Assembly (NCBI GenBank): GCA_050084515.1 | Contig: CM114271.1 | Coordinates: 35,712,001 to 35,776,000, forward strand | Length of the DNA stretch: 64,000 nucleotides | Direction: 5' to 3' | Origin: Blasia pusilla | Taxonomy: Eukaryota | Shown: piece by piece, positions 1-64,000 of the stretch | How the letters are laid out: every line of letters starts with the position of its first letter | Numbering within the stretch: position 1 is the stretch's first letter | The notes under the pieces: generated by a model | The model's input: the letters and a program-made list of their open reading frames with translations, nothing else | Told to the model about the DNA's origin: nothing | Databases searched by the model: none | Translations under genes and position numbers: made by a program

Positions 1-34
1 TTTCACACCAAATTAATGGAGAGATGAAATGTAT

Positions 35-900
35 TACCTTATAAAGGTTACTTCCAAAAGTTGAATCCATTCCTACTATGTCTCCTTGGTTCAAAGTAGC
101 AAGCTTTTCAAGCATCCATGGTGTTCCGACTACTAAGAAAAATGGATCATATTCTGGTTTGTTTTGTTCTCGATACAACAAAGCCAAACATGGATGTTGT
201 TGGACCCACATTCTTATTGCAGTTACATCATTGGATTGTAATGATGTGAATTTAGCTTCAATTGTAGTTTGATGTCACAAATATCTATTATGGTGAGGTT
301 AATATCCCTTGACCATATCACGTTCTCAACTATACTTCTGAACACCTCTCTCTGATGTATTTGTAGTGTTCATTTAAAATGTATGTTGGTTGAACACTAG
401 CTCTCAACAGACATTCAACAAACTCGCGACATCTATTAGATAGATGTGACACGATATGAGAATTTGCTATAATTGCACTCTTATCCAACATACTATGACA
501 AAATTTGTTATTCTTGTCAATGTGTTCCCAATGCATCCACCAAATCAAACACAAATTTGATCTTTCTACATACACCATCTTTGCAAGGTGGCATTGACAT
601 CCTCGAGATATAGATGTACCAAGAAATGTTGATCGAGCTAGGGGTCAACTGTTCATACCTTTCTTTATCCCTTTTTGTACACTCTTGGGGAGATCTTTTT
701 TAAAAATGTTCCGAAAGTCATTTGGTCCATATGCACACCAATATTGGATTATATGGCAAGATTTGTCCTCTCATTGGAATTTCTAATCTTGAAGGCATAA
801 TGGAAATTCTCTCTGTTTCTCTCCCCTTCAAGAAAATTTTTGAACCTATCTAGAGGGATCCTCTTTTGTCCATTTAAGATGAGTGGAAAAAAAGGGTCAT
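35..900 (-). pseudogene. Degenerate MULE (Mutator-like) transposase / SWIM-type gene remnant
   Basis: Manual minus-strand translation gives QYWCAYGPNDF, RGCQCHLAKMVYVERSNLCLIWWMHWEHIDKNNKFCH and FFLVVGTPWMLEKLATLNQGDIVGMDSTFGSNLYK, followed by a probable GT donor. DSTFGxN carries the first catalytic D of MULE transposases. Stops and frameshifts are present; boundaries are approximate. Confidence 0.65.
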
Positions 901-1081
901 GGAGGAGGGATCTGAAGCACATGCTAAGGCTGTTCGAACATGTTTACATCCAATATTCAAAAGTGACATGATATTACATATAATATCCCCATAAAGAACT
1001 AAGTTAAAGACAATAATTGGAAAATGAATTGATGTAGAGAACTAAAGAGGGAAAAATATCAAAGCTCTGACATTGCCATAA

Positions 1082-2434
1082 TGTGATATCCGCAATTTTG
1101 CAATTTTGAAGATTAACACATTCTTGTATTCAACCAGGGTATAGATCTCTTCCAAAATGAAGATTATTTGAAGTAAAGGTTGTATATACAAGACTATGTT
1201 GAAGATTATTTTTGCGTATTGGAAGAATGAGGCCTATTGGAGTGGATCACGAAGCTCCTAGGATAAGGCAGAGAGGTGGAACATCAAGGATTTGCCTTGG
1301 AGGAAAGGGAAATAAATTCACTAAGTCTAAAGACCAAGAGCGAAGCTCAGCAAAGACAATGAAGCCTAATAAAGAACCTATTTATGAAGTGCTTCGCTCT
1401 TTAACGAAGCACGAAGAAGAAGCAGAAGTACTTCGTTCGTCAACAAAGCACTAAGACAAATCAGTAGTGCTTCGCAGAAGAATGAAGAGGGAAGAACGAA
1501 GCACTTGGAACAAACGTGAAGAATGCAGCGCTTCGTCTTGGAGAGAAGAGGAAGAGCTTTGTCTTTAAAGGAAGAAGAAGATGTCCCGACTTCGCAATGA
1601 AGATAAGACTATCCGTGATTCCAAGCGGCACACTGTTAGAGTTGTTAGGCTAGGAAGAGGCGTAACTTTCCGGAACAGATAGGAATTAGGACAGTTACAA
1701 CCAGCAGATTGCTATGAATCATAGGAAAAGATCAGAGAACCATAGATCAAAGTAGTTAAAAGATGCCAATAGGAACCATCTTAGCAAGAAGCCCTTCAGG
1801 TCTTAAGTACTCGTACCATTTGGAAGGATATTTAAGGAGCATAAACGTAGCTCTAAGCATCATTCTCTTACGCTGTCGTTTTGGTGTAGGAGTGGTCCGG
1901 GCAAGGGAGTAGTACCCTCTCGTACTTATATACACTTTGAAGCTTTTCATTCTTGATGGAATAGTAAAGAACTCAATTCTTTTATTATGATGTACGGCTT
2001 GTATTAATGAATCATCTTATTGGGTCTGCAGAGTGAGGAGTGGATTAGGAGAATATATTTGACCAACAAAATAATCAACAGCGAGATGTGAGAAATCTGT
2101 TTGATCGAGAGTAGCCTGTCAGGACGGATTGAGTTCCGAAAGTAGGAGAAGCCATCTTCTGTTGAGATCTCTATGAGGTTCTTTGGTGTTGAGTGAAGAT
2201 CTGCGTGAGCGTGAATTCAATTCCACTTGAGAAATCGAGGAAAGAAACGGTGGTACTAACAAAGAGAAGAATATAATGATAATTGATTGAATCCAAACTG
2301 TATATACTTAACTACAACTATTGCAAGATAAACATCAACTTAAACTCTCTTTTCAGATAATCGTGATCCTCTTGGGGATCAAACTCCATAAATCATAATA
2401 AAAAGATCAATTCTTATAATTCTTGTACATTACA
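1082..2434. mobile_element. Probable solo LTR (~1.35 kb)
   Basis: Begins TGTGAT and ends ATTACA (imperfect terminal inverted repeat, TG...CA). Flanked by CATAA/CATAG (4 of 5 match). Internal imperfect CGAAGC..GTGCTTCG repeats; no recognisable protein coding. Confidence 0.45.
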
Positions 2435-5400
2435 CATAGACAATGAATTAGCACAACGAGGAGAATTTTTCACCTTAAGCTTCACAAAAGCAGAAGTTAC
2501 TACTCCTTCCCTGAAGGCCTCGTATGGAGTTCCCCTCTTGTGTAGTATCTCGATTTTTTCAACTTATGAACCTCATTTACTCCTTGCTCTATATTGATAG
2601 TAAAATGCATGCCTTCCCCTTGCCCCTACAATGCAATGCTCAAGCCTGATTGAGCCCTTGGATTGAGCTCACCCTCTGCCCTGCCCGACGACCTCTATGG
2701 ATGCTCCTGCCACTTGCCTGAAGAATTTTTGAAAGTTTCTTCTACCTACTGTCGCCCTCAGCATCCAATAGTCTCATCTCTTGCCTACAGTTCCTCGCTT
2801 TCCTTTCTCTGCCGCTAGTTTCCTGTTCACATCTAGGGCAATTCGGGTAGTTTGGGCAACCGCACCTCATCCTTAGGTTAGCTTAACTTGAGGATGAATA
2901 GGTGCAAGGTCTCCGTTAGATCTCTTGTCACATTTACTCTCTATCTCCGTAGTGAGAAGTTCCCTTCATCCATGCGTCTTTTGTCGGCTACAACAAGGCG
3001 CCTCGACCCTACCACGTTATCCCGCCCGACCTAAACAACTATGACGTGACCTAAAAAATTATGCCTCCAACCTAGTCGCTTTACTTAAAAGCTCCCTGGC
3101 GGATGTTAGATCTATAAGGCTCTCTTTTTTGACATTTGCCACTACTATCTACACGCTACACCCAAGCGCTCTTGCTCACCATTATGTTACTGCTCTACCC
3201 TAGTCTGCTTCTAGAAAAAGTCAAAGAAAAATGAGCAACACTTCCGCGCACACTTTTTGAACAAAAAAACGACAACGCTAACGCTAACCAACGTCTCTAG
3301 GGGCTCCCCGCCAAGGCAACTTGCTTGCCTACCTATATATAAATATTTTCCCCAATGCCCGCTTGCATCTTTCTTATGTAAAATCATAGTAAAAATGGCT
3401 CACACGGCCAACTACACTCTTAAATTTACATCGGCATATCGAGCCACATCCACCCTTTGCTATGCAAGAATCCGGACGGTAGCACCCTAGTTCCTACTAC
3501 ACACAAAGCAAGAGAAGTGCTCCTAAGGCCCTTGGAGGGAGAACTAAATATGGTTGCATAGAAAGTAATAGTCCCTTCATGGCATAGATATGAACAAAAA
3601 TTATTGGGACTTTCCTTTCCCATCCACATTGACTTTTCCATAATGCTCATGAATTTTAGTAATTGAAATTTTCAATAATTTAAGTCCATTTAATGGACTT
3701 TTCCTCTCATGCCACGAACATAAGTCCACTAACTTGAACAAGCCTATGGACACAAGCTTTGTCAGTACTCAACCTTGGAACTAAAACATAATAGGGAGAG
3801 GGTAGTAGGAGATACCAAGTATTTATACATCTATGATTATCAAAACATTCACGAACCTTTCTAATAGGAAAAAAATGCTTGTTGGATAATGGCACAAAGA
3901 GTAATAGGAACATGTATCTAGGGTTTAAGGAAGTATAATGTCTTTCGATCCCATTAAGAGAAAATCTTTACCATAGAGTGTGCAACAAACCTTAGGCATA
4001 TATGTAGACACGGAAGAGTTAAAGGGAAGAAATAAGAAGTGATGATGAAAAACGTTAGAAGGGACTAGTCAGTTAGTTTCGTAAGAAAGAGGAGCAAGAA
4101 GAGAAGGATAGGTTTGGATAAATTTTTGATAACATGACTTATGAAATGTTGCATTGAAGCTTAGTCCAATATATAGATGTATGATTGAAGGGGATAAGAC
4201 ATATAAACTACCAATTCCAAATTTTTGTAAATATCTTGGTCATACACATATCTTGCTTCAAAATCAACATTATTATGATATCCTTCTTAAAAAAATTAAT
4301 TTGGAAAATAAGAAAAATGCCATACCCAAATATAAATAAATATGCATCTAAAATAATAGAGGTGGAAGGTAGAGAGTGACTATAAGAAATTTTGAGCATG
4401 GCACATGAGCATATGAATGGTGAGTACTTAGTAGCCAACAGGAGGGGCAGGGGGGGGAAGAGGCGGGGCAAAAGGATTAATATTGAAAGCTTGGAAGTTT
4501 TCATGTCTTTTATGGTGGAATAGGCCCTAACGAGCTCATTTAGGGCCTAATCTTATCTCAAAAGAATATCCTTTCTATTTTTAGAAGTATTGTTATACAC
4601 TATTGCATTAATTTAGGATCAAGGAGGGCATCTACATCCACATGTCATTATAGAGAGGGCTGAGAGAGAGAGGGTATACTGTAAGGTGAGAGAAACGGAG
4701 CTTTGAACTTCATTCTCTCTTTGTTGAACCTCCTTTGCATGAGGCGGAGTGCACCTTGCATTGTAAGTAATCCTACCATGTCACCATGAGAGTGAGTTTG
4801 GTTAGAGAGTTAGAGATGAAACTTTGTGTTTGTGAGAGATAAGGTTCTATTTTATTGTAGATTACTTGCCTTTGTGTTAAGACTCCATTTTTTAATATAT
4901 AAGTCTAGTGTTTTGTGTGTTTGATTATTGAGAAGGATATATGTGGTATAGCGATGTGTATGCTTATGAAAAATCCCATAGCGTGCCACTTAGTAGAGGG
5001 GATTTCTAAGCCCCTCCACAACATTTCTTTTTTTTTTGGGAAATGGGCTCAACAATATAGTCATCCATTTCTTTGAAAAACCTTCTCCATGCCGTACTTT
5101 AACCTAATCTTGCCTTCACTTGTTATTATCTTCTTACCACAGTAACAAACACGTATGGTAATGCTTACCATATTTCTTGAGGAGTACATCATTATGAGGT
5201 GTCTCCTAGTATCAATTGATTGTTAGTGCAATTGATTATACCTAATGTCTTCTTGGCTCATCCATTTGTGTATAATGAATAACCGCCAACAAATGTAACT
5301 TACATGTGAATCAAAATAATAGAAATTTAGGGGAGGATAAGTCAAGATGAAAATTTTCTCTTAAAAACAATAAATATACAACTCATCAAATTTTTATTTA

Positions 5401-5657
5401 ATAGAACTGAAGACGAAAGAGTTCTACCACAAGATGTGAAAACCGCACAAAAAGATAAAATCTAGGAGCTATGAGAGAGTATTACAAGATGACCGTTAAG
5501 ATGCATAGAGAAGGATTTTACCAAAGAATTTTAAAATATTGTGGATTTGTGAAAAGACATTTACAATTGCGCAAGACATTTTTTCTAGTAGGAAGACATA
5601 TGGTATAATAGATTATTAGGATAAGCGGGTGCTATGGATTACTTTACCTCCCATAAT

Positions 5658-5902
5658 TAATTTTCATAATTCTTAGATTCCATTAATAGGATGTTTAAAA
5701 TGGAATCTCAGAATTATGAAAATTAAATGATTTTTTGTCCTTTCTCTTATTCTTGACACTTTCAACCAATGGGATTATTTTTTTTCTAAAATTTAAACCT
5801 ATTAATCCATTAATAGGTTTAAATTTTAAACCATCCTATTAATTTAGAAAACAAATAATCCCATCGGTTGAAAGTATCAAGAATAAGAGAAAGGAAAAAA
5901 AA
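5658..5902. repeat. AT-rich nested inverted repeats (foldback/MITE-like)
   Basis: 5658-5682 pairs with 5701-5725. About 60-bp arms 5731-5790 and 5843-5902 (CCTTTCTCTTATTCTTGACACTTTCAACC / GGTTGAAAGTATCAAGAATAAGAGAAAGG) enclose an inner hairpin. Confidence 0.8.
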
Positions 5903-6899
5903 TGTGAGGTAAGTTATGTGCAATATTTACAGCCTCCACAAACATGTGTCTTCATGAATACCTTGTAGGGGTGGCTCCACATTGCATATTTTCATTCTCG
6001 ATGGGCAGCTAGGATACCCAACTGTTGTTCTTGACAATATGGCATTAGATCAATAGTTGAGCCTTTTATGGTTCTATTGTCGAGCCTTTAATAGAGGATG
6101 ATGTCCGAAGGTTGTGGTAAATGCTTGGCCACATACATGGAGAAGCTCAAGAGGGCATTCTATCGTTAGAGACTATACACTAGATCTGGCCATCAGCCAC
6201 CGTTTTGAATACCTTGCTTAGCAACTTGAGTGGTGAATCTTTGAATGCTCCCTACGCTGCTGCTTGATAATGTCACGCCTCCCGTGTCATGCTTGATTGA
6301 TGTTGCACCAATCCTGGTGGAAAAATTTCAATTTATGCGTGTGTGCGAAGAGGAACTCGAGATTGTCCCCTATGGAAGAGTTTTTGTCTGGGAAGGATCA
6401 ATTTGTAGACGCATCTCATACTACACCATCTCATACTATACCAACGTTTCTTTTCCGTCTTTATTCATCTTGTGTTTGGTCGATTCTCGTATTTTATGCT
6501 TGGCTTGCTCCATTCTCAAATTGTGTGATTATCTTTTGCTTCTTGCAAACATTGTAGAGTGTGGAGATATTTCATTCCTTAGCTCGCGATGGCTATATGA
6601 TCTTGGCCCCTTGAAATTATCTCGGTCCTTACAACTATGACTAATCTTGGTTTCTGAGGATTCTTCTTGTACCTATCTAGGTTCGTGCTTATGCTCTACT
6701 ATTCTCCTCCAATGAAGTTGCTAGCTTCATTTCTTGCATCTTAGGCCCTCCATCTGTGCTAGCCGCAAATGACAGTTTTGTTGTCTTTGCTTGCATTTTA
6801 GGTCCTCCATCTACGCTGGATGTGAATGAGATTTTTGTTGCCTGCAGCAAGGCGCCCAAAACTAATGTCATGGACTAGCCTCGAGTGTGATGCGGGAAA

Positions 6900-9170
6900 T
6901 GCATGTTTGGCAAGCCGTGGTTAATGCGTATCTTGCAATCGAGGATTCAAAAAATTTGGATCTTGTATAAACAACTTCATGAATGCAAGGAAGGGGTTTG
7001 CATCATTAGGAAAAAATTGTCCAAACCTTATTGTCAAATTTGTTTCCCCAATAGTTTGCACCTTAACCTTGAACCATTCATTGATCTAGCCTCTATGAAA
7101 TGGAATTACTATAGACCTTCCTTAGAGCACCGAAATGTGATTCCTTATCATCCTCTCCTTTTGGTTTTATGGGGAGCCCATACAAACATCCGAAGGGTTA
7201 CCAATGCAGCTTGGTTGTACTATTTACTAAAGTATGCTTTGACGTGTGAGCCAACAAGTTCGTTGAATATAGACAAAATCAACAAAGTGCCTTGGTCTTG
7301 AGGGCTTGGATGAAGTCAAGCTAAGATTAGTATCTGGTGCTGTCCTTAATCGATCAATTTCTTCAACAAAAGCTCCTTTGATATCTCTGTAGATTCCCAT
7401 GATTAATAGATCTCATGTTGTTCACTACATTGATTCTAACCCACCAAACAAAAGAACAAACTTGTACAAGAATGCATCCACATCATGCATTCATCCTACA
7501 ACAATCTATTGTGACACACGTGTAATCAATGAATACCAGACGTTTGTCCTCTATTGGTCTAACCATGACTTACTCAAAGCTCATCCAAAAAATTAGAATA
7601 GAGAATAATTGGTGTGGATAGCTTAGGTAATATTGTAGTGAAGTCTTATCGCGTTGTCCGCTTCATGGATGTTTCATCCTCTCCATCAATGGAATGAGTC
7701 TTTTTATATGGTTCTACTAGAAGCAATAACATTTCTTTTGAGGAAAATGTTTTTATCATATATCTTATGGGGGGTTTCAAGTCCATGGATGATACATATA
7801 GTTTTATTAAGTCTCATGCAATCAAGAATTTATGGAGCTAGGTTCATGAGGCTTAAATTGTAGCAAAGGAAACTACAATGCTCCAAGGAGAGATATCCAT
7901 GGACTTAGCTACAATGCTAACCAGTCCACCTAAACCAGATGAGATCACCTGATAATTTCAACCGAAGGAAAATCCTGATCGTGATGTAAGCTTGCTGAAT
8001 ATTGGGCAGACATTGCTATTCACTAGACTAAGGAGTGTAACATTTGGACTAGTCCTCCTTTCTGGACCTTTAGGTTGTGGTAAGTCCTTTTTTATAAGAT
8101 TTATGGATAAGTTTTGGTCCTCCAAGAAGATATATCCTCTGCTTACTGCCACAACACAAATCACCGCTGTGCATCTCCCTCCTCATGCAACTACAATGCA
8201 TTCTGCATTTGCTATTCCTATTAATTCATGGTAATTTATCTACAATGCATACTATCTCTGACTCGTATACAAGGATTAAATCTTCTTAGGTTGATGTCAT
8301 TGATGAATGCTCTATGCTAACTTCTAAGCTACTCCAAATCATAGCCATATGAGTTAATGAAGTTTCACCATTCAGATTGGACCACCCTGTTGGTGGCAAG
8401 TTAATTGTCCTTGTTGAGGACCTCTGCCAACTACCCCCTTGTATGCAGTCATAGAACTTTCACATCTTGTCGTAGTTGCCATATCACCTCATCAACATTA
8501 TTTACTTATACGTAGTCATATGAAATGATCACACCTATGTAACACTCATATGATACTTATTACAATGACTTCCTCAACTAAATCGGAAGCATATTGCTTC
8601 TAAATCTCATATACATGAATGTTTGGGGGATTTTTTGTGTGTATGAAAATGAAGCAATACATTACATATCTTCAGATGCTACCATTATATGCAAACATTG
8701 TGAAGATGTTTCACTTTTTAATCGACTTGCTCTTAGGCTTCTTTTGGTGATGCTTCAATTATGAAGGTCGACGTACTTATTGATGCGCTTGCATGCGCTC
8801 AACTTAATTCATGGATGCATGATTCTACATTTCATTAGTTGCCATTTGAAGCTAAGCATTGCAAAGTTATGCTTACATCAAATATCAACTTAAAGATTCA
8901 AGCATCCAATGGCTCTATTGGTTCTCTTTTTTATCAGATTCTCTTTCATGAGAATAACCAAGTATGATTCCACTCATAAGTATACTAAGAGAATCAAGAG
9001 AGTCTGGTCTTACGCTATACAATCACAACTCACAAGAGCCCAGGCTCAACCATTGACGGTCCATGTTTTTTGGTGAAAACATTAATTTTTTCATTTGGAC
9101 TAGCATATGTCTTGCTCTTACGTGTAAAGACAAGGGCTCAACTCTGGATACTAAGTCCACTCAAGCCTTC
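6900..9170 (+). mobile_element. Decayed Helitron-type Rep/PIF1 helicase remnant
   Basis: Rep-like segment NVIPYHPLLLVLWGAHTNIRRV..YYLLKYA. PIF1 motifs follow in order: LSGPLGCGKSF (Walker A), LTATT..A..L...TTMHSAF, VIDECSML, GGKLIVLVEDLCQLPP, VMLTSNIN..ASNGSIG, TITTHKSPGST, GLAYVLLLRV. Many stops and frameshifts. Confidence 0.8.
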
Positions 9171-12124
9171 TGATTTTACACTTTTATCTCAACTCACTTG
9201 ATAGGAACCAAGTTGCTTATGTCTTATCTGCAGTCATCTTCACACTACATCAACAAGGAATAACACCACTCAAGGTTGAGGTGGAAGAGCTTCATCTCAA
9301 CTTCCCCACAATGTGTAGCTTCCGATGTTCAAGCATAAGACTAATCAGAGTATAATACCAAAAATACATTCCACCAATGAGATTCATCACCATGAGAATA
9401 ACTAAACTCAAGTACTCATTTGACCTATTTCATATTACCTTGATTATAGACCATTCTTCTTGGATCTAACACAGTCTCAATAGGTGCCCTCAAGCTACCT
9501 GATTTTTTCGAGAATGATTCTCAGTGACATCAGAGCTGAACCTGAGGAATACAAACCACGTTACATTTTTCCTAGGAAAAATCAAATTAGGTATATGGAT
9601 AATTTAGGAATAGTCCTAGCTTTCAAGGAGCATGGAGTAATTGGAAGGCATATTTAGACACCAATAAATCAGGGGAAGATGTGGGAGTTTAAGTTCCGGT
9701 GTGTGAATAAGGAATCACCAATTGCTAAAGTTCTGGCTTTTTTCTAGATCAACTCTATTTTTACAACCAAATCCATTAGTTCTATGGTTTTGCAATTATA
9801 TTTTCCACTTAAGGCATATTTTCATACTATGAATCATTGTTGTTTGCTCATTGTCTCTACTCTTCCGTTCTCTAATGTCTCTATTGTTTTTCATTTTCCT
9901 ACTACATCAAATGGATATATAATGTGTGTTTCATTGCACTAGCTTACCTTTCATTCATTATTTCTTCATTGCTACTTTCAGTCAAGATACAATGCATTTT
10001 TCATTCTTGTTTGAAAAATATGAGTGTATGTAACAGTTAAGGCATCGCCAAAGCAGAGGAACTTCAATGCCATTCCATCATCAGAGTCAATGGAACCATC
10101 AGATGCCATCTGCCAATAACGTGGAAATATCTACACCTTGCAATCTACAAATGGGTAGCTTCATAGATCAACATGACATACTTACATTGAAAATATGCAA
10201 TCAATTGCACCATCACTATCAGAGGCACAAAGTAGGTTACTTTTTCTATTTGCTACATTTAGAAATATTAATGAGTCTCTACACTCAACAGACACGAGGG
10301 ATTCGAAGATCCTCTTTCATTAGCCCAAGCACCTGCTGCACATGATAAATACAATTAGTAAGAACAAGAGAAGAATTCTAAGACTTTGTGTATAGTGTTG
10401 GGATTAGCATTTTGCGGAGATGAAACATTTCCGAGGGAAATCTCAGTAATATGATATCATCTTTAGTTTCATTCTCCATTTGGCAACTTCGACTTGATGT
10501 GCTTGAGTGTTTTCTAGCAAATAGTCATGATACATTTTTACTCATAATAAACCTTATTTTTGTAAGGCTTTACTCCAACTATTTACTATATCATATCATT
10601 GCCTTAAATATCAATAGGGTTGCTCTTTTCTAATATTGTGACTCTATCTTATTTTCTACCAATTAGCCATTTCTAGAGTCTTGCAATATATATTATGCAT
10701 TTTTGGGATATTTTGCAAGTGCATCTACAACATTTATTGTCCTACTCTGCATCAGCTCAACTTGCCACAAGTGCAATTACTATGTTGCTAACGGGAATGT
10801 AGTTCATGCATATGTTCTATCACATCCATCCCTTTAGATTCACAGTGATAGAAATTCCACCATATCATTGCAAATTAAGTAATATTCTTGTACATTAGTT
10901 TCATCTCTCTTCCAATCTGTATCACATTTACTCCAACACTACCTCCAGCCCCATTCCTAAGACAACAACTAAGCTCATTCATTTTGCCACTCATTCATTT
11001 CCATCACTTCAGACTTGCTACTCGCTGTAGTACTGCGAATAAAGCATTTTCATATTTATGGAGGCACAACCATTAAATTTTCTATTCTTATTGCATTCTA
11101 TTGCGAAGCCATGCAACCCTTCTTCCATGACATAAAATATCCATATCCATACTTGCAAAATTTTGTGTAGCTTGGCTTTAAATACTTTACACAATCACAT
11201 AGCCTCTTCTTGACTTAATTCACCGATCTAGACCTATGATTATTTCTAAGTGTTGACATGCTTCAACCTGTTAATTTCATTCTTCATTTGAATCCACCAG
11301 GACTTATGTGCAACAAAGCAACATATGTCATTAACTACTTTCATGCTCACATTGCCTACCACATCTATTTTGTAGTAGTTTAAGCGTCCTTGCATTCCCT
11401 TACTACATTGCCAATAGCTTCCGTGTACTTAATCAGGTCAATCCCAACCACTCACATAACTTTACTAGGCCATACACTTGTTTTGATTGTAAAACTAATA
11501 TAATCGACGTTAGTATAATGCTCGTGCAATGCACAAATGAAAATTTCTAATCTTGTACGTCGGAGGAAGAAAAAATTTATGTATAGGTTCTCGAACCCCA
11601 TCCTCCTATATGAAAATGAAATTGATGAAATTGATGCCGTGCTGAGAGGAAGGATCAACACGGCTTCTCGGTTGTGAGAGGAGGGTTGGAATGAGGTCTA
11701 CTACTCTTTCTGATTTAGTGGCTTGGAGACGGGAAGGAACAATGCTCCTAACGAAGAAAATGACGAAGTGTCCGTCAGGCTGACAAGCACGAGGTAATCC
11801 CCACATCCATGGGAAAAGCGTGAGACTCAAAGTTCTAGAGAAAATAACTTCTGCATGGAATTTGGTGTGAATAACTTGAAAGATGCTTGCCGTTTCTGCC
11901 CCGGAAGCAATGATGTAGCTCCGCCGGTTTCGTTGAATTCCACCGCTTTCAAGGCTTCAAGCAAATGTTGTATCTTCGGACGCACGAATGGGGAAATTGG
12001 GCAGATCTTATCGGCATGGTCGTTATTAAGGCGTAGGTGGTCCAACTTTCTTACGACTTGTCGAATTGGAATTCGTCGTCACAGCGCATGCAATCACGCT
12101 TTTACTGAATTTTTCAATTGCTCT

Positions 12125-15100
12125 AGAAAAACAAAGATCCGATAAAAATGAGTGATGGAAAACCCATCGGAAGTACAAAGAGGGGACTCAAAGAGTCAAA
12201 ACACAGAAAGGCCACAACAGACGAGAAAAGGAAGAAGGGGCATCCCCCCCTAACGACATTTAAACTCAACAAAGCAGAGACAATATCAGCAACAAGAGAG
12301 CTATGACTACTACTAAGTGGGCCTCTAGCGCCGGCGTCTCCCATACTGAGCCTACGCCAGCAAAATCCCATTAGCCTGGGCACAACGCTATGGAGACCGG
12401 CGCCTACAATCAATTAGCTAAGGACAACCCATTTTCGAGTGGAGATGATGGGCGATCCGTAATGAACGAGTCGAACCTCTCCCCCATATCCCCATACATC
12501 TCTATGGGCTGGGGGGATGAAGATGTGTCCTCGTGTAGTCCGTGGATATGTGTCTTCTTCGCCGCCGCCGCTTCCTTGTAGCATTCGCCCTTGGGCTACC
12601 ACTTTCAGACCGCCCCCGCGAGGATCTGTGACTACCACGTCCGCCACAACCACCTCAGCCTCACGTGTCATGTAGAGATCGGCACGAATGAGGGAATCCC
12701 GCATGGAGTAGTGCTCTTGACATGGAAGCCACTCTCCCGAACAACATGATAATTGCATCGTGAGTGGCTATCCTCTCACCCCAACTTGCCAAATGCACAC
12801 CAAGTGGATCCAGGCTCGGCGACACTCGCAGATGTCGAACCAATCACCGATGGTTGGGGAGGCCAAGCGGAACCGCATCGTGGTATAGGTAAGTGGTGCG
12901 ACACGGAAAGCTGGAGAAGGGGCGCGCCCCTACCCATGAGCCTGCCCCTTTCCGAGCAAGAGCATACGGGCCCTAACCTCCATGGGGATATTCCCGTCGG
13001 ACATAGTGCCTCTAAAACTGCCTCAAAGTGGGCTTCCATCAAGGAAGATTGGAGCCAGGATCGACCGGAGGTAACTAAGGAGGAGAAAGTGGGAGAACGG
13101 CTCGGCCTCAACTCAAGGGAATCTCTACAAGTGTGAGTGAAGACCGAAGTGGGAAAGAGCCATCCTCGACTGGGGGAGACGAGTGTAGAAGGAGCGGTCT
13201 ATCTCTAACCAAAAATCGGGAGCAAAGGAGGGGTGCCACTATGGCCCAACTCCCTAAAAAAGCGGAGGGCGCCACTAACTCGGTCGAGAGAAGACCTACT
13301 CCACCAAAAGAAATCGGCCAAGAGGCCTCACGAGCTAACTCCCCATGGGGCACTCTAGGATCCGGGTCCTAGAAGATCCCCAAACACTGCATGAGCTTCC
13401 TATCAAAGGATCTATATAGGGAAGAAAGGTGACTAGATGTCCAGCAGTTCTAGTGAGGTAACCAGGTCTCACGAGCAAAACAAGAAGAGAATGCAAGGCG
13501 ACTTGAGGGTCACCAACTCGTAAGATCATCAACGTGGAGAAGATCCTCGGTAAGAGCCACGCCACGAAAGTCGATGCAAAGAGGTACTCCCAAGACTCGA
13601 AGCCCTCGACAGTATAATGAAGCCGTCGGGTAAATGTAGATCATGATGTAGGCCTGATGGAGACCAAGCCTTGCACTTCCCCACCTTCACCGCCAGGCCG
13701 ACACGTGCCAATGTTTGAAAAGTGCTCGAATGCAGGGACAACCATATCTCGGGACCAACAATATGAGTATCATCTTGAAGGAACATGCAACCCGGGAAAG
13801 CCTCCACCGTAGAAAGAACAATGTAATGAGCCACACAAACAAAGGGTCACCCCCGAAGTCCCGAAGACTCCAAGACCGTGACCTCCTCTCGAATCGACCA
13901 TGGTGGAAATAGAGGGCCGAAGGGGCCCCAGAAAGCCTGCACAAAGGGAATGAGGCTCGCCATGGGGCCAATGAATATAGTAGCCGAGATTGAGTTGAAG
14001 GCGTTCTCCACATCCACTTGGAGAACCACCCACTCAGATGTACATCTAGACAAGGTCTCACAACACGGCGTGGCAACTCCAAATCGATGCGGACTGAGGA
14101 GAATCGAAAGCCTCACGGAATTGCAAAGCGAGAGTACGACTCACCAACCGCAAGAGCACCTCACCTATGGCAATCGGACGGATACCACCACCCCCTTTGA
14201 CAACGCCAAAAGTCGGCCCCTAATACTTGGGCCATCTTGGTGACACTCTCCCCGAGCTAGGTGAGAGGCAACCCGGCAACTCGGAGAAGCCGCTAGCGGT
14301 GTCCTCGGAAGGAAAGCAATCAAAGGTGACATCATAAGACAAACCTTCGGCCGCAATCCTCGAGAACGCCCGAAAGTGCCCAAAGAGGGACGGGTCAAGG
14401 CATATAGCCGTGTCGGGGTGGAAGTCACGCAAAAGCCGGAATGTCAACCGATGGACGAGGATGTCGCCCGGAGGGCATCGATGGTAACAACGAAGAAGGA
14501 GCCATGTCCATCGGGCGAAGAGTACGTGCGGTACTCGTGAGTACTCAAAGCTCGCCTCGATGTCCTACAATGCTCCAGGATCCGGGAAACCAGGTGAACT
14601 ACTACCTCGCGAATGCCACAAACTCACTCTGCAGAGACTCCCAATCACCTCCTGAAAGCGTCTCGGGCGTGCTATAACCTCTCTATGACCGGCCTTCCTC
14701 CCCAAGTGTAACGAAGACACCATCGTGGAAGGAGAAGTAGTAGGTACCACGAGAGCTCATCCATAGGATCAAGGGCGATCTAGCGAATAGCATGGGGATC
14801 CTATGGGCGGGGAAAACGGGTCTCGAAGAGACCTATAATCTTTGCCACTGGTGGGACCTCAACCACTCCCATGCCTCGGGTGGGGCGATGATGCGGGAAG
14901 CAGGAGAGCATTCATGGTCGACAAGAGGGACCACCCATCCAAATCTATCAAAGTCGGGATGTTTAGCCGCTAAGTGGTTCAATTCTAACAGTGAAGAATT
15001 CGGGACAACATGGGCATTTAGTATCCCGACTAGACGACCCACGGTTGGTCCCCAAGAAGAGGACATGGCCCCCTCCAATAAAATCGTCACGACAATCCCC

Positions 15101-15200
15101 GTCAAATGATTGTCATCCCCATTCGAACGAGCGGTCCTGGCAAACCACTCTCTTCCGTCCACAGTAATGCTCCCTCTAACATAAACTCTCACCTACCGAC
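12125..15200 (-). mobile_element. Decayed CRE-like non-LTR retrotransposon (RT plus C-terminal restriction-like endonuclease)
   Basis: RT pieces across frameshifts: GRLLALSK, GGIRPIAIGEVLLRLVSR, LSPHRFGVATP, WVVLQVDVENAFNSIS, GDPL, QDDTHIVGP. Downstream come LDPLGVHL..GERIATHDAI and RADLYMTREAEVVVADVVVTDP (RLE-type). Boundaries are approximate. Confidence 0.75.
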
Positions 15201-17361
15201 ATCACCTAGGACTTCTAGTCCCAACCCCTCCCAAAAATAAACTCATGAATAATTAGAGTTGCTAAGAGTGTGAAAAGATCATGGGCCCTTCTCACGGGAA
15301 GGGTAACAAATACAAACGTGAATCGAACCAAAATGAGAAGCACATCGACAAATACGACAAACAAGAAAGGACTTGGGAAAGGAGGGAAGGGTGGGTGAAT
15401 AGAGGCGTTACTTTGGGAAATTTCTCCAAATGACAATAAGCTAAGCCCTAATATTCACATTTAGAACCCTAATATGAACCGAATTCTAAAAAGATGAATA
15501 AAAATAAAAATACTTCACGCCATGCAGCAAGGTCCGGATCAAAACGAAGCTCTCGTCACGCTCTCCGTTTCGACATGTAGCAACGCCTCCTCCTTCCTTC
15601 CCCCCGTCCCCGTCCATGCCTCTCGCCGTCCCCGCCCAAAATCGCTGCTCCGTTGGATACTCCGTCTCCGCATGAACCAATAAACTCTTCAGAACTTCTG
15701 CAGAACCCGAGCAGCTCAGAGAAACGGGTGTGGTCCCACCTTGATGCTGTCATAATCTTGACTGGTCAAATGAGGACAATTCACCCTTCCTTGCATTGAT
15801 CACGCGACTGAGTCAACTCAGTAAGATCCGGAAATGCCCTGCCCGAAGCCTGCACAGGTTGGCTAAACTTGGTATCGTCGTTTCCACTTACTCACGGCAG
15901 TCATTGTAAGAAGTTTGGAAGTATGAGTTGCATTTCCATCCCCGCTACTTGCTCTCAGAAATAAGAAAATTAGAGAAAGATTCGACTCGTAGCTGCAGAA
16001 TTTTAAATCTTCATGTCTTGGAGACTGGACCGTACACTATAATTTCAGAAAATTCAAAACCAGTAGTGGACCATCAATTATCCTTTAAGCAATTCCAATC
16101 CCAGTCCGCAACAGAGATTCAGGGAGCAAGAACCATAGCTGGGGACAAATGTTGGTGATTTTAAAAGTTCTTCTAAAACCTCTGAATATCACTGTGGAAA
16201 ATTCAAGGTTATCCTTCAATTCTGTGTAGACATTTCGGGTATGTAGAATAATCATTCATTTGCACCTTCCTCCGCATTTCTCCCTCCTTGCCCTTCCGAA
16301 GTGCTACCTTCGTCCTCGGCCTCTACTGACACTCTGCGATGATTTTAAAGAAGCTTTACAATCAGTGTAAATCAGGTAAGCGAAATTTAGGGAGTGCGAA
16401 GATATTCGGTTGTGAAGATACTCGGATAGTTGGAATTTGAAGCAGTTGAAAACAGCGGCTGGGAATAAAAGGAACCAAGATTTGGTCATGAATCAACCGA
16501 AATTCCCTCGAATCGTCCTATAACGTAATCTTCGTTTGTTGCTACAAATTCAAGCAAGTGCGGTTCGCCGAGTAAACTACAAAATAGGAAGTATTTGATA
16601 ATACTGGGGTCAGTGCGTAACCACGCTATGCTGACGGCGGACCGCGAAAGCCACCGGGTAGTAGTAGGGTCGTTGCGACTTACTCCGACTCTCTTGAGGT
16701 TTGTTTACTCATCGAAAGCATTTTCCTTTGGAGACGTGCCTGTTTAATCTCTATGATATTGGGCCCAGAACTATGATCCTGTTACCTAGCAGTCTTCTAC
16801 CATATAGAAAAGAAACGAGGAGAATTTGAACAAATATAGAATGCATGCTTTGAAATTTCATATATTCTAAAGAAAAATGCGGATAAGGTCACAATTCTGC
16901 ACTGCAATACATCAATGTCGTACTTATCAGATCACATGCCTTGTTAGGAATCGCGGACTTTTAGTAGGCATCATCTTCACATCATTATCACCCTAAACTC
17001 ACGCTATTGAAACTTTTGATAACCGAAACACAATATTTATAAACTAATTACAAAGGCGTGAGCCTGCCTTGAGAACTCGCGCGACATCCACAACCCAGCG
17101 CGCTCTGGTGAAAGAACTTTAATTCCATCGCTGAGATATAGTATCGAAGCTTCTTGTTGCCACAAACTCCGGATAACAGGTACCATAATGCGCCGGAAAT
17201 CGCGCAGACCTATAGATCCCTTCGCATAAACTTTCACTCCAACCAAAAGTACAAAATGTAGTGGTTAGCTCCGCGTTCCACCTAAAATCAGTTCAGACCT
17301 GCGTCTCCAAGTCGTATGTACCTCGATCAGCGATCAAATGCGGCCGTCGCAGACCTCTTCA

Positions 17362-17517
17362 GCAAATGGCGCGGCTCCTTTAGCCACTGTAGGCTCCAAA
17401 CAGGGTACGTAACGGGCAAATGGCGCGGCTCCTGGAGCCATTTTAGGCTCCAAACAAGGTACCTGACTGCAAATGGCGCGGCTCCTCAAGCCAGTTCAGG
17501 CTGCAAACAAAGTACCG
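17362..17517. repeat. Three-copy tandem repeat, 53-54 bp unit
   Basis: GCAAATGGCGCGGCTCC starts at 17362, 17416 and 17469, each followed by AGCCA...AGGCT.CAAACA..GTAC. Confidence 0.9.
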
Positions 17518-18713
17518 AAGGAGGTATGCGGTTTGAGTTAGGGCAGCCCCTTACGTACTTCGTTACGTATGGCTTTCGGGATACCCAAGCGCTCTTACGT
17601 GCTTCGGGTATCCGGCGACAACTGTAAGGGCGGTACTCGGCGTAATCAGACTGGCTTAGACTAGTCCTGATAGGTCCACGGGGAAGAAGTTCACGGAGGG
17701 AAAAACTTTGTTTAGTAATAATCTCTCTTTTTTAAAGTAAAAAAATTAATATCATTCGAAATAATAAAAGTTTCTATCGGACATTCGAAGAAACGGCACA
17801 TTTATTCTGGTTCCCATTTTTCCAGACGGGATTATTGTAATCAGTGCTCCCGGGAGCTCCTAACTTGGCCCTAAACCAGATTTGAATGGCCCTAGATCAT
17901 TATAACTTATTTATAAAATTATATTTTAATATCATCTTCTATAAGATGTGACTTCCAATTTGCACGAAAAGCGGCGTACCCTTTTCTCCAAATGGGAAAG
18001 GTTGTAAATGGTCCCCGCCCCCGCCCGCGTAGACACGCGCTTACCGAGCCCGCACCCGTTGCGTGGCGTGCCAGGGTCCGCGGCACGCCCCTAGGGCGGC
18101 TTGGCCCCCATTGGGCAGGCTCAAGCCCGTGTGGGGCCCGTATGGTAGGCTAGAGGCCCACAAGGGACATGCGTAGAGCTTGCCCAAAGCTCGCATGGCG
18201 GACTCAAGGGGAGCTCTACATAGGCCCTGCGCCCGCCCTACGAGCTCTGCGCGGGCCCCCAACGCGCCATGCAGGCCTGCTTGTAGGCCTACCGCGGGCC
18301 ACACAATGGATGCAGGCTTTGTCAGCCCCGATCTACGCGGTGGACTCTAGGAAGGGCCGGGAAATCTTGTGTAAATCCCACGTCCGGAGGCGATCAGGAG
18401 TTTCCGCAGGACAAGAAATGATCGGTCCTAATAGCGGTCCCAAAAACCTTTGCCGTTTGGATGAAAGGAATCATATATATGGACTATCTATGAATACAAA
18501 ACAAACCATGTAATTTGATAAAAATAAATATACATATGAGTCATAGAATTGGAGTTGGAATGTAGACTTTGGAGGTCTAATTGACGCCCTTTATTGCCCT
18601 ATTCCCCATTTTTATGGCCTATTGCATAAGAATATTATGGGGCCACTCACTTGTAGTTGTAAGACCATGTTATGGCACTTTTAGTAGTCATCATATTGTA
18701 TTCGCTTGGATAT

Positions 18714-19066
18714 TGTAACTCTCCAGCTCACGGAACCACTCTAGAGTTGCTCAAAGGTAGAATGCCCTCAAGGCCTCTCCTCTTCCTTTATATACTTAGA
18801 GATAGGTACAATGAAGACAAATTAGCTCTACCTATCCTTATGCCACATGTCCTACTCTCATAGCATGAGAGAATCTCCTTTGGAGTCTAATGTCCCAACC
18901 TTATCTTCCTCAACCTCATCCTTATCTCCCTTTTCACCAACCTATGGCCCCACTCTCATCTTTATCTCATGTATCTTGTCTTTTCTCTTTTTGGTTGATT
19001 CTTTCCCACTTATGCGCTTCATGTCATAGATTCTAACTTAACTATGACTAACAAAGGATGGTTACA
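18714..19066 (-). repeat. 3' LTR of the chromovirus
   Basis: TGTAACT...GGTTACA on the + strand; direct repeat of 24299-24651. The adjacent 19067-19081 reads AAATGGGGGGAGGTT on the minus strand (polypurine tract). Confidence 0.97.
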
Positions 19067-19079
19067 AACCTCCCCCCAT

Positions 19080-22000
19080 TTAAGACACAACGTCCTCGTT
19101 GTGAGAACTTTCAAACTCTTGCACTATTAATGGTGCGTTCGCCAAGTTGGCTGAGGGTTCCCATGTGGCCTCAAATAGTGGATATCCTTTCCACTGGACC
19201 AAATATTCAACTCGTTGGTGATGAGCTCCTCGAGTGCGTTTCTTCAAGATACGTTCCACTTCAAATTCTTCATGATCTCCGACTATTTGAGGAAGTGGTG
19301 GAGTGACAATATTGTCCTTAAATCTTTTAGGGCGTGGAATAAATGGTTGAAGAAGAGAGACATGAAACACAGGATGGATTTTCATATGCATCGGTAGGTC
19401 TAGCTTATACGCCATGGCGCCCACTTTTTGTAGTATAGTGAAAGGCCCAATATAGCGAGGATTAAGCTTACAAACTCCTACTAATGATAAATTGGTTGTT
19501 GCTAACCAAACCTTGTCCCCTTCACAAAACTCGACATCTCGACGATGAGCATCTGCATATTGTTTTTGTCGATTTTGGACAATAACCAACTTCTCCTTAG
19601 TAAGTTGAACCCCTTTCTGAATTTGGTCCACAAACTCATTAACTGCAGCTACCTTTGTAGGTTCCCCCAGACTTTTCCCTATTCGAGTGAGACTAGAAGG
19701 AATTGAAGGATGCTCGCCATGCATTAAAAAGAACGGTGTGATCTTAGTGGAAGAGTTCATGGAGTTATTGTATGAGAACTCTACTAAGGGTAACAATGAG
19801 TCCCATCCTTGTTGATCCTCCAATGTTAAGGCGCATAACATTTCCTCAATAGTACGGTTGGCCCTTTCAGTTTGTCCATCAGTTTGAGGATGATAAGCCG
19901 TAGATATGGCTAGTTTAGTTTGGAGCAATCCGAATAAAGCCTTCCAAAATAAACTCGTGAAATGGGTTCCCCTATCAGTGATTAGCACTCTAGGGAGACC
20001 ATGATGGACAAAGACTCTCTCGATGTAGATCCTAGCCAACTCTGGTGCAGTCACAGTCTTCTTGGTCGGACGAAGGTGTATCATCTTGCTTAGTCTATCC
20101 ACAAAGACCACAATAGAGTCATATCCCGTGATCGCACATGGTAGCTCACAAACAAGATCCATAGTGACTTGTTCCCAACGTTTTTGAGGTATTGGGATCG
20201 GCTGCAACAATCTTGCTGGTTTTGTGTTACTAGCCTTGATTTGTTGATAAATCCTACAACTCCTTACATATATGTCAACATCTTCTCTCATTTTGGGCCA
20301 ATAGTATGCTCGTTGTACTCCTTCTAAGGTTTTTTTCAGCTCCCAAATGACCCGCAATGACTGTGTCGTGAGCTTTAGACAATACTTCAGTGCATAATTG
20401 TGGATCTTGTGGGATCCATACTTTACCTTTATGGAAAACCAATCCTTGAGCCTTATATACTCTGTTGGCATGAATAGCCACTGCAATTTCTTCATCCTCC
20501 TTTGTGGCTTTGGATAACTTTTTCCACCAACTAGAGTGAATCTCCACTTCAGATATGTTATTCATCTGTGATATACGAGTCAAGGCGTCTGCCAACTGCT
20601 TCTTTCCTTCCACATAGATAATTTTCATCATGAATTGTTGTCGCCATTCTGCCCATCGAATTTGTCGTTTGGAGAGCTCCTTCTGGGACTCTAAGTAGAC
20701 CAAGGGCTTGTGATCAGTCTCCACCACAAACTCCTTATCGCCCAAGTAATGTTTCCAATGCTTGGTTGCCAACATAATAGCAAGTTCTTCTCGCTCAGTT
20801 GTATGGTAGTTTTGCTCCGTTGGCAATAGCTTGCGAGAAAAGAAGGCAATAGGATGCCATCCATCCTCCCATTCTTGTTGTAGTACTCCTCCAATGCTAG
20901 TACCTGAAGCATCTGTGGCCAACTTAATGGGTCGATTAGGATCATACCACTTCAATATAGGGGCTTTGATCAAGGCATCCTTTAATGATTGAAAAGCAAT
21001 CTCTTGTGATGTGCCCCAATTCCATTTTTGTCCTTTCCCTAGTAAAGTGTTATGATTGTGCAATTTGAGCAAAACCTTTGACAAATCTTCGATAGAATCC
21101 TGTTAACCCTAGAAAACTCTTCAATTGAGTTTGATCCTCAAATGCACTCCATTTTTGGATCGCTTCTACCTTCTCACTCATCACTTGGATACCTTTTGCG
21201 CTTACTCGATGCCCTAGATAATCAACTTCTGTTTTACCGAACTCACATTTTGACGCTTTAGCATACAACTCATTATCTCTTAGGATTTGAAGGACTTCTC
21301 GTAGATGATTTATATGCTCCTCTATCGTTTTACTATAGACTAAGATATCATCTAAGAATACAATGACAGACTTGTCTAAATATGGACGAAAGATATCATT
21401 CATTAGGCCCATAAAGGTTGCATGTGCATTAGTAAGACCAAATGGCATGACTAAGTATTCAAAGTGTCCATATCTAGTACAAAAAGCAGTGTTGTACACA
21501 TCTTCATCCGCAATTCGAATTTGATTGTAGCCGCTACGAAGGTCAAGTTTGGTGAAGTATTTTGCTCCTTGTAGTTGGTCGAACAAATCATCCATTCTTG
21601 GTAATGGATATTTGTTTTTGATTGTTTGTTGATTCAGTGCTCGATAGTCGATACACAGTCGCATGCTTCCATCCTTCTTTTTCACAAAAAGGACAGGGGC
21701 TCCATATGGCGAGACGCTTGGTTGGATGAAGCCTTTCTGCAACATCTCCTCCACTTGGGCTTTGCATTCTTCTAATTCTCTTGGAGCTAAGCGGTAAGGA
21801 GCTTTACATGGTGGTGTGCTTCCTGGAAGGATCTCAATCTTGTGGTCTACCCTCCGTTTGGGTGGTAACCCTGATGGTAAATCATTTGGGAATACATCTT
21901 TGTATCCCTCCAATACTTCTCTCAACTCGTCTAGTACCTCGGAATATTTTTTCAAACCATAAACATCTCTTATTAAACCTAGGAAATATATATCTTGATG

Positions 22001-22447
22001 TTTGATGGCGGTTTTTCCTATTACATATAGGGGTAGGGTTCTAGGACGTGATCTGACTCTGTCTACGTAAAGCTTCCACTCTCGGGTCTTCACAATCTTT
22101 TTTCTCCAATCTACCTCTGGATTATACTGTTCCATCCAAGGCATTCCCAAGATAACATCATAACGTGCTAACCTAATGACCTTCATCTCCAACTCTTCCA
22201 GATACTTTCCTATCCTCAACTCTACCCTTCGAGGAAGCTTCTCAATCTTTTCTGTTTGCCAATTTGGTAATTCTACCTCTTCTTTCTGATCCCTCTCTAA
22301 AGCTAAGCCCAATTTCATAGCTATGGCTCTTGAAAGGAAGTTTTCTGTTGCCCCAGGATCAATCAACACTCTAACTTGGGATCCTTCTACTTCCCCATCT
22401 ATAACAATGAGACATGTTTCTCCTCTCTTCAAACCATTTACCTCCAT
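19080..22447 (-). pseudogene. pol: Chromovirus pol (protease, RT, RNase H, integrase, chromodomain), frameshifted
   Basis: Protease [32 protein letters not shown]; RNase H TDAS..GGVL; integrase HD..IAGHLG, MDLV, TDRG, QTER; GPF motif; chromodomain EFEVERIL..YLVQWKGY..ATWEP. Split over ORFs 21050-22447, 20275-21084 and 19080-20495. Confidence 0.93.
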
Positions 22448-22456
22448 ATGTTTGTG

Positions 22457-23628
22457 TCAACCCTCGCCTTTCCTCCTTTTGTTAGAACCAATATATTTTG
22501 TAGGCGCGACATCGTGGTTGGCGTTTCTTCGAGGTCCGCCTTCTTCGTCATCTTCCTGCATATGCCCTCCTTCAAGATGATTAAGGGGGCGACGATATGG
22601 CCTATTTCCGAGCCTACGAAGACGACAATTCATGGCTATATGACCATATCTACCACACTCAAAACATTGGCGTGTATCTCTTCGGACTTCGAATTCTCTC
22701 CCTCCTCTAGGAATCCCGACCCCGTCGGTTCGAGGAGCAATCCCTTGTATGTTGGGGTTCCGATCTCTCTCCATTGGCACCCTTCCATTATACCTTCGCG
22801 GCGCATAACCATCTCGTGCTCGAAGGTTACCCAACTCCATGGGTGTGCGTCCGTATTGGTTGTTCATGGAAGCAACCACCTCTCCTCCTCCTTCGTACAC
22901 ATTTGCCATACGTTGGGCACATGCGATTGCTTCATTGATATCTTTGGGTTGTCTGGAATCACCTCTTGACGCACCTTCTTCTTCAAACCTCTCTTAAACA
23001 GATCGAGAGCTTCTGGCCCACTCATGTCGCGGATTTGTATCTGCAAGTCACGAAACTCTTCGATGTAGTCCTCCACAGTTCCTTTCTGCTCCAGTCGCCA
23101 TAATTTCATTCTAGTAGTGAGGATTGGATCCACAGCTTGGAAATTTTGCAACAGCCCTTGCTTCATTCCGCTCTATGTAATTTGTTGAGTTGTTTCAATC
23201 AAGGATCTCTCCCATCCTTGATACCATATCAATGCTCGATCGATTAACCAAGATCTTACGAACATCCCTGCAATATGATCATCAATGTTGAAAAGGGATA
23301 AATGAATTTCCATCCGAGTGATCCAACCCTCTAATACCCCCATGGCTCAACTTCCTTTGTACGGTTCTACCTTGCATGCCTTTGTCATTTTCAATATCAA
23401 TGAGGCTTGAGCATTCATCTCCATCACTCTTTGTGCTGCTTGGGCCTCTAATACTCGTGCCCTTAAGGTTTCGTCACTCTCCCCAGAAGTCACGACACTC
23501 GTGGTTTCCGTCTCCATCCCACCTATCGGAAGAACTCTCTCTCTCTCTACTCTCATATTTATGACCGAAGCAACTTCTTGCGCTAATTCTTGGACTTGGT
23601 TTTGACTTTGATCAAATGCAACTCTCAA
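22457..23628 (-). pseudogene. gag: Chromovirus gag, fragmented
   Basis: LEQKGTVEDYIEEFRDL...LFKRGLK (retrotransposon gag) and zinc knuckle CFECGRYGHIAMNC; broken into three ORFs. Confidence 0.88.
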
Positions 23629-24285
23629 AATCTCAATTCACGAATCATATCCCTCAAAGTTTCTTCCATGATCGCTCCGACTTTCCCCTAACCCTTTACT
23701 ATCACTCTAATATAAGATCAAGATATACACCTGCCAATTTCGCACAATAGGGACTACAAAAGGTAGTGTTGATGCAATGACTTCATCATAATACGCTTGG
23801 CCAAACTTCCTCACCATAAACTCTCTATATGCTATCGTAGGGACAAACCACATGGATTATACATCGAGTGTTAAAAAACACTTGTGGGGGCCTATTCAAA
23901 TCCATTCCCCATATCTCCTCTAAAACAATATATAAATAGTGCAATCCCACACACGATCATATGTAACAATAGGGAGGATCACCGGATAGCGAAACTCCAT
24001 CACTTGCGTCATGAAAACTTCACCAAAGTGATATACGAGGTATCTCGTGAACTAGTGTCTATCTACATATAAAAGTTTGATGGTGAACGGATTAAGAAAC
24101 GGGAAATTAGGAGCCACTCTCGCTCCCCCTCCATCCATTATCTGCAAAACAGCCCTTCCCCCTTACTCTACTTGCAGCTCTATAGCCAATGCCAGCCTCT
24201 AACAACCTATCTATTCTAAACAGTATATCATTACTTAGTCATCCTTCCAAGAGGGGTAATCCACTCTCATTGGAAGAGCAACCTT

Positions 24286-24297
24286 GCTCTGATACCA
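24286..24297 (-). promoter_or_regulatory. Primer-binding site (tRNA-iMet)
   Basis: Minus strand reads TGGTATCAGAGC one base after the 5' LTR, the canonical plant iMet primer-binding site. Confidence 0.93.
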
Positions 24298-24298
24298 T

Positions 24299-24651
24299 TG
24301 TAACTCTCCAGCTCACGGAACCACTCTAGAGTTGCTCAAAGGTAAAATGCCCTCAAGGCCTCTCCTCTTCATTTATATACTTAGAGATAGGTACAATGAA
24401 GATAAATTAGCTCTACCTATCCTTATGCCACATGTCCTACTCTCATAGCATGAGAGAATCTCCTTTGGAGTCTAATGTCCCAACCTTATCTTCCTCAACC
24501 TCATCCTTATCTCCCTTTTCACCAACCTATGGCCCCACTCTCATCTTTATCTCATGTATCTTGTCTTTTCTCTTTTTGGTTGATTCTTTCCCACTTATGC
24601 GCTTCATGTCATAGATTCTAACTTAACTATGACTAACAAAGGATGGTTACA
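24299..24651 (-). repeat. 5' LTR of the chromovirus
   Basis: Direct repeat of 18714-19066, followed on the + strand by the TSD GATAT. Confidence 0.97.
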
Positions 24652-25215
24652 GATATAAAAATGCGTCTTAGAAACACTTCGATCCTAAGATTAAAATGGA
24701 GGTTCATGGGTCAGACTAAGGATAGGGTTAAAGTCCGCTTAGAGAATCATGATGCAATCTACGAGGATCTTTTGTGGGAATTGATATTGTATATGGTTGA
24801 TAAGCTATTGAGGATTAGAAGTTTAACACCTACGGGAACACTCATATATACTCTAGATTATGTGAAGGCAAAAAATCACAAGACCATAAGAAATTTGCAA
24901 AGATGAGGTAACTTAGTAATTGAAAAAATTCAGAATAAAGAGATGCTCCATGTACGCACATCACATAAGCATCCTTACAAGTAGGTTTCTCATGCTATGC
25001 TCTTGATAAATTAGAATTTCAATCAACTCTACAACTTGCCACCCTAACCTCCTATTTTCGAATTTAATCCACTTTCCCACATATTTTTATGTAGCTAACC
25101 AAAATTAAGCTCTAAGGAGCCTAAAAAATATTAATAAGGCTTGTGAAAAAATAATAAATTGGATAAGTGTTATTATTTTATCTTATAGATAGGTATTTTA
25201 GTATAATAGTAAAGG

Positions 25216-25242
25216 ATATATATATATATATATATATATATA
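25216..25242. repeat. (AT)n microsatellite
   Basis: Pure AT dinucleotide run. Confidence 0.95.
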
Positions 25243-26127
25243 ACGTCCCAAAAAAATTTCCAATCACAAATAAAATTCTCACACCTAAATCAATCCTTAT
25301 ATCTTTTCTAGATTGAAATTTTTTTTTCATTTAAAAATTATACTTGGAAGTGCATAGCTCTTAGAATGAAATCAACAAAACATGGAAATGATAAGTTGAT
25401 TGATTTGTTAAAAGAGAAAAAATTGAGGGAAAATTTCCTCTTACTTCTAGATCAATTAGGATTTATAATGGATTTTCAACCATAATATGCCAGAAATTTA
25501 GCTCTTAACAAAATGGGTGTATGTGGAGATTCAATGACCTTTGGTGTCATATGATAAAATAAATAATCAAAAAGGATTCTTTGAAGGATCAAAGATGGTG
25601 ATGTCCCAAGACATGGCGTCTAGTTAGATTGTGTTTCTATATTATGATAGTACAATATGAAGAGGCTATAGTCTATCATTGAATGAAGAGTAATAGTTAT
25701 GATTTGTAAGTGGGATTATCACTCCCACAGTTGAGAACGAATTACTAAGATCTTAACAAAGACATGAAAAGTGACAATTCAACAACTTGAGACCTAATCT
25801 ATGTGCTCATGTTAGTGTTTGTTTAGATCTATGAATATCGGAACATGCACTAACATGTATGTTTAAATAATATTCACATAGATATGTGTGTCTATGAATA
25901 TTTAAACAAATGTCATTCATACATACATATGTTGTTCATGTTTTTTTAAGGGAAAGTTCACAAGTCCAACTACATATATAATCAATGATGACATCATGTG
26001 GCCTAAAAAGACCAAAATACTAAACCAATCATATTTTGGAAAACAAAATAAAATACAAGAGTAAAAATATGCATTAATTTTTTAGAGAAAAGACGCAGAA
26101 AAATAGGATCACAATTATGATATGATC

Positions 26128-26152
<25 letters not shown>
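26128..26152. repeat. (AT)n microsatellite
   Basis: Pure AT dinucleotide run. Confidence 0.95.
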
Positions 26153-26158
<6 letters not shown>

Positions 26159-29100
26159 GCTAAATCTTGCCTACACTAAACAAAGTTACTTGATATATTG
26201 AGTTTATACAACTATGCCATGGAAAAAATATCAAGTTGCAAAATCATGTGGAAAATATTAAACTTGTACAACGCAAACTTGCATATAAGAGAAAGTCCTA
26301 AGAAACCATCTTGTATAAAGAGGAAGAGTGAGAATGAGGAAAGAAATCCAAATCTATCTTAACCTCAAGGAGTCACTTTATACTATCATGATGTACCAAA
26401 AAATAAGATTCAGTTAAATTGAGTAATCTTAATTTTAAGAAATATCTAAGCTCCCATTGAAAATCCTTAATTCCTTCAAGGAACCTAGCCAAATCATCTG
26501 GATATAGTTGCTAATACATGTAAGCCTCAATTCACCTACTAAGACTTTCTCTCAATGACATGAATTGATAGTGTGTATCTATATGATTTTTTTAAAGGAA
26601 TTACTAGTTTTTTTTCCAAATGAAAGTTATTGATATGATCTATGTATATGATAATGCATTTAAGTATTATAAGCAAAGCATATGCCTACAAGAAGATCAT
26701 TTGAATTTACCAAATTGATTTCTATGCAACATTAGTCATTCTTATGTATTAAGCTTCTTGTGTTTCTTCATAGCTTCCAAACCATTTTAAAAACAAGGTG
26801 GATCTAATATCAAAGGATTAGTTGTTGTTCAATCTGTGGTAGTATATTCATGGAATCCTAAAGTGGCGAAGCCTCAAACTAAGAATAATAAGTCTAAGCC
26901 AAATTATGAACTTCACAATACCACAAGCAACATAATAACCTTGATGTGATTCTCTCTTTGTGTCAAGTGAGATTTCTATGGGCACTATATGGTTTATTCA
27001 AAAAATCCAACGAGAGAATTGTAATTGAGATTTTCCCTTAAACCAATTATCAAATGTATAATCATACATAATTATAAATATGACACATGTTGGGATTAGT
27101 TATTACATCATCTTAATTTAATGCGTTATCTTCAAGCTCTAGTTCAATAAGATAGAGATTGGATTGCATGTTGATATGTTTAATTCAAATCTTTTTTCAA
27201 AGAACATTGGTATTGTTGTAACAATGTATAATCTCCATTCTTCATAATTTCTATGCTGTGAAGGTTTAGCCTTACAACAAGAGTATTCAAAAATTAGTTG
27301 TCTTGAATAAGTTATAGAATATTTTAACTTGACTAAGTCTTTTCCATTTGATACTCCATTATTGATGCTATATATTTTTAAAAATAAGTATTAAATTATA
27401 AAAAAATTCCTCATCGAATCATGCATATTTTATTGAATCTTGTTCTCTACAAAGAAAAGCTCTTCTAAGTCTTTTAGCTCAAACTCAAACTCAGCTTATA
27501 ATTATATTTGAATTGCATTTTGTATCTAGTGATTGAGTAAGAATAAATCATAAGTATCCATTATGATTGTAGACTTGTAAGATGTATTTCAACTCTTAGT
27601 GAGGAGAGTAATATTAAATCTCAATTATAAACTTGAAATTAAAATTATTTTGAGAAAATATACATGTTACCATACCAAACTTGTACTACTTATTTATGTA
27701 GAATATCATGAGGAATTTTCTTTAGTTTCTTTATTAGAGATCTAGATATCAATTATGTAGGAGTTGGCGTATGTTGGTTTCCACCTCTAGACATCCATTG
27801 AGGAATGGATTCTTAAAATTTTCTATTATATTGTTTGATACTTTTTAGGTGCCAATGGTATAATGATTTTTCACCATCTTGGCTATAAGATTGAATTTTT
27901 TTTTATAATAGTCGAGTCTCATTATTAACTCTCATATCCCTTATATGCCTAGTAATAGATATTTGGGGCAAGGGATATTAAAAGAGGGAGGTTTTGGAGG
28001 GATGTTTGTGGCTAAGTTTTCCAAAGTAGATGGACACATTGGAGAGGGGAGGAAGAGTTTTTTTTCCCCAAAATTGAAGAGAGGGATTTCCGTTTGTGTA
28101 TCATAAAATAGAAAAAAATAAAAAAATGAGAATATGGAAATTTAAATTTTCAATTTCTTAAATTACATAATACTTTTTTGGAAAGGACAAGGAAATGAAA
28201 AGGGAAGTAATTCTTAGGAGTGGATCAAGCTAGAAGGGAGGCTACATCTTGGGAGAACTAGAGCTATGACTCCTATGAGTATAACATTAATTTTGTTAAA
28301 ATTGGAAATTTCCACCTCTTGATTTAATTTCTTGGAAGAGAATTGCACATGAAATGCACACTCTCCAATTATTTCCTACCCATACACGTACAGAAAAAAA
28401 TATTTAAAATTTAAAATTGTGGGAATTTATTTGTACTCTTTTGGTGGAGGTGAAGGACACAAAAGGGGCGAAGTTTTGGAATGCTAAGATGGGATGAAAT
28501 ACTTTCTGAAATAAACGTTGGAGGTTTCAAATGAGAAATGATACGGAGGACTTGAATGCATAGCTCGTGCCATGTACGGGAGTGCCTTAAGAGACTTAAC
28601 CATATTACACATAAATTTTTTTCTTACTGCCCGTTCAGTGAGAAACGTTTCGTTTTTTCTGTCCGATTACTACATGTCAAACAAAGTTTACAAATAAAAA
28701 AATACTCTCTAATAAAAATAAAGAATAATAATATATACTGATTATAACTTGTAGGTCCTTAGTACGTATAGTTGCTATTTGAGTCCATCTCAGATAACAA
28801 CTTTTCCAAGTCTGTGGTAGCTCTCCGTATCGCTGGAAAGTGCAGTAAGTGCGTCGGATACCAGTGCGTTGTTTCAACGCGGTGCAATTGACGTGCGGCA
28901 CTTGCTTTCGCAAACAGTGAGGAGAGCGAGCTGTCCTGGATCGTTGTAGGTGGCATTCAGAGGGTCGCGCGCGTCTTTAAAAGATCTTAACTGACGAGGA
29001 GTAGGTCACGCACAATTTCAATCGGAAACTCGAGGTCGTAGGCAGATCGAGTTTGTGGAATTTATCGAATTCCTTGTGCAGTTGGAAGGACGTGGCTCCT

Positions 29101-29709
29101 GGTACCGTGCTCATTTTGTGCTGGTGCGTTTGGAGGACTCTCTAAGGTTTTGAGAAACGTGAGTGAACAGTGTAGATTTAATCTAAGCTCTTTGCATAGA
29201 AGTTGAGTGTCTTTATGCTTTTGCATTCGTATTTTTCATGTGCTCCTCTGCACGGATTGATTTTGGAGAAGGACTTCTGAATTTTCGTTATCGGTAGCGC
29301 ATTTCTTTCATAAGACGATTCGGTGATTCTGGTAATTAATGCCAGAAGAAGGCGATGCCTAGGCAGATGCGAGATAGGGCAATTGATGTTTACAGTGAAG
29401 CTATAGCTAAAGTGCAGGCCTGATTCAGGGCTCTTGAAGCAAGTGTTACGGCTAGAGGTTTCCCACTCACAACGACTCCGGCGCCATGGTCCGGGACTTA
29501 TCTTCTGAGCGCATCCGATACTGTGGTCTAGAAATCCGTTAGAATCACTTCAGATGAGTCGCTTGGTAGAATCTTTGATCTGATGTAGAAAACTGAGAGC
29601 TCCATGACTCTACTCTGGAAACATAGTTTCGTGGGTCGCATATTCTAAGCAAGCACACATCATGGTAGTGGAATCTACTTGACTCGTGCGTGTTCTAACT
29701 GCAGTCAAA

Positions 29710-30141
29710 ATGGATGCTCCCTACTCGCAACAAATGTCTGCCTCTGAGCACATTCAGAAGCGTAGCGAGGACAAAGGGTGCCTCTACGCATGGTAAGCAG
29801 CAAACTCGTTGGCTTTGGCAAGCTTACAAACGCGAAGAGTCCCTGCGATGGAAATCCTTTCACAATCTAGACTCGCATGTTGTATGCATGGCCGATTTAG
29901 TAGACTATCAATAATATGTACGCAAGAGTCGCTTCAATCTTCTCTACATCGTGGACTGAATTCAATCTATATACGAGTGAAAACATTAAGGATGCTCATA
30001 TGAGCTAGCTGTAGCTCTATCCTAACAACTACTGACTGCGTTTCAATTTGATGTTACAGCTGCTTCGCAGCTTGTTGCTGCTTCTGCTGCTATGAGACCT
30101 GTGAGTGCTGCCTCGACATCCTATGCTGCTGTTTCCAATGA
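29710..30141 (+). CDS. CDT1: Cadmium-tolerance-1-like / CYSTM small Cys-rich protein, 54 aa; exons 29710-29792 and 30060-30141
   Basis: Splicing TG|gtaag...acag|C gives [54 protein letters not shown]. The [24 protein letters not shown] pattern matches the plant cadmium-tolerance CDT1 family (not the replication factor Cdt1). The paralogue has the same intron position. Confidence 0.92.
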
Positions 30142-32002
30142 TTCCGTGGAGTACTCGGAGTTGTGCCCTACTACTCGGGACAAAAGCAAGTGCGCTAGCG
30201 CCAATTGATTCAATCTTGTGTACAGCACGCTGATAATAACGAGTATGTATTATGCTGGGAAGTAGTTGGGCAAGCTTAGATAATTCCTGGACAAAAGATT
30301 CGTCATGATTGTTTAATTTTTCTTATGTACAGAGCCGAACAGTGTGCTATGAACGGATTCCATATCATACTGCCTGCATATTTGCGTAAGAGTCTCATTG
30401 CATACTTTGCAGTCTAGAAGAAGATGAGCTCGGAATTAAAGAGGGAGTGGTAGAAGGAGAAGACGCCGCAGCCTAAACATGTTCCCTTCGTACGTTTGTG
30501 ATCGTTGCATAATAATTGAACTTTAAAAAGTGCGATGGTTTTGTAGCGATTCCAAGTACTGAATCTGCCCAATTTGCGAAACATGTGGGTGCCTAGTCGG
30601 TTTTATTCCTCGTAGGAGAAACCGGTTTCTCTACTGCATCCATGATCCGGAGTTACTCAGGTTTTCCTGTACGTGGACGTATTGTCTCTTGGTCTTGCGC
30701 CTTACCACAGAACTTCGTTTTTTTTCCCCATCTGTGTTGTTACGATTTGGTCCTTATCCCAAACTTCTCAACAAACCTGCTTTCTGTCGAGAAATATGAG
30801 ACATCTATCCAGATGTCCCAAAATTTCCACATGTTTCTATTCAAGTTGTAGTCCATGTGAAGTAAAATGCTGGCGACACTCGTCTAGCTGCTGCTCCTCT
30901 CTTGCTTTTGAATCACAGTGAAAGAAAAAAGAAAAAAAAAGTACTACGTGTAAAATGAGGATAGAGTAAACCGGAACGAATTTGGCATGTCGAGAGTAGA
31001 TATCATCAAGGCCACACCTGCGTATAATGCACTTCGTGTGGCCGATCGGATGTCATACGTTCCCATCGGAACAACGATCTGTGCGCTCTCTTATGAAAAA
31101 AAAAACTACTTTTGGATAAGTGATTTTCTAATCACGGTGTTTCACATTCATGGCCCACCTGGCTACTTGGTGGCCCATGCACATGTCAAAGTTTAGTGCA
31201 AGCAGTGGGGAGAAGATGCCTGTCTAGTACATGGAACAGAACTGCGTTTAGGTTTACACTCGCACAACTTTAGGGAGGGAAAAAATAAAAACTTTAGAAT
31301 TTCGAGTAGAGGGCTACTAGGTAAGAGTAAATCCATCGCAAACAATTAGCATGAGGTCCTCAAGTAGGCGTCGCGTAAAGTATTCTTTCGGTTATTTATA
31401 CTATTATTGTACATTATTATTAGATTTTTTTTTATTGTATCATTGTTGAAGAGTTACTTGGATTTGGAAATAAATGCATGATGAGCTAACACGAAATTAT
31501 TTCTTATTATTTTTAATATCGCTTAGGGGTTGTGGGATAGTGTTTTTATTAAAGAAATTCAGAACTTCTATGGATCATAACTAAGTTTAGAAACCATATA
31601 ACTGAGTTTAGGAACCATGTTGAAATTGTGTTATGCTAAGTTTTCATTGGAATAGATAGACATCTAGCTGATAAGTCTGGACCCATTTTGTAGAGGTTCC
31701 ACTAAAGCCATAATAAAGGAATTGAAGGTACCATCAACCAAGGTACCTACTATTTCCAAAAGGGAGACTTCACTTCTTATAGAAGTATATTTTTCCCCTT
31801 AGAAACTCCTCTAAATGTCAAATACAACTCTAATGGAACACCGAAGATCATTTTTTTCTTGTGGTTCACTTTTTATAGGAGCAATCCAAAAGAATTTCTC
31901 TTTTATCTTACTACTTATATTGAACCTCCCAATGTTTGGTTAACAAGGTTGTACGTGGACAAAGTCTGTCTCGAGAACGGACATGTCTGTGCGCATGGGA
32001 GT

Positions 32003-32770
32003 TGTCGTGCGCACATATATCGCTACACAACATACATCGCTATCATCGAACACACACACAAACACACACGATCCCATGCTAACTCATGACATCCATACAC
32101 AGAGGCAAGAAGTACCAAAATATCTCAAATAAAGTAAGTTCCAATCTCTCTCTTCACCATCTCACACCATAGCTCTCAAAGGTGTGCACTCTCTCTCATG
32201 TCAAACCAAACCCATTCTCTTAATGAGAGGTTTGGGTTACATTCACAAGGCAAGGGACCATAGCTCCGCCGCCTTATGCCAAGAAGTTCAAAAAAGAAAG
32301 AATGAGCTCTCAAGCTCTCTCTCTTGGAGGTATACCCCCTTCCCTCTCCCAAGCCCTCTCAACGGTAACCTATGCTCGTAGGTCACCTCCTTGATTCTTG
32401 ACCTGCTGTAGCGGGTTAAGGGCCACTTCCCAAAGTGTAAATTCAACTATCCCCAACATGGAAACTTACCCGAAATAGTAAATTTCTCTATATGGCTCCA
32501 AATGAGCCGAAACGAAAGGGGAACCTGCTCTCTCAGGTTTCCCGGGGCCTCAACAGGTCATCCTCAACCTCATGGCCCTGTCCTCCACTACTCGTGTAGA
32601 CGCTCTGCTAGATCCCACCGATCTATCCTAGCAGTCGTGACAGCTGTCGTGGGCATACACATTGCTACACAACATACATCGTTGTCATCGAACACATAGA
32701 CAAACACACACGATCCCATGCTAACTCATGGCATCCATATACAGAGGCGAGAAGTACCCAAATATCTCCA
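32003..32770 (-). repeat. 3' terminal a-b-a repeat block of copy 1
   Basis: a = 32003-~32127 and a' = 32645-~32770 (~125 bp direct repeats) enclose b = ~32130-32642. The b/a' junction on the + strand reads GTGACA-gc-TGTCGTG. Confidence 0.9.
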
Positions 32771-32958
32771 ATCGCACCCCTAGCTGGTGGTTAGGTCCCT
32801 CTAACTCCAGATAGCCATCTATCCCTACCTACCACGACATACATCTCTAGGACGCTAAGAGCACAAAGGCCGGGTGCTCGTATGGCCCCATCGTTAGTCG
32901 CCTTCATCTCATCCATGTCCCAAAAAAAGTCAAAATCGAAACCTACATAGTATCTCCT

Positions 32959-34212
32959 CTATGTACATGTGGGACATATCCATCGTCCCCGAGGAACCCT
33001 AGTGAGAGATGGCGTCAGACATGCCATATGCAAACCTCTTGAACATCCATCACAGACTAGCATCGTGGCCGTACTACGAGCAGAACCACACAACATACAA
33101 CGCAAGCCTGCAGGAACTACTGTTGAGCTCGGATCTAATGTACCATTAATGTTAGGAAGGTGACATAGCGCATAATTACGCACATGGTCCTTCCATACCA
33201 TACCATACCATCGTGTCCCTCCAGCAAGAGAACACCGGATGGCAAAACGTCACGCATTCTCAAGAGTGCGCCCTGCAGTCACATCCAACATTGTTGGTGC
33301 CGTCTGCTGCAAGTAGACATAATCTCCCTGATGAAACCTCCGAATAGTTGGTCGATAACCACCACCCCAAATAGTCGCATACCTCAACGTATCCCAATAC
33401 TGTGGAATCGCCAAGTTCTCGAACGCCATGGGCATCACTCTCTGAAACAACTCAGCCCTCTTAGAACATGCTCGCATCCATACATCTGGGTCATCAAGGT
33501 CCAGCACCTCACCAGCATCTCGACAAATGGCCTTAGGTAAATCTGGCTCTCGGCCATAAAGTAGCAAGTACGGTGAAAAAGACGCTAAGGATGCTTGCCT
33601 GCTGAATCTGTATCCCATCGCCAACCACGGCAACTAGAGGTCACAATCTCCTAGGTGACCTCTCTGCAAGCCATACTTGCGTAAACCCCTCTTCACCGTC
33701 TACAAAACTCTCTCCGCTAATCCATCTGCCTTGGGATGATCTCGCGAAGTCGTGCAGTGGTCGATCAACACCTAATCACACAAGGCCTAGAACTCACCGC
33801 GAAACTCGGTACCCTGGTCTGTCAACACCTTAGTCGGTGCGCCATAATGACTCAGCACTATGTCAAGGAAGGCATAAGCTACTCCCTCACTCGCTTTTTC
33901 AGGAAATGCAACCAACTCGATCCACTTCGAGAAGTGCTCGACCATTACCAACACATAACGACTCTGACCCTTTGTCAAAGGCAAAGGTCTTGCAAAATCC
34001 AAACTCCATCTATATCCTAAGCCCATGATCGATAATGAATGCAACTGTGGAGTCGGAGCATTGAACGATGCTCGGACCCGATCACACACCATGCACCTGG
34101 CAACAAGCTGCTGAACGTCACTCTGCATGCCTCGCCACCAATACTGAATCTGGAGCAAGCTGTACATCCGCTTCACCCCAAAGTGACCCAACTCCTCATG
34201 GGCATGCTGCAC
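32959..34212 (-). pseudogene. DDE integrase with C-terminal PHD finger (copy 1)
   Basis: HHCC domain HAHEELGHFG...CMVC; core WSLDF, VEHFSKW, LTDQGTEF; SPYLLLYGREP; then C4HC3 PHD CMLC..MLVCDGCSRGLHMACLTPSLTRVPRGRWICPTC*. Confidence 0.92.
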
Positions 34213-34215
34213 TAG

Positions 34216-35900
34216 TCATGCTCTCTGCAAAGGATGCGGCACTACGCATACTCTACCATCCTCCCAAACCCTCAAAACATGTGTCCCCTCCCAACGGAAC
34301 CGTCTGGCCCGTTGTAGGATCCGATCCCGCTCTCTAGCACACACAGTGCTCGCAACACCGCCAGTACGAAGGTACTCCAAGACAACTCCATCATCATGAA
34401 TATATTGACCACCTGTCGTCTCCTCACTAGCCTCAGGATCCAAGGACTCTCCACTAGACCTTGCCATCAAAGTCTCCACACTCTGGCTCTCCATAGCCAA
34501 CATGCCTAAATAGGCTGACGCGTGCCATCCTGACAGTGACTCCTCATCACTCTCTCCATGCCATTGAGCTCCAATTGCATCTCGCTGACTCGGGCATGGG
34601 TTACCACTCAGCCCATGTGCATCCTGGTTGAGCGTCCCAGGTATATGTACCACCTGAAAATCGTACTCCTGTAGCAACAGAGCCCATCTCGGAAGCTTCC
34701 TTGTAAGCTTGTCGGACTCCACCAACCACTTCAGTGGTTGATGATCAGTGATGATGGTAAAGGGGTTGCCAATTAAGTAACACCTGAAATGCGCGACAGC
34801 CCATACTGCAGCCAAGCACTCACCCTCATACGAGCTGTACTTTGCCTCTACAGCATTGTTCGAGCGGCTAGCGTAAGCCACCACAAACTCTCTACCCTCA
34901 TCATCATGCTGGGTGAGCACCGCTCCAAGCCCCAACATGCTCCAATCTCTGTGCAACTGGAAAGGACGCCCCCTGATCGCTCTCCTCAAGATGGGCACAG
35001 ACGTCAACCTATCCTTGAGCAACTGAAATGCTCGCTCCAACTCATCCCCTCAGTGCCACTCGTGATCCACCTTGGTCAGCAAGGTTAGCGGCTTCGAAAT
35101 CAAATGAATCCCTTGACGTACCACCTATGGAAGTTCGCCAATCCTATGAATGCACGAACACGGCTCACATCTATAGGGCGTGGAATGCGTGAAATAGCCT
35201 CTACCTTCGTATGTTGAACACCAAGGCCCCCTGGGTATATCGTATGACCCAAGTACTCAATCTAGTCATAGAAGAACTTGCACTTTCCTGGATGTAGCTT
35301 CAGCCCATGTAATTGAAATGGTCGAAACACCTCCTCTAGATGTCGCTTATGCTCCTCAACCGTGGCGCTAAAGACTACGATGTCATCAATTTAACACCTA
35401 GCAAAATCAAGAGCAGCCAAGATTCTATCCATGACCCTCTGAAACTCAGCCGGGGCGTTCTTTAACCCAAATGGTAAGAACCGCCACTCGTACAAACAAT
35501 CCTTCCCGTGAGGATTGATGCCCCGAAATGCCGTCTTCTGCCTGTCCTCCAATTTGATAGGCAGCTGATGATATCCGGCTTGCAAATCCGATGAATTGAA
35601 GACCTTTGCGTGACCAATCGCATCAAAGATCTCTTTAGGGGTGGGCATGGCATACCTATCGGACTTCATCTGCCGATTGATAGGTCGGTAATCCCCACAC
35701 ATCCGCCTATCCGTCCAGTTTCCATGCACATCCTTCTTGGCGGGCATGACAGTGGTAGATACATGCTACCCATGCGACATCTCCACTAGTCCTGCTCCGA
35801 CCAACTCCTTGCTCCTACTCTGAATCAGAGCCCTCTCCATATCACTGTACATGTAGGATCGTCGGAAGATCGGCGTATCACTTGATTACTCAATGTGGAT
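34216..35900 (-). pseudogene. Reverse transcriptase and RNase H (copy 1)
   Basis: RT RMCGDYRPIN, DLQAGYHQ, LPFGLKNAPAEFQR, C*IDD; RNase H HRDWSMLGLGAVL, YSSYEGECLA, ITDHQPL. Confidence 0.93.
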
Positions 35901-36369
35901 CCCCGGTCCCTTCAGCGTATCCAAATCCTCCATGCTAAATGCAAAGCAGCTCCTATAACTCTGAGGAACTGATGTAACTGGCACCGCTCTCCTCCTGTCA
36001 ACTTAGGGCCCATATCTGGCTCCCAAGTCTCCATCGTGACTAAGGTAGGACTCTCCAGCGCGGATATCGGTGGTTGCTATGGTGCAACCCCATCTTGAAC
36101 AACAACACTTGGCCGCGCTCCTGCAGCCAACTACAAACTCTGGTCTCCTCCACGTGCAGTGCCCGGAACCACGCTCGATGCTGTGGCTATCATCTCCTGG
36201 AGTACCTGCAAAACATTCCAAGAAGTCCAAGAGTGTCTCTCTCGATCTCCCCTGGTGTGTAGATCTCCTCGGGTCTCGCCCCCAGCCACTGCCTCCACCG
36301 TCTCAGTAGGCATGGGGCTCACCAACGCAACCGCTGAAATCTGTCACGATCTCATAAGGCGCTGCTCAA

Positions 36370-37490
36370 CCACTCCCAAGCTGAGGATTCATGTCAAATA
36401 GTTTAGGTCCATCGCTTGACCGAAGACATGGCGTCGTGATGCCTCTGACACTGACGATACTACCGTCACTCCTTTGGGAAATCCCATCGCTCGCTCTCTC
36501 TCTCGTTGGCATTGGGCTCCACCAACCGCTGAACCTGGTCATCCCAAACAAAGCCAGGACCGGCCTCCTTGTATGCATAGGAAGCGGGAAAACTCACAAA
36601 CGTGGGCAAGGCTTCCCGCGGCTTGCCTACCCTATTGACCACAATCAACGGTGGTCAATCATCGTGCCTCATTGCTTGTGATTGACGACTTGGATCCAGA
36701 ATGGAATCCACTAACAAATCGAAGTGGCGCTCCACTCTTGCATATGCCCTCCGTAACACCGCATGGGGCACCAAGTTGGTCCACCATAGACGCGGGCAAT
36801 GGGCTCTAGAACCTACACTCGCTGCATCCTAGAACACATCCAAGAACATCCAAGAACATCCAAGATCCAAGAACATCCAAGAACATCCAAGAACATCCAT
36901 CCAAGAACATCCAAGAACATCCATCCAAGAACATCCAAGAACATCCAAGAACATTCATCCAAGAACATCCAAGAACATTCATCCAAGAACAATGCAGGGC
37001 CGATCCAGGCACGCACATGATGAGCACTCGTCACCACCCATGACATGGAATCTCCTAAGATCGGCACATTCTCCAGAATGTAGGCTGGAGAACGAGACTG
37101 GAGCTCTTGCAACTACCGTAAGACCGTCAACATCTCCCAAATAACCTGGACCGAGTGTCACCCAACCCGTTGCCTCGTCCATCACTCGATTGGCCTTGAC
37201 ATGGCCAACCGACAAAGGCCAAATCAATGGTCCCTACCCGCTCTAAGTCCTGCGCCCCCAACAACGAAATATCCCTCGGTAGGAAACTTTGGTACCCCTG
37301 TACCGCGGACACAAACAATAAGTCGGAAAAATATAAGCATAACTACGCCACATGTCGTAGTAAGACGCGCCTCGCAACATCATCACTCTCCACATACAGG
37401 TACTGCTGCACTCGCACTCTTGCCTGCAAAACAACAGCTAACCCGGTGCTAATCCCTCCTTAGAGATCTAACACTCGAATACCCTCCTCC
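36370..37490 (-). pseudogene. DNMT3-like C5-cytosine DNA methyltransferase domain within pol (copy 1)
   Basis: Motif I GIRVLDL*GGISTG; II YLYVE; III DI; IV IDLAFVGWPCQGQS; VI YILENV; VIII RAHCPRLWWTNL; IX-X region EPNANERE... Confidence 0.92.
36825..36990. repeat. CATCCAAGAA tandem-repeat expansion inside the DNMT domain
   Basis: Imperfect array of a 10-bp unit with 14-bp variants. Copies 2 and 3 have a single unit at the equivalent site. Confidence 0.95.
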
Positions 37491-37840
37491 GGGATACACC
37501 ACACAATAGGTGTGGTATCCAAGGGTATCATCGTAGCACTCCCTGCTACCTCGGGTTCCTCAGACCCGTCTTACTCCGGTGCAAACGCCTCGCTCCACGC
37601 GGTCTACACGTGCTCTTGTGCCAATCGTCGAAGCTCCTCAGTCGAGCCCCACAACAACACCTCTCCTCCACGGAATGATGCGGCTACTATAACACTCCTC
37701 TCCATAGAAATGTCAGGAATGGGAATATCCTCTGCATGGACATGTCCCTCAATCAAATCACTAGGCCAAGTGATGGCATTGCTAAATGTTGCTAAGGTCG
37801 CCACCTCTCTTGGACGTCGCTCAATCACTGCATATGTGAA

Positions 37841-38230
37841 TCAAACGTGTAATAAGCTAAGGCACCCATCACCTGACTGCCATCCTGGTCTGTAGGACGC
37901 CGAATCCTCCCAGGAATCGAGGGAAAACCCCATTGGATATAACACTACTCCACCAACCAAGACGTTGTAGGACTTTGCATGAGTCACTATCGCCTTGGCT
38001 CGCACCATAGACTCATCTGTAGGATGTCCCGGGCGAATCCTCACCACGACCTCCTTTCGGGTGATATACTGTGTGGTACTCGCTCCACCCAAGGATGTCT
38101 GTATCCGGAATGGACAACGCTCCACATCGGCTCTCGTTAAGCCCAATCCTTTGAATGACACTTTCCCCAACATCAGGGGTTGCACTCTTGAATCCAACAA
38201 GACACGCTACGGACTAAAAGCTCTATCTCC
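37841..38230 (-). pseudogene. Retropepsin aspartic protease (copy 1)
   Basis: RVLLDSRVQPLMLG (decayed LLDSGA motif) and the C-terminal YNVLVGG motif. Confidence 0.8.
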
Positions 38231-38933
38231 GAGACTCACCAAGTGAAAGACCTCTCCTTGGTTATCCAACTATTCAACACCAGGAGAAGCCATGGGATGC
38301 TCTATCGCGGGTCTAGCGGGCATCTCCGCCATCCTAGTAGCTGCAGCCTGCCATGAATCTGACGTGGACGACCCGAGCATCTGCTCCAAGGGCAGGTCCA
38401 TCACCTCCTCTGCAATCACCTCTAAATGTGATGCAGGAACTCCAACTCCGCGCTCACATAGTGAAGCGGCCAGCCAAAAAGCCTCGGCGGGTGTAGCCCC
38501 CAACGTCATAACATCAGAAGTAGAAAATAAAAGAGTGCAGTACACAACGGTGGCCGCCCCCAACAACGTGCTCGACACATGCCCCTCATGAGCATCAACA
38601 ATAGGAGTCGTCGCACTCGCTTCTCCCATCGCCCTACGTGCCTGCACACCAACAACATCACCAACTCTCCAGGAACTTTGATGAGGACCCATCGATGGGG
38701 TCCTCATTGCTTCGGACAACGAAGAAAGATTGAGAAAGCCTATTCTATTTTCTGGCTTCCCCTCATTGTGGATCCAAGTCTACGGCTGCTCCACACGTCA
38801 CAACTGCAGCGGCCTCCATTTGGGCAACCCCGCACATCCAACCAGGATCCTCCATATCTGTGGCTCCTCCATATGATGTCGATGCCATGGATCCGGCATC
38901 GGGTAACCTCGATGCCATAGCGGCAATCTGCTC

Positions 38934-40293
38934 CTATAGCTGTTGTATCTGAGCAGCCATCCCAGCCTCACGTGCGGCGTCTCCCTCGACGCGTCTAGGT
39001 GGTGGGACTCTACCTCCTCCACGGGTAGCTCCACCACCCTGTCGGACAACTCCAGCTCCGTGTCCCCCGAAGAGACCACCCGGTGCACGACCTCTGGGCA
39101 CACTCGGACCGGCTACTCGCTCCGGTGCCCTCTCTGGCCCTCGGTCCGGACGTAACTCAAGATGTAAACTGAAACACCTAGCGCGTGTATGACCATACCT
39201 CTGACAATAGTCACACTGATAACCTCCTGGTGCAGCACCATCTCCTCCTCCATGCTGAGGCATACGTTCATGACCCTGACGAGTGCAATCGCGCTGATGA
39301 TAGGCTCCACCACATGACCAACAAGTAATAGTAGGCGGCTGCTGCTGAGCCGTATATGAAGGCGCAGGTCTCTGTGGCACGGCCTCTTGGTATCCTCTCT
39401 GAGCTCGTGGTGCCACAATTGACCTATCTCGGAGTCCACGTTGCTGTACAGGTGGAACAGCCAATCGTGACTGCTCTCGCCCAGAACCCATGGTGGCTAC
39501 GCTCTCCTCCGCCATGTTGTGCTCAATGTTCTCGGCGGTCCTAAAAAAATCTCTTAACGTAGGGGAGGTGTTCATAAGAAGCACCCCCTCCCGCACCCGT
39601 GTCCGTAGGGTCCGATCCAACATCGCATACCATGACTGGATAGCCTGAGCCTCTGTCACCTTGAGTGACGTTGATCAACGGGCGCAAGCGAGTGTAAGCC
39701 TCACGCAAACTCTCACTTGGGCGCCTCTGGAAGTCGTGGATGCTCCTCAAATTCTCCGTTCGTACCCCTTGGTATCTCGCCCTCAACTCAACAAAGAACT
39801 CAACCACAGGGTTGAACGTGGGACAAACCCGACTAGACGGTGCAACTACTCCAGTGCGAGTGACTCCTCCTAAAACGTCACTAGTGGAAGAGGAAGTAGC
39901 CTCTCCTGACTCCTCCTCCTTATATGGGAACGGCTCCGTCCATAACACATAATGTGGGTCATAGTAGAGCCTCCACGCCTCGATCTCACGTGCATATCTC
40001 TGAGAGAACTCATGGTAATCGTCCATGGGCGCCCCCTCTAAATGCTAGAACATACCGTTCCATGCTGTAAACGGGTTGAATTCTCTAGAGTTCCTGGCTC
40101 GTTGGGAGTCGCACCAACTCCTAAACTCTGCTATGAAATCGTGCAACTCAATCGTGCATACTGCACCTGAAAACCTGCGCGGTCCTCTATCCCGGTTGTC
40201 CATCTCGTACGCCCAACTGGTAGGACCACTCACAATGTGTGGTGATGTGCTCACAAACTCCTCTACACCCTCCCCCTTGTCTGACGATGACAC
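38934..40293 (-). pseudogene. gag: gag with two zinc knuckles (copy 1)
   Basis: FQRRPSESLREAYTRL (gag-like); knuckles CWSCGGAYHQRDC and CDYCQRYGHTRARC; frameshifted. Confidence 0.8.
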
Positions 40294-41249
40294 AGAAGGA
40301 GGTCGAGGTGGTCCCTCACGTAGAGACCCTTAGAACCTCGCCCCACTCCGCGTAAAACCTCTAGAGCTACTCTCGAGTTCACCACCTCGCCTCTCAAAGT
40401 CCCGAATGGACGTCGTGATGACCCTCGTGCCCCTCTCACCCGATCACTCTCAACCTCGCGAGTAATCCCTCAATCAATCATCCCAAACATGCGGCACTTG
40501 ACCAGACTATCTTCTCATCGACAACCTACCCTCAACTCCGGACATCCCACACAGGTCTATGTCCCCTAAACCACATACATGAATGATGCTCTCAGCATCC
40601 ATACAACCCAATATCCCTAAATAAACTACCAAAATCCCAAAATCCCTCACACGTGCAGGGTAAAGGACCAGAATGGGTAACCTGAACACATGTCAATGTC
40701 GCTCCTCAGCAACTGCAAATCTTGATCCCAGCTTGGTCGTGAAGACAACTCCTCCAAATCAGCAAGTCGTACTCCTCTCGTATTGACACTGCTCAACCTC
40801 CTTGATGTGCGGTGCAAGTCAAGCGGTCCGGTGCAGCATTGGTGGCACGAAACGACTACGAACACCACGGCACTCGAGAATAGGGTGCGGCACTTGGCGG
40901 CATACCCTCCTCAATCAGCAATTCACACGCTCTGCTCCTTAGTGAAGGAGCGGTTCCGCAATTAAGACCGTGCGATACGGCGTAGCAATCCGTGGCGCAT
41001 TGCGGCTACGGGCGTCACTGCACGGTACTCGATCGTCGTCGAGCGGATACCAATCACAACATAACAACATGAAAAGCTCAAACACCATAATTGGAGGTCA
41101 TCTGCCATCACTGGTTGATGACAAAACTGTGACGACGGTGGTAGCCAAAATAAAGTACGTGGTGGCGACGCAAGTCAAAGAATCAACGAACGTTGTGGAA
41201 GACCCTCCATTCCGTAATGGTAGCAAGGGCAACCAAAGGGTGGACAACG

Positions 41250-41380
41250 GACGGTGGACCGTTGACGGTGATGGCCGACCGTTGATGGTGACGGCCGAGC
41301 GGTGACGGTGATGGTTGATGGTGACGGTTGACCGATGATGGTGACGGTTGACCATTGACGGTGACTATGACCGTGGCGGT
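41250..41380. repeat. Low-complexity GACGGT/GATGGT repeat in the 5' leader of copy 1
   Basis: Repeated GTTGACGGTGATG-like hexamer variants. Confidence 0.75.
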
Positions 41381-41927
41381 TGGTTTAGGATTTGAATAAT
41401 TTAACCCTAAAATTGCCTAGCAATGGCAGTTTTGCAAGATTGATCATAACTTTTTGCTCGCAATCCAAATTGCACACTGTTTGTTGCACATCGTGCACAG
41501 CTTCACAATCTACAACAGCGTCAAAAAATATTTAGAATCAAACATTCCAGTAAAAACTGACGGGGATTGTTGTAAAGCCCAATGTCTCTTTCTCCTACAC
41601 AAAATTTGGCAACGCTTCCGCGCTGATTTCTCCCAACGAAAATGTAAAACCTGTAAAAATACAAATCAGCAAGCTACATGGTGCACTCGAGAGCGCCGGT
41701 ATGGGGCAAGCCACCCCCATAATCAATTCTTATAAAAAATTGGGCAGCGCTTCCGCGCGCCACTCTTCCACACGAAAAATCGGCAAATGCAAAGAACAAT
41801 CAAAGCAGCCCTTGCTCCGGTGAGAACTCTCTTGAGCCGCTGAACGGTGAACACGGTCCCCAACCTGAAAAAATAGCGAGTGACCAGAGACCTCCCCCAT
41901 GAAGCTCTCTCATTCTCTCATTCTCTT

Positions 41928-42443
41928 TGTAAAGTAAGATCCAATCTCTCTCTATACCATCTCACACCATAGCTCTCAAAGGTGTGCACTCTCTCTCATG
42001 TCGAACCAAAACCACTCTCCTAATGAGAGGCTTGGATTACACTCACAAGGCAAGGGACGATAACTCCGCCGCCTTATGCCAAGAGGTTCAACAAAGAGAG
42101 AATGAGCTCTCAAGCTCTCTCTCTTGGAGGTATACCCCCTTCCCTCTCCGAAGCCCTCTCAACGGTAACTCTATGCTCGTAGGTCACCTCCTTGGCTCTT
42201 GACCTGCTGTAGCGGGTCAAGGGCCACTTCCAAAAGTGGAAAGTCAACTATCCCCAACATGGAAACTTACCCAAAATAATAAGTTTCTCTATATGGCTCC
42301 AAATGAGCCGAAACGAAAGGGAAACCTGCTCTCTCAGGTTTTCCGGGGCCTCAACAGGTCATTCTTGACCTCCTGGGCCTATCCTCCACTACTTGTGCAC
42401 ACACTCTGTTAGATCCTACCGATCTATCCTAACAGTCGTGACA
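41928..42443 (-). repeat. 5' terminal repeat (b only) of copy 1
   Basis: Direct repeat of ~32130-32642 with about 40 differences in ~515 bp by eye (~92%). No copy of segment a and no TGG primer site follow it. Confidence 0.92.
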
Positions 42444-44203
42444 GAGTTCCCGTGGCCCGCATCCGAGCCTTTGTCATTCAATTTGTAGACCGCATCGGGC
42501 GTGTTAGGTCCCGCTTCATGGAGGAGTCCTACCACGTCGCAGACGAGTTGGGCCTTGATCGGGCCGGCATGCATGCTCTAACGTCCACATCGAGCCCGCA
42601 AGACCCCTATTGGAAGCCCAAAAAGGGCCGCACGCATGGCTTGCACCCAACATCCAATCCGTGATCGCCATATGGCACCTTGCAAGTGTTTTTGTAGACT
42701 TGCATCCAACTTGCCAATCAAAGATTGCCACTTGGTGCCTTGCAAGTCATCCCCTTGACCCACGTCCTACAAAACCCGTGAGGAAACGTGGTGAAGTTTC
42801 ATTGTTGGAGGCTAAAAGAAATTCAACTCCTCCCTTTCTAACTCCCAAAATGGGTTTTAAACGAAAATCCATAAGGAATTGAAAGGGCTCACAAGTGGAG
42901 CCCAAAATGCTCTTAAGTGGATGAATAGGCCTAATTAACTCATATTTTCACCATTTTCACCATTTCTTTGAGAGCACAGTATTTTTGGATTCGGCCCTAA
43001 ATTTAATTCGTGCCTTGAGAGCTTAGGGCTTTCAACATTGCTAGGAATTTTGGGGAAATCTATTGCGTGCCTTGGGGTCCGGGATAGTTAGATTTTGTTT
43101 ATGACCAACTTGGATATTTGTGCTCCTTGTTGTGTCTCAAACAAAGTCTAATTTATTCCACATTAGGTGAGAGATTGTCGATGTGGAATTCTTTTGTGTC
43201 AGTGTCTCTTTTTTGGTGATTTTGAGAACTCCAATTTATGGTCTCGAGTTTAGATTTGTTTCATTGGCTTTCCTTACCACATTGAGGATATGGAGGTGGT
43301 CAAGGAAACTTATCTGAGCGCGCATATATTCCCTCTAAGTGCTTAACCCTAAACCTAGATTCCACATTCTATCAATTACGTTTTTCATCTTTTTAGTACT
43401 ACCTAATCTCCACCTTTAGATTTCTTTGGTTGGTTGTGTAGGAAATCTTCCTATCTTCTTTCTTTGAGCTATATGTTTAGTGGGGTTGAGTCATTGGAGG
43501 TAAGAGATAACCAAATGGAGTCGAGTGATAGTTTCAAAAGGTAAAAACTCAATTCCAGGATTGACTTTAACATGGCTACAAGAGAGGCATGGATCGACAA
43601 GTTTTTCTAGCTTACATTAGAGAAGAGATGATACTATATTTCGAGGGGTATGGATGGTTTCCATGACTACACCTTGGAATCGCAAAGATTTTCTATGAGA
43701 GTTTCAGAGTCAAGAAACTAGGAATTCAAGGCCAAAGAGGCCCAAAGGTTAAGTGCATTTTGTGCCCAACAAGGTGTTCACTTGGAGAAAGCATATGTTG
43801 ATCTTAAGACATACAAGAAGGAGAAGCCCATTGTTGCTAATTAAGACAACTCTACTAGAAAGATTTTGTGCAAAGTTAAAATACTCAACATTTTTTTAAG
43901 GGATATAATAGTTCAGTGGAGAGGATATTCGTAGTTCCACGTGGATGTATGTGGATTTTTAACCAGGATACAATAATAGGACATAATCTTGAGGATACTT
44001 TGGGCTTAGGTTGACATGGAATCGTGTGCAATTGTAAAGTAAACCAAACCCTTGGCTTTAGTGAAGATATTTAAATTACTATTGCATGAAGGTGTTTAAG
44101 GAAGCATTTTGATTATATTTAAGACAATCAATGATGCGTGAGGAGATTTTTGCTATCTTACATCAAGGGATGGTTGAATTATGGTTCTGTGGTGGTTGAA
44201 TTA

Positions 44204-46070
44204 TGACCCAGGTACTCAATCTGGTGGTAGAAGATTTGCACTTGCCTGAAGGTAGCTTCAGCCCATGTAATTGAAATCGTCGGAACACCTCCTCTAGATG
44301 TCGCTCATGCTCCTCAACCGTGGCGCTAAAGACTATGATGCCATCAATTTAATACCTAGCAAAATCCAGACCTGCCAAGATTCTATCCATCACCCTATGA
44401 AACTCATCCGGTGCGTTCTTTAACCAAAATGGTAAGAACCGCCACTGGTACAAGCAATCCTTCCCATGAGGATTGATGCCCCAAAATGCCGTCTTCTGCC
44501 TATCAGCAACTGATGGTATCCGGCTCGAAGATCTAACAAACTGAAGACCTTTGCATGCCCAATAGCATCAAAGATCTTCTCAAGAGTGGATATGACATAC
44601 CTATCGGACTTCGTCTGCCAATTGATAGGTCAATTATCTCCACACATCCGCCTATCCGTCCAATTGCCATGCATATCCTTCTTGACGGGCATGATAGTGG
44701 CAGATGCATACTCTCCATGGGACATCTCCACTAGTCCTGCGCCAACCAAGTCCTAGCTCCTACTCTGAATCAGAGCCCTGTCCATGTCACTATACCTGTA
44801 GGGTTGTTGGAAGAACGGCGTGTCACTCAACAACTCAATGCGGATCTCTCGACCCTTCAGCGTACCCAAATCCTGCATACTAAATGCAAAATAGCTCCTA
44901 TAACTCCTAAGGAATTGGTATATCCGGCGCCGCTCTCCTTGTGTCAACTTAGGGCCCATATCTGGCTCCCAAGTCTCCATCGTGACTACAGTAGGACTCT
45001 CCGGTGTGGGTGTCGATGGTTGCTATGGTGCAACCCCATCTCGGATAACAAAACTCGACTGCTCCCCTGCAGCCAATTGCAAAATCGGATCTCTATGTGT
45101 AGTACCCGGAACCACGCTCAATGTTGTGGCTACCATCTCCTCGCGTATGTGCAAAACATCTCACGAAGTCCAAGGATGTATCTCCCAATCACCCTCGGTG
45201 TGTCGATCTCCTCGAGTCTTGCCCCAAGCCACTGCCTCAACCATCTCGGTAGGCATGGGGCTCATCAATGCAACTGCTATGATCTGTCGTATCCTCAAAC
45301 GAGGCTACTCAGCTACTCCTAAGCTGAAAATCCATGTCAAGCAGTTCAAGTCCATCGCGTGACCCAAGACATGACGGTGATGCCTCTGATAGTGACGGTA
45401 CTGCCGTCACTCCTGTGGGGAATCCCATCGCTCGCTCTCGCTCATCGGCGTTGGGCTCCACCAACCTCTGTACTTGGTCATCCCAAACCAAGCCAGGTCT
45501 GCCTCCTAGACTACATAGGAAGCGGGAAAACTCACCAATGTGGGAAAGACTGCTCGTGGCATGCCAATCTTGTTGACCACAGTCAACGACGGTCGATCAT
45601 CTAGCGTCACTGCCTGTGATCGACGGCCCGGATCCAATATAGAATCCACCAGAAAATCGGAGGGACACTCCACTCTTGCATATGCCCTCTGCAACACCTC
45701 GTGTGGTACCAAGTTGATCCACCAACGACGCGGGCGATGTGCTCGTGAACCCACACTCGCCGCATCCAACAAAACTTTTGGGCCGATCCATGCGCGCACC
45801 TGATATGCACTCGTCATAACACGGGACCTCGAATCGCCCAAAATTGGTACATTCTCCAGAATGTATGATGGAGGACGAGATTGATGCTCCTACAAGTGTC
45901 GCAAGATCCGCATCATCTCCCAAAACAACCTGGACCAAGAGTAAGCTAATCCGCTACCCCGTCTAGCACTCGACTGGCCGTGACATGGCCAACCAGCAAT
46001 GACCAAGACTATGGTCCCTACTTGATCCAAGTCCTGCGCCTCCAACAATGAAATGTCCCTTGATAGGATA
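44204..46070 (-). mobile_element. Internal fragment of the DNMT-gypsy family, copy 2 (DNMT motifs III-X, linker, RT)
   Basis: DISLLEAQDLDQVGTIVLVIAGWPCHGQS, YILENV, RAHRPRRWWINL, EPNADERERAMGFPTGVT, then RT. Collinear with ~35240-37280; truncated at both ends. Confidence 0.92.
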
Positions 46071-49000
46071 GTTATGTCTACAGTTTCAGGGAACTCGTTT
46101 TCGTCGTTGTTCAACTTCTAGGTTACTATTGACATGTATTGCATATCCTATGCCACATAGCTCTCAACATATTTTGCACTCTATCCTGACGAACTAGTAA
46201 CGCTGCTCTTTTTCCAACTCCGCGACACACTATATATTTCTTTTTGATTTATTCCTATGCAACCAGAAATGATTGAGAAAGTGATTTTGTCAGCGGTCCA
46301 CAAGAATTGCTTCTATCTATATTCAATATTTTGAGGTATGAAATTTTCAATTGGCATCACATAACAAGTTGTACCTACTTTACTGTTTACACCATAACTC
46401 GTTCTTTGTCAACTTTACAACACCAAATGGTGGGCTAAATTGTCATTCATATATGTTGAGATAGGAAGTTGGTGTTGTTTGATAAAAATGTTGTTGTTCC
46501 CCGTCGAGTAGCCTACAAGGCTCATTTCTATAGAATGCAGCAATTGTGATAACTCCCTCCAGAGTGACATTTTCAGCTTGTGTTTTGCCTAACGACGTTC
46601 TCACTTTATTATGATTAACTTTTTTCATGAATCAAGGCAGGCACCTTCCGTAAATCTTCTTGCACTTAATATTTTCCTTTGCAGAGTAACTCTAAGCATG
46701 CTCTTTCTACACTTAAAATGATCTCTCTTGAAATCAATTTTTGAACCCCAACCAACAAAATTTGCAACCACATTCAAATTTATTAGCTTCTACACAAAAC
46801 ATATTAAGTTTTAGGTTTTTGCATCGAAAAAGAATTTTGCAATATTGGTTGAAACTAATGCAAAACAGTTACAGCGACTACCCAGCCATATTCTTGTTTC
46901 TTCGTACCAAGACATTTGAACTTCATGCCAAATATCAGTTTCACACTATTACTTGCGTATCGATATGTAATCTATATTACTATGGGAGAGTGCCTTCTTG
47001 TTTTGCAAACACTTATATCTTTGACACATGACGATTGGACAACAAAAATTTGAAGATGTGTGCAATATCAGAGATCGCTTCCCTTCATGGGATACAAACT
47101 AAAATAACTCTTCAAACACTTTTTCATTTTCGACACGTAAACTTTTTAACGCCTTCCCCTTACTACCATTGTCTAAAAGAATTCGTTTTCCTCCCGTGTT
47201 TGAATTGAATGTTATTAATGGGTGAATAACATTCATGCCAAAGATGATTGAGCCCTAATAGATCAGACCGCATACTTGTTAACAATAGCACAGCCACGTC
47301 CCCAGACCTAAACGTAGCAATCGCTCAGTTCCGGTCGCACCCTAAACCCACGCAACCCACGTATGATGACAGGCTGATCAGCCCTGGAACTAGAGGGCCG
47401 CATTCTTGTTGACTTAAACCTCTGTCCCAACATCTCACAAAGGGGAGCACATGTTTCCGCAGACGTGGGAGTCCACATCCGTCTCCGGCGGTCCTCGCGC
47501 TCTTGAAATTGAAATGCGTTTAACGTTTCGAGCTGTCATGGGAAGCTCAGTGGCATTGATCGGTTTCCGTCCAAATCTCGGCACAGCTGTGGCTTCTCCA
47601 TCACGATCGTCATCGTCTCGATCCGATCGCATGGTCCTAGCGATGGCGAATCGCGCGGCCCTACGTGCAATCCGCAGCAACCTGCGCTACGCAGCTGTAC
47701 AGGATGGGGAAGGGTAGTGGTATACACGTGCCACGCGCCTTCTTAGACGTGTATTGACCTATCAGGCAGAGGATTACGGTTTGACACTTTACGCACGTCC
47801 CGCCATCGGCAGACTGTTTAGGAAGGGCGAACCTTCGTCTCACCTGCAAGATCTGAGCGTTTGACGTAGTTTCGCTCAGCCTCCCATGCTAAACTGTCCT
47901 ACCGAGGTCCTTCGCTGTAAGAACCAGTTGGTATGGTTTTTTGTAATCGCACCTCTCCGACCTTTTTTCAATAATTCGCGCGATGGTTGATTCCCATACG
48001 TAGACTTCTTGCAGGAATTATGAAGAACTAGAAAGGATGCCCGTGCGATGCACCGGCATCAAATTTTGTACTGAAGCCACATTTCGCTTGCAGCATGTAC
48101 ATGTTCGCTATTTCTAAAGTTCGCTCCTTCAAAATTGAAATCGCTCATGTTAATAATTTTCACCTGTTATACTTATCGGCCTCTTCCCTTTCCCTGCGAG
48201 TACTTCTTCTCCTTAGATTCGAGATTCTGCCAGTCCGCTCATTTATCGATATGCCTTTATTCACCGACCTTCTAGTCAGAATGCCATTTCTACATCAAGT
48301 TTAGTGGATAATATGCGATGCGAATCTCCGAATTAGTTCCGTTGTATAGTAAGTGAGAAGCATAGGTGAAGGATATCCTACATAGACATGGTTTCATAAC
48401 AGTCACCGTTAATATTCGTTGGAATATCTCCCTCACCACTTGGCTAGGTGAATAATGTTCTACGTTTCATGGGAAGTCCATGGAATGATGGTTTCTTCTT
48501 CTCACCGCGCGCCACTATAATTACAGATAGCTTTGGATGGATTATTCGGTGAGTGCATCTTTCTCAGATAGCAGCTCTCCCTATCGATCTCGAAATCGTC
48601 GAAGCTAATCAGTTGGTGCCACTCTGTTCTCACACTGCTAGTGCATCCACAGAAGGTAAGCTTGATTATTACGCTGCAGAAAATCCTTCCTCGAGCTCCG
48701 TGTCTTCTAATATCTCACTTACTTTTGTCTAGTTCACTCACCGTTTCTCTCCAGAAATCGAGATTGAGATCAATTCGCCGAAATCCTCGTATTTCCTCGC
48801 GTAGGGAGCTGGATCAAATTTGCAATTGGTTAGAGTAGTCACGTCGCTTATAGGAAATCCGAATCAGTGGTCTGTCTGGTATAGCATCCGGTCACGGCGT
48901 AAACCTCCTGGAGGGTTACGCCGCCGGTGAACAGTTCGAGACATTTGGGGCACGCGATCGATGCTATACCTCGATCGCGTGCAACAAATGTCTCGAACCG

Positions 49001-49225
49001 ATCGCCTGCTGGGATTCCTAACCCTGTACGCTGCTTATACATTTGGAATGCTTGTAGAAGACCGGATTATTGTAGAACGGAAAATTCTAGGCTCTCCTGT
49101 GAAAGCGTATTTTGTTGTGTGAGATGTTTCTCAAACGAGTTGGACTCTAGCAAGTTGCAAGCAACAATATGGTTGGTATAACTTGAGTTGACAATGTGCC
49201 CATACTCACTGCAGAACAGACCAAC

Positions 49226-49633
49226 ATGGATGCTCCCTACACACGCGATATGACTCAAATGGTGACTGCCAGAGAGCATGTCCAGAAGCGTCACGAGGAA
49301 AAAGGATGCCTCTATGCCTGGTAAGCATCATGGTTTTTGTGCGTGCACGGTGGCTAGCTTAGACACCCAAACCGTGCCCACCAAGAAAGTCGAATGATAA
49401 TGTAGAGGCTACTGGCACGTCTATGATAATTTAATACAATCACATCGTAGTTTGTGCTGAAAAGAGAAGACGCAGATAGGTTTGCCTCAGTTCCATGATC
49501 TGACGAGTTCCATGATCTGACGAGTTTACTGAAACAAATTTTGGTGTGCAGTTGCTTCGCGGCCTGTTGCTGCTTCTGCTGCTACGAGAGCTGTGAGTGC
49601 TGTCTAGACATTTTATGCTGCTGCTTCCAATGA
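49226..49633 (+). CDS. CDT1: Cadmium-tolerance-1-like / CYSTM small Cys-rich protein, 58 aa; exons 49226-49320 and 49552-49633
   Basis: Splicing TG|gtaag...gcag|T gives [58 protein letters not shown]. Exon 2 differs from the 29710 paralogue mostly at synonymous sites. Confidence 0.92.
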
Positions 49634-50681
49634 CCATCTGCTTCCTGCCATGGAGCACTTTGAGGTCCATCCTTCTCACGTCAACAGCTAGTCACTCGCT
49701 AGCAGTAGATGATTTGGGCTGTACATATATGTCACACCAATTCTCATGGATTATATTTTAGGATGGCCTCCAAGAAGAATTATAAACTCTACAGTGATAT
49801 GGCCATTTTCATTACGCTAACCGTCTAGGCCAACAACTACCGAGGGTTTCATATGTCCATAGCTATTACGACTGTAAAGGTCTTTGGGTGGTTGTCTAGC
49901 CATGGAATTGGTTGTCTATAGAACCTCATTGTGTGTCATGAACACGGAGCATAGCGCCAGATACAAAATTTCCCCTATGAGCGGGATGATTACATAGTTC
50001 AGTTGAGCAAATAAGGACATGAGTAGGTATAAAGTTTGAATCATTGGAAGCTTTAGCCTCCACATGTCGTCTTCAGTTCTGTACATGTTGGTTCTCATCT
50101 TATAAAATACTACGAAGGTTGTTCCCGAGGAAACTGTTTGTATTGTGCATTTTGGGAAAATGCCCTTAACGTTTGTATCTGCCCACAAATATCTTTGGAA
50201 AGTGACTCGGATCAATCTTGTCCGTCATATTCGTGCAGCCTATGCTTTCCAGTGCAATCAAACAGAAATATTTGCATGCCCTTGTGAATTGTCTCATACT
50301 CATGAACGAGTGACGGGGGATGTTATGACTAATACTTTTAAGTCTTTATTGTGGATTTTCTTATTTTGCGGTCAAAGCTATACAAACGAAAACCCAACAA
50401 TGTTTTGTGCACTTTCAAATCGTGGATGCTTGATGGCCTGAATTCCAAGATACAGCCCTTGACATAGGACTAGCTATTTGAAATTTGTGGGTCAACCATC
50501 TAGAGTATTTGACGATGCCACTCGTAATTCTCACTTTTTTTTAGAACTTTCTATATTTTAGAATCGATAATTGTGATTGTGCCCAGCTAATTGGTGGTCA
50601 TCAAAGCATGGTTGCACCGGACGTATCCACATACAAGCTCAACGGGGCCCCCATCTAGGTTCTTCCAAAACCCCAGTGGTC

Positions 50682-50799
50682 TGTGCGGATTTGGATTAAG
50701 GGAGGCGGACATGATTCCGTCTGCACATAGCCCGTACCCGGACGAAATCCTGCCCGCCTCCCTTAATCTAAACCCGCACATGTTCACAAGTGCGGGTTT
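50682..50799. repeat. GC-rich hairpin (MITE-like or structured-RNA-like)
   Basis: 42-bp arms 50682-50723 and 50739-50780 with about 6 mismatches and a 15-nt loop. A second small hairpin AAACCCGCAC/GTGCGGGTTT lies at 50770-50799. Confidence 0.8.
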
Positions 50800-52789
50800 A
50801 TAGTACTGATTGTGGTAGTCTTTTTTAGCTTTTAAAACAAAATCTTTCTTGTAGAATTTTTATGTGAGTTAGGATTATGAATTGGCCCAACTCTTATGGA
50901 AATATGTGATTCTTGATATGAATGAACATAGTGATTGTCGTATTACTTGTGTGACAATACTATCTCTCAAAAGAATTTAATGAATTTTTAAAAACTCGTA
51001 AGTAGACTTAAGCTCACAAACCCTTTCTACTATAAAATTGTAGCTTGAAGAGCCCTCTAAAAAAAGTCACACACAAGGAAATTGGATTTTAATCTCTTCA
51101 CTTTACATCCCACCTGTCCAAATCTTTTCCTAATTGTGTCCAAATCTTTTCCTAATTGCCTACAAATCCTTATTCGTAAGGCTTGCTTATGATCTATGCA
51201 TGACTTTTTAGTTGTCTACATTATCCAAGAATCAAAAGTCTTCTCCACAACAAGATTGTAAGACTTATCACACTAATATACATTGCTAATCAACATACAT
51301 CAGTTGTCATCATACACCTCTAAAATCCATCTATCTTACGAATCCTAGAACATGTAGACACACCCAATTAACATATTCTTTAAATATAAATTGTTTAGTT
51401 ATCATAGACATGATCTCACTCATGGATAAAGATGCTATGAAGGGTAATTTCTTCCAATGTTCTAGGACTTCGTATACTCACTCCCAATGTGGGCAAGCAA
51501 CAATTAACTTACACAGTGTACTCACATCAAAGAGATATGAAGTCAATCCACTTCAAATAGAAATATGTGTAATCCTTATATCATATTTAGACTACTTGTA
51601 ACAGAACAATATATACTAAATAACATTATTACAATGCATTATGGATGCCACTCTATAGCCATGATATTTAAAGATAGGCTCCCAAGTGAGCCTTCAGAAG
51701 GATATACTATCATGGTAGATGAGGCGTAGGGCGAGATAGTATCAAGGCCTTAGAGGGATCTTGTACTTCCCTATTTAATTTTGAGAGGTCATATGTGACT
51801 TGTTTTTAAGACGTGACCTACAAGAGTAGGTAACCCTTCCTTTTATGAGGAATGGCAACTTCAGAGAGGATGACCCTCCCATCCATGCGTGGAACCCCTT
51901 GGACCTATAGGGTCAAGGGTTAGTTTGTAGTTGGTCTCATGAGGGGACCATGTGTGTAGTTGTTAGGGAGTTAGTACTTAGTGTACTCGGGGTCATTAGT
52001 GACCTACTAGGGGGGAGATTACTTGGTGTGTATAGGTCATCCATAGGTGCCTAAGGGGGGTATACCTAGGATGAAGCTCATTCAAAGCTCATCTTCCTTA
52101 GGATCATACTTATGTTGGGATCTGTGATACTATGCAACTTGCATGTATTGAGTTTGGATTCTCTCTTGAAGAGTAGGCTTGGATTGATCGAAGATCACAC
52201 ATATATTGAGAGTCATTTTTATACTTTCTTCTACTGTTACAATAGTATGTATCTGATTCATTGATATGGATGTGTGGACAAAGCATGGTTGATTGCAGAT
52301 TTTATCCGTGTTTATAGTTCATATTAACTTTATCTTGGGGTTGTCTAGTCGTTCATTTGTAAATATGTTAGGATTCATAGTTATATGGATCTTAGACTTG
52401 TGTTCATAACAACTGATGGATGTTGGGAGCGATGTCTATTCGCATGACAACACCCCTTTCCATCTTGAACTTAAGCAACTCCATCCAATGGGCATGTCCA
52501 TTTCCTTGCAATCTTGCTTAAATCACATCACCAAGAAGAAGAATTTGGTGATGAGTGTAAAGAGCAATCTACTCTTCCACTACGTCGACATTTATACCCT
52601 AAATGGATAAAGAAACTCCTTGATGATAAGGATCTACTAGCAGTTGTTGCAGTATATGTAATTATTATAGATCCAAGGAGATACAAAAGTCTAGAAGACC
52701 TTAATAGACTTCTGCAAATCTTGGTGATATGGCCTTAATACATAACAAAGGTTTTGAAGATGGAAGACTCAACATGCTTGGATTATTTA

Positions 52790-53949
52790 GAAGCTCTCTC
52801 TGATTTTAATGTAGAAAGATGCCATGCAAATGGATATATACCCTATTCAAAAAAATCTAACTTGGACTTGGTTAAGAAGCCAAATGGATATATATGAAGA
52901 TAATTCCCACCAAGTGGGTATTTAAGATCAAGTACAAGTTGGAAAATACGTTGGATAAACTCATGACAAGAAAAGGTTGGTTGCACAAGGCTATTCATAG
53001 ATAAAAGGTTTTGATAACTATGAGACTTTTCAGCTTTTGTTCCTACTGCAAGGATGAGAGCTGTTCAATTTTTTCTAAATATAGAGGGAAAAGAATGTTG
53101 GTCTATATATATATAGAAATAAAAATATAATGATATGAAGTCAAAATCTATATTTCTAGCGAAATAGAAGTCTCAAAGAGGAGGTGTATATATCTCAACC
53201 ACAAGATTTTGAGACACATGGATTAGATTAGAAAGTATATCTCCTTCACCAAAGATATTTCTATGTAACACAAGACCAAACATCACATTTGTTGTTGGTA
53301 TATTGAGTAGGTTCTCATCTAAGCCTCATAAGGTCCATTGGAATATGAGATGTATGTGTTGAAGTACATCAAAGGCAGGTACTATCCACTACAATAATAA
53401 CCACGCAGTAGGGACAAATGTCACATGATTTTATGACTCGGATTGGATAGGAGAGTAACATTCATGGAAATCTATAAATTTCCTGATTATTACTTCTTGG
53501 TAGGATCAAGTGTAGTATCATAGATAAGCAAGAAGCAACTTAAAGTGACTCTTTCTTATACCGAGATAGAGTACAAGGTGGCTTCTTATGCTTCATGTGA
53601 AGCAATATTATTGAGATGGATATTGGAGGACATAGAAGAAGTGCCAAAAACTGCGACTAGAATGTGGTGTAACAATAAATTTTAAGTTGCATTGCCATCT
53701 AAAATAAGCTTTTTTTTTCATGCTCGTACTAACCGTATAGAGATACAATTTCATTTTGTTTGTGAGCTTAATTATAAGAGAGAGGTCTTGCAGTTAGTCT
53801 TTAATCCGATAGAGGATAACCATGCATAAATCTTCACCAAAACCTTGAGTGGGAATCAACTTCTACAAAAGCTAAAGGGTGTTAGCATTAGTCCAAGACA
53901 GTAGTCCATTAAAGAGGGGATATTGCAGGGGGTGTTGGATATTCAACAT
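52790..53949 (+). mobile_element. Decayed Ty1/copia RT-RNase H, polypurine tract and start of the 3' LTR
   Basis: KWVFKIKYK, RLVAQGYS*IKGFDNYETF, TRPNITFVVGILSRF, DSDW, SKKQLKVTLSYTEIEY, FHARTNRIEIQFHFV, IFTKTL; then GCAGGGGG followed by TGTTGG at 53933. Confidence 0.88.
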
Positions 53950-54699
53950 TGTTGTGCGCACACACATTGCTCCACAACATTCATCGTTGTCACCAAACAC
54001 ACACACAAACACAAACGATCCCATGCTAATTCATGGCATCCAAACACGAGACAAGAAGTACCAAAATATCTACAATTCAATCAAGATCCAATCTCTCTCA
54101 ACACCATAGCTCTCAAATGTGTGCATTCTCACATGTCTCTCTTAATGTAAAACCAAACCCTCTCTCTTAATGAGAGGCTTGGTTTACACACACAAGGCAA
54201 GCAAGACCATAGCTCAACGGCCTCTTGCAAAGAGGTTCAACAAAGAGAGAATGAGCTCTTAAGCCTCCCCTCGAGGTATACCCCTCCCCTCTCCCAAGCT
54301 CTCTCCATGGTAACCTATGCTCCCAAGTCATCTCCTTGGCTCTTGACCTAATATAGGAGGTCAAGGGACACTTCCCAAAATAGAAATTCAACCATATACT
54401 TAAAATGGTATCTACCAAAAATAGTAAGTTCCTCAATATGACTCCAAATGAACCGAAACAAAGGGGTTTCCCGGGGCCGCAATAGGTCATCATCGACCTT
54501 CTGAGCCTGTCCTCCACTACTTGCAAAGGCGCTCGACTAGATCTCACCGATCTATCCTAAAAGATGTGACAGTTGTCGTGCACATACATATCGCTATATA
54601 ACATACATCGTTGTCACCAAACTTACACACAAACACGCACAATCCCATGCTAACTTATGGCATCCAAACAACGAGACAAGAAGTACCAAAATATCTACA
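53950..54699 (-). repeat. 3' terminal a-b-a repeat block of copy 3
   Basis: a = 53950-54074, b = ~54075-54571, 2-bp spacer GT, a' = 54574-54699. In element orientation a' is preceded by CTAGGGGGGCGAT (54700-54712, polypurine-tract-like) and starts TGTAGATAT. Confidence 0.9.
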
Positions 54700-57600
54700 A
54701 TCGCCCCCCTAGAACTGGCGGGGTGGTTGGGTCCCTCCAACTCCAGATAGCCATCTATCCCTACCTACCATGACATACATCTCTCAAACGCTAAAAGCAA
54801 GAAGGTCCGGTGCTCATGTGGCCCCATCGTTAGTCGTCTTCTTGTCATCCATATTACAGACACAAGTCGGAATGTAGAACTACCTACGCTATGTACATCT
54901 CGGACACATCCATCATCCTTGAGGAACCCTAGTGAGAGGTGGCGTCAAACATGCCATATGCCATCCTCTCGAACATCCATCACACACTAGCATAGTGGCT
55001 GCACCGCGGGAAGAACCACACAACATACATCGCAAGCCTATAGGAACTACTACTAAGCTTGGATCAATTGTACTATCAATGTTCGGAAGGTGATAAGGCG
55101 CATAGTTACGCACATGGTCTTTTCAAACCATACCATTGCGTCCCTCCAATAAGAGAACCCTTGATGGCAAAATCTCACACACTCTCAAGATGGTGCGCCC
55201 TACAGTCATATCCAATGTCGTGGGTGCCGTCTGCTGCAAGTAGACATAGTCTCCTTGATGAAACCTCCGGATAATAGGTCGATAACCACCTCCCCTTATA
55301 GTCGCATACCTCAATGTATCTCAATGTTGCGCAATCGCCAAGTTCTCAAACACCATGGGCATCACTGTCCAAAACAATTCAGCCCTCTAAGAACATACTC
55401 GCATTCATACATCAAGGTCATCAAGGTTCAACATCTTACCAGCATTTGGACGAATTGCTGTAGGTAAATCTGGCTCTCGGCCATACAAAAGCAAGTACAG
55501 TGAGAAAGATGCTAAGGATTCATGCTTGCTGAATCTGTATCCCATCGCCAACCACGGCAACTAGAGGTCCCAATCTCCTAGGTGACCTCTCTGCAAGCCA
55601 TACTTGTATAGTCCTCTCTTCAATGTGTGCACAACCCGCTCCGCTAGTCCATCCGCTCAGGATGATCTCGCGAAGTAGTCTGGTGGTCGATTAGTGCTTG
55701 AAACTCCCTGCGGAACTCTGTACCTTGGTGTGTCAACACCTCAACTTGTGCGCCGTAATGACTCAGCACTCGATCTAGGAAGGCATACGCTACTCCCTCA
55801 ATCGCTTTGTTAGGCAATGCAACCAACTCTACCCACTTCGAGAAGTGCTGGACCGTCACCAACACAAAACGACTATGGCACTCCATCAAAGGTAAAGGTC
55901 CTACAAAATCCAAACTCCATCTATAACCTAAATCCATGATTGGAAGTGGATGCAACTATGGATTGCGAGCATTGAACGATGCCCCAACTCGATTACACAC
56001 CATGCATATGATAACAAGCTGTTGAACATCAGTCTGCATGCCTCGCCACCAATATTGAATCTGGAGCAAGATGTACGTTCGCTTCACTCCAAAATGACCC
56101 AACTCCTCGTGGGCATGACGCACCAAACGTGCTTTCTGCAAAGGATGAGGCACTATACGCACTCTACCATCCTCCCATACTCGTAACACATGTGTCCCCT
56201 CCCACCGAAACTATCTGGCTCGTTGTAGGATCCGATCCTGCTCTCTACCACCCACAATGCACGCGACGCTGCCATTACGCAAGTACTCCAAGACCACTGC
56301 ATCGTCGTGAATATCTCGGCCACTTGTCGTCTCCTCACCGGCCTCTGGATCTAGGACTCTCCATCAGACCTCGCCATCAAAGTCTCAAAAATTTGGCTCT
56401 CCATAGCCAACAAGCCCAAATAGGCTAACATGTGCCATCCAAGCACCAACTCCTCATCACTCTCACCATGCCAACAAGCTCCACTCGCATCTCGCAGACT
56501 CGAGCATGGGTTATAGCTCAAACCATCTACATCTTGGTTGAGCGTCCCAAGTTTATGCACTATCTGGAAGTCATACTCCTGCAATAAAAGAGCCCATCTC
56601 GCAAGCTTCCCTATTAGCTTGTTAGACTCCATCAACCACTTAAGTGGCCGATGATCAATAATGATGGTAAAGGGATTTTCGAATAGATAACATCTGAAAT
56701 ATGCAACAACCCACGCTGCAGCCAAGCACTCATTCTCATATGAGCTATACTTCGCCTTTGCAGCGTTGTTCAAGCGACTAGCTTAAGCCACCACGAACTC
56801 TCTACCATCATCTTCATGTTGGGTAAGCAAGACTCCAAGTCCCAACATGCTCCAATCAGTATGCAACTGGAAAGGACGCCCCCTTATTGGTCTCCTCAAT
56901 ATGAACGCAGACGTCAATCTATCCTTGAGGATCTAAAATACTCTCTCTTGTTCATCTCCCCAGTGCCACTCTTGATCCACCTTGGTCAGCAAGGTCAGCG
57001 GCTTCACAATTGAGCTGAAATCCTTGTAGGGCGTGGAATGCATGAAATAGCCTCCACCTTCATCTGCTGCACACCAAGGCCACCTGGGTATATCGTATGA
57101 CCCAAGTACTCAATCTAGTCGTAGAAGAACTTGCACTTGCCTGGATTTAGCTTCATGCTATGTAATTGCAATCATCAAAACACCTCCTCCAGATGTCGAT
57201 CATGCTCCTCAACCGTGACGCTGAAGACTATGATGTCATCAATATAACACCTAGCAAAATCCAGACCTGCCAAGATCCTATCCATCACCCTTTGAAACTC
57301 AGCCGGGGCGTTCTTTAACCCAAATGGTAAGAACCGCCACTAGTACAAGCAATCCTTCCCGTAAGGATCGATGCCCCAAAATGCCGTCTTCTGCCTGTCG
57401 GCACTTGATGGTATCCGGCTCAAAGATCTAACGAACTAAAGACCTTTGCATGCCCAATAGCATCAAAGATCTCCTCACGAGTGGGCATGGCATACCTATT
57501 GGACTTTGTCTGCCAATTGATAATTTGGTAATCTTCACACATCCGCCTATCCTTCCAGTTGCCATGTACATCCTTCTTGGCGGGCATGACAGTGGAAGAT

Positions 57601-58214
57601 GCATACTCTCCATGCAACATCTCTACTTGTCCTGCGCCAACCAAGTCTTGGCTCCTACTATGAATCAGAGCCCTTTCCATGTCACTATATCTATAAGGTC
57701 ATCGGAAGATCGGCGTGTCACTCGACAACTCAATGCGGATCCCTCGACCCTTCAGCGTACCCAAATCTTGTATACTAAATGCAAAACAGCTCCTATAACT
57801 CCTAAGGAACTAGTGTATCCGGTGCCGCTCTCCTCTTGTCAAATTAGGGCCCATATGTGGCTCCCAAGTCTCCATCGTGACTACGGTAGGACTCTCTGAT
57901 GCGGGTGTTAGTGGTTGTTATGGTGCAACCCCTTCTCGGACAACAAAACTCGACTGCTCCCCTGTAGTCAACTGCAAAATCGGATCACCATTTGCAGTAT
58001 CCAGAACCACACTCGATGTTGTGACTACCATCTCCCGACATACCTGCAAAACATCCAAAGAAGTCCAAGTTTGTCTCTCCCGATCACCCTTGGTATGTCA
58101 ATCTCCCCGGGTCTCGCCCCGAGCCACTGTCTCAACCGTCTCGGTAGTTATGGGGCTCACCAATCCAACTACTGTGATCTATTGCATCCTCCAATGATGT
58201 TGCTCATTTACTCC

Positions 58215-59170
58215 TAAGCTAAAAATCCATGTTAAGCAGTTCAGGTCCATCGCTTGACCCAAGACATGACGTCATGATGCCTCTGATAGTTACGGTACTG
58301 CCGTAACTCTTGTGGGGAATCCCATTGCTCGCTCTCGCATCGGTGTTGGGCTCCACCAACCTCTGTACTTGGTAATCCCAAACCAAGTGAGGTCCAGCTT
58401 CCTTGAATGCATAAGAAGCGGGAAAACGCACTAATGTGGGAAACGCTGCTCGTGGCATGCCAATCCTATTGACCATAGTCAACGGTCGTCGATCATCGTG
58501 CCTCATTGCCTATAATCGACGGCCCAATTCCAATATAGAATCCGCCGATAAATCGGAGGGAGGCTCCACTCTCACATAAGCCCTCCGCAACACCTCATGT
58601 GGCACTAATTAAGTTGGTCCACCAAAGACGCGGGCAATGTGCTCGTGAACCTATACTCGCCGCATCCAAAAAAATTGTCGGGCCAATCCATGCGCATACC
58701 TGATGTGCACTTGTCACCACACGGGACCTTGAATCGCCCAAAATTGGTACATTCTCTAGAATATATGGTGGAGGACGAGACTGATGATCTTGCAAGTGTC
58801 GCAAGATCCACATCATCTCCCAAAACAATCTGGACTGAGAGTCAGCTAATCCGCTACCCCGTCCAACACTGGATTGGCCCTGACATGGTAAACCAGCAAT
58901 GACCAAGTCAATGGTCCCTACCCGCTCCAAGTCTTGCGCCCCCGACAATGAAATGTCCCTTAGTAGGAAATTTTGGTAATTGTGAATGACGGACGCACAC
59001 AATAAATCGGGAAAACGGAGGCGTAAGTGCGCCACATAGTGAAGTGAAGCGCACCTCCCAACATCATCAATCTCCACAAACAGGTACTATTGCACGCACA
59101 CTCCAACGTGCAAAAGAGCAACTAACCTAGTATTAATCCCTCCAAAGAGCTCCAACACCCGAATATCCTT
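58215..59170 (-). pseudogene. DNMT3-like C5-cytosine methyltransferase domain (copy 3)
   Basis: DIRVLELFGGINT (motif I intact), YLFVEIDD, DISLSGAQDLERVGTIDLVIAGLPCQGQS, SRLFWEMM, YILENV, DAASIGSRAHCPRLWWTNL. Confidence 0.93.
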
Positions 59171-59286
59171 CTCTCGGATGCACCAGACAATCGGGGTGGT
59201 GTCCAAAGGGATCATAGTAGCACTCGTGCCTACTTGGGATTCCTCTGACTCCTCACAATCTGGTGCAAACGTCTTGCTCTAGGCGG

Positions 59287-61584
59287 TGTCATATAATAAA
59301 ATCAGCGAGTGTATAAACTCCTTCTTCATTAAGTGTTAGATAGAGTTTTATTAGTATTAAGTATATAGCTTAAAAAAAGAAAATTCTCATATTTATACCT
59401 CTTCATGGTGCCTCTTTTATGCGGGCCCAACTTTAGGAAAAGAGATAATAAATAAAAGATGACTTTATAAAAGTAAAGTAGTGAGGCTAGTGATTTAATG
59501 AAAAACAAAAGTAGTATTGGTTGGTGGCTAAGATAGTTGGGGTAATTTGAAAAATATCAAGTGGATAAAAGAGGATATTTTGGAAGAGATAAAAAGAAAT
59601 CTACTTGTATCAAAATATGGTTGGCTAAGCCTTGAGAGGAAGTCATGTGGCACAAGACAAGATTAGCTCTATTTCGTATCCTTGTGGATCCCTTGTAAGT
59701 ATATAAAAAGGAGGGATCTTCAAAGGTTCATCACCTTCTATTTCACATCTTGGGTCGCTCGTATGACTCTTGAGGGTATGGCTTTGGGATTGCTTGCTCT
59801 TCCAATGAGAGTGAATCATCCCTCTTGGGAGAGTAACTTGACCATGGTCTATTCTTCGAGAAGTTTCTAGAGTGTGGTGTGTGCGGAGATAAGAGGCTTG
59901 TCACCTTAGAAGAGTTTAGTCATAGTAAAATAGTGAATGTTTTGGCTTGTTATTTTCCCCATGAGAATGGATTAACCCTCTTGGGAGAATAATTCCGCCA
60001 AAGCCCATTCTTGAGGAGAGTAGAGAATTTCTGTCAAGCATGAATAAGGGTGGAGCATGAGTTGTGCACGATTTTCCTTTCCTCAATCCTTACCATGTAA
60101 AGGTACTGTTTGTAGATAGACACTGGTTCACTCGTTTTTTTAGTTTATCACTTTGGGGAGGCCTTCATGAACCAGGTCATACAATCTCCAACTCCGGTGA
60201 TTCTTCCTATCATCACATATGGAAGCACATGGGATTTTACTTTGTATGTCCTTATATAGCAATCCTGTCGCGACCCTCATAACCAAACAACACCAAATAG
60301 GCGCCAAGCAAAACATCAGAACTCAATTGAACTCATGTTGCGAGGTTTGCGCTTTGGAAAGGTCTCTTGGAAAAGTCCAAGAGATGAAACGCAGAACAAA
60401 GTTTTGCGTTTCATGCGTTAGTGGTCACGACCAAGAAAACTAGACCAAACGCGAACCAAGACTTCAGATGAGTTGAGTCTTGGGAGGTTGGTTTCCAAAG
60501 AGGTGAGAACCAATTTGGAACACAACTAGCGTTTGGGAGAATTTGACTGTTTTTCGGACCATAACGTTAAGCTCCAAGATGCATTTGGAACAAATAATAG
60601 GCGTTGGAAAGCTTATTTCAAGACACTTCCAACTCACTAAAGATCTCAACAAACGCATAATTACATGCTGAGATATTGGCCGAAAACGACTATGAGAACA
60701 ATCGGGTTGAGGGCCAATTGGAGAGGCCCGGGTGTCTTTCCCTAAATGTAGGGGGCCCACGGAGATCCCCAGAAGTACTAGTAAGGGAGGAGTCTCTCTG
60801 AGATGTCTCGGAACACGAATCCCCACTTTGGGCGCCAAACGGCATTTCAGAGGCACGGGATGGAACGGGAGTTTGGCGTTGGAACTCGAAACCCAAACCT
60901 GAACCAAGGGAGTGGACTTTGTACGCCACACTTGGATTCCAACTTGAGATTCACTTTGTGCGAGTCTTGGTGAGGAACTCATTGGATGTCCATTGGACAG
61001 TTGGAACCACAAGCGCAAAACGCCGTTTCTGGTTCATGAACCGACCAGAAAGTCTGTCCCAAGTCTTTCAAGACTTGCCCGTGTTGTAAACCGCGAAACT
61101 AGGAAGGTTGAGCTTGATGAGAGTCCAAGGCAAGAACTCATATAGTTAGCCCGCTGATTGATCCAAGACCCAACTAACCAGAGTGCGTGTTTGGATGCAG
61201 ATCAGTGTTGAGAGTGTGACCTACTGAACGCACGCTTCCGCAATAAACAAGATTAACGTTCAAGGACAATAGGCGCCTGACAGATCCATAGACGTCAATA
61301 GGCCTACTCAAGTAGGTTTTAACACTAGTTATGCTATCTTCCTCATTTACAAAAGTAAAGTAGTTTATAGGGATTTTATAGTTAGAGATTTTGGGGTTAG
61401 ATGTCACGAAGAAGTGATCGCCTTGACACTTCCATTTGTGATACCTATCGTGAGAGAATGGAGAGTATACATAATAATTTTGTATTGAGAAAGGAGAACT
61501 TCATAGAAAGTTCACCTTGCATTGACCATGTCTGCCACAGCTAGAAGGTCTGCCCTTACTCGAAGAAAGTCTCTCGACACGACA
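59287..61584. mobile_element. ~2.3-kb insertion (probable solo LTR of another family) nested in copy 3
   Basis: Starts TGTCAT and ends ACGACA. Removing it restores collinearity with copy 1 (..GCGG|TCT.CAC.TGCTC..). The flanks GCGG/ACGA may be a decayed TSD. Confidence 0.8.
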
Positions 61585-64000
61585 ACGATCTGCACATGCT
61601 CAGTGGTTAAGCGTTCAAGCTCCTCAATCGAGCCCCAAAGCGGCACCTCTCCTCCAAGGACTGATGCGGCTACCATGATACTCCTCTCCATAGAAATTTC
61701 AGGAACGGGAGTATCCTTTGCATACACATGTCCCTCAATCAAATCGTTAGGCCAAGTGATTGCGGTGCTAAATGCTGCTAAGGTCGCCATCTCCCCTAGC
61801 CGTCGCTCGATCACTAAACCTGTGAATCGAACAGGTAATGAGCTAAGGCGCCCATCATTTGATTGCTATCCTAGTCTGTAGGACGGTGACTCCTCCTAGT
61901 AATCCAAGGGAAACCCCATCGAGTATAACACTGCTCCACCAACCAAGACGTTGTAGGACTTTGCATCAGTCACTATTGCTTTGGCTCGCACCACGGACTC
62001 ATCTGTAGGATGTCCCGGGCGAATCCTCACCACAACCTCATATCGGGTGATATACTATGTGATACTTACTCCACCCAAGGATGTTTGTATCCGAAATCAA
62101 CAACGCTCTACATCGACTCTCATCAAGCCCAATCCTCTTACTAATGCTTTCCCCAACATCAGGGGTTGCGCTCATGAATCCAACAAGACGCGTTACGAAC
62201 TAAAAGCTCTACCTTGGGGACTCACCAAGTGGAAGACCTCACCCCGGCTATCCAGCAATACAACACCAAGAGAAGCCATGGCACGCTCTATCGCGGGTTT
62301 AACGGGCATCTCCTCCATCTTAGCAGCCGCAGCTTGCCATGAATATGACGTGGACGGCATGAGCATCCGTTCCAAGGGCAGGTCCATCACCTCCTGTGCA
62401 ATCACCTCTGAACGTGATGCAGGAACTCCAACTCCATGCTCACATAGCGTAGCGGCCAGTCGGAACACCTCCACAGCCGTACCTCCCAATGTCATAACAT
62501 CGGAAGCATAAAATAGCGGAGCACGGTACACCATCGTGGCCGCCCCCAACATCGTACTCGACACATCCTCCTTGTGAGCATCAGCAATCGGAGTCGTCGC
62601 ACTTGATTATCCCATTGCCCTCCGCGCCTTTGCGCCTCCACACCAATAACATCACCAACTCTTTGGGAACTCTGATCAAGATCCATCGATGGGGTCCTCA
62701 TTGCCTCCGACAACGTGAAAGATTGAGGAAGCCTGGTATATTTCTTGGCTTCTCCTTGCTGTGGATCCAACTCTCAAGCTGTTCCACGCGTCACAACTAT
62801 GGCACCCTCCATCTGGGCAACCCCGCACATCCAACCAGGATCCTCCATATCTCTGGTTGCTCCATATGATGTTCATGCCACGGATCCGGCATCGGGTAAC
62901 CTCAACGCCATAGCGGCAACCGCTCTTGTAGTCGCCAGATCGGAGACCATCCCCCTCACGCGGCGGCGTCTCCTCGACGCAGCGTCTAGGTGGTGGGACT
63001 CTACCTCCTCCACGGGTAGCTCCACCACCCTGTCGGGAAACTCGAGCTCCTTGTCCCCCAGCAAGACCACCCGGTGCACGACCTCTAGGCGCACTCGGAC
63101 CGGCTACTCGCTCTGGTGCCCTCTCTGGCCCTCGGTCCGGATGTAACTCAGGGTGTAAACTAAAACACCTGGCGCGTGTGTGACCATACCTCTAATAATA
63201 GTCATACTGATAACCTCTTGGTGGAGCACCATCTCCTCCTCCATGTTGAGGCACACGTCCATGACCCTGATGAGTGCAATCGTGCGGATGATGGGCTCCA
63301 CCACATAACCAACAAGTAATCGTAGGCCACTGCTGTTGAGCTGCATATGAAGGTGTAGGTCTCTGTGGCATGGCCTCCCCGTATCCTCCCTGAGCTCGGA
63401 GAGCCATAGTCAACCTATCTTGGAGTCCATGTTGCTACACTAATGGTGCAGGCAATCGTAACTGCTCTCGCCCAGAACCCATGGTGGCTACGTTCTCCTC
63501 TACCATGTTGCGCTCAATGTTCTTGATAGTCCTAAGAACATCTCTCAACCTAGGTGAGGTGTTCATAAGAAGTATCCCCTCTCGCACCCATGTTCGCAGA
63601 GTCCGATCCAACATCGCATACCATGATTGGATAGCCTGAGCCTTAGTCACCACTGAGTGACGTTGATCAACCGGCGCAAGCGAGTGTAAGCCTCACACAA
63701 ACTCTCACCTGGGCGCCTCTGGAAGTCGTGGATGCTCCGCAACTTCTCCGTTCGTATCCCCTGGTAGCTCGCCCTCAACTCAGCGAAGAACTCAACCACG
63801 GGGTTCAACCTGGGACGAACCCGACTGGAAAGTGCAACTGCTCCAATGCAAGTTACCCCTCTTAAAACATCACTGGTGGAAGAGGAAGTAGCCTCTCCTG
63901 ACTCCTCCTCCTCATCTGGGAACGGCTCCGTCCATGATACATAGTGTGGGTCATAGTAGAGTCGCCATGCCTCAATCTCTTGGGCATATCTATGGAAGAA

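Follow-up and report, generated by a model that had tools for sequence, protein, structure and literature searches.

A Ty3/gypsy retrotransposon family of Blasia pusilla with a DNMT3-like cytosine methyltransferase domain in pol

In this study, we analysed a 64,000-nucleotide stretch of the Blasia pusilla genome (referred to here as the window) and show by self-BLAST that this 64-kb region contains three related copies, all on the minus strand and all decayed, of an LTR retrotransposon. A sequence-only reading of the window had placed a C5-methyltransferase domain between the protease and the reverse transcriptase (RT) of these copies, and this position is borne out in all three by tblastn with relatives and in copy 3 also by Pfam (PF00145). 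The structural reading, an LTR retrotransposon pol with a DNMT3-like C5-methyltransferase of unpermuted motif order, is supported. Taken together, the data very probably describe a Ty3/gypsy family of the Gypsy-DNMT3 kind, in which a single gag-pol encodes gag with a zinc knuckle, an aspartic protease, the DNMT3-like domain, RT, RNase H, a DDE integrase and a PHD finger, in an A-coding-B-A-B repeat layout with a 4–5 bp target-site duplication; the window copies would be old and dead, the methyltransferase a selected domain of pol, and relatives abundant and transcribed in the sense direction.

Copy 1 is about 10.4 kb long (Table 1). Self-BLAST gives it an extent of 32002–42444 with terminal repeats that are 92% alike, and the bounds proposed in the sequence-only reading (32003–42443) differ from the element ends by no more than one base. 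The K2P distance between its repeats A1 and A2 is 0.083 (28 transitions, 12 transversions), and the two LTRs of this copy have diverged by 8%; all three insertions in the window are old and dead. In canonical Ty3/gypsy elements the polypurine tract abuts the 3′ LTR and a tRNA primer-binding site follows the 5′ LTR. Copy 1 has direct LTRs and a short target-site duplication as expected for this group; the extra B repeat beyond the 3′ LTR is non-canonical, and the G-rich, polypurine-tract-like stretch precedes B1 and not A2. The A-coding-B-A-B layout was found in copies 1 and 3 of the window as well as in the metagenome loci L030 and L005, and L030 has its own 4–5 bp duplication at ends equivalent to those of copy 1. 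Joints seen in DNA reads (32123–32284/41930–42086 and 32128–32130/32777) were set aside, being expected from ambiguous placement in repeats A and B.

Table 1. Features of the three element copies, in window coordinates
Feature	Position	Strand	Basis or remark
Copy 1, full-length but dead Gypsy-DNMT3 element	32004..42443	-	order A1 - gag-PR-DNMT-RT-RH-INT-PHD - B1-A2-B2
Target-site duplication, left	31999..32003	.	GAGTT on + strand; 4 or 5 bp by choice of element end; direct reading
Repeat B2, 3′ terminal repeat outside 3′ LTR	32004..32130	-	repeat search 32000–32130 vs 32642–32772, 89% identity; also in copy 3
Repeat A2 (3′ LTR)	32131..32642 (boundaries ±3 nt)	-	self-BLAST 92.0% to 41930–42444
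Repeat B1 with 2-nt spacer	32643..32772	-	
PHD finger, integrase C-terminus, copy 1	32986..33192	-	Pfam PF00628, E 1.2e-8
Integrase: H2C2 zinc finger, rve core, C-terminal part	33250..34215	-	Integrase_H2C2 3.8e-16 and rve 2e-10 on 33787–34215
RNase H and linker to integrase	34216..35049	-	Pfam RT_RNaseH 2.4e-34
RT core, largest open piece	35391..35765	-	Pfam RVT_1 2.1e-13
DNMT3-like C5-methyltransferase domain, copy 1	36347..37510	-	motifs I–X; tblastn, Pfam on one piece (see text)
Tandem repeat, period 10, ~13 copies	36836..36991	.	TRF; copy 1 only
Aspartic protease region	37841..38206	-	ORF translation aligns to protease part of P0001 and P0004
gag including Cys/His zinc-knuckle region	38934..40044	-	tblastn with P0004
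Repeat A1 (5′ LTR)	41928..42443	-	in element orientation starts TGTCACGAC, ends TTTACA
Target-site duplication, right	42444..42448	.	identical five letters GAGTT; direct reading
Copy 2, fragment	44202..46068	-	DNMT beginning shortly before motif IV and running through motif X; RT start
Copy 3, runs past window end	53949..64000	-	76–87% identical to other copies
Copy 3, repeat B2	53949–54076	-	
Copy 3, repeat A2	~54077–54572	-	
Copy 3, repeat B1	54573–54701	-	
Copy 3, PHD finger	54913–55122	-	
Copy 3, DNMT	58182–59278	-	
Copy 3, unrelated 2.3-kb insertion	59288–61585		

Pfam matches on copy 1 follow one another in the order RVT_1, RT_RNaseH, Integrase_H2C2 and rve, which is the pol order of Ty3/gypsy elements with a DDE integrase, and the protease-first version of this order (Asp_protease) is present in intact relatives. 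The gag piece of copy 1 gave only a weak Pfam zinc-finger match, and zf-CCHC was found in the intact relatives. Similarly, Pfam on the protease piece of copy 1 alone returned no protease family; the intact relatives P0225, P0226 and P0049 do match Asp_protease_2 at the corresponding position. ORF 33250–33633, for which Pfam alone returned nothing, was assigned to the integrase by its translation and a colinear tblastn frame (34761–32965). Phage_integrase was not matched by any ORF scanned, and the opposite-strand ORFs at 40946–41735, between gag and the 5′ LTR of copy 1, had no Pfam match.

The assignment of the domain to the C5-methyltransferases was confirmed with an HMM: ORF 58595–59086 of copy 3 (163 aa) matches PF00145 DNA_methylase with 44.4 bits (cut-off 22; E 1.9e-11), and piece 37127–37342 of copy 1 scores 20.6 bits, slightly below that cut-off. 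On their own, neither the four other short methyltransferase pieces of copy 1 nor three additional ones of copy 3 matched DNA_methylase. Motifs I–X had been claimed for copies 1 and 3, and all could be traced there: motif I to motif VIII and the TRD are colinear with the intact relative P0001 by tblastn (58–62% identity, with copy 2 covered from motif IV onward), and motifs IX–X, before which P0001 stops, were located in every copy by means of P0004 and P0007 and are legible in ORF 36389–36538 of copy 1. In copy 1 the protease is in the same frame as the initial half of the methyltransferase, and only stop codons break this frame. The broader stretch used for comparison (37603–36194) contains about seven in-frame stops, and the domain has three frame changes, one of which lies across a tandem-repeat insertion between motifs VI and VIII that self-BLAST shows to be missing from copies 2 and 3. 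The methyltransferase part of copy 2 (45293–46068) runs in a single frame with three stops, and copy 3 carries an unrelated insertion on which Pfam returned nothing. As all three copies in the window are broken by stops, frameshifts and insertions, nothing here can act.

With regard to the type of enzyme, the earlier reading had pointed to DNMT3, and this holds when the family profile is compared with the PDB, where DNMT3A (1e-19), DNMT3B (2e-18) and DNMT3C score far above DRM (1.5e-10); M.HhaI (7e-7) and DNMT2 (3e-3) score lower, and DNMT1 or CMT chains were not among the 56 PDB matches at E≤1. Plant DRM enzymes are circularly permuted, with motifs VI–X located before motifs I–V. As had been proposed, the domain of the element is unpermuted, unlike plant DRM: motifs I–VIII and then IX–X are colinear with DNMT3A, whereas DRM chains, including DRM2, with their far lower scores, align to the family profile through their C-terminal half only. 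A Foldseek search with a predicted model of the intact relative P0007 (pLDDT 79) gave DNMT3A/B/C chains only among the matches listed, up to rank 50, with a target-normalised TM of about 0.8. The catalytic fold and motif order are therefore like those of cellular DNMT3A/3B/3C; however, the domain of the element is embedded in a polyprotein and is without PWWP or ADD domains, neither of which was found in Pfam scans of nine full-length or long relatives; in their stead the element has a PHD finger on its integrase. None of the 13 proteins from a length-restricted search with the family profile was a cellular DNMT3, and the ESM Atlas gave generic C5-methylase clusters only, one from streptophytes and two from phages.

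The stops and frameshifts that fill the window copies might suggest passive capture in pol of a fragment of host DNMT3, or of a nested insertion, that has since drifted neutrally, a possibility that the sequence-only reading had itself raised. However, the dN/dS of the methyltransferase segment is 0.25 (CI 0.19–0.33) between copies 1 and 3 and 0.25 (0.18–0.35) between copies 1 and 2, which equals the value for RNase H–integrase (0.25), while the two shifted frames gave 0.9–1.3. In addition, three intact relatives, P0225, P0226 and P0049 (2188–2374 aa), have the domain in frame with pol and encode zf-CCHC, Asp_protease, DNA_methylase, RVT_1, RNaseH and integrase in one gag-pol ORF. The placement and frame of the domain agree across the three copies of the window, these three intact ORFs and at least 10 metagenome loci, and the family profile retrieves 522 protein clusters at E≤1e-30. 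Passive capture is on these grounds highly improbable, and the methyltransferase is an integral domain of pol that is kept by selection and not a captured passenger.

It is equally improbable that we are dealing with a domesticated host gene, that is, a cellular DNMT3 with retroelement-derived parts, although databases list some relatives, such as the MARPO models of Marchantia, as ordinary genes. The copies carry both terminal repeats and target-site duplications, three decayed copies lie within 32 kb, and the absence of PWWP and ADD from the Pfam scans of relatives also speaks against such a gene, as does the great abundance of related copies in DNA reads of the host species, in which 202,700 contig records were placed. 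The family is also transcribed: in three stranded host RNA runs, 3109, 2907 and 3315 reads fell on copy 1 and covered 30 of its 30 bins, with a 10–20-fold excess on the strand that matches sense RNA. Only 24, 26 and 19 reads per run were at least 99% like copy 1, the remainder being 90–99% alike, and transcription is therefore established for the family and not for the copy 1 locus.

Elements of this kind were first described in 2018 in the green alga Klebsormidium nitens, and the Klebsormidium precedent named in the earlier reading is real, namely KnitGypsy-Dnmt3 (de Mendoza et al., 2018; PMC5890265). As described in the sections of that paper on these elements, KnitGypsy-Dnmt3 and the window element have in common an unpermuted DNMT3-type methyltransferase in a Gypsy-type pol ORF and the DIRS-like A-coding-B-A-B layout, which was reported for DNMT-bearing elements including KnitGypsy-Dnmt3 (PMC5890265). 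Purifying selection on the methyltransferase is likewise seen in both, with a Ka/Ks below 0.2 for KnitGypsy-Dnmt3 and the value of 0.25 for the window copies despite their post-insertion decay; however, the copies reported in K. nitens are few (PMC5890265), whereas the window family is very abundant in its host. Our protein searches with the family returned no K. nitens proteins, and kinship with KnitGypsy-Dnmt3 is therefore argued from architecture and repeat layout and not from a tree. SymbioDIRS-Dnmt3 of Symbiodinium also has a DNMT3 in pol and A-coding-B-A-B repeats, and its CG methylation activity was demonstrated in yeast (PMC5890265). It is, however, a DIRS element with a tyrosine recombinase, whereas the window element has a DDE integrase and a target-site duplication. 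In the DIRS order, a tyrosine recombinase replaces the DDE integrase and no target-site duplication is formed. Membership of the window element in this order is ruled out by its rve integrase and its duplication, and the repeat layout alone is in common.

A further comparison is provided by the EpiLTRs, which like the window element are LTR elements with DNA methyltransferase domains and a chromatin reader, although in their case, according to the text of the preprint, these are a Dam-like adenine methylase, a DNMT4-related enzyme and a chromodomain, and its authors regard the acquisition as distinct from Gypsy-DNMT3 (bioRxiv 10.64898/2026.05.21.726589). The phrase ‘streptophytes (Gypsy-DNMT3)’ occurs in that preprint and in PMC12344493. 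Chromoviruses, the Ty3/gypsy elements with an integrase chromodomain, share with the window element a chromatin-reader module at the integrase C-terminus, but in the window element the reader is a PHD finger, and a DNA-methylation writer domain is added to it.

Plants defend themselves against transposons chiefly by cytosine methylation, and a transposon with its own de novo methyltransferase therefore presents a paradox. We tentatively suggest, with somewhat less than even confidence, that the pol-borne enzyme premarks either the cDNA or, during integration, the element along with its surroundings, and that the PHD finger steers the integrase. The methyltransferase would be made within pol, would travel with RT and integrase, and would methylate either the fresh cDNA or, at integration, the element together with its surroundings, such that the new copy arrives marked; by analogy with the chromodomains of chromoviruses, the PHD finger may direct the integrase to a particular chromatin state. 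It is unlikely, in our estimation, that the domain is an active DNA methyltransferase that instead works in trans on the chromatin of the host, whether where the element integrates or across the genome, and so shapes the host methylome rather than marking the element's own cDNA. The abundance and transcription of the family in its host would favour such an action, as would the chromatin contact suggested by the PHD finger, and the idea was raised by the 2018 authors for Symbiodinium; against it, the K. nitens methylome is, in the account given there, ordinary-looking despite such elements (PMC5890265).

Somewhat less likely still is that the domain is maintained not for DNA methylation but for another role, be it RNA methylation (m5C on the genomic RNA) or a non-catalytic part in nucleic-acid binding or oligomer building. 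RNA methylation has been suggested for a LINE-borne DNMT, and the KnitGypsy-Dnmt3 enzyme produced no DNA methylation in yeast, this being the sole bench assay of a Gypsy-DNMT3 in the sections of the paper concerned and one that its authors considered inconclusive (PMC5890265). However, the catalytic Cys-Gln, the ENV Glu and the motif VIII arginines are kept in at least 90% of 35 family sequences, and in both fold and sequence the domain is nearest to DNMT3A/B/C, which act on DNA, rather than to DNMT2. Returning to premarking by the pol-borne enzyme, a land-plant host with an abundant and transcribed family would provide a tractable system in which cDNA pre-methylation, landing-site marking or an input into the host methylome could be studied.

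Among the relatives, a single tree branch (SH-aLRT 100) separates members according to the placement of the methyltransferase: those with the order protease-DNMT-RT include Marchantia and Closterium sequences, and those with RNase H-DNMT-integrase include chlorophyte sequences. The nearest named relatives of the window family are liverwort and Closterium proteins. P0057, P0061, P0107 and P0113 fall into the RNase H-DNMT-integrase group because the match covers the linker before the integrase only. Green-algal polyproteins with the order RT-RNaseH-DNMT-integrase-PHD, for example ‘pol’ of Scenedesmus sp. PABB004 (KAF8056149.1) and entries from Haematococcus lacustris and Cymbomonas tetramitiformis, have a closely related methyltransferase domain (E values as low as 1e-130 with the family profile) and, like the window element, a PHD finger at the C-terminus of a DDE integrase. 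The algal integrase has a median identity of 43% to that of the window element, compared with 28% to that of the other gypsy element of the window; however, the methyltransferase of the algal proteins lies between RNase H and integrase, whereas that of the window element lies between protease and RT.

These relationships might reflect one ancient PHD-integrase Ty3/gypsy lineage across green plants rather than a one-off capture in Klebsormidium, in which the methyltransferase moved once within pol (RNase H-DNMT-integrase in chlorophytes, protease-DNMT-RT in streptophytes) and which survives in one or more land plants as a transcribed family with very many copies; we regard this history as possible but rather doubtful. 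If true, it would offer a land plant as a setting for work on a transposon-borne de novo methyltransferase and on an integrase-inserted form of the unusual A-coding-B-A-B layout, and part of the host methylome might then be due to the enzyme. Our search of the literature found nothing on Gypsy-DNMT3 in liverworts or other land plants, on the PHD finger or on the two placements, though supplements may list more taxa. If they hold, the two placements that split the tree, the PHD finger of the integrase and the duplication-bounded A-coding-B-A-B unit would extend the 2018 description. Elsewhere in the window, Pfam returned nothing for ORF 6891–7298, and a young chromovirus is located at 18712–24651.

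Three related stretches, all on the minus strand, were identified by self-BLAST of the window, and these are decayed copies of one Ty3/gypsy-type element with a pairwise identity of 76-87%. Pfam searches with the open pieces of copy 1 gave matches to RVT_1 (2.1e-13), RT_RNaseH (2.4e-34), Integrase_H2C2 (3.8e-16) and rve (2e-10) in Ty3/gypsy order, and the integrase is followed by a PHD finger in copy 3 (5.7e-9) and copy 1 (1.2e-8). The sequence-only reading had placed a C5-methyltransferase (DNMT) domain between protease and reverse transcriptase (RT), and pieces of it are indeed visible there in the ORF lists; the longest, in copy 3, matches the Pfam model DNA_methylase (PF00145) with an E value of 1.9e-11 and a score of 44.4 bits (cut-off 22). 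A 71-aa piece of copy 1 reached 20.6 bits against the same cut-off, and the remaining short pieces, four in copy 1 and three in copy 3, individually gave no DNA_methylase match. Using the intact relative P0001 as tblastn query, motif I to motif VIII and the region following it were found to be colinear on copies 1 and 3, and copy 2 aligned from just before motif IV (58-62% identity). As P0001 stops short of motifs IX-X, the relatives P0004 and P0007 were used for these motifs, which aligned on all three copies and can be read in an ORF of copy 1. In copy 1 a single reading frame, interrupted by stop codons only, runs through the protease and the first half of the methyltransferase domain. No copy has an unbroken domain: that of copy 1 contains about seven in-frame stops and three changes of frame, and a tandem repeat has been inserted after motif VI and before motif VIII; copy 3 has about seven stops and two frame changes, and copy 2, truncated at both ends, three stops. 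The insertion in copy 3 is AT-richer and separates the protease-linker region from the DNMT domain; its two longest ORFs were without a Pfam match.

Positions of the element copies and other features in the window
Feature	Position	Strand	Remarks
ORF	6891-7298	+	By-eye impression of a Helitron-type helicase N-terminal region
GC-rich block	12000-16000		GC 0.51-0.52 vs 0.35-0.40 around
Chromovirus	18712-24651	minus	
Chromovirus LTRs	18712-19066 and 24297-24651		99.2% identical
Copy 1	32002-42444	minus	
Copy 1, terminal repeats A2 (3') and A1 (5')	32130-32643 and 41930-42444		92.0% alike
Copy 1, direct repeats B2 and B1	32000-32130 and 32642-32772		131 nt, 89% alike
Copy 1, GAGTT	31999-32003 and 42444-42448		Immediately outside B2 and A1
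Copy 1, B1/A2 junction	32643-32645		
Copy 1, compared DNMT stretch	37603-36194		Stops counted over this range
Copy 1, ORF with motifs IX-X	36389-36538		
Copy 1, tandem repeat	36836-36991		Period 10
Copy 2	44202-46068	minus	1.9-kb fragment
Copy 3	53949-64000	minus	Continues past window end
Copy 3, repeats arranged like B1 and B2	53949-54076 and 54573-54701		
Copy 3, B1/A2 junction	54573 region		
Copy 3, longest DNMT piece	58595-59086		163 aa
Copy 3, insertion	59288-61585		2.3 kb, no counterpart in copy 1

The domain had also been read by eye as DNMT3-like with an unpermuted motif order, and this is in agreement with a search of a profile built from ten family sequences against all PDB chains, in which DNMT3A was the top match (1e-19, 73.6 bits) and aligned colinearly through motifs I-VIII and then IX-X. 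It was followed by DNMT3B (2e-18), DNMT3C (2e-17), tobacco DRM (1.5e-10), DRM2 (3e-9), M.HhaI (7e-7) and DNMT2 (3e-3), and no DNMT1 or chromomethylase chain was among the 56 PDB matches at E<=1. The profile aligned only with the C-terminal half of DRM, in line with DRM being a permuted enzyme. An AlphaFold model was made of the intact relative P0007 (42% identical to the window ORF; 47 aligned sequences) rather than of the broken gene in the window. The mean pLDDT of the model is 79, exceeding 90 across the domain, and all Foldseek matches listed to rank 50 were DNMT3A/B/C chains with a target-normalised TM score of about 0.8. In an alignment of 35 family members, at least 90% retain the catalytic Cys-Gln, and the same holds for the ENV glutamate and for the motif VIII arginines.

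Selection on the domain was assessed codon by codon between the copies, leaving out stops and gapped codons and assigning the frame by homology to outside proteins. For the DNMT domain, a dN/dS of 0.25 was obtained both for copy 1 against copy 3 (95% CI 0.19-0.33; shifted frames 0.98 and 1.24) and for copy 1 against copy 2 (95% CI 0.18-0.35; shifted frames 0.90 and 1.32), which is not neutral. Between copies 1 and 3 the value was likewise 0.25 for RNase H-integrase, 0.31 for RT, 0.45 for gag and 0.49 for protease plus linker; neutral divergence after insertion makes up part of the total, and the true constraint is therefore stronger than these values. In the intact relatives P0225, P0226 and P0049 (2188-2374 aa), seven domain families recognised by Pfam (zf-CCHC, Asp_protease, DNA_methylase, RVT_1, RNase H, Integrase_H2C2 and rve) lie in a single gag-pol ORF, with DNA_methylase in frame. 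These comparisons argue that the DNMT domain is an integral part of pol and not a passenger. The sequence-only reading had named three outcomes that would speak against it (no methyltransferase HMM match, a domain out of frame in intact copies, or a neutral dN/dS), and none of these was observed.

Among 1.84 billion representative proteins, the family profile matched 13,232 clusters at E<=1e-3, 2,255 at E<=1e-10 and 522 at E<=1e-30; each of the best 150 clusters reaches E<=2.3e-75, and many of them have lengths of 1000-3456 aa. When the positions of the window's own domains were determined in 240 retrieved proteins that have a DNMT match, the DNMT was located after RT/RNase H or directly before the integrase in 157, and after the protease or before RT in 22, four of which, with an 'RNase H' match that covers only the linker before the integrase, were mislabelled by the order rule; the order was indeterminate in 61. 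The first placement was seen with Pfam in P0012, P0015 and P0019 (RVT_1-RNaseH-DNA_methylase-Integrase-PHD); P0020 has the same flanking domains without a Pfam DNA_methylase match, its methyltransferase part being recognised by the family profile. In a FastTree analysis of 233 domain sequences, from which rows covering less than 40% of the profile were left out, the two window ORFs fell within a 34-row clade (support 96) made up of 18 protease-side proteins and 16 whose order is unknown; the other class is absent from it. In an unrooted IQ-TREE analysis of 71 rows (32 from this clade, five outliers and 34 of the other class), one branch with an SH-aLRT of 100 divided 33 rows, namely 19 protease-side and 14 of unknown order, window ORFs included, from 38, namely the 34 of the RNase H-integrase class and the four mislabelled proteins; as the tree is unrooted, the direction of the domain move is left open. 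Named organisms on the protease side are Marchantia polymorpha (three gene models), Closterium spp. NIES-54 and NIES-68, and Calypogeia fissa. Of all named relatives the Calypogeia fissa sequence comes closest, with 66% identity to the ORF of copy 3; it is assigned by FastTree only since it is too short for the 71-row tree. On the other side are Scenedesmus sp. PABB004 (annotated 'pol'), Haematococcus lacustris and Cymbomonas tetramitiformis. These named organisms point to a streptophyte host, probably a bryophyte. The window integrase is a median 43% identical to integrases of the other class, as against 28% to that of the chromovirus in the same window, which is unrelated to the DNMT family. 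P0174, a 1974-aa RT-RNaseH-integrase-PHD polyprotein with a DNMT domain, is labelled by NCBI as a 'Minisyncoccia bacterium' MAG; its contig is almost certainly eukaryotic and was binned by mistake. Three metagenome loci (L022, L024 and L031) have apparently intact long open frames of the RT-RNaseH-DNMT-integrase-PHD class (1997, 1654 and 1350 aa).

The 3' terminal repeat of copy 1 has a direct repeat on either side and the 5' repeat has no adjoining B, which gives the layout A-coding-B-A-B. GAGTT is present at both outer ends, so that the whole unit, B2 included, went in as a single insertion that produced a 4-5 bp target-site duplication, which is what would be expected for a DDE integrase. 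Relatives are encoded at 38 metagenome loci, the longer of which share the order gag-PR-DNMT-RT-RH-INT-PHD; L030 shows both A1 and B1-A2-B2, flanked by a 4-5 bp duplication of its own, and B-A-B is present in L005. The B1/A2 junction, which consists of the element 3' end, two letters and the element 5' end in all five cases compared (copies 1 and 3, L004, L005 and L030), resembles an end-to-end joint retained within the element. In four of these five (copies 1 and 3, L005 and L030) a G-rich tract is found just upstream of B1 rather than beside the LTR. Junction and tract together hint that the element might use its internal copies to regenerate its ends when it replicates. De Mendoza et al. 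(2018; PMC5890265) give 'A-coding region-B-A-B' in their figure legends as the layout of DIRS elements, and they describe the Klebsormidium nitens element KnitGypsy-Dnmt3 there as combining a DIRS-type repeat structure with Gypsy domains.

Three stranded RNA-seq runs of the host species were aligned to copy 1 at a likeness of at least 90%, which gave 3109, 2907 and 3315 reads with all 30 bins covered, a depth of roughly 10-40 in the DNMT bins and a 10- to 20-fold strand bias, the excess strand being element sense RNA under usual stranded libraries. Only 24, 26 and 19 reads per run were at least 99% like copy 1; most were 90-95% alike and thus come from related copies. At one DNMT frame break of copy 1, 13/17, 13/18 and 9/16 reads differed from it in length, and at another 17/25, 15/21 and 29/51, indicating that the transcribed relatives are unbroken at these two places. 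A host DNA run contained 202,700 contig records on the element, a depth that does not equal copy number, and this indicates that the family is very abundant in host DNA.

The family combines a selected, pol-embedded DNMT3-type domain that has conserved catalytic residues with a DDE integrase that bears a PHD finger; its A...B-A-B unit is integrated with a short duplication, and it is transcribed. We tentatively propose, at somewhat less than even chances, that the enzyme would accompany RT and integrase and methylate newly made cDNA or the site of insertion, a proposal that follows the discussion in de Mendoza et al. (2018; PMC5890265). It is unlikely, in our view, that the enzyme instead acts in trans on host chromatin. 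A role without DNA methylation is a little less probable still. In the sole bench test of a Gypsy-DNMT3 domain, done in yeast, no methylation was seen, a result that the authors called inconclusive (PMC5890265). The Klebsormidium precedent cited in the sequence-only reading is real, as Gypsy-DNMT3 was reported for K. nitens in 2018 (PMC5890265), and 'streptophytes (Gypsy-DNMT3)' are named in a 2026 preprint (bioRxiv 10.64898/2026.05.21.726589) and in PMC12344493. Our literature search found no report of Gypsy-DNMT3 in liverworts or other land plants, of which supplements may list more, and none of the PHD finger, the two DNMT placements or a duplication around A...B-A-B, on which supplements may likewise hold more. 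This kind of element is already known, and the side observations merit a proper phylogeny.

Elsewhere in the window, the ORF with a helicase-like appearance was without a Pfam match. The GC-rich block is strongly AT-skewed, and its several ORFs, 110-140 aa long, are distributed over both strands; Pfam gave no match for the two ORFs searched. The block may be another decayed repeat. The chromovirus, a Ty3/gypsy element with a chromodomain, is young and has long open frames with RVP_2, RVT_1, integrase, SH3_Tf2-1 and Chromo domains.

Follow-up and report, generated by a model that had tools for sequence, protein, structure and literature searches.

Split direct repeats in a clade of Ty3/gypsy elements suggest insertion from an end-joined DNA copy

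How does a retrotransposon with a gypsy-type reverse transcriptase and a DDE integrase come to be bounded by split direct repeats, in the order b ... a-b-a, in place of paired LTRs? In textbook LTR retrotransposons the integrase sites lie at the LTR edges, and the provirus keeps the order of the linear cDNA. We describe an element with split repeats in a 64-kb window of Blasia pusilla DNA (the whole stretch of 64,000 nucleotides that was analysed), together with relatives from metagenomes and reads of the host. The shuffled order of its repeats, found in bryophyte-type genomes, is beyond the reach of ordinary reverse transcription and suggests insertion from an end-joined DNA copy. These elements form a clade of Ty3/gypsy retrotransposons, and each integrated copy is circularly permuted relative to the expected cDNA. 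Our preferred reading of how this comes about, to which we assign a probability of about one half, is that integrase cuts the internal palindrome of an end-joined substrate.

Anatomy of copy 1

The element, copy 1, occupies positions 42443-32003 of the window on the minus strand and, read in its own orientation, has the order b1 (514 nt), leader, gag/pol, G-run, a1 (127 nt), GC, b2 (513 nt) and a2 (127 nt). A preliminary description of this DNA had proposed split repeats of this kind on a DDE-integrase element, with b, a and the spacer measuring 515, 125 and 2 bp; the layout holds across the whole of copy 1, and the sizes were right to within 1–2 nt. The 5' terminal repeat b1 (41930-42443) begins with TGTCACG and corresponds, in reverse-transcription terms, to R-U5 preceded by the 3' portion of U3. 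The internal repeat a1 (32645-32771), in the same terms the start of U3, ends in CACGACA and is separated by the spacer GC (32643-32644) from b2 (32130-32642), the 3' copy of b; beyond this lies a2 (32003-32129), whose CACGACA is the 3' terminus of the element. The termini are TGTCA...GACA, and on either side of them stands a 4-bp duplication of the target, ACTC on the minus strand (42444-42447, identical to 31999-32002), which is the GAGT noted earlier for the plus strand. Within the repeat pairs similarity is far above chance: b1 and b2 are 92.0% identical over 515 aligned positions, and a1 and a2 are 89.0% identical (113/127).

With b starting in TGTCAC and a ending in CACGACA, the a1-GC-b2 junction forms a palindrome (...GACA-NN-TGTC...) that reproduces the 3' end of the element fused to its 5' end, as the preliminary description had recognized. 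Its comparison of this site to a circle junction calls for one refinement: a|b does join the two integrated termini, as an att palindrome, but the circle junction in the reverse-transcription sense, U5|U3, is b2|a2.

The coding region contains reverse transcriptase (RT), RNase H, a DDE integrase and a C-terminal PHD finger, all on the minus strand. An RT fragment (RVT_1, 35394-35765, E=2e-13) lies in a broken frame; it is followed by RNase H (RT_RNaseH, 34219-35049, E=2e-34), by the integrase zinc-binding domain and DDE core (33790-34215; Integrase_H2C2 E=4e-16, rve E=2e-10) and by the PHD finger (PF00628, 32965-33099, E=1.3e-12) in the ORF 33249-32962. The 5' ORFs of copy 1 gave no Pfam match for gag or protease and one sub-threshold zinc-finger match only.

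Two further copies lie in the window on the same strand. The 3' block of copy 3 (53950-54700) repeats the arrangement, with a1 at 54700-54574, AC as spacer, b at 54571-54076 and a2 at 54075-53950; it stops at the same a terminus as copy 1 against a different flank, its internal part extends at least to 63991, and its 5' end lies beyond the window. Copy 2 (44202-46068) is an internal fragment of the copy 1 family, covering the RT region, without terminal repeats. No inverted repeats of at least 80 nt occur within the 64-kb window.

Related insertions and host reads

The metagenome set comprised 80 loci retrieved of 408 confirmed, with contigs of one insertion merged; a scan of viral_contigs gave 67 pattern matches and 0 confirmed relatives. 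The block a-NN-b follows pol in 15 unique insertions (family 1, 8; family 2, 3; family 3, 2; window, 2) and is indeed a family trait, as its recurrence in copy 3 had indicated. Relatives with this layout reach down to ~41% RNase H identity, the families spanning 41–78%, and their 2-nt spacer, GC and AC in the two window blocks, reads gc, tc, ac, at or gt. Named relatives of the clade come from liverworts and streptophyte algae. All copies studied are old, with repeat pairs 78–94% identical and frames broken.

Three intact relatives have the domain order RVT_1, RT_RNaseH, Integrase_H2C2, rve, PHD, and among PDB structures pol is best matched by chain 7q5b, from the Ty3 Gag-Pol intasome (E=4e-101). 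The clade shares with Ty3/gypsy elements (Metaviridae) the pol order RT-RNase H-integrase, the H2C2 zinc domain, the DDE core, TG...CA termini, a short target duplication of fixed length and a purine- or G-rich tract for plus-strand priming; it differs in having neither paired identical LTRs nor a tRNA primer site, and it carries a PHD finger in place of the chromovirus chromodomain. A PHD finger in the polyprotein is likewise found in the green-lineage Gypsy elements Gypsy-7a_cRei and REM1 of Chlamydomonas (PMC9940879). Gypsy-7a_cRei, however, has two LTRs, the left one short of the right by its final 8 bp only, and the portion of PMC9940879 consulted describes no split layout for the Chlamydomonas PHD-finger elements; the 'LTR subparts' mentioned there, considered as a possible split LTR, are curation jargon for a section of a consensus LTR.

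Comparing termini and target duplications across copies, as the preliminary description had recommended, gave a uniform picture. All 14 recovered 5' ends (window copy 1 and 13 unique metagenome insertions) begin with b against unrelated sequence; a-NN precedes b in 0/14 and a follows b in 0/14. The window copy and all 8 complete class-i copies combine a b-only 5' end with an a-NN-b-a 3' end, and none has an identical LTR pair. The termini TGTCAYG...CAYGACA are kept across families, and a perfect 4-bp target duplication brackets 7 of the 8 complete class-i copies (ACTC, CATA, TCTC, AAGG, TGAC, AATA, ACTT), the eighth matching at 3/4 positions. Class-ii copies, which end in a single a, are slightly commoner than a-NN-b copies (17 vs 15 unique insertions), with a 4-bp duplication in 2/4. 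Repeats at locus L055 (12583-13310 and 14328-15058) bear no relation to the permuted layout.

Elements of the DIRS order, such as PAT-like, Ngaro, Viper and TOC1, are not known to make a target duplication on insertion. They share with our clade the plan A1 - internal - B1 A2 B2, which is the defining repeat plan of PAT, Ngaro and Viper and in which the internal B1A2 joins the right end to the left end (PMC4157794). This likeness is what speaks for a DIRS-, PAT- or Ngaro-like mode of replication, in which a circular or single-stranded intermediate is resolved by recombination and the DDE integrase has no special role at the palindrome. We nevertheless regard this mode as improbable. Where those elements encode a tyrosine recombinase, neither the window ORFs nor the three intact relatives gave a Phage_integrase-type match, and pol is closest to Ty3, in line with the gypsy RT and DDE integrase claimed at the outset; the perfect duplications and the conserved inverted TG...CA termini indicate DDE integration. 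Tyrosine-recombinase elements cannot be diagnosed by split direct repeats, whose occurrence here without that enzyme bears on the origin of the DIRS, PAT and Ngaro architectures.

For family-level data on the host we placed 187,793 reads (run X16) on copy 1 and tabulated depth in 369-nt bins. Depth at the G-run/a1 boundary (32776) was 3297, about that of pol. In the leader, 10–14 nt from b1, it was 962–1004, about that of the remaining leader, and coverage was continuous from b into the leader. At ...GACA, 1277 reads leave the element into unrelated sequence (agreement 0.33), and 365 split reads connect the end of b to the start of a. No joint from the end of a into the leader appears among the 15 of 706 joints listed; absences from that list, or from the six best-supported loose ends listed per run, carry little weight.

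These data bear on two more conventional readings. The first takes b+a as an ordinary LTR, copy 1 having lost a from its 5' LTR and a1 being a passively inherited relic of a partial LTR; it can appeal to the TG...CA ends of b+a and to the partial LTR duplications and deletions that old copies often show. It is already contradicted and, in our estimation, very improbable: a is missing after b at every 5' end recovered, not at that of copy 1 alone, the host reads run directly from b into the leader, the G-run always adjoins a1 and never b2, and the primer site adjoins b. In addition, a1 and a2 are as similar to each other as b1 and b2, and therefore a1 is not an old relic. The second reading takes a-b-a for an independent TRIM-like unit, or for an insertion, tandem or nested, into the 3' end of a gypsy element, and the a(127)-NN-b(513)-a(127) block is indeed TRIM-like in size and shape. 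We give it hardly any credence, and it too is already contradicted, given that the gypsy element also has b at its 5' end, that the outer target duplication encloses everything from b1 to a2 as one insertion, that four diverged families carry the block in the same position and that the depth at the G-run/a1 boundary equals that of pol, which is not expected of an independent high-copy TRIM.

The repeat pairs offer sequence-level evidence that both a and b are probably regenerated at each cycle. Identity between a1 and a2 equals or exceeds that between b1 and b2 in 5 of 6 copies, and at informative sites in the window a1 paired with the a2 of its own copy 5 : 2 : 1. At the b|a joint the difference is a single A (223 vs 130 host reads), and in family 1 the forms A, GA and an 18-nt insert (L010) occur; the G-run|a1 boundary, by contrast, is constant. 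In family 1 the first base is A in 4/6 a2 repeats and G in 6/6 a1 and 10/11 single a repeats; the A at the start of a2 is compatible with non-templated addition at the joint, although a2 might instead be inherited separately. Owing to the star-like burst that the copies of this family form, a pairwise test on a placed the a1/a2 partner at ranks 3–14 of 22.

Priming signals and the reverse-transcribed unit

We looked for the signals that delimit the reverse-transcribed unit on both sides of the coding region. In the window copy and the relatives inspected, neither b nor a is followed by a TGG-type tRNA primer site, although the window also contains a conventional chromovirus that has one; the absence behind b1 had been noted before. 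What adjoins b1 is a predicted self-primer binding site (CAAAGAGAATGAG..., 41910-41929), complementary to a predicted RNA start or self-primer segment inside b1 (42107-42093), which lies downstream of a TATA-like box (42134-42130). The start of the leader is complementary to a b segment that begins 27–32 nt past the TATA box in three of 4 families, and the complementary sequence itself differs from family to family.

In 1000 shuffles per copy the complementarity was significant in 4/4 families, with p=0.015 for the window copy, 0.002 for L064, 0.001 for L070, 0.001–0.002 for L066, 0.001 for L039, 0.009 for L024 and 0.019 for L054. It is lost in the decayed copies L079 (p=0.18), L007 (0.06), L010 (0.68), L021 (0.75) and L062 (0.29), and in L009 the leader has been replaced. 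For the family-1 copies L007, L009, L010, L021, L024 and L062 the ends of b were set by alignment, and L024 alone of these six is significant. On these sequence grounds we predict self-priming as in Tf1, a tRNA primer site not being needed, and the non-standard priming suggested in the preliminary description thereby takes a concrete form. Self-priming has been stated for Tf1/Sushi, Tcn1 and TAR (PMC6317226). The Tf1/sushi chromoviruses and plant Tcn1 share with our clade the first 10–17 nt past U5 complementary to the predicted transcript 5' end and the absence of a tRNA-type primer binding site (PBS), a likeness of priming features alone; Tf1-type elements differ in having ordinary paired LTRs and a chromodomain.

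On the other side, a G-rich polypurine-type tract (PPT; AGGGGTGCGA, 32772-32781) marks the plus-strand primer site directly 5' of a1. It is kept in 4/4 families, a G-run lying 0–4 nt upstream of a1 in each, and it stands before a rather than b, as had been observed from the start. Together, PBS and PPT define the LTR of reverse transcription as a-NN-b. Inside this unit the integrated termini, the start of b and the end of a, face each other across 2 nt and form a palindrome. The integrated ends of this clade thus lie within the PBS/PPT-defined LTR, which sets it apart from Ty3/gypsy elements.

The signals for replication (PPT, PBS) and those for integration (TG...CA, target duplication) consequently delimit two mutually permuted units, across families sharing ~41% RNase H identity. 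A natural lineage of this kind therefore seems to require an intermediate in which U5 and U3 are joined. Because PBS and PPT define the LTR as a-NN-b, it follows from the anatomy that U5 meets U3 where b2 passes into the terminal a2; it also follows that the linear cDNA of the standard two-jump scheme contains no such junction.

Integration from end-joined cDNA

In our preferred reading the two cDNA ends would be joined before integration, giving a substrate that is a 2-LTR-type circle or its end-joined equivalent. In the LTR that adjoins the leader, integrase would then cleave the internal palindrome with a 2-nt stagger and insert the recessed CA-3'OH ends that this leaves. The expected product, b - leader - gag/pol - PPT - a-NN-b - a, would be a provirus of the order seen in copy 1. 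The circular-intermediate route raised in the preliminary description survives as the simplest topological explanation, one that we infer from this order. Class-ii copies with a single a might arise when a 1-LTR circle is cut, when both palindromes of a linear cDNA are cut, or by later a1 x a2 deletions; they are no test of the model, because simple deletions of the last kind could yield them.

A stronger form of this proposal is that end-joined cDNA of the 2-LTR-circle type is the normal and obligatory integration route here, the att palindrome lying ~115–180 nt into U3 and every productive provirus being permuted (b...a-b-a); we hold this tentatively, at somewhat less than even odds. Metaviridae integrases are not known to cleave internal sites. 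Tetrameric HIV-1 integrase, which is reported to cleave the palindromic 2-LTR junction, offers a precedent (PMC1905944). The 2-LTR circles of PFV and HIV-1 share with our scheme a palindrome of two ends that integrase cuts, regenerating recessed ends (PMC1905944, PMC1180852). In retroviruses, though, the U5|U3 junction itself forms the palindrome, and its use is a side route; in the present clade the palindrome lies within U3, at a depth of ~115–180 nt, and its use would be obligatory.

A 2-LTR-type circle holds two identical palindromes, and cutting the other one is expected to give a mirror form, b-a-NN-b-leader...a. This form was seen at 0/14 5' ends, which is unexpected if the palindrome is chosen at random (0.5^7, counted against the 7 non-window class-i copies). 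Its absence suggests that the process has a direction and does not cut a symmetric circle at random, and to that extent favours an alternative in which the RT switches template from the end of U5 onto the start of U3 of the same or a second cDNA, making b|a with no ligation involved and leaving architecture and self-priming unchanged. Near-seamless joints that differ by one A are also expected from such end-jumping of the RT with a non-templated A. Yet no established scheme of reverse transcription gives such a product, the same switch at the opposite end would also produce the mirror form, and the 18-nt insert at the joint of L010 resembles end-joining more. On balance we think a template switch unlikely, though a good deal less remote than a recombination-based route. 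The substrate of such a switch would be linear, either a concatemer or a cDNA with an extra terminal a, of which integrase would cut the left palindrome and process the right a end.

If integrase does cut an end-joined cDNA as we propose, the clade would be a DDE-integrase counterpart to the split-repeat plan seen in PAT, Ngaro and TOC1, and possibly the sort of element from which that plan descended; the split-repeat layout would then stem from a circle being opened elsewhere than at the U5|U3 junction, not from use of a tyrosine recombinase. Whether circles can act as precursors of integration, a long-standing question, would become directly testable in a plant system. We found no published description of a DDE/gypsy element with split or permuted LTRs; the supplements of PMC6317226 and PMC9940879 may contain such elements.

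The layout also matters for annotation. Programs that search for paired LTRs would call b...b the LTR pair and misplace the 3' end by the length of one a, and they may overlook the primer site or discard all 17 single-a copies. The family is very abundant in the host (depth ~3000 vs at most 33 in a flank bin), and such errors would therefore affect the annotation of bryophyte and streptophyte-alga genomes.

Layout of the split-repeat element

Using a repeat scan, self-BLAST and direct reading of the sequence, we determined the order of copy 1, a Ty3/gypsy-type element on the minus strand of the window. A target-site duplication (TSD) of ACTC (42447-42444) is followed by repeat b1 (42443-41930, 514 nt), an internal region of ~9.1 kb reaching from b1 to the G-run, the G-run itself (32781-32772, AGGGGTGCGA), repeat a1 (32771-32645, 127 nt), the spacer GC (32644-32643), b2 (32642-32130, 513 nt), a2 (32129-32003, 127 nt) and the second ACTC (32002-31999). 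The b ... a-NN-b-a layout given in the preliminary description is thus correct. In copy 1, b starts with TGTCACG, a ends with CACGACA, and the repeats are 92.0% (b1/b2) and 89.0% (a1/a2) identical. Its frames are broken, yet the Pfam order RVT_1, RT_RNaseH, Integrase_H2C2, rve is retained, and a PHD finger closes pol (Pfam, E=1.3e-12). Copy 3 follows the same plan in an a1-AC-b-a2 block (54700-53950, minus), which stops at the a terminus seen in copy 1 and borders on an unrelated flank; the 5' end of this copy lies outside the window. Copy 2 (44202-46068, minus) is an internal fragment.

The leader of copy 1 is long and ORF-poor, with short tandem units (caccgtca-type) at 41300-41420. Copy 3 contains ~2.3 kb (59287-61617) without a copy 1 counterpart, the offset changing from 21,684 to 23,986; this is probably a nested insertion. 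Elsewhere in the window, positions 12000-16000 have a GC content of 0.51-0.52 as compared to 0.33-0.41 in the surroundings, and no ORF of at least 200 aa was found there.

Conservation in the host and in metagenome relatives

DNA reads from X16, a raw run under the host species label sampled at ~1 in 100, were placed on copy 1 at a likeness of at least 80% (187,793 reads placed). Depth was ~2800-3500 across pol and 33 in the bin of the right flank. The value of 3297 where the G-run meets a1 (32776) equals that of pol, which means that virtually the entire host family has a after the G-run. Since depth in the leader 10-14 nt from b1 (962-1004) is like that of the remaining leader (1120-1240), contiguity of b and leader is also the family norm. 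The 1277 reads whose match stops exactly with the final A of ...CACGACA (32645), with a continuation lacking consensus (agreement 0.33), mark a family-wide 3' terminus, and at least 365 split reads (223 + 130 + 12) join the end of b to the start of a. Among the 15 joints listed of 706, none connects the end of a to the leader, which speaks weakly against such a joint. Leader depth in the host is only ~40% of pol depth, so no other part of the family varies as much as the leader. Within copy 1, a tandem-repeat block lies at 36825-36991; 534 host reads skip 155 nt there (joint from 36824 to 36980), so copy 1 is expanded at this point relative to most of the family.

The named proteins nearest to copy 1 pol come from the liverworts Calypogeia, Riccia and Marchantia, followed by Closterium, Klebsormidium and Chara. 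Many of these relatives have the order RVT_1 - RNase H - H2C2 - rve - PHD, confirmed in three intact proteins. Some polyproteins related to pol (P0012, P0015, P0017, P0023, P0051, P0068 and others) also contain a C-5 cytosine DNA methyltransferase domain (PF00145), which adjoins RT/RNase H and, in some cases, the PHD finger.

Through an alignment of related proteins, we took 80 metagenome loci from 408 confirmed relatives, the fetched loci being 40-78% identical to the window element in RNase H. The 47 longer loci were examined by self-BLAST and then by inspection anchored on motifs, and the same split-repeat plan was present in three further families. Contigs with both flanks in common were merged (L010=L020, L039=L041, L060=L062, L066=L073=L076, L063=L064=L077, L078=L079, L050=L051). 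After merging, the 80 loci and the window held 15 unique insertions with a-NN-b 3' of pol: eight in family 1 (L003, L010, L013, L014, L016, L039, L052, L066, of which L014 lacks a2 and L016 lacks a1 through a deletion), L064, L071 and L079 in family 2, L050 and L054 in family 3, and window copies 1 and 3. Another 17 (12 in family 1, 5 in family 2) are of class ii, in which a lone a is followed by unrelated sequence. At all 14 visible 5' ends (L007, L009, L010, L021, L024, L039, L062, L066, L064, L070, L079, L054, L050 and window copy 1), b adjoins unrelated sequence. A preceding a-NN or a following a was found at 0/14, so the full b+a 5' LTR that the preliminary description had named as the contrary case was not seen. 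Host reads and metagenome relatives both show that the layout is not peculiar to two old copies; the recurrence noted earlier from copy 3 is indeed a family trait. We consider it about 90% probable that the b ... a-NN-b-a architecture is genuine and conserved, and that it is maintained through replication.

Integrase signature of the termini

With element bounds set as TGTCA...GACA, we compared four bases on each side. Seven of the eight class-i copies listed (those ending in a-NN-b-a) have perfect duplications: ACTC in copy 1, CATA in L066, TCTC in L010, AAGG in L039, TGAC in L079, AATA in L054 and ACTT in L050, with ATTA / ACTA (3/4) in L064. So do two of the four class-ii copies, L021 (TGTG) and L070 (CATC), alongside L024 (GGTA / AGTA, 3/4) and L062 (ATCA / AACC, 2/4). 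The 4-bp TSD initially proposed for copy 1 is therefore upheld. Inverted-repeat termini TGTCAYG / CAYGACA are kept in 4/4 families. Consequently, the internal a1-NN-b2 junction is a palindrome of both termini around a 2-nt spacer (variants gc, ac, tc, at, gt), and its reading as the 3' end joined to the 5' end holds in all four families.

No tyrosine recombinase is encoded in the window ORFs or in three intact relatives. Among solved structures, pol best matches the Gag-Pol chain of the Ty3 intasome (E=4e-101), and PFV integrase is a further match for the integrase part of pol (E=1e-19); with rve found, this agrees with the DDE integrase and gypsy RT first recognized. Gene content is that of Ty3/gypsy, but the paired LTRs that define that group are absent. 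The repeat plan is like that of PAT, Ngaro, Viper and TOC1, as described in part of PMC4157794, but their tyrosine recombinase is absent; priming is like that of Tf1/sushi, whereas the chromodomain of those elements is absent. Gypsy elements with a PHD finger are known from Chlamydomonas and are described with ordinary LTRs in passages of PMC9940879, and the word PHD does not occur in passages of a survey of plant LTR retrotransposons (PMC6317226). A full-text literature search brought up no integrase-encoding element whose LTRs are split or permuted, and an earlier description elsewhere is possible.

Predicted self-priming and the permuted provirus

Directly downstream of b, the leader opens in every family with 10-17 nt that are complementary to a stretch inside b itself. 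The window leader starts with CAAAGAGAATGAG.. and pairs with ..CTCATTCTCTCTTT at 13/14 positions; the corresponding pairs are TTATAGAAAAACTATAA and TTTTAGTTTTTCTAGAA in family 2 (15/17, L064), CTCAAAGAAC.. and GTTCTTTGAG in family 1 (20/21, L039), and AAATCCAGAAAATTG and CATTTTTTTGGATTT in family 3 (13/15). In three families, the complementary segment starts 27-32 nt downstream of a TATA box (b position 133 in family 2, TATAAAAGG; 138 in family 1, TATAAAG; 311 in the window, TATAC). Tested against 1000 leader shuffles, the complementarity gave p values of 0.015 (window), 0.002 (L064), 0.001 (L070), 0.001-0.002 (L066), 0.001 (L039), 0.009 (L024) and 0.019 (L054); it fails in the decayed copies L079 (0.18), L007 (0.06), L010 (0.68), L021 (0.75) and L062 (0.29), and in L009 the leader is replaced. 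Because the paired sequences differ by family and the geometry is kept, they covary. The same arrangement of leader and RNA start, here a predicted start, is described for Tf1/sushi self-priming in part of PMC6317226. There is no tRNA primer site, as had been noted, and the non-standard priming then suspected can be specified as predicted self-priming through leader/b complementarity. Directly after b1, L009 carries two 333-bp direct repeats (2016-2348 and 2836-3168, 89% identical) in the expected primer-site position, possibly a small nested terminal-repeat element.

A young conventional chromovirus (18712-24651, minus) provides an internal control for the standard layout in the same genome. 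Its 355-bp LTRs are 99.2% identical, with TG...CA ends and a 5-bp duplication (ATATC). One base past the 5' LTR lies TGGTATCAGAGC, which we take to be a primer site of the initiator-Met tRNA type, and a G-rich tract precedes the 3' LTR. Its ORFs encode protease, RT, RNase H, integrase, a Tf2-type SH3 domain and a chromodomain.

In the two-jump scheme, the LTR is the stretch from the plus-strand primer tract to the minus-strand primer site. Given the positions of tract and site here, the LTR unit is a-NN-b: U3 is a, NN and the first part of b as far as the predicted RNA start, and R-U5 is the remaining b (~125-177 nt). The purine tract precedes a rather than b, as originally observed, since U3 begins with a; the G-run stands directly before a1. 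An RNA reaching from b1 to b2 would thus be expected to be reverse-transcribed into a-NN-b ... a-NN-b, and the integrated b ... a-NN-b-a is a cyclic permutation of this product. The interpretation in the preliminary description is thereby supported in substance and made more precise, the provirus being the permuted form. The b2/a2 joint is the U5/U3 junction, since the base before the primer site (U5 end) meets the base after the G-run (U3 start). Because a-NN-b lacks both TG/CA and inverted repeats at its ends, these are improbable substrates for integrase; sites of the integrase type are confined to the two halves of the palindrome inside the unit.

Read from integrated sequences alone, all of them old copies, the best available mechanism is joined-end, internal-att integration, to which we give an even chance. 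The cDNA ends would be joined in a 2-LTR-type circle or equivalent holding two palindromes. A staggered cut after CA on each strand at the leader-side palindrome would then give b - leader ... PPT - a-NN-b/a (PPT, the G-run primer tract), with recessed CA-3'OH ends and 2-nt 5' overhangs, a normal strand-transfer substrate whose insertion would produce the observed copy and the 4-bp duplication. For cleavage by integrase at a palindrome formed by two joined ends, there are biochemical precedents from HIV-1 and foamy virus (parts of PMC1905944 and PMC1180852, respectively). The mirror form expected from a cut at the other palindrome (b-a-NN-b-leader...a) occurs at 0/14 5' ends, reflecting either a directional process or quick collapse of this form owing to the closeness of its two b copies. 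If directional, the process could consist in RT end-to-end switching, or in a left-LTR cut of linear cDNA with subsequent end-joining. Class-ii copies can derive from a 1-LTR circle, from linear cDNA cut at both palindromes or, equally, from later a1 x a2 deletions. The main rival to joined-end integration, which we regard as rather unlikely, is that RT itself makes the b/a junction.

At the b/a joint, host reads vary between cttta/ttgg (223 reads) and cttta/a/ttgg (130 reads), and family 1 shows A, GA or an insert of 18 nt, with a constant G-run/a1 boundary. The insert lies exactly at the joint in L010 (10830-10858; = L020), other copies having 1-2 nt. Identity of a is at least that of b in 5/6 copies, and informative sites in the window place a1 with the a2 of its own copy (5 : 2 : 1). 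The similarity of a1/a2 to b1/b2 in divergence, the same-copy grouping and the variable joint fit a cycle in which a and b are regenerated each time and the b/a joint is remade. In family 1, a2 begins with A in 4/6 copies, as against G in 6/6 a1 and 10/11 single a; a non-templated A added at the joint, though unproven, would explain this difference.

Follow-up and report, generated by a model that had tools for sequence, protein, structure and literature searches.

A 64,000-nucleotide stretch of Blasia pusilla DNA (the window) carries copies of a retrotransposon whose pol had been read, from the letters alone, as ending in a C4HC3 PHD finger. The locus raises the question of what such a finger does at the end of an integrase: whether it directs integration to a chromatin state, whether it took the place of a chromodomain, and whether it is coupled to a methyltransferase domain in the same element. 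A loose C4HC3 PHD pattern was searched in six frames of the 64-kb window, and the finger of copy 1 was the sole match. This finger was complete (minus strand, 33099–32965) and was followed by one more residue and the stop at 32961–32959. It matched Pfam PF00628, well over the cut-off, with an E-value of 1.3e-12 and 47.9 bits (cut-off 24) across 47 of 47 profile positions, and the Cys4-His-Cys3 ligands and the Trp before the last pair were present. The finger of copy 3, lying within 55050–54892, had all eight zinc ligands and one premature TGA ahead of the last ligand pair; translated with X at its TGA, it gave a PHD match at E 8.4e-13. The pol of the element thus ends in a genuine PHD finger, and the sequence-only reading, which had placed one in copies 1 and 3 and proposed the Pfam search, was confirmed on this point. 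Both of these copies were dead. The integrase landmarks and the PHD of copy 1 shared one frame, and between them lay stops at 33789–33787 and 33252–33250 and a short off-frame stretch.

Copy 1 spanned 42443–32003 on the minus strand (10,441 bases, about 10.4 kb), and its features are collected with those of the other copies in Table 1. The domain order was gag, protease, C5 methyltransferase, RT, RNase H, integrase, SH3-like barrel and PHD. The characters of Ty3/Gypsy elements were found, namely the order protease, RT, RNase H and DDE integrase, TG..CA ends, and a 4-bp target duplication, which in copy 1 lay at 31999–32002 and 42444–42447. Further four-base target duplications were found at L031/L032 (exact) and L050 (three of four bases matching). 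Troyka was considered as the family and rejected: it is described as having CG..CG ends, a 3-bp duplication and animal hosts only (PMC12440569, in the text available), against TG..CA and 4 bp here.

Table 1. Positions in the window of the element copies and their features.
Feature	Position	Strand	Basis
Repeat A1, 5' end, begins TG; 92% to A2	41930..42443	-	self-comparison
Gag with zinc knuckles, broken	38934..40329 (approximate)	-	Pfam, landmarks
Aspartic protease	37930..38206 (approximate)	-	motif landmarks; Pfam protease match in relative P0507
C5 cytosine methyltransferase-like domain, broken	36450..37480 (approximate)	-	Pfam; nearest solved relatives DNMT3A/B
In-frame UAG then CAA CCA (CAR YYA readthrough context)	36071..36079	-	copy alignment
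Reverse transcriptase, frameshifted	35050..36070 (approximate)	-	PF00078 on 35394-35765
RNase H and spacer before integrase	34216..35049	-	PF17917, PF17919
Integrase zinc-binding domain and DDE core, broken by stops	33331..34215 (approximate)	-	PF17921, PF00665
Integrase C-terminal SH3-like barrel ending in CxxCH; broken in copy 1	33100..33330 (approximate)	-	L029 model, conservation
C4HC3 PHD finger and terminal stop of pol, copy 1	32959..33099	-	pattern scan, Pfam
Repeat B1, ends CA, two bases ahead of A2	32645..32772	-	self-comparison
Repeat A2	32131..32642	-	self-comparison
Repeat B2, 3' end, ends CA; 89% to B1	32003..32130	-	self-comparison
Copy 2 fragment: methyltransferase, leaky stop 45023-45025, part of RT; without PHD	44202..46068	-	
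Copy 3, runs off window; about 2.3 kb interruption 59288-61585; TAA at leaky-stop site 57918-57920	53950..64000	-	
Copy 3 PHD finger, one premature stop	54889..55050	-	pattern scan, Pfam

Self-comparison of copy 1 gave the repeat order A, coding region, B, A, B. Two complete LTRs were absent: the 5' end was A alone and the 3' end was B-A-B. Among 55 distinct 3' ends, 42 were B-A-B and 13 had a single B, and the split repeats (A at the 5' end, B-A-B at the 3' end) were also present in metagenomic relatives. With no B following the 5' repeat, ordinary tRNA priming next to U5 is impossible, and the B1-A2 junction may template both element ends. This junction (32636–32651) consisted of CA, two bases and TG, contained a 10-base palindrome and resembled a circle junction. 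Elsewhere in the window, a 174-base imperfect palindrome of MITE-like appearance lay at 5730–5903 and an inverted relic of repeat A, 72% alike, at 4653–4816. The interruption of copy 3 held a 189-codon frame at 60464–61033 without a Pfam match, and a short tandem-repeat expansion occurred in the methyltransferase of copy 1 at 36830–36980.

The family was abundant. In the assembly surveyed (390 Mb, 26 contigs), a 22-base element pattern had 1,566 matches, corresponding to more than 1,500 copies, and the family made up 12% of 20 fixed 10-kb regions (200 kb), mostly concentrated in a few of them. By this sample it covers roughly an eighth of the genome. Stranded RNA reads from two runs aligned to copy L031 along its full length, the finger included; the sense strand predominated by about 7:1 or more, and reads rose toward the 3' end (integrase, PHD and repeats). 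Most of these reads were less than 95% alike to L031 and are evidence for transcripts of the family, not of that copy.

The reading frame was followed in better-kept copies. In copy L029 the frame was open for 581 codons, beginning in the RNase H spacer, crossing the zinc finger and core of integrase and reaching the PHD, and 540 and 390 open codons ran into the PHD in L033 and L035. The finger is therefore in frame with integrase, as the sequence-only reading required, and the Chromo profile gave no match on these three copies. The stop after the PHD was common to 41 of 42 aligned copies. Conservation was investigated in 20 copies picked by a junction motif 3 kb from the finger. The whole finger was present in 15 of them; 107 of 120 ligand codons were kept, with all eight kept in only 4 of the 15. 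The pairwise dN/dS in this set was 0.41 for the finger and 0.28 for the integrase core. The finger is a constrained domain that is now decaying in dead copies.

Homologues gave the same picture. Of the long homologues, 47 of 48 carried PF00628; phmmer gave a PHD match for 86 of 100 shorter ones, and 117 of 148 had a strict C4HC3 arrangement, so that a family-wide loss of zinc ligands, which would have spoken against the earlier reading, did not occur. Named homologues with the finger came from Marchantia, Calypogeia, Sphagnum, Klebsormidium, Coleochaete, Hariotina, Monoraphidium and Tetraselmis, and the nearest to the integrase end were those of Marchantia (77–82%) and Calypogeia (75%). The finger occupied the same place in relatives from chlorophytes, Klebsormidium, Coleochaete, mosses and liverworts. 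A Closterium branch (P0402, P0412) appeared to be without it, which indicates that the finger is dispensable somewhere in the clade. Directly upstream, a CxxCH motif closed the integrase SH3-like barrel 17 residues ahead of the PHD region (L029, about 1700–1715). Its last Cys and His were invariant in 52 of 52 alignment rows, its spacing to the finger was nearly constant among homologues, and it is possibly an extra zinc site.

Some annotated genes were found to be parts of this element. The Marchantia gene models MARPO_0060s0038 and Mp_7g09570, called PHD proteins, are pieces of it, and a protein labelled as uncultured cyanobacterium clustered with the element and is probably plant DNA in a bin (P0142, P0143 and P0079 set). 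Some bryophyte annotations of "PHD genes" or "DNMT3 genes" should accordingly be treated with caution as fragments of this element.

The relation of the finger to the chromodomain was then considered. The neighbouring element at 18712–24651 was a young chromovirus, its two LTRs being 99.2% alike and its product 88% identical to a protein from Riccia, and it had SH3_Tf2-1 followed by Chromo (E 8.2e-15) at the matching place, in agreement with the earlier description. In an RT-RNase H tree of 168 rows, carriers of PHD and methyltransferase formed one group (SH-aLRT 99, 74 rows) and chromodomain carriers were separate (93–96), with many unlabelled Gypsy rows elsewhere. In a 50-row tree of the same region, the PHD lineage and the chromoviruses were separate groups with SH-aLRT of 98 and 99, neither nested in the other; three rows here (P0403, P0431, P0476) were called chromovirus by their place in the 168-row tree and not by a chromodomain. 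These were quick, midpoint-rooted trees without named references, and the long-branch warnings of the larger one concerned rows outside the question. A 320-residue RT-RNase H stretch was needed for entry, and 16 of the 120 proteins from the search that gave the Riccia match were put forward for it. Descent from a chromovirus was rejected, as the PHD lineage was nested within chromoviruses in neither tree. A sister relationship of the two was not rejected (AU p 0.35). The PHD elements form their own clade outside the chromoviruses, so the statement that the PHD replaces the chromodomain holds for position only and failed as history. On these trees the simplest reading is that the finger was gained independently of the chromovirus chromodomain; a reader swap in an ancestor shared with chromoviruses is conceivable.

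The residues of the finger were compared with those of known readers. The nearest solved sequences were the fingers of CHD4, PHF12, KDM5A/B PHD1, MOZ/DPF, BHC80, ATXR5, BAZ2 and UHRF1. A predicted model of L029 had as its top fold match the ATXR5 PHD with H3 (Z 9.6, rmsd 1.2, 51 aligned), followed by DPF2 (Z 8.6) and ORC1b PHD with unmodified H3 (Z 8.1). Aligned to KDM5B PHD1, whose residue roles in H3 contacts have been reported (PMC4225485, in the text available), the finger conserved L325, D328, P347, G349 and W351. The H3A1 pocket (L, P, G, W) and the H3R2 Asp of H3K4me0-type readers were thus present. The H3K4 contact D308 and the H3T3 contact E321 were Ala in the finger; their loss in KDM5B is given as lowering binding about 6- and 12-fold, respectively (PMC4225485). 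No acidic residue (Asp/Glu) was found at -1 to -4 of Cys1 in this family, and Asp/Glu stood three places ahead of Cys1 in 62 of the 117 strict fingers, including many algal and Klebsormidium-type members. The Ala residues at the D308 and E321 equivalents suggest that members of the liverwort and moss subgroup may discriminate poorly between K4 states. Among the same 117 fingers, Asp/Glu followed Cys3 in 115 and Trp/Phe preceded the last pair in 116. H3K4me3-type PHD fingers have a cage Trp two places before the His ligand; at this position Trp occurred in none of the 117 and Gly in 105.

A complex of the finger with host H3 residues 1–30 and zinc was also predicted, and gave weak support, scoring 0.41 against 0.01 for the best control. 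In calibration, 51 of 78 solved pairs and 2 of 108 mismatched ones reached the mark, and passes of 0.60 or below are more often wrong than right unless the pair is likely beforehand. The partner pLDDT was 53–54, and the runs shared at least 90% of contacts. Solved PHD-H3 complexes exist, so this pass probably reflects likeness to them. Taken together, residues and folds suggested that the finger most likely reads the free H3 N-terminus and not H3K4me3 or H3K9me. The earlier assignment to the H3-tail-binding type was upheld by the A1 and R2 pockets and the reader folds; the acidic K4 contact was missing.

The insertion sites of the copies were investigated through their 3' flanks. Fifty-eight flanks were collected, and three were internal junctions and were dropped, leaving 55. 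With a 200-kb pool for the repeat test, 25 of 55 flanks of the PHD family lay in repeats, against 63 of 320 control windows; the Fisher p of 1e-4 for this contrast treats windows as independent, and the region-bootstrap 95% range of the controls was 10–32%. Repeat-matching flanks were found in 7 of 14 of the youngest PHD copies and in 12 of 28 older ones. In the young chromovirus family the figure was 23 of 36, with 19 of 36 inside the PHD family and some flanks being two sides of one insertion. In a young Copia family (L185–L227) it was 1 of 13; these 13 remained from 40 stretches after four that could not be oriented and the internal ones were removed, and the family may itself favour genes. 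The median CWG observed/expected of flanks was 0.51 for the PHD family, 0.81 for controls and 1.57 for Copia, and flank CpG content did not differ between the PHD family and controls (p 0.53). The 13 Copia flanks were CpG-poor (0.29), CWG-rich and repeat-avoiding, as expected of gene bodies. The PHD copies were older, with a median B1/B2 identity of 92%, against about 99% for Copia and chromovirus copies. No clustering of copies was found along the first 20 Mb of contig 1, where spacing was random (CV 0.97, p 0.71). A weak target preference, A or T at +7, was seen in 50 of 55. In these small samples of differing age, the repeat-rich flanks fit targeting to silent chromatin, in line with the proposal that the finger directs integration to a chromatin state, and equally post-insertion selection.

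A stop codon was found directly after the methyltransferase. This TAG was the only shared internal stop in the whole frame, present in 40 of 42 aligned copies; the next commonest internal stop site was shared by 6 of 14 copies (43%). Of the first 100 of the 1,566 pattern matches, 92 had TAG and 4 had TAA at the site, the pattern fixing part of the context. Among 14 copies not chosen by motif, TAG CAA CCA occurred in 11. As background, CAR YYA followed 5 of 1,982 TAGs in the window. CAR YYA after UAG is the plant readthrough signal of TMV (PMC2754532, in the text available), and the sequence character of TMV-type (type I) readthrough, an in-frame UAG with CAR YYA, was present here. Three of 21 metagenomic loci (L236, L237, L241) had TAG with CAR YYA at -399 or -402 from the RT landmark, with differing flanking peptides; one had a one-base mismatch, one a stop without the context, four (L280, L284, L285, L307) were open across the site, and 12 were blocked by decay. 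The stop is not clade-wide, being absent from the sister subgroup formed by those four open loci and from Closterium members. The intact relative L237 had just two ORFs, 1369 and 1047 codons long, with a single TAG between them. The first Met of its second ORF lay about 117 codons in, inside RT, which speaks against re-initiation. The stop was also considered as C-to-T decay, and this was rejected: other sites had at most 43% stops against 40 of 42, and the context was kept in divergent relatives. A programmed frameshift between gag and protease was rejected as well; the apparent shared stop was an off-frame stretch of one reference and was gone with others. UAG-CAR-YYA is a conserved, predicted leaky stop, with gag-protease-DNMT before it and RT-integrase-PHD after it.

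The methyltransferase itself had been noted as a DNMT3-like domain, and a DNMT-like domain was verified by PF00145 in copies 1 (E 3.3e-4) and 3 (E 1.9e-11). The best solved matches of the catalytic domain were DNMT3A/B, and they were weak (E 7e-5); phage C5 methyltransferases scored as high (Atlas). Its position differed within the clade: in streptophyte-type members it preceded RT, and chlorophyte members had it within a single ORF, after RNase H and ahead of integrase. Closterium members had it in one ORF with RT, the finger being apparently absent. The methyltransferase moves within the clade and the finger stays on integrase, which argues that the finger serves integrase and not the methyltransferase. 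In four chlorophyte-type members (P0022, P0033, P0419, P0044) a Tudor-like domain followed the PHD (PF21743, E 4e-5 in P0044), and some chlorophyte-type tails showed a weak resemblance to N6-adenine methyltransferases, with PF02086 matches that fell below the cut-off (E 0.003 and 0.015). Those members possibly hold a C5 enzyme, PHD, Tudor-like domain and adenine enzyme in one ORF, like EpiLTRs but with a PHD. The Gypsy polyprotein P0497, just outside the clade, carried Dam ahead of RT, and its PHD separated RNase H from integrase, as is listed for Gypsy-7a_cRei.

The explanation considered best as a whole, and held to be somewhat probable, is that the PHD tethers integration to H3K4-unmethylated chromatin and that the leaky stop places the methyltransferase with Gag. 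Most ribosomes would stop at UAG and yield plentiful Gag-protease-methyltransferase, and readthrough by a minority would provide RT and integrase-PHD, after which protease would separate the domains of the polyprotein. The finger would bind the free H3 N-terminus via A1 and R2, with a preference for unmethylated K4 that is perhaps weak in this subgroup, and would tether the integration complex to nucleosomes outside H3K4-methylated active chromatin, in parallel with chromovirus chromodomains by an independent route. The methyltransferase, encoded on the Gag side of the stop, would be abundant in particles at Gag-like amounts, and the element's own cDNA would most likely be its substrate, without control by the finger. 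The leaky stop makes it testable why retrotransposons carry cytosine methyltransferases. A wider account is doubtful. It proposes that this Gypsy clade is old within the green lineage, stands parallel to the chromoviruses and selects its insertion sites by reading the unmodified H3 tail; in its land-plant and Coleochaete-like members, a TMV-type leaky stop would give methyltransferase at capsid level, and cDNA methylated in the particle would be delivered pre-marked to H3K4-unmethylated chromatin. Chlorophytes would have extended this to a reader, a Tudor-like domain and two methyltransferases in one ORF.

Other explanations can be weighed against the tether to H3K4-unmethylated chromatin. It is unlikely that the finger is a general nucleosome tether, which would bind H3 via A1 and R2 whatever the state of K4 and make integration on chromatin more efficient with no choice of state, the repeat-rich flanks being left by selection against genic insertions. 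The acidic K4 and T3 contacts missing from this subgroup, the random spacing of copies on contig 1 and the age of PHD-family copies are consistent with such a role, whereas the youngest copies were as biased as the older ones, in small numbers, and many algal and Klebsormidium-type members retain the acidic residue before Cys1. An improbable alternative is a non-histone role, in which the finger and CxxCH help to build the integration complex or hold proteins in it, or attach to a host factor or to nucleic acid. The CxxCH motif equals the finger in conservation and stands at a fixed spacing from it, which suggests one unit, and the complex score with H3 was weak; against this, the non-ligand positions that are conserved belong to the H3A1 and H3R2 pockets, and the nearest folds are histone readers.

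The sequence-only reading had gone further and proposed a reader and a writer in one polyprotein, like the ADD domain and methyltransferase of animal DNMT3. Under that explanation the readthrough product would stay joined, or its parts would reside together in the integration complex, and the finger would read H3K4me0 and direct or activate the methyltransferase on the new insertion and its flanks. The ADD domain reads H3K4me0, and the finger is of the H3K4me0-reading type; the two domains are kept together from chlorophytes to liverworts, the chlorophyte methyltransferase adjoins integrase in one ORF, and some moss-type loci are without the stop. In this family, however, the conserved stop and about 1,000 codons separate methyltransferase from finger, which makes an ADD-like fusion unlikely here. 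Retrotransposon polyproteins are normally cut into separate enzymes. An ADD consists of a GATA-like finger and an all-Cys PHD-like finger, and ligand 5 of the present finger is His, as in canonical C4HC3. No ADD or PWWP domain was found in the Pfam matches, and no ADD structure was among the 60 best PDB matches of the finger. The change of place of the methyltransferase in the clade, while the finger stays on integrase, and its retention without the finger in Closterium members also count against the coupling, as does the Klebsormidium domain alone, which gave no methylation in yeast, a result that its authors call inconclusive (PMC5890265, in the text available). The coupling was thus not borne out in this family and has little probability as an explanation; the arrangement of domains makes it more plausible for the chlorophyte relatives.

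PHD fingers on Gypsy polyproteins and elements that combine a DNMT with a reader are already in print, and PHD fingers are called common accessories of retrotransposons in the parts of the literature seen. A terminal PHD or a leaky stop in Gypsy-DNMT3 elements was not found described in the literature covered, with much subscription literature, Repbase and theses outside its scope. On that basis three features are apparently new: the terminal place of the PHD throughout the clade, its predicted liking for the unmodified tail and, most notably, a conserved leaky stop that keeps the methyltransferase on the Gag side.

The element belongs to a green-lineage Ty3/Gypsy clade with a C5 methyltransferase, and appears to be related to KnitGypsy-Dnmt3. 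In Klebsormidium, Gypsy elements have been described that have DIRS-like repeats and a DNMT3 domain located in the Pol ORF (de Mendoza et al. 2018, PMC5890265); the order A-coding-B-A-B is spelled out there for DIRS, and the Klebsormidium element is said to share the structure. The present element is similar in having a Gypsy pol frame with a DNMT3-like C5 methyltransferase domain and a DIRS-like arrangement of split repeats (42 of 55 3' ends). A Klebsormidium nitens protein (P0163), an integrase with the same terminal PHD, was a homologue at E 5e-59 (without its RT). That report concerns Klebsormidium only, whereas the clade here reaches chlorophytes and bryophytes, and its available text and supplements contain neither "PHD" (Fig. 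4c may show it) nor a mention of a leaky stop. EpiLTRs/DAM-LTRs likewise have a reader and a DNA methyltransferase in one LTR element (bioRxiv 10.64898/2026.05.21.726589), but their readers are chromodomains, their enzymes are DNMT4-related, and the PHD is undiscussed in the available text. Compared with DNMT3A/3B, the catalytic domain has its best solved matches there, while ADD and PWWP matches are absent and the reader is distant and past a stop. The finger resembles the unmodified-H3 readers ATXR5, ORC1b, KDM5A/B PHD1, BAZ2A/B and UHRF1 in nearest sequences or folds and in the A1 and R2 pockets, and this subgroup differs from them in having no acidic K4 contact.

Among Gypsy elements of Chlamydomonas, REM1 is reportedly cited beside Gypsy-7a_cRei. 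The latter is a Gypsy polyprotein with a PHD and an intergenic bias (Craig et al. 2023, PMC9940879); compared by description only, it has its PHD listed in the legend after RNase H and ahead of integrase, and no methyltransferase is named there. The chromoviruses are similar to the present element in placing a reader after the integrase SH3-like domain and, in this genome, in their repeat-rich flanks. Targeting by a chromovirus integrase is reportedly known for MAGGY, as cited in later papers. The element differs from chromoviruses in its reader fold, in the predicted mark and in its separate RT clade, and the neighbouring chromovirus was without split repeats, methyltransferase and leaky stop. 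Neumann et al. (2019, PMC6317226), in the text available, mention neither PHD nor methyltransferase domains. If the proposed role holds, plant Gypsy elements would have a second way, independent of the first, of choosing integration sites by reading histones.
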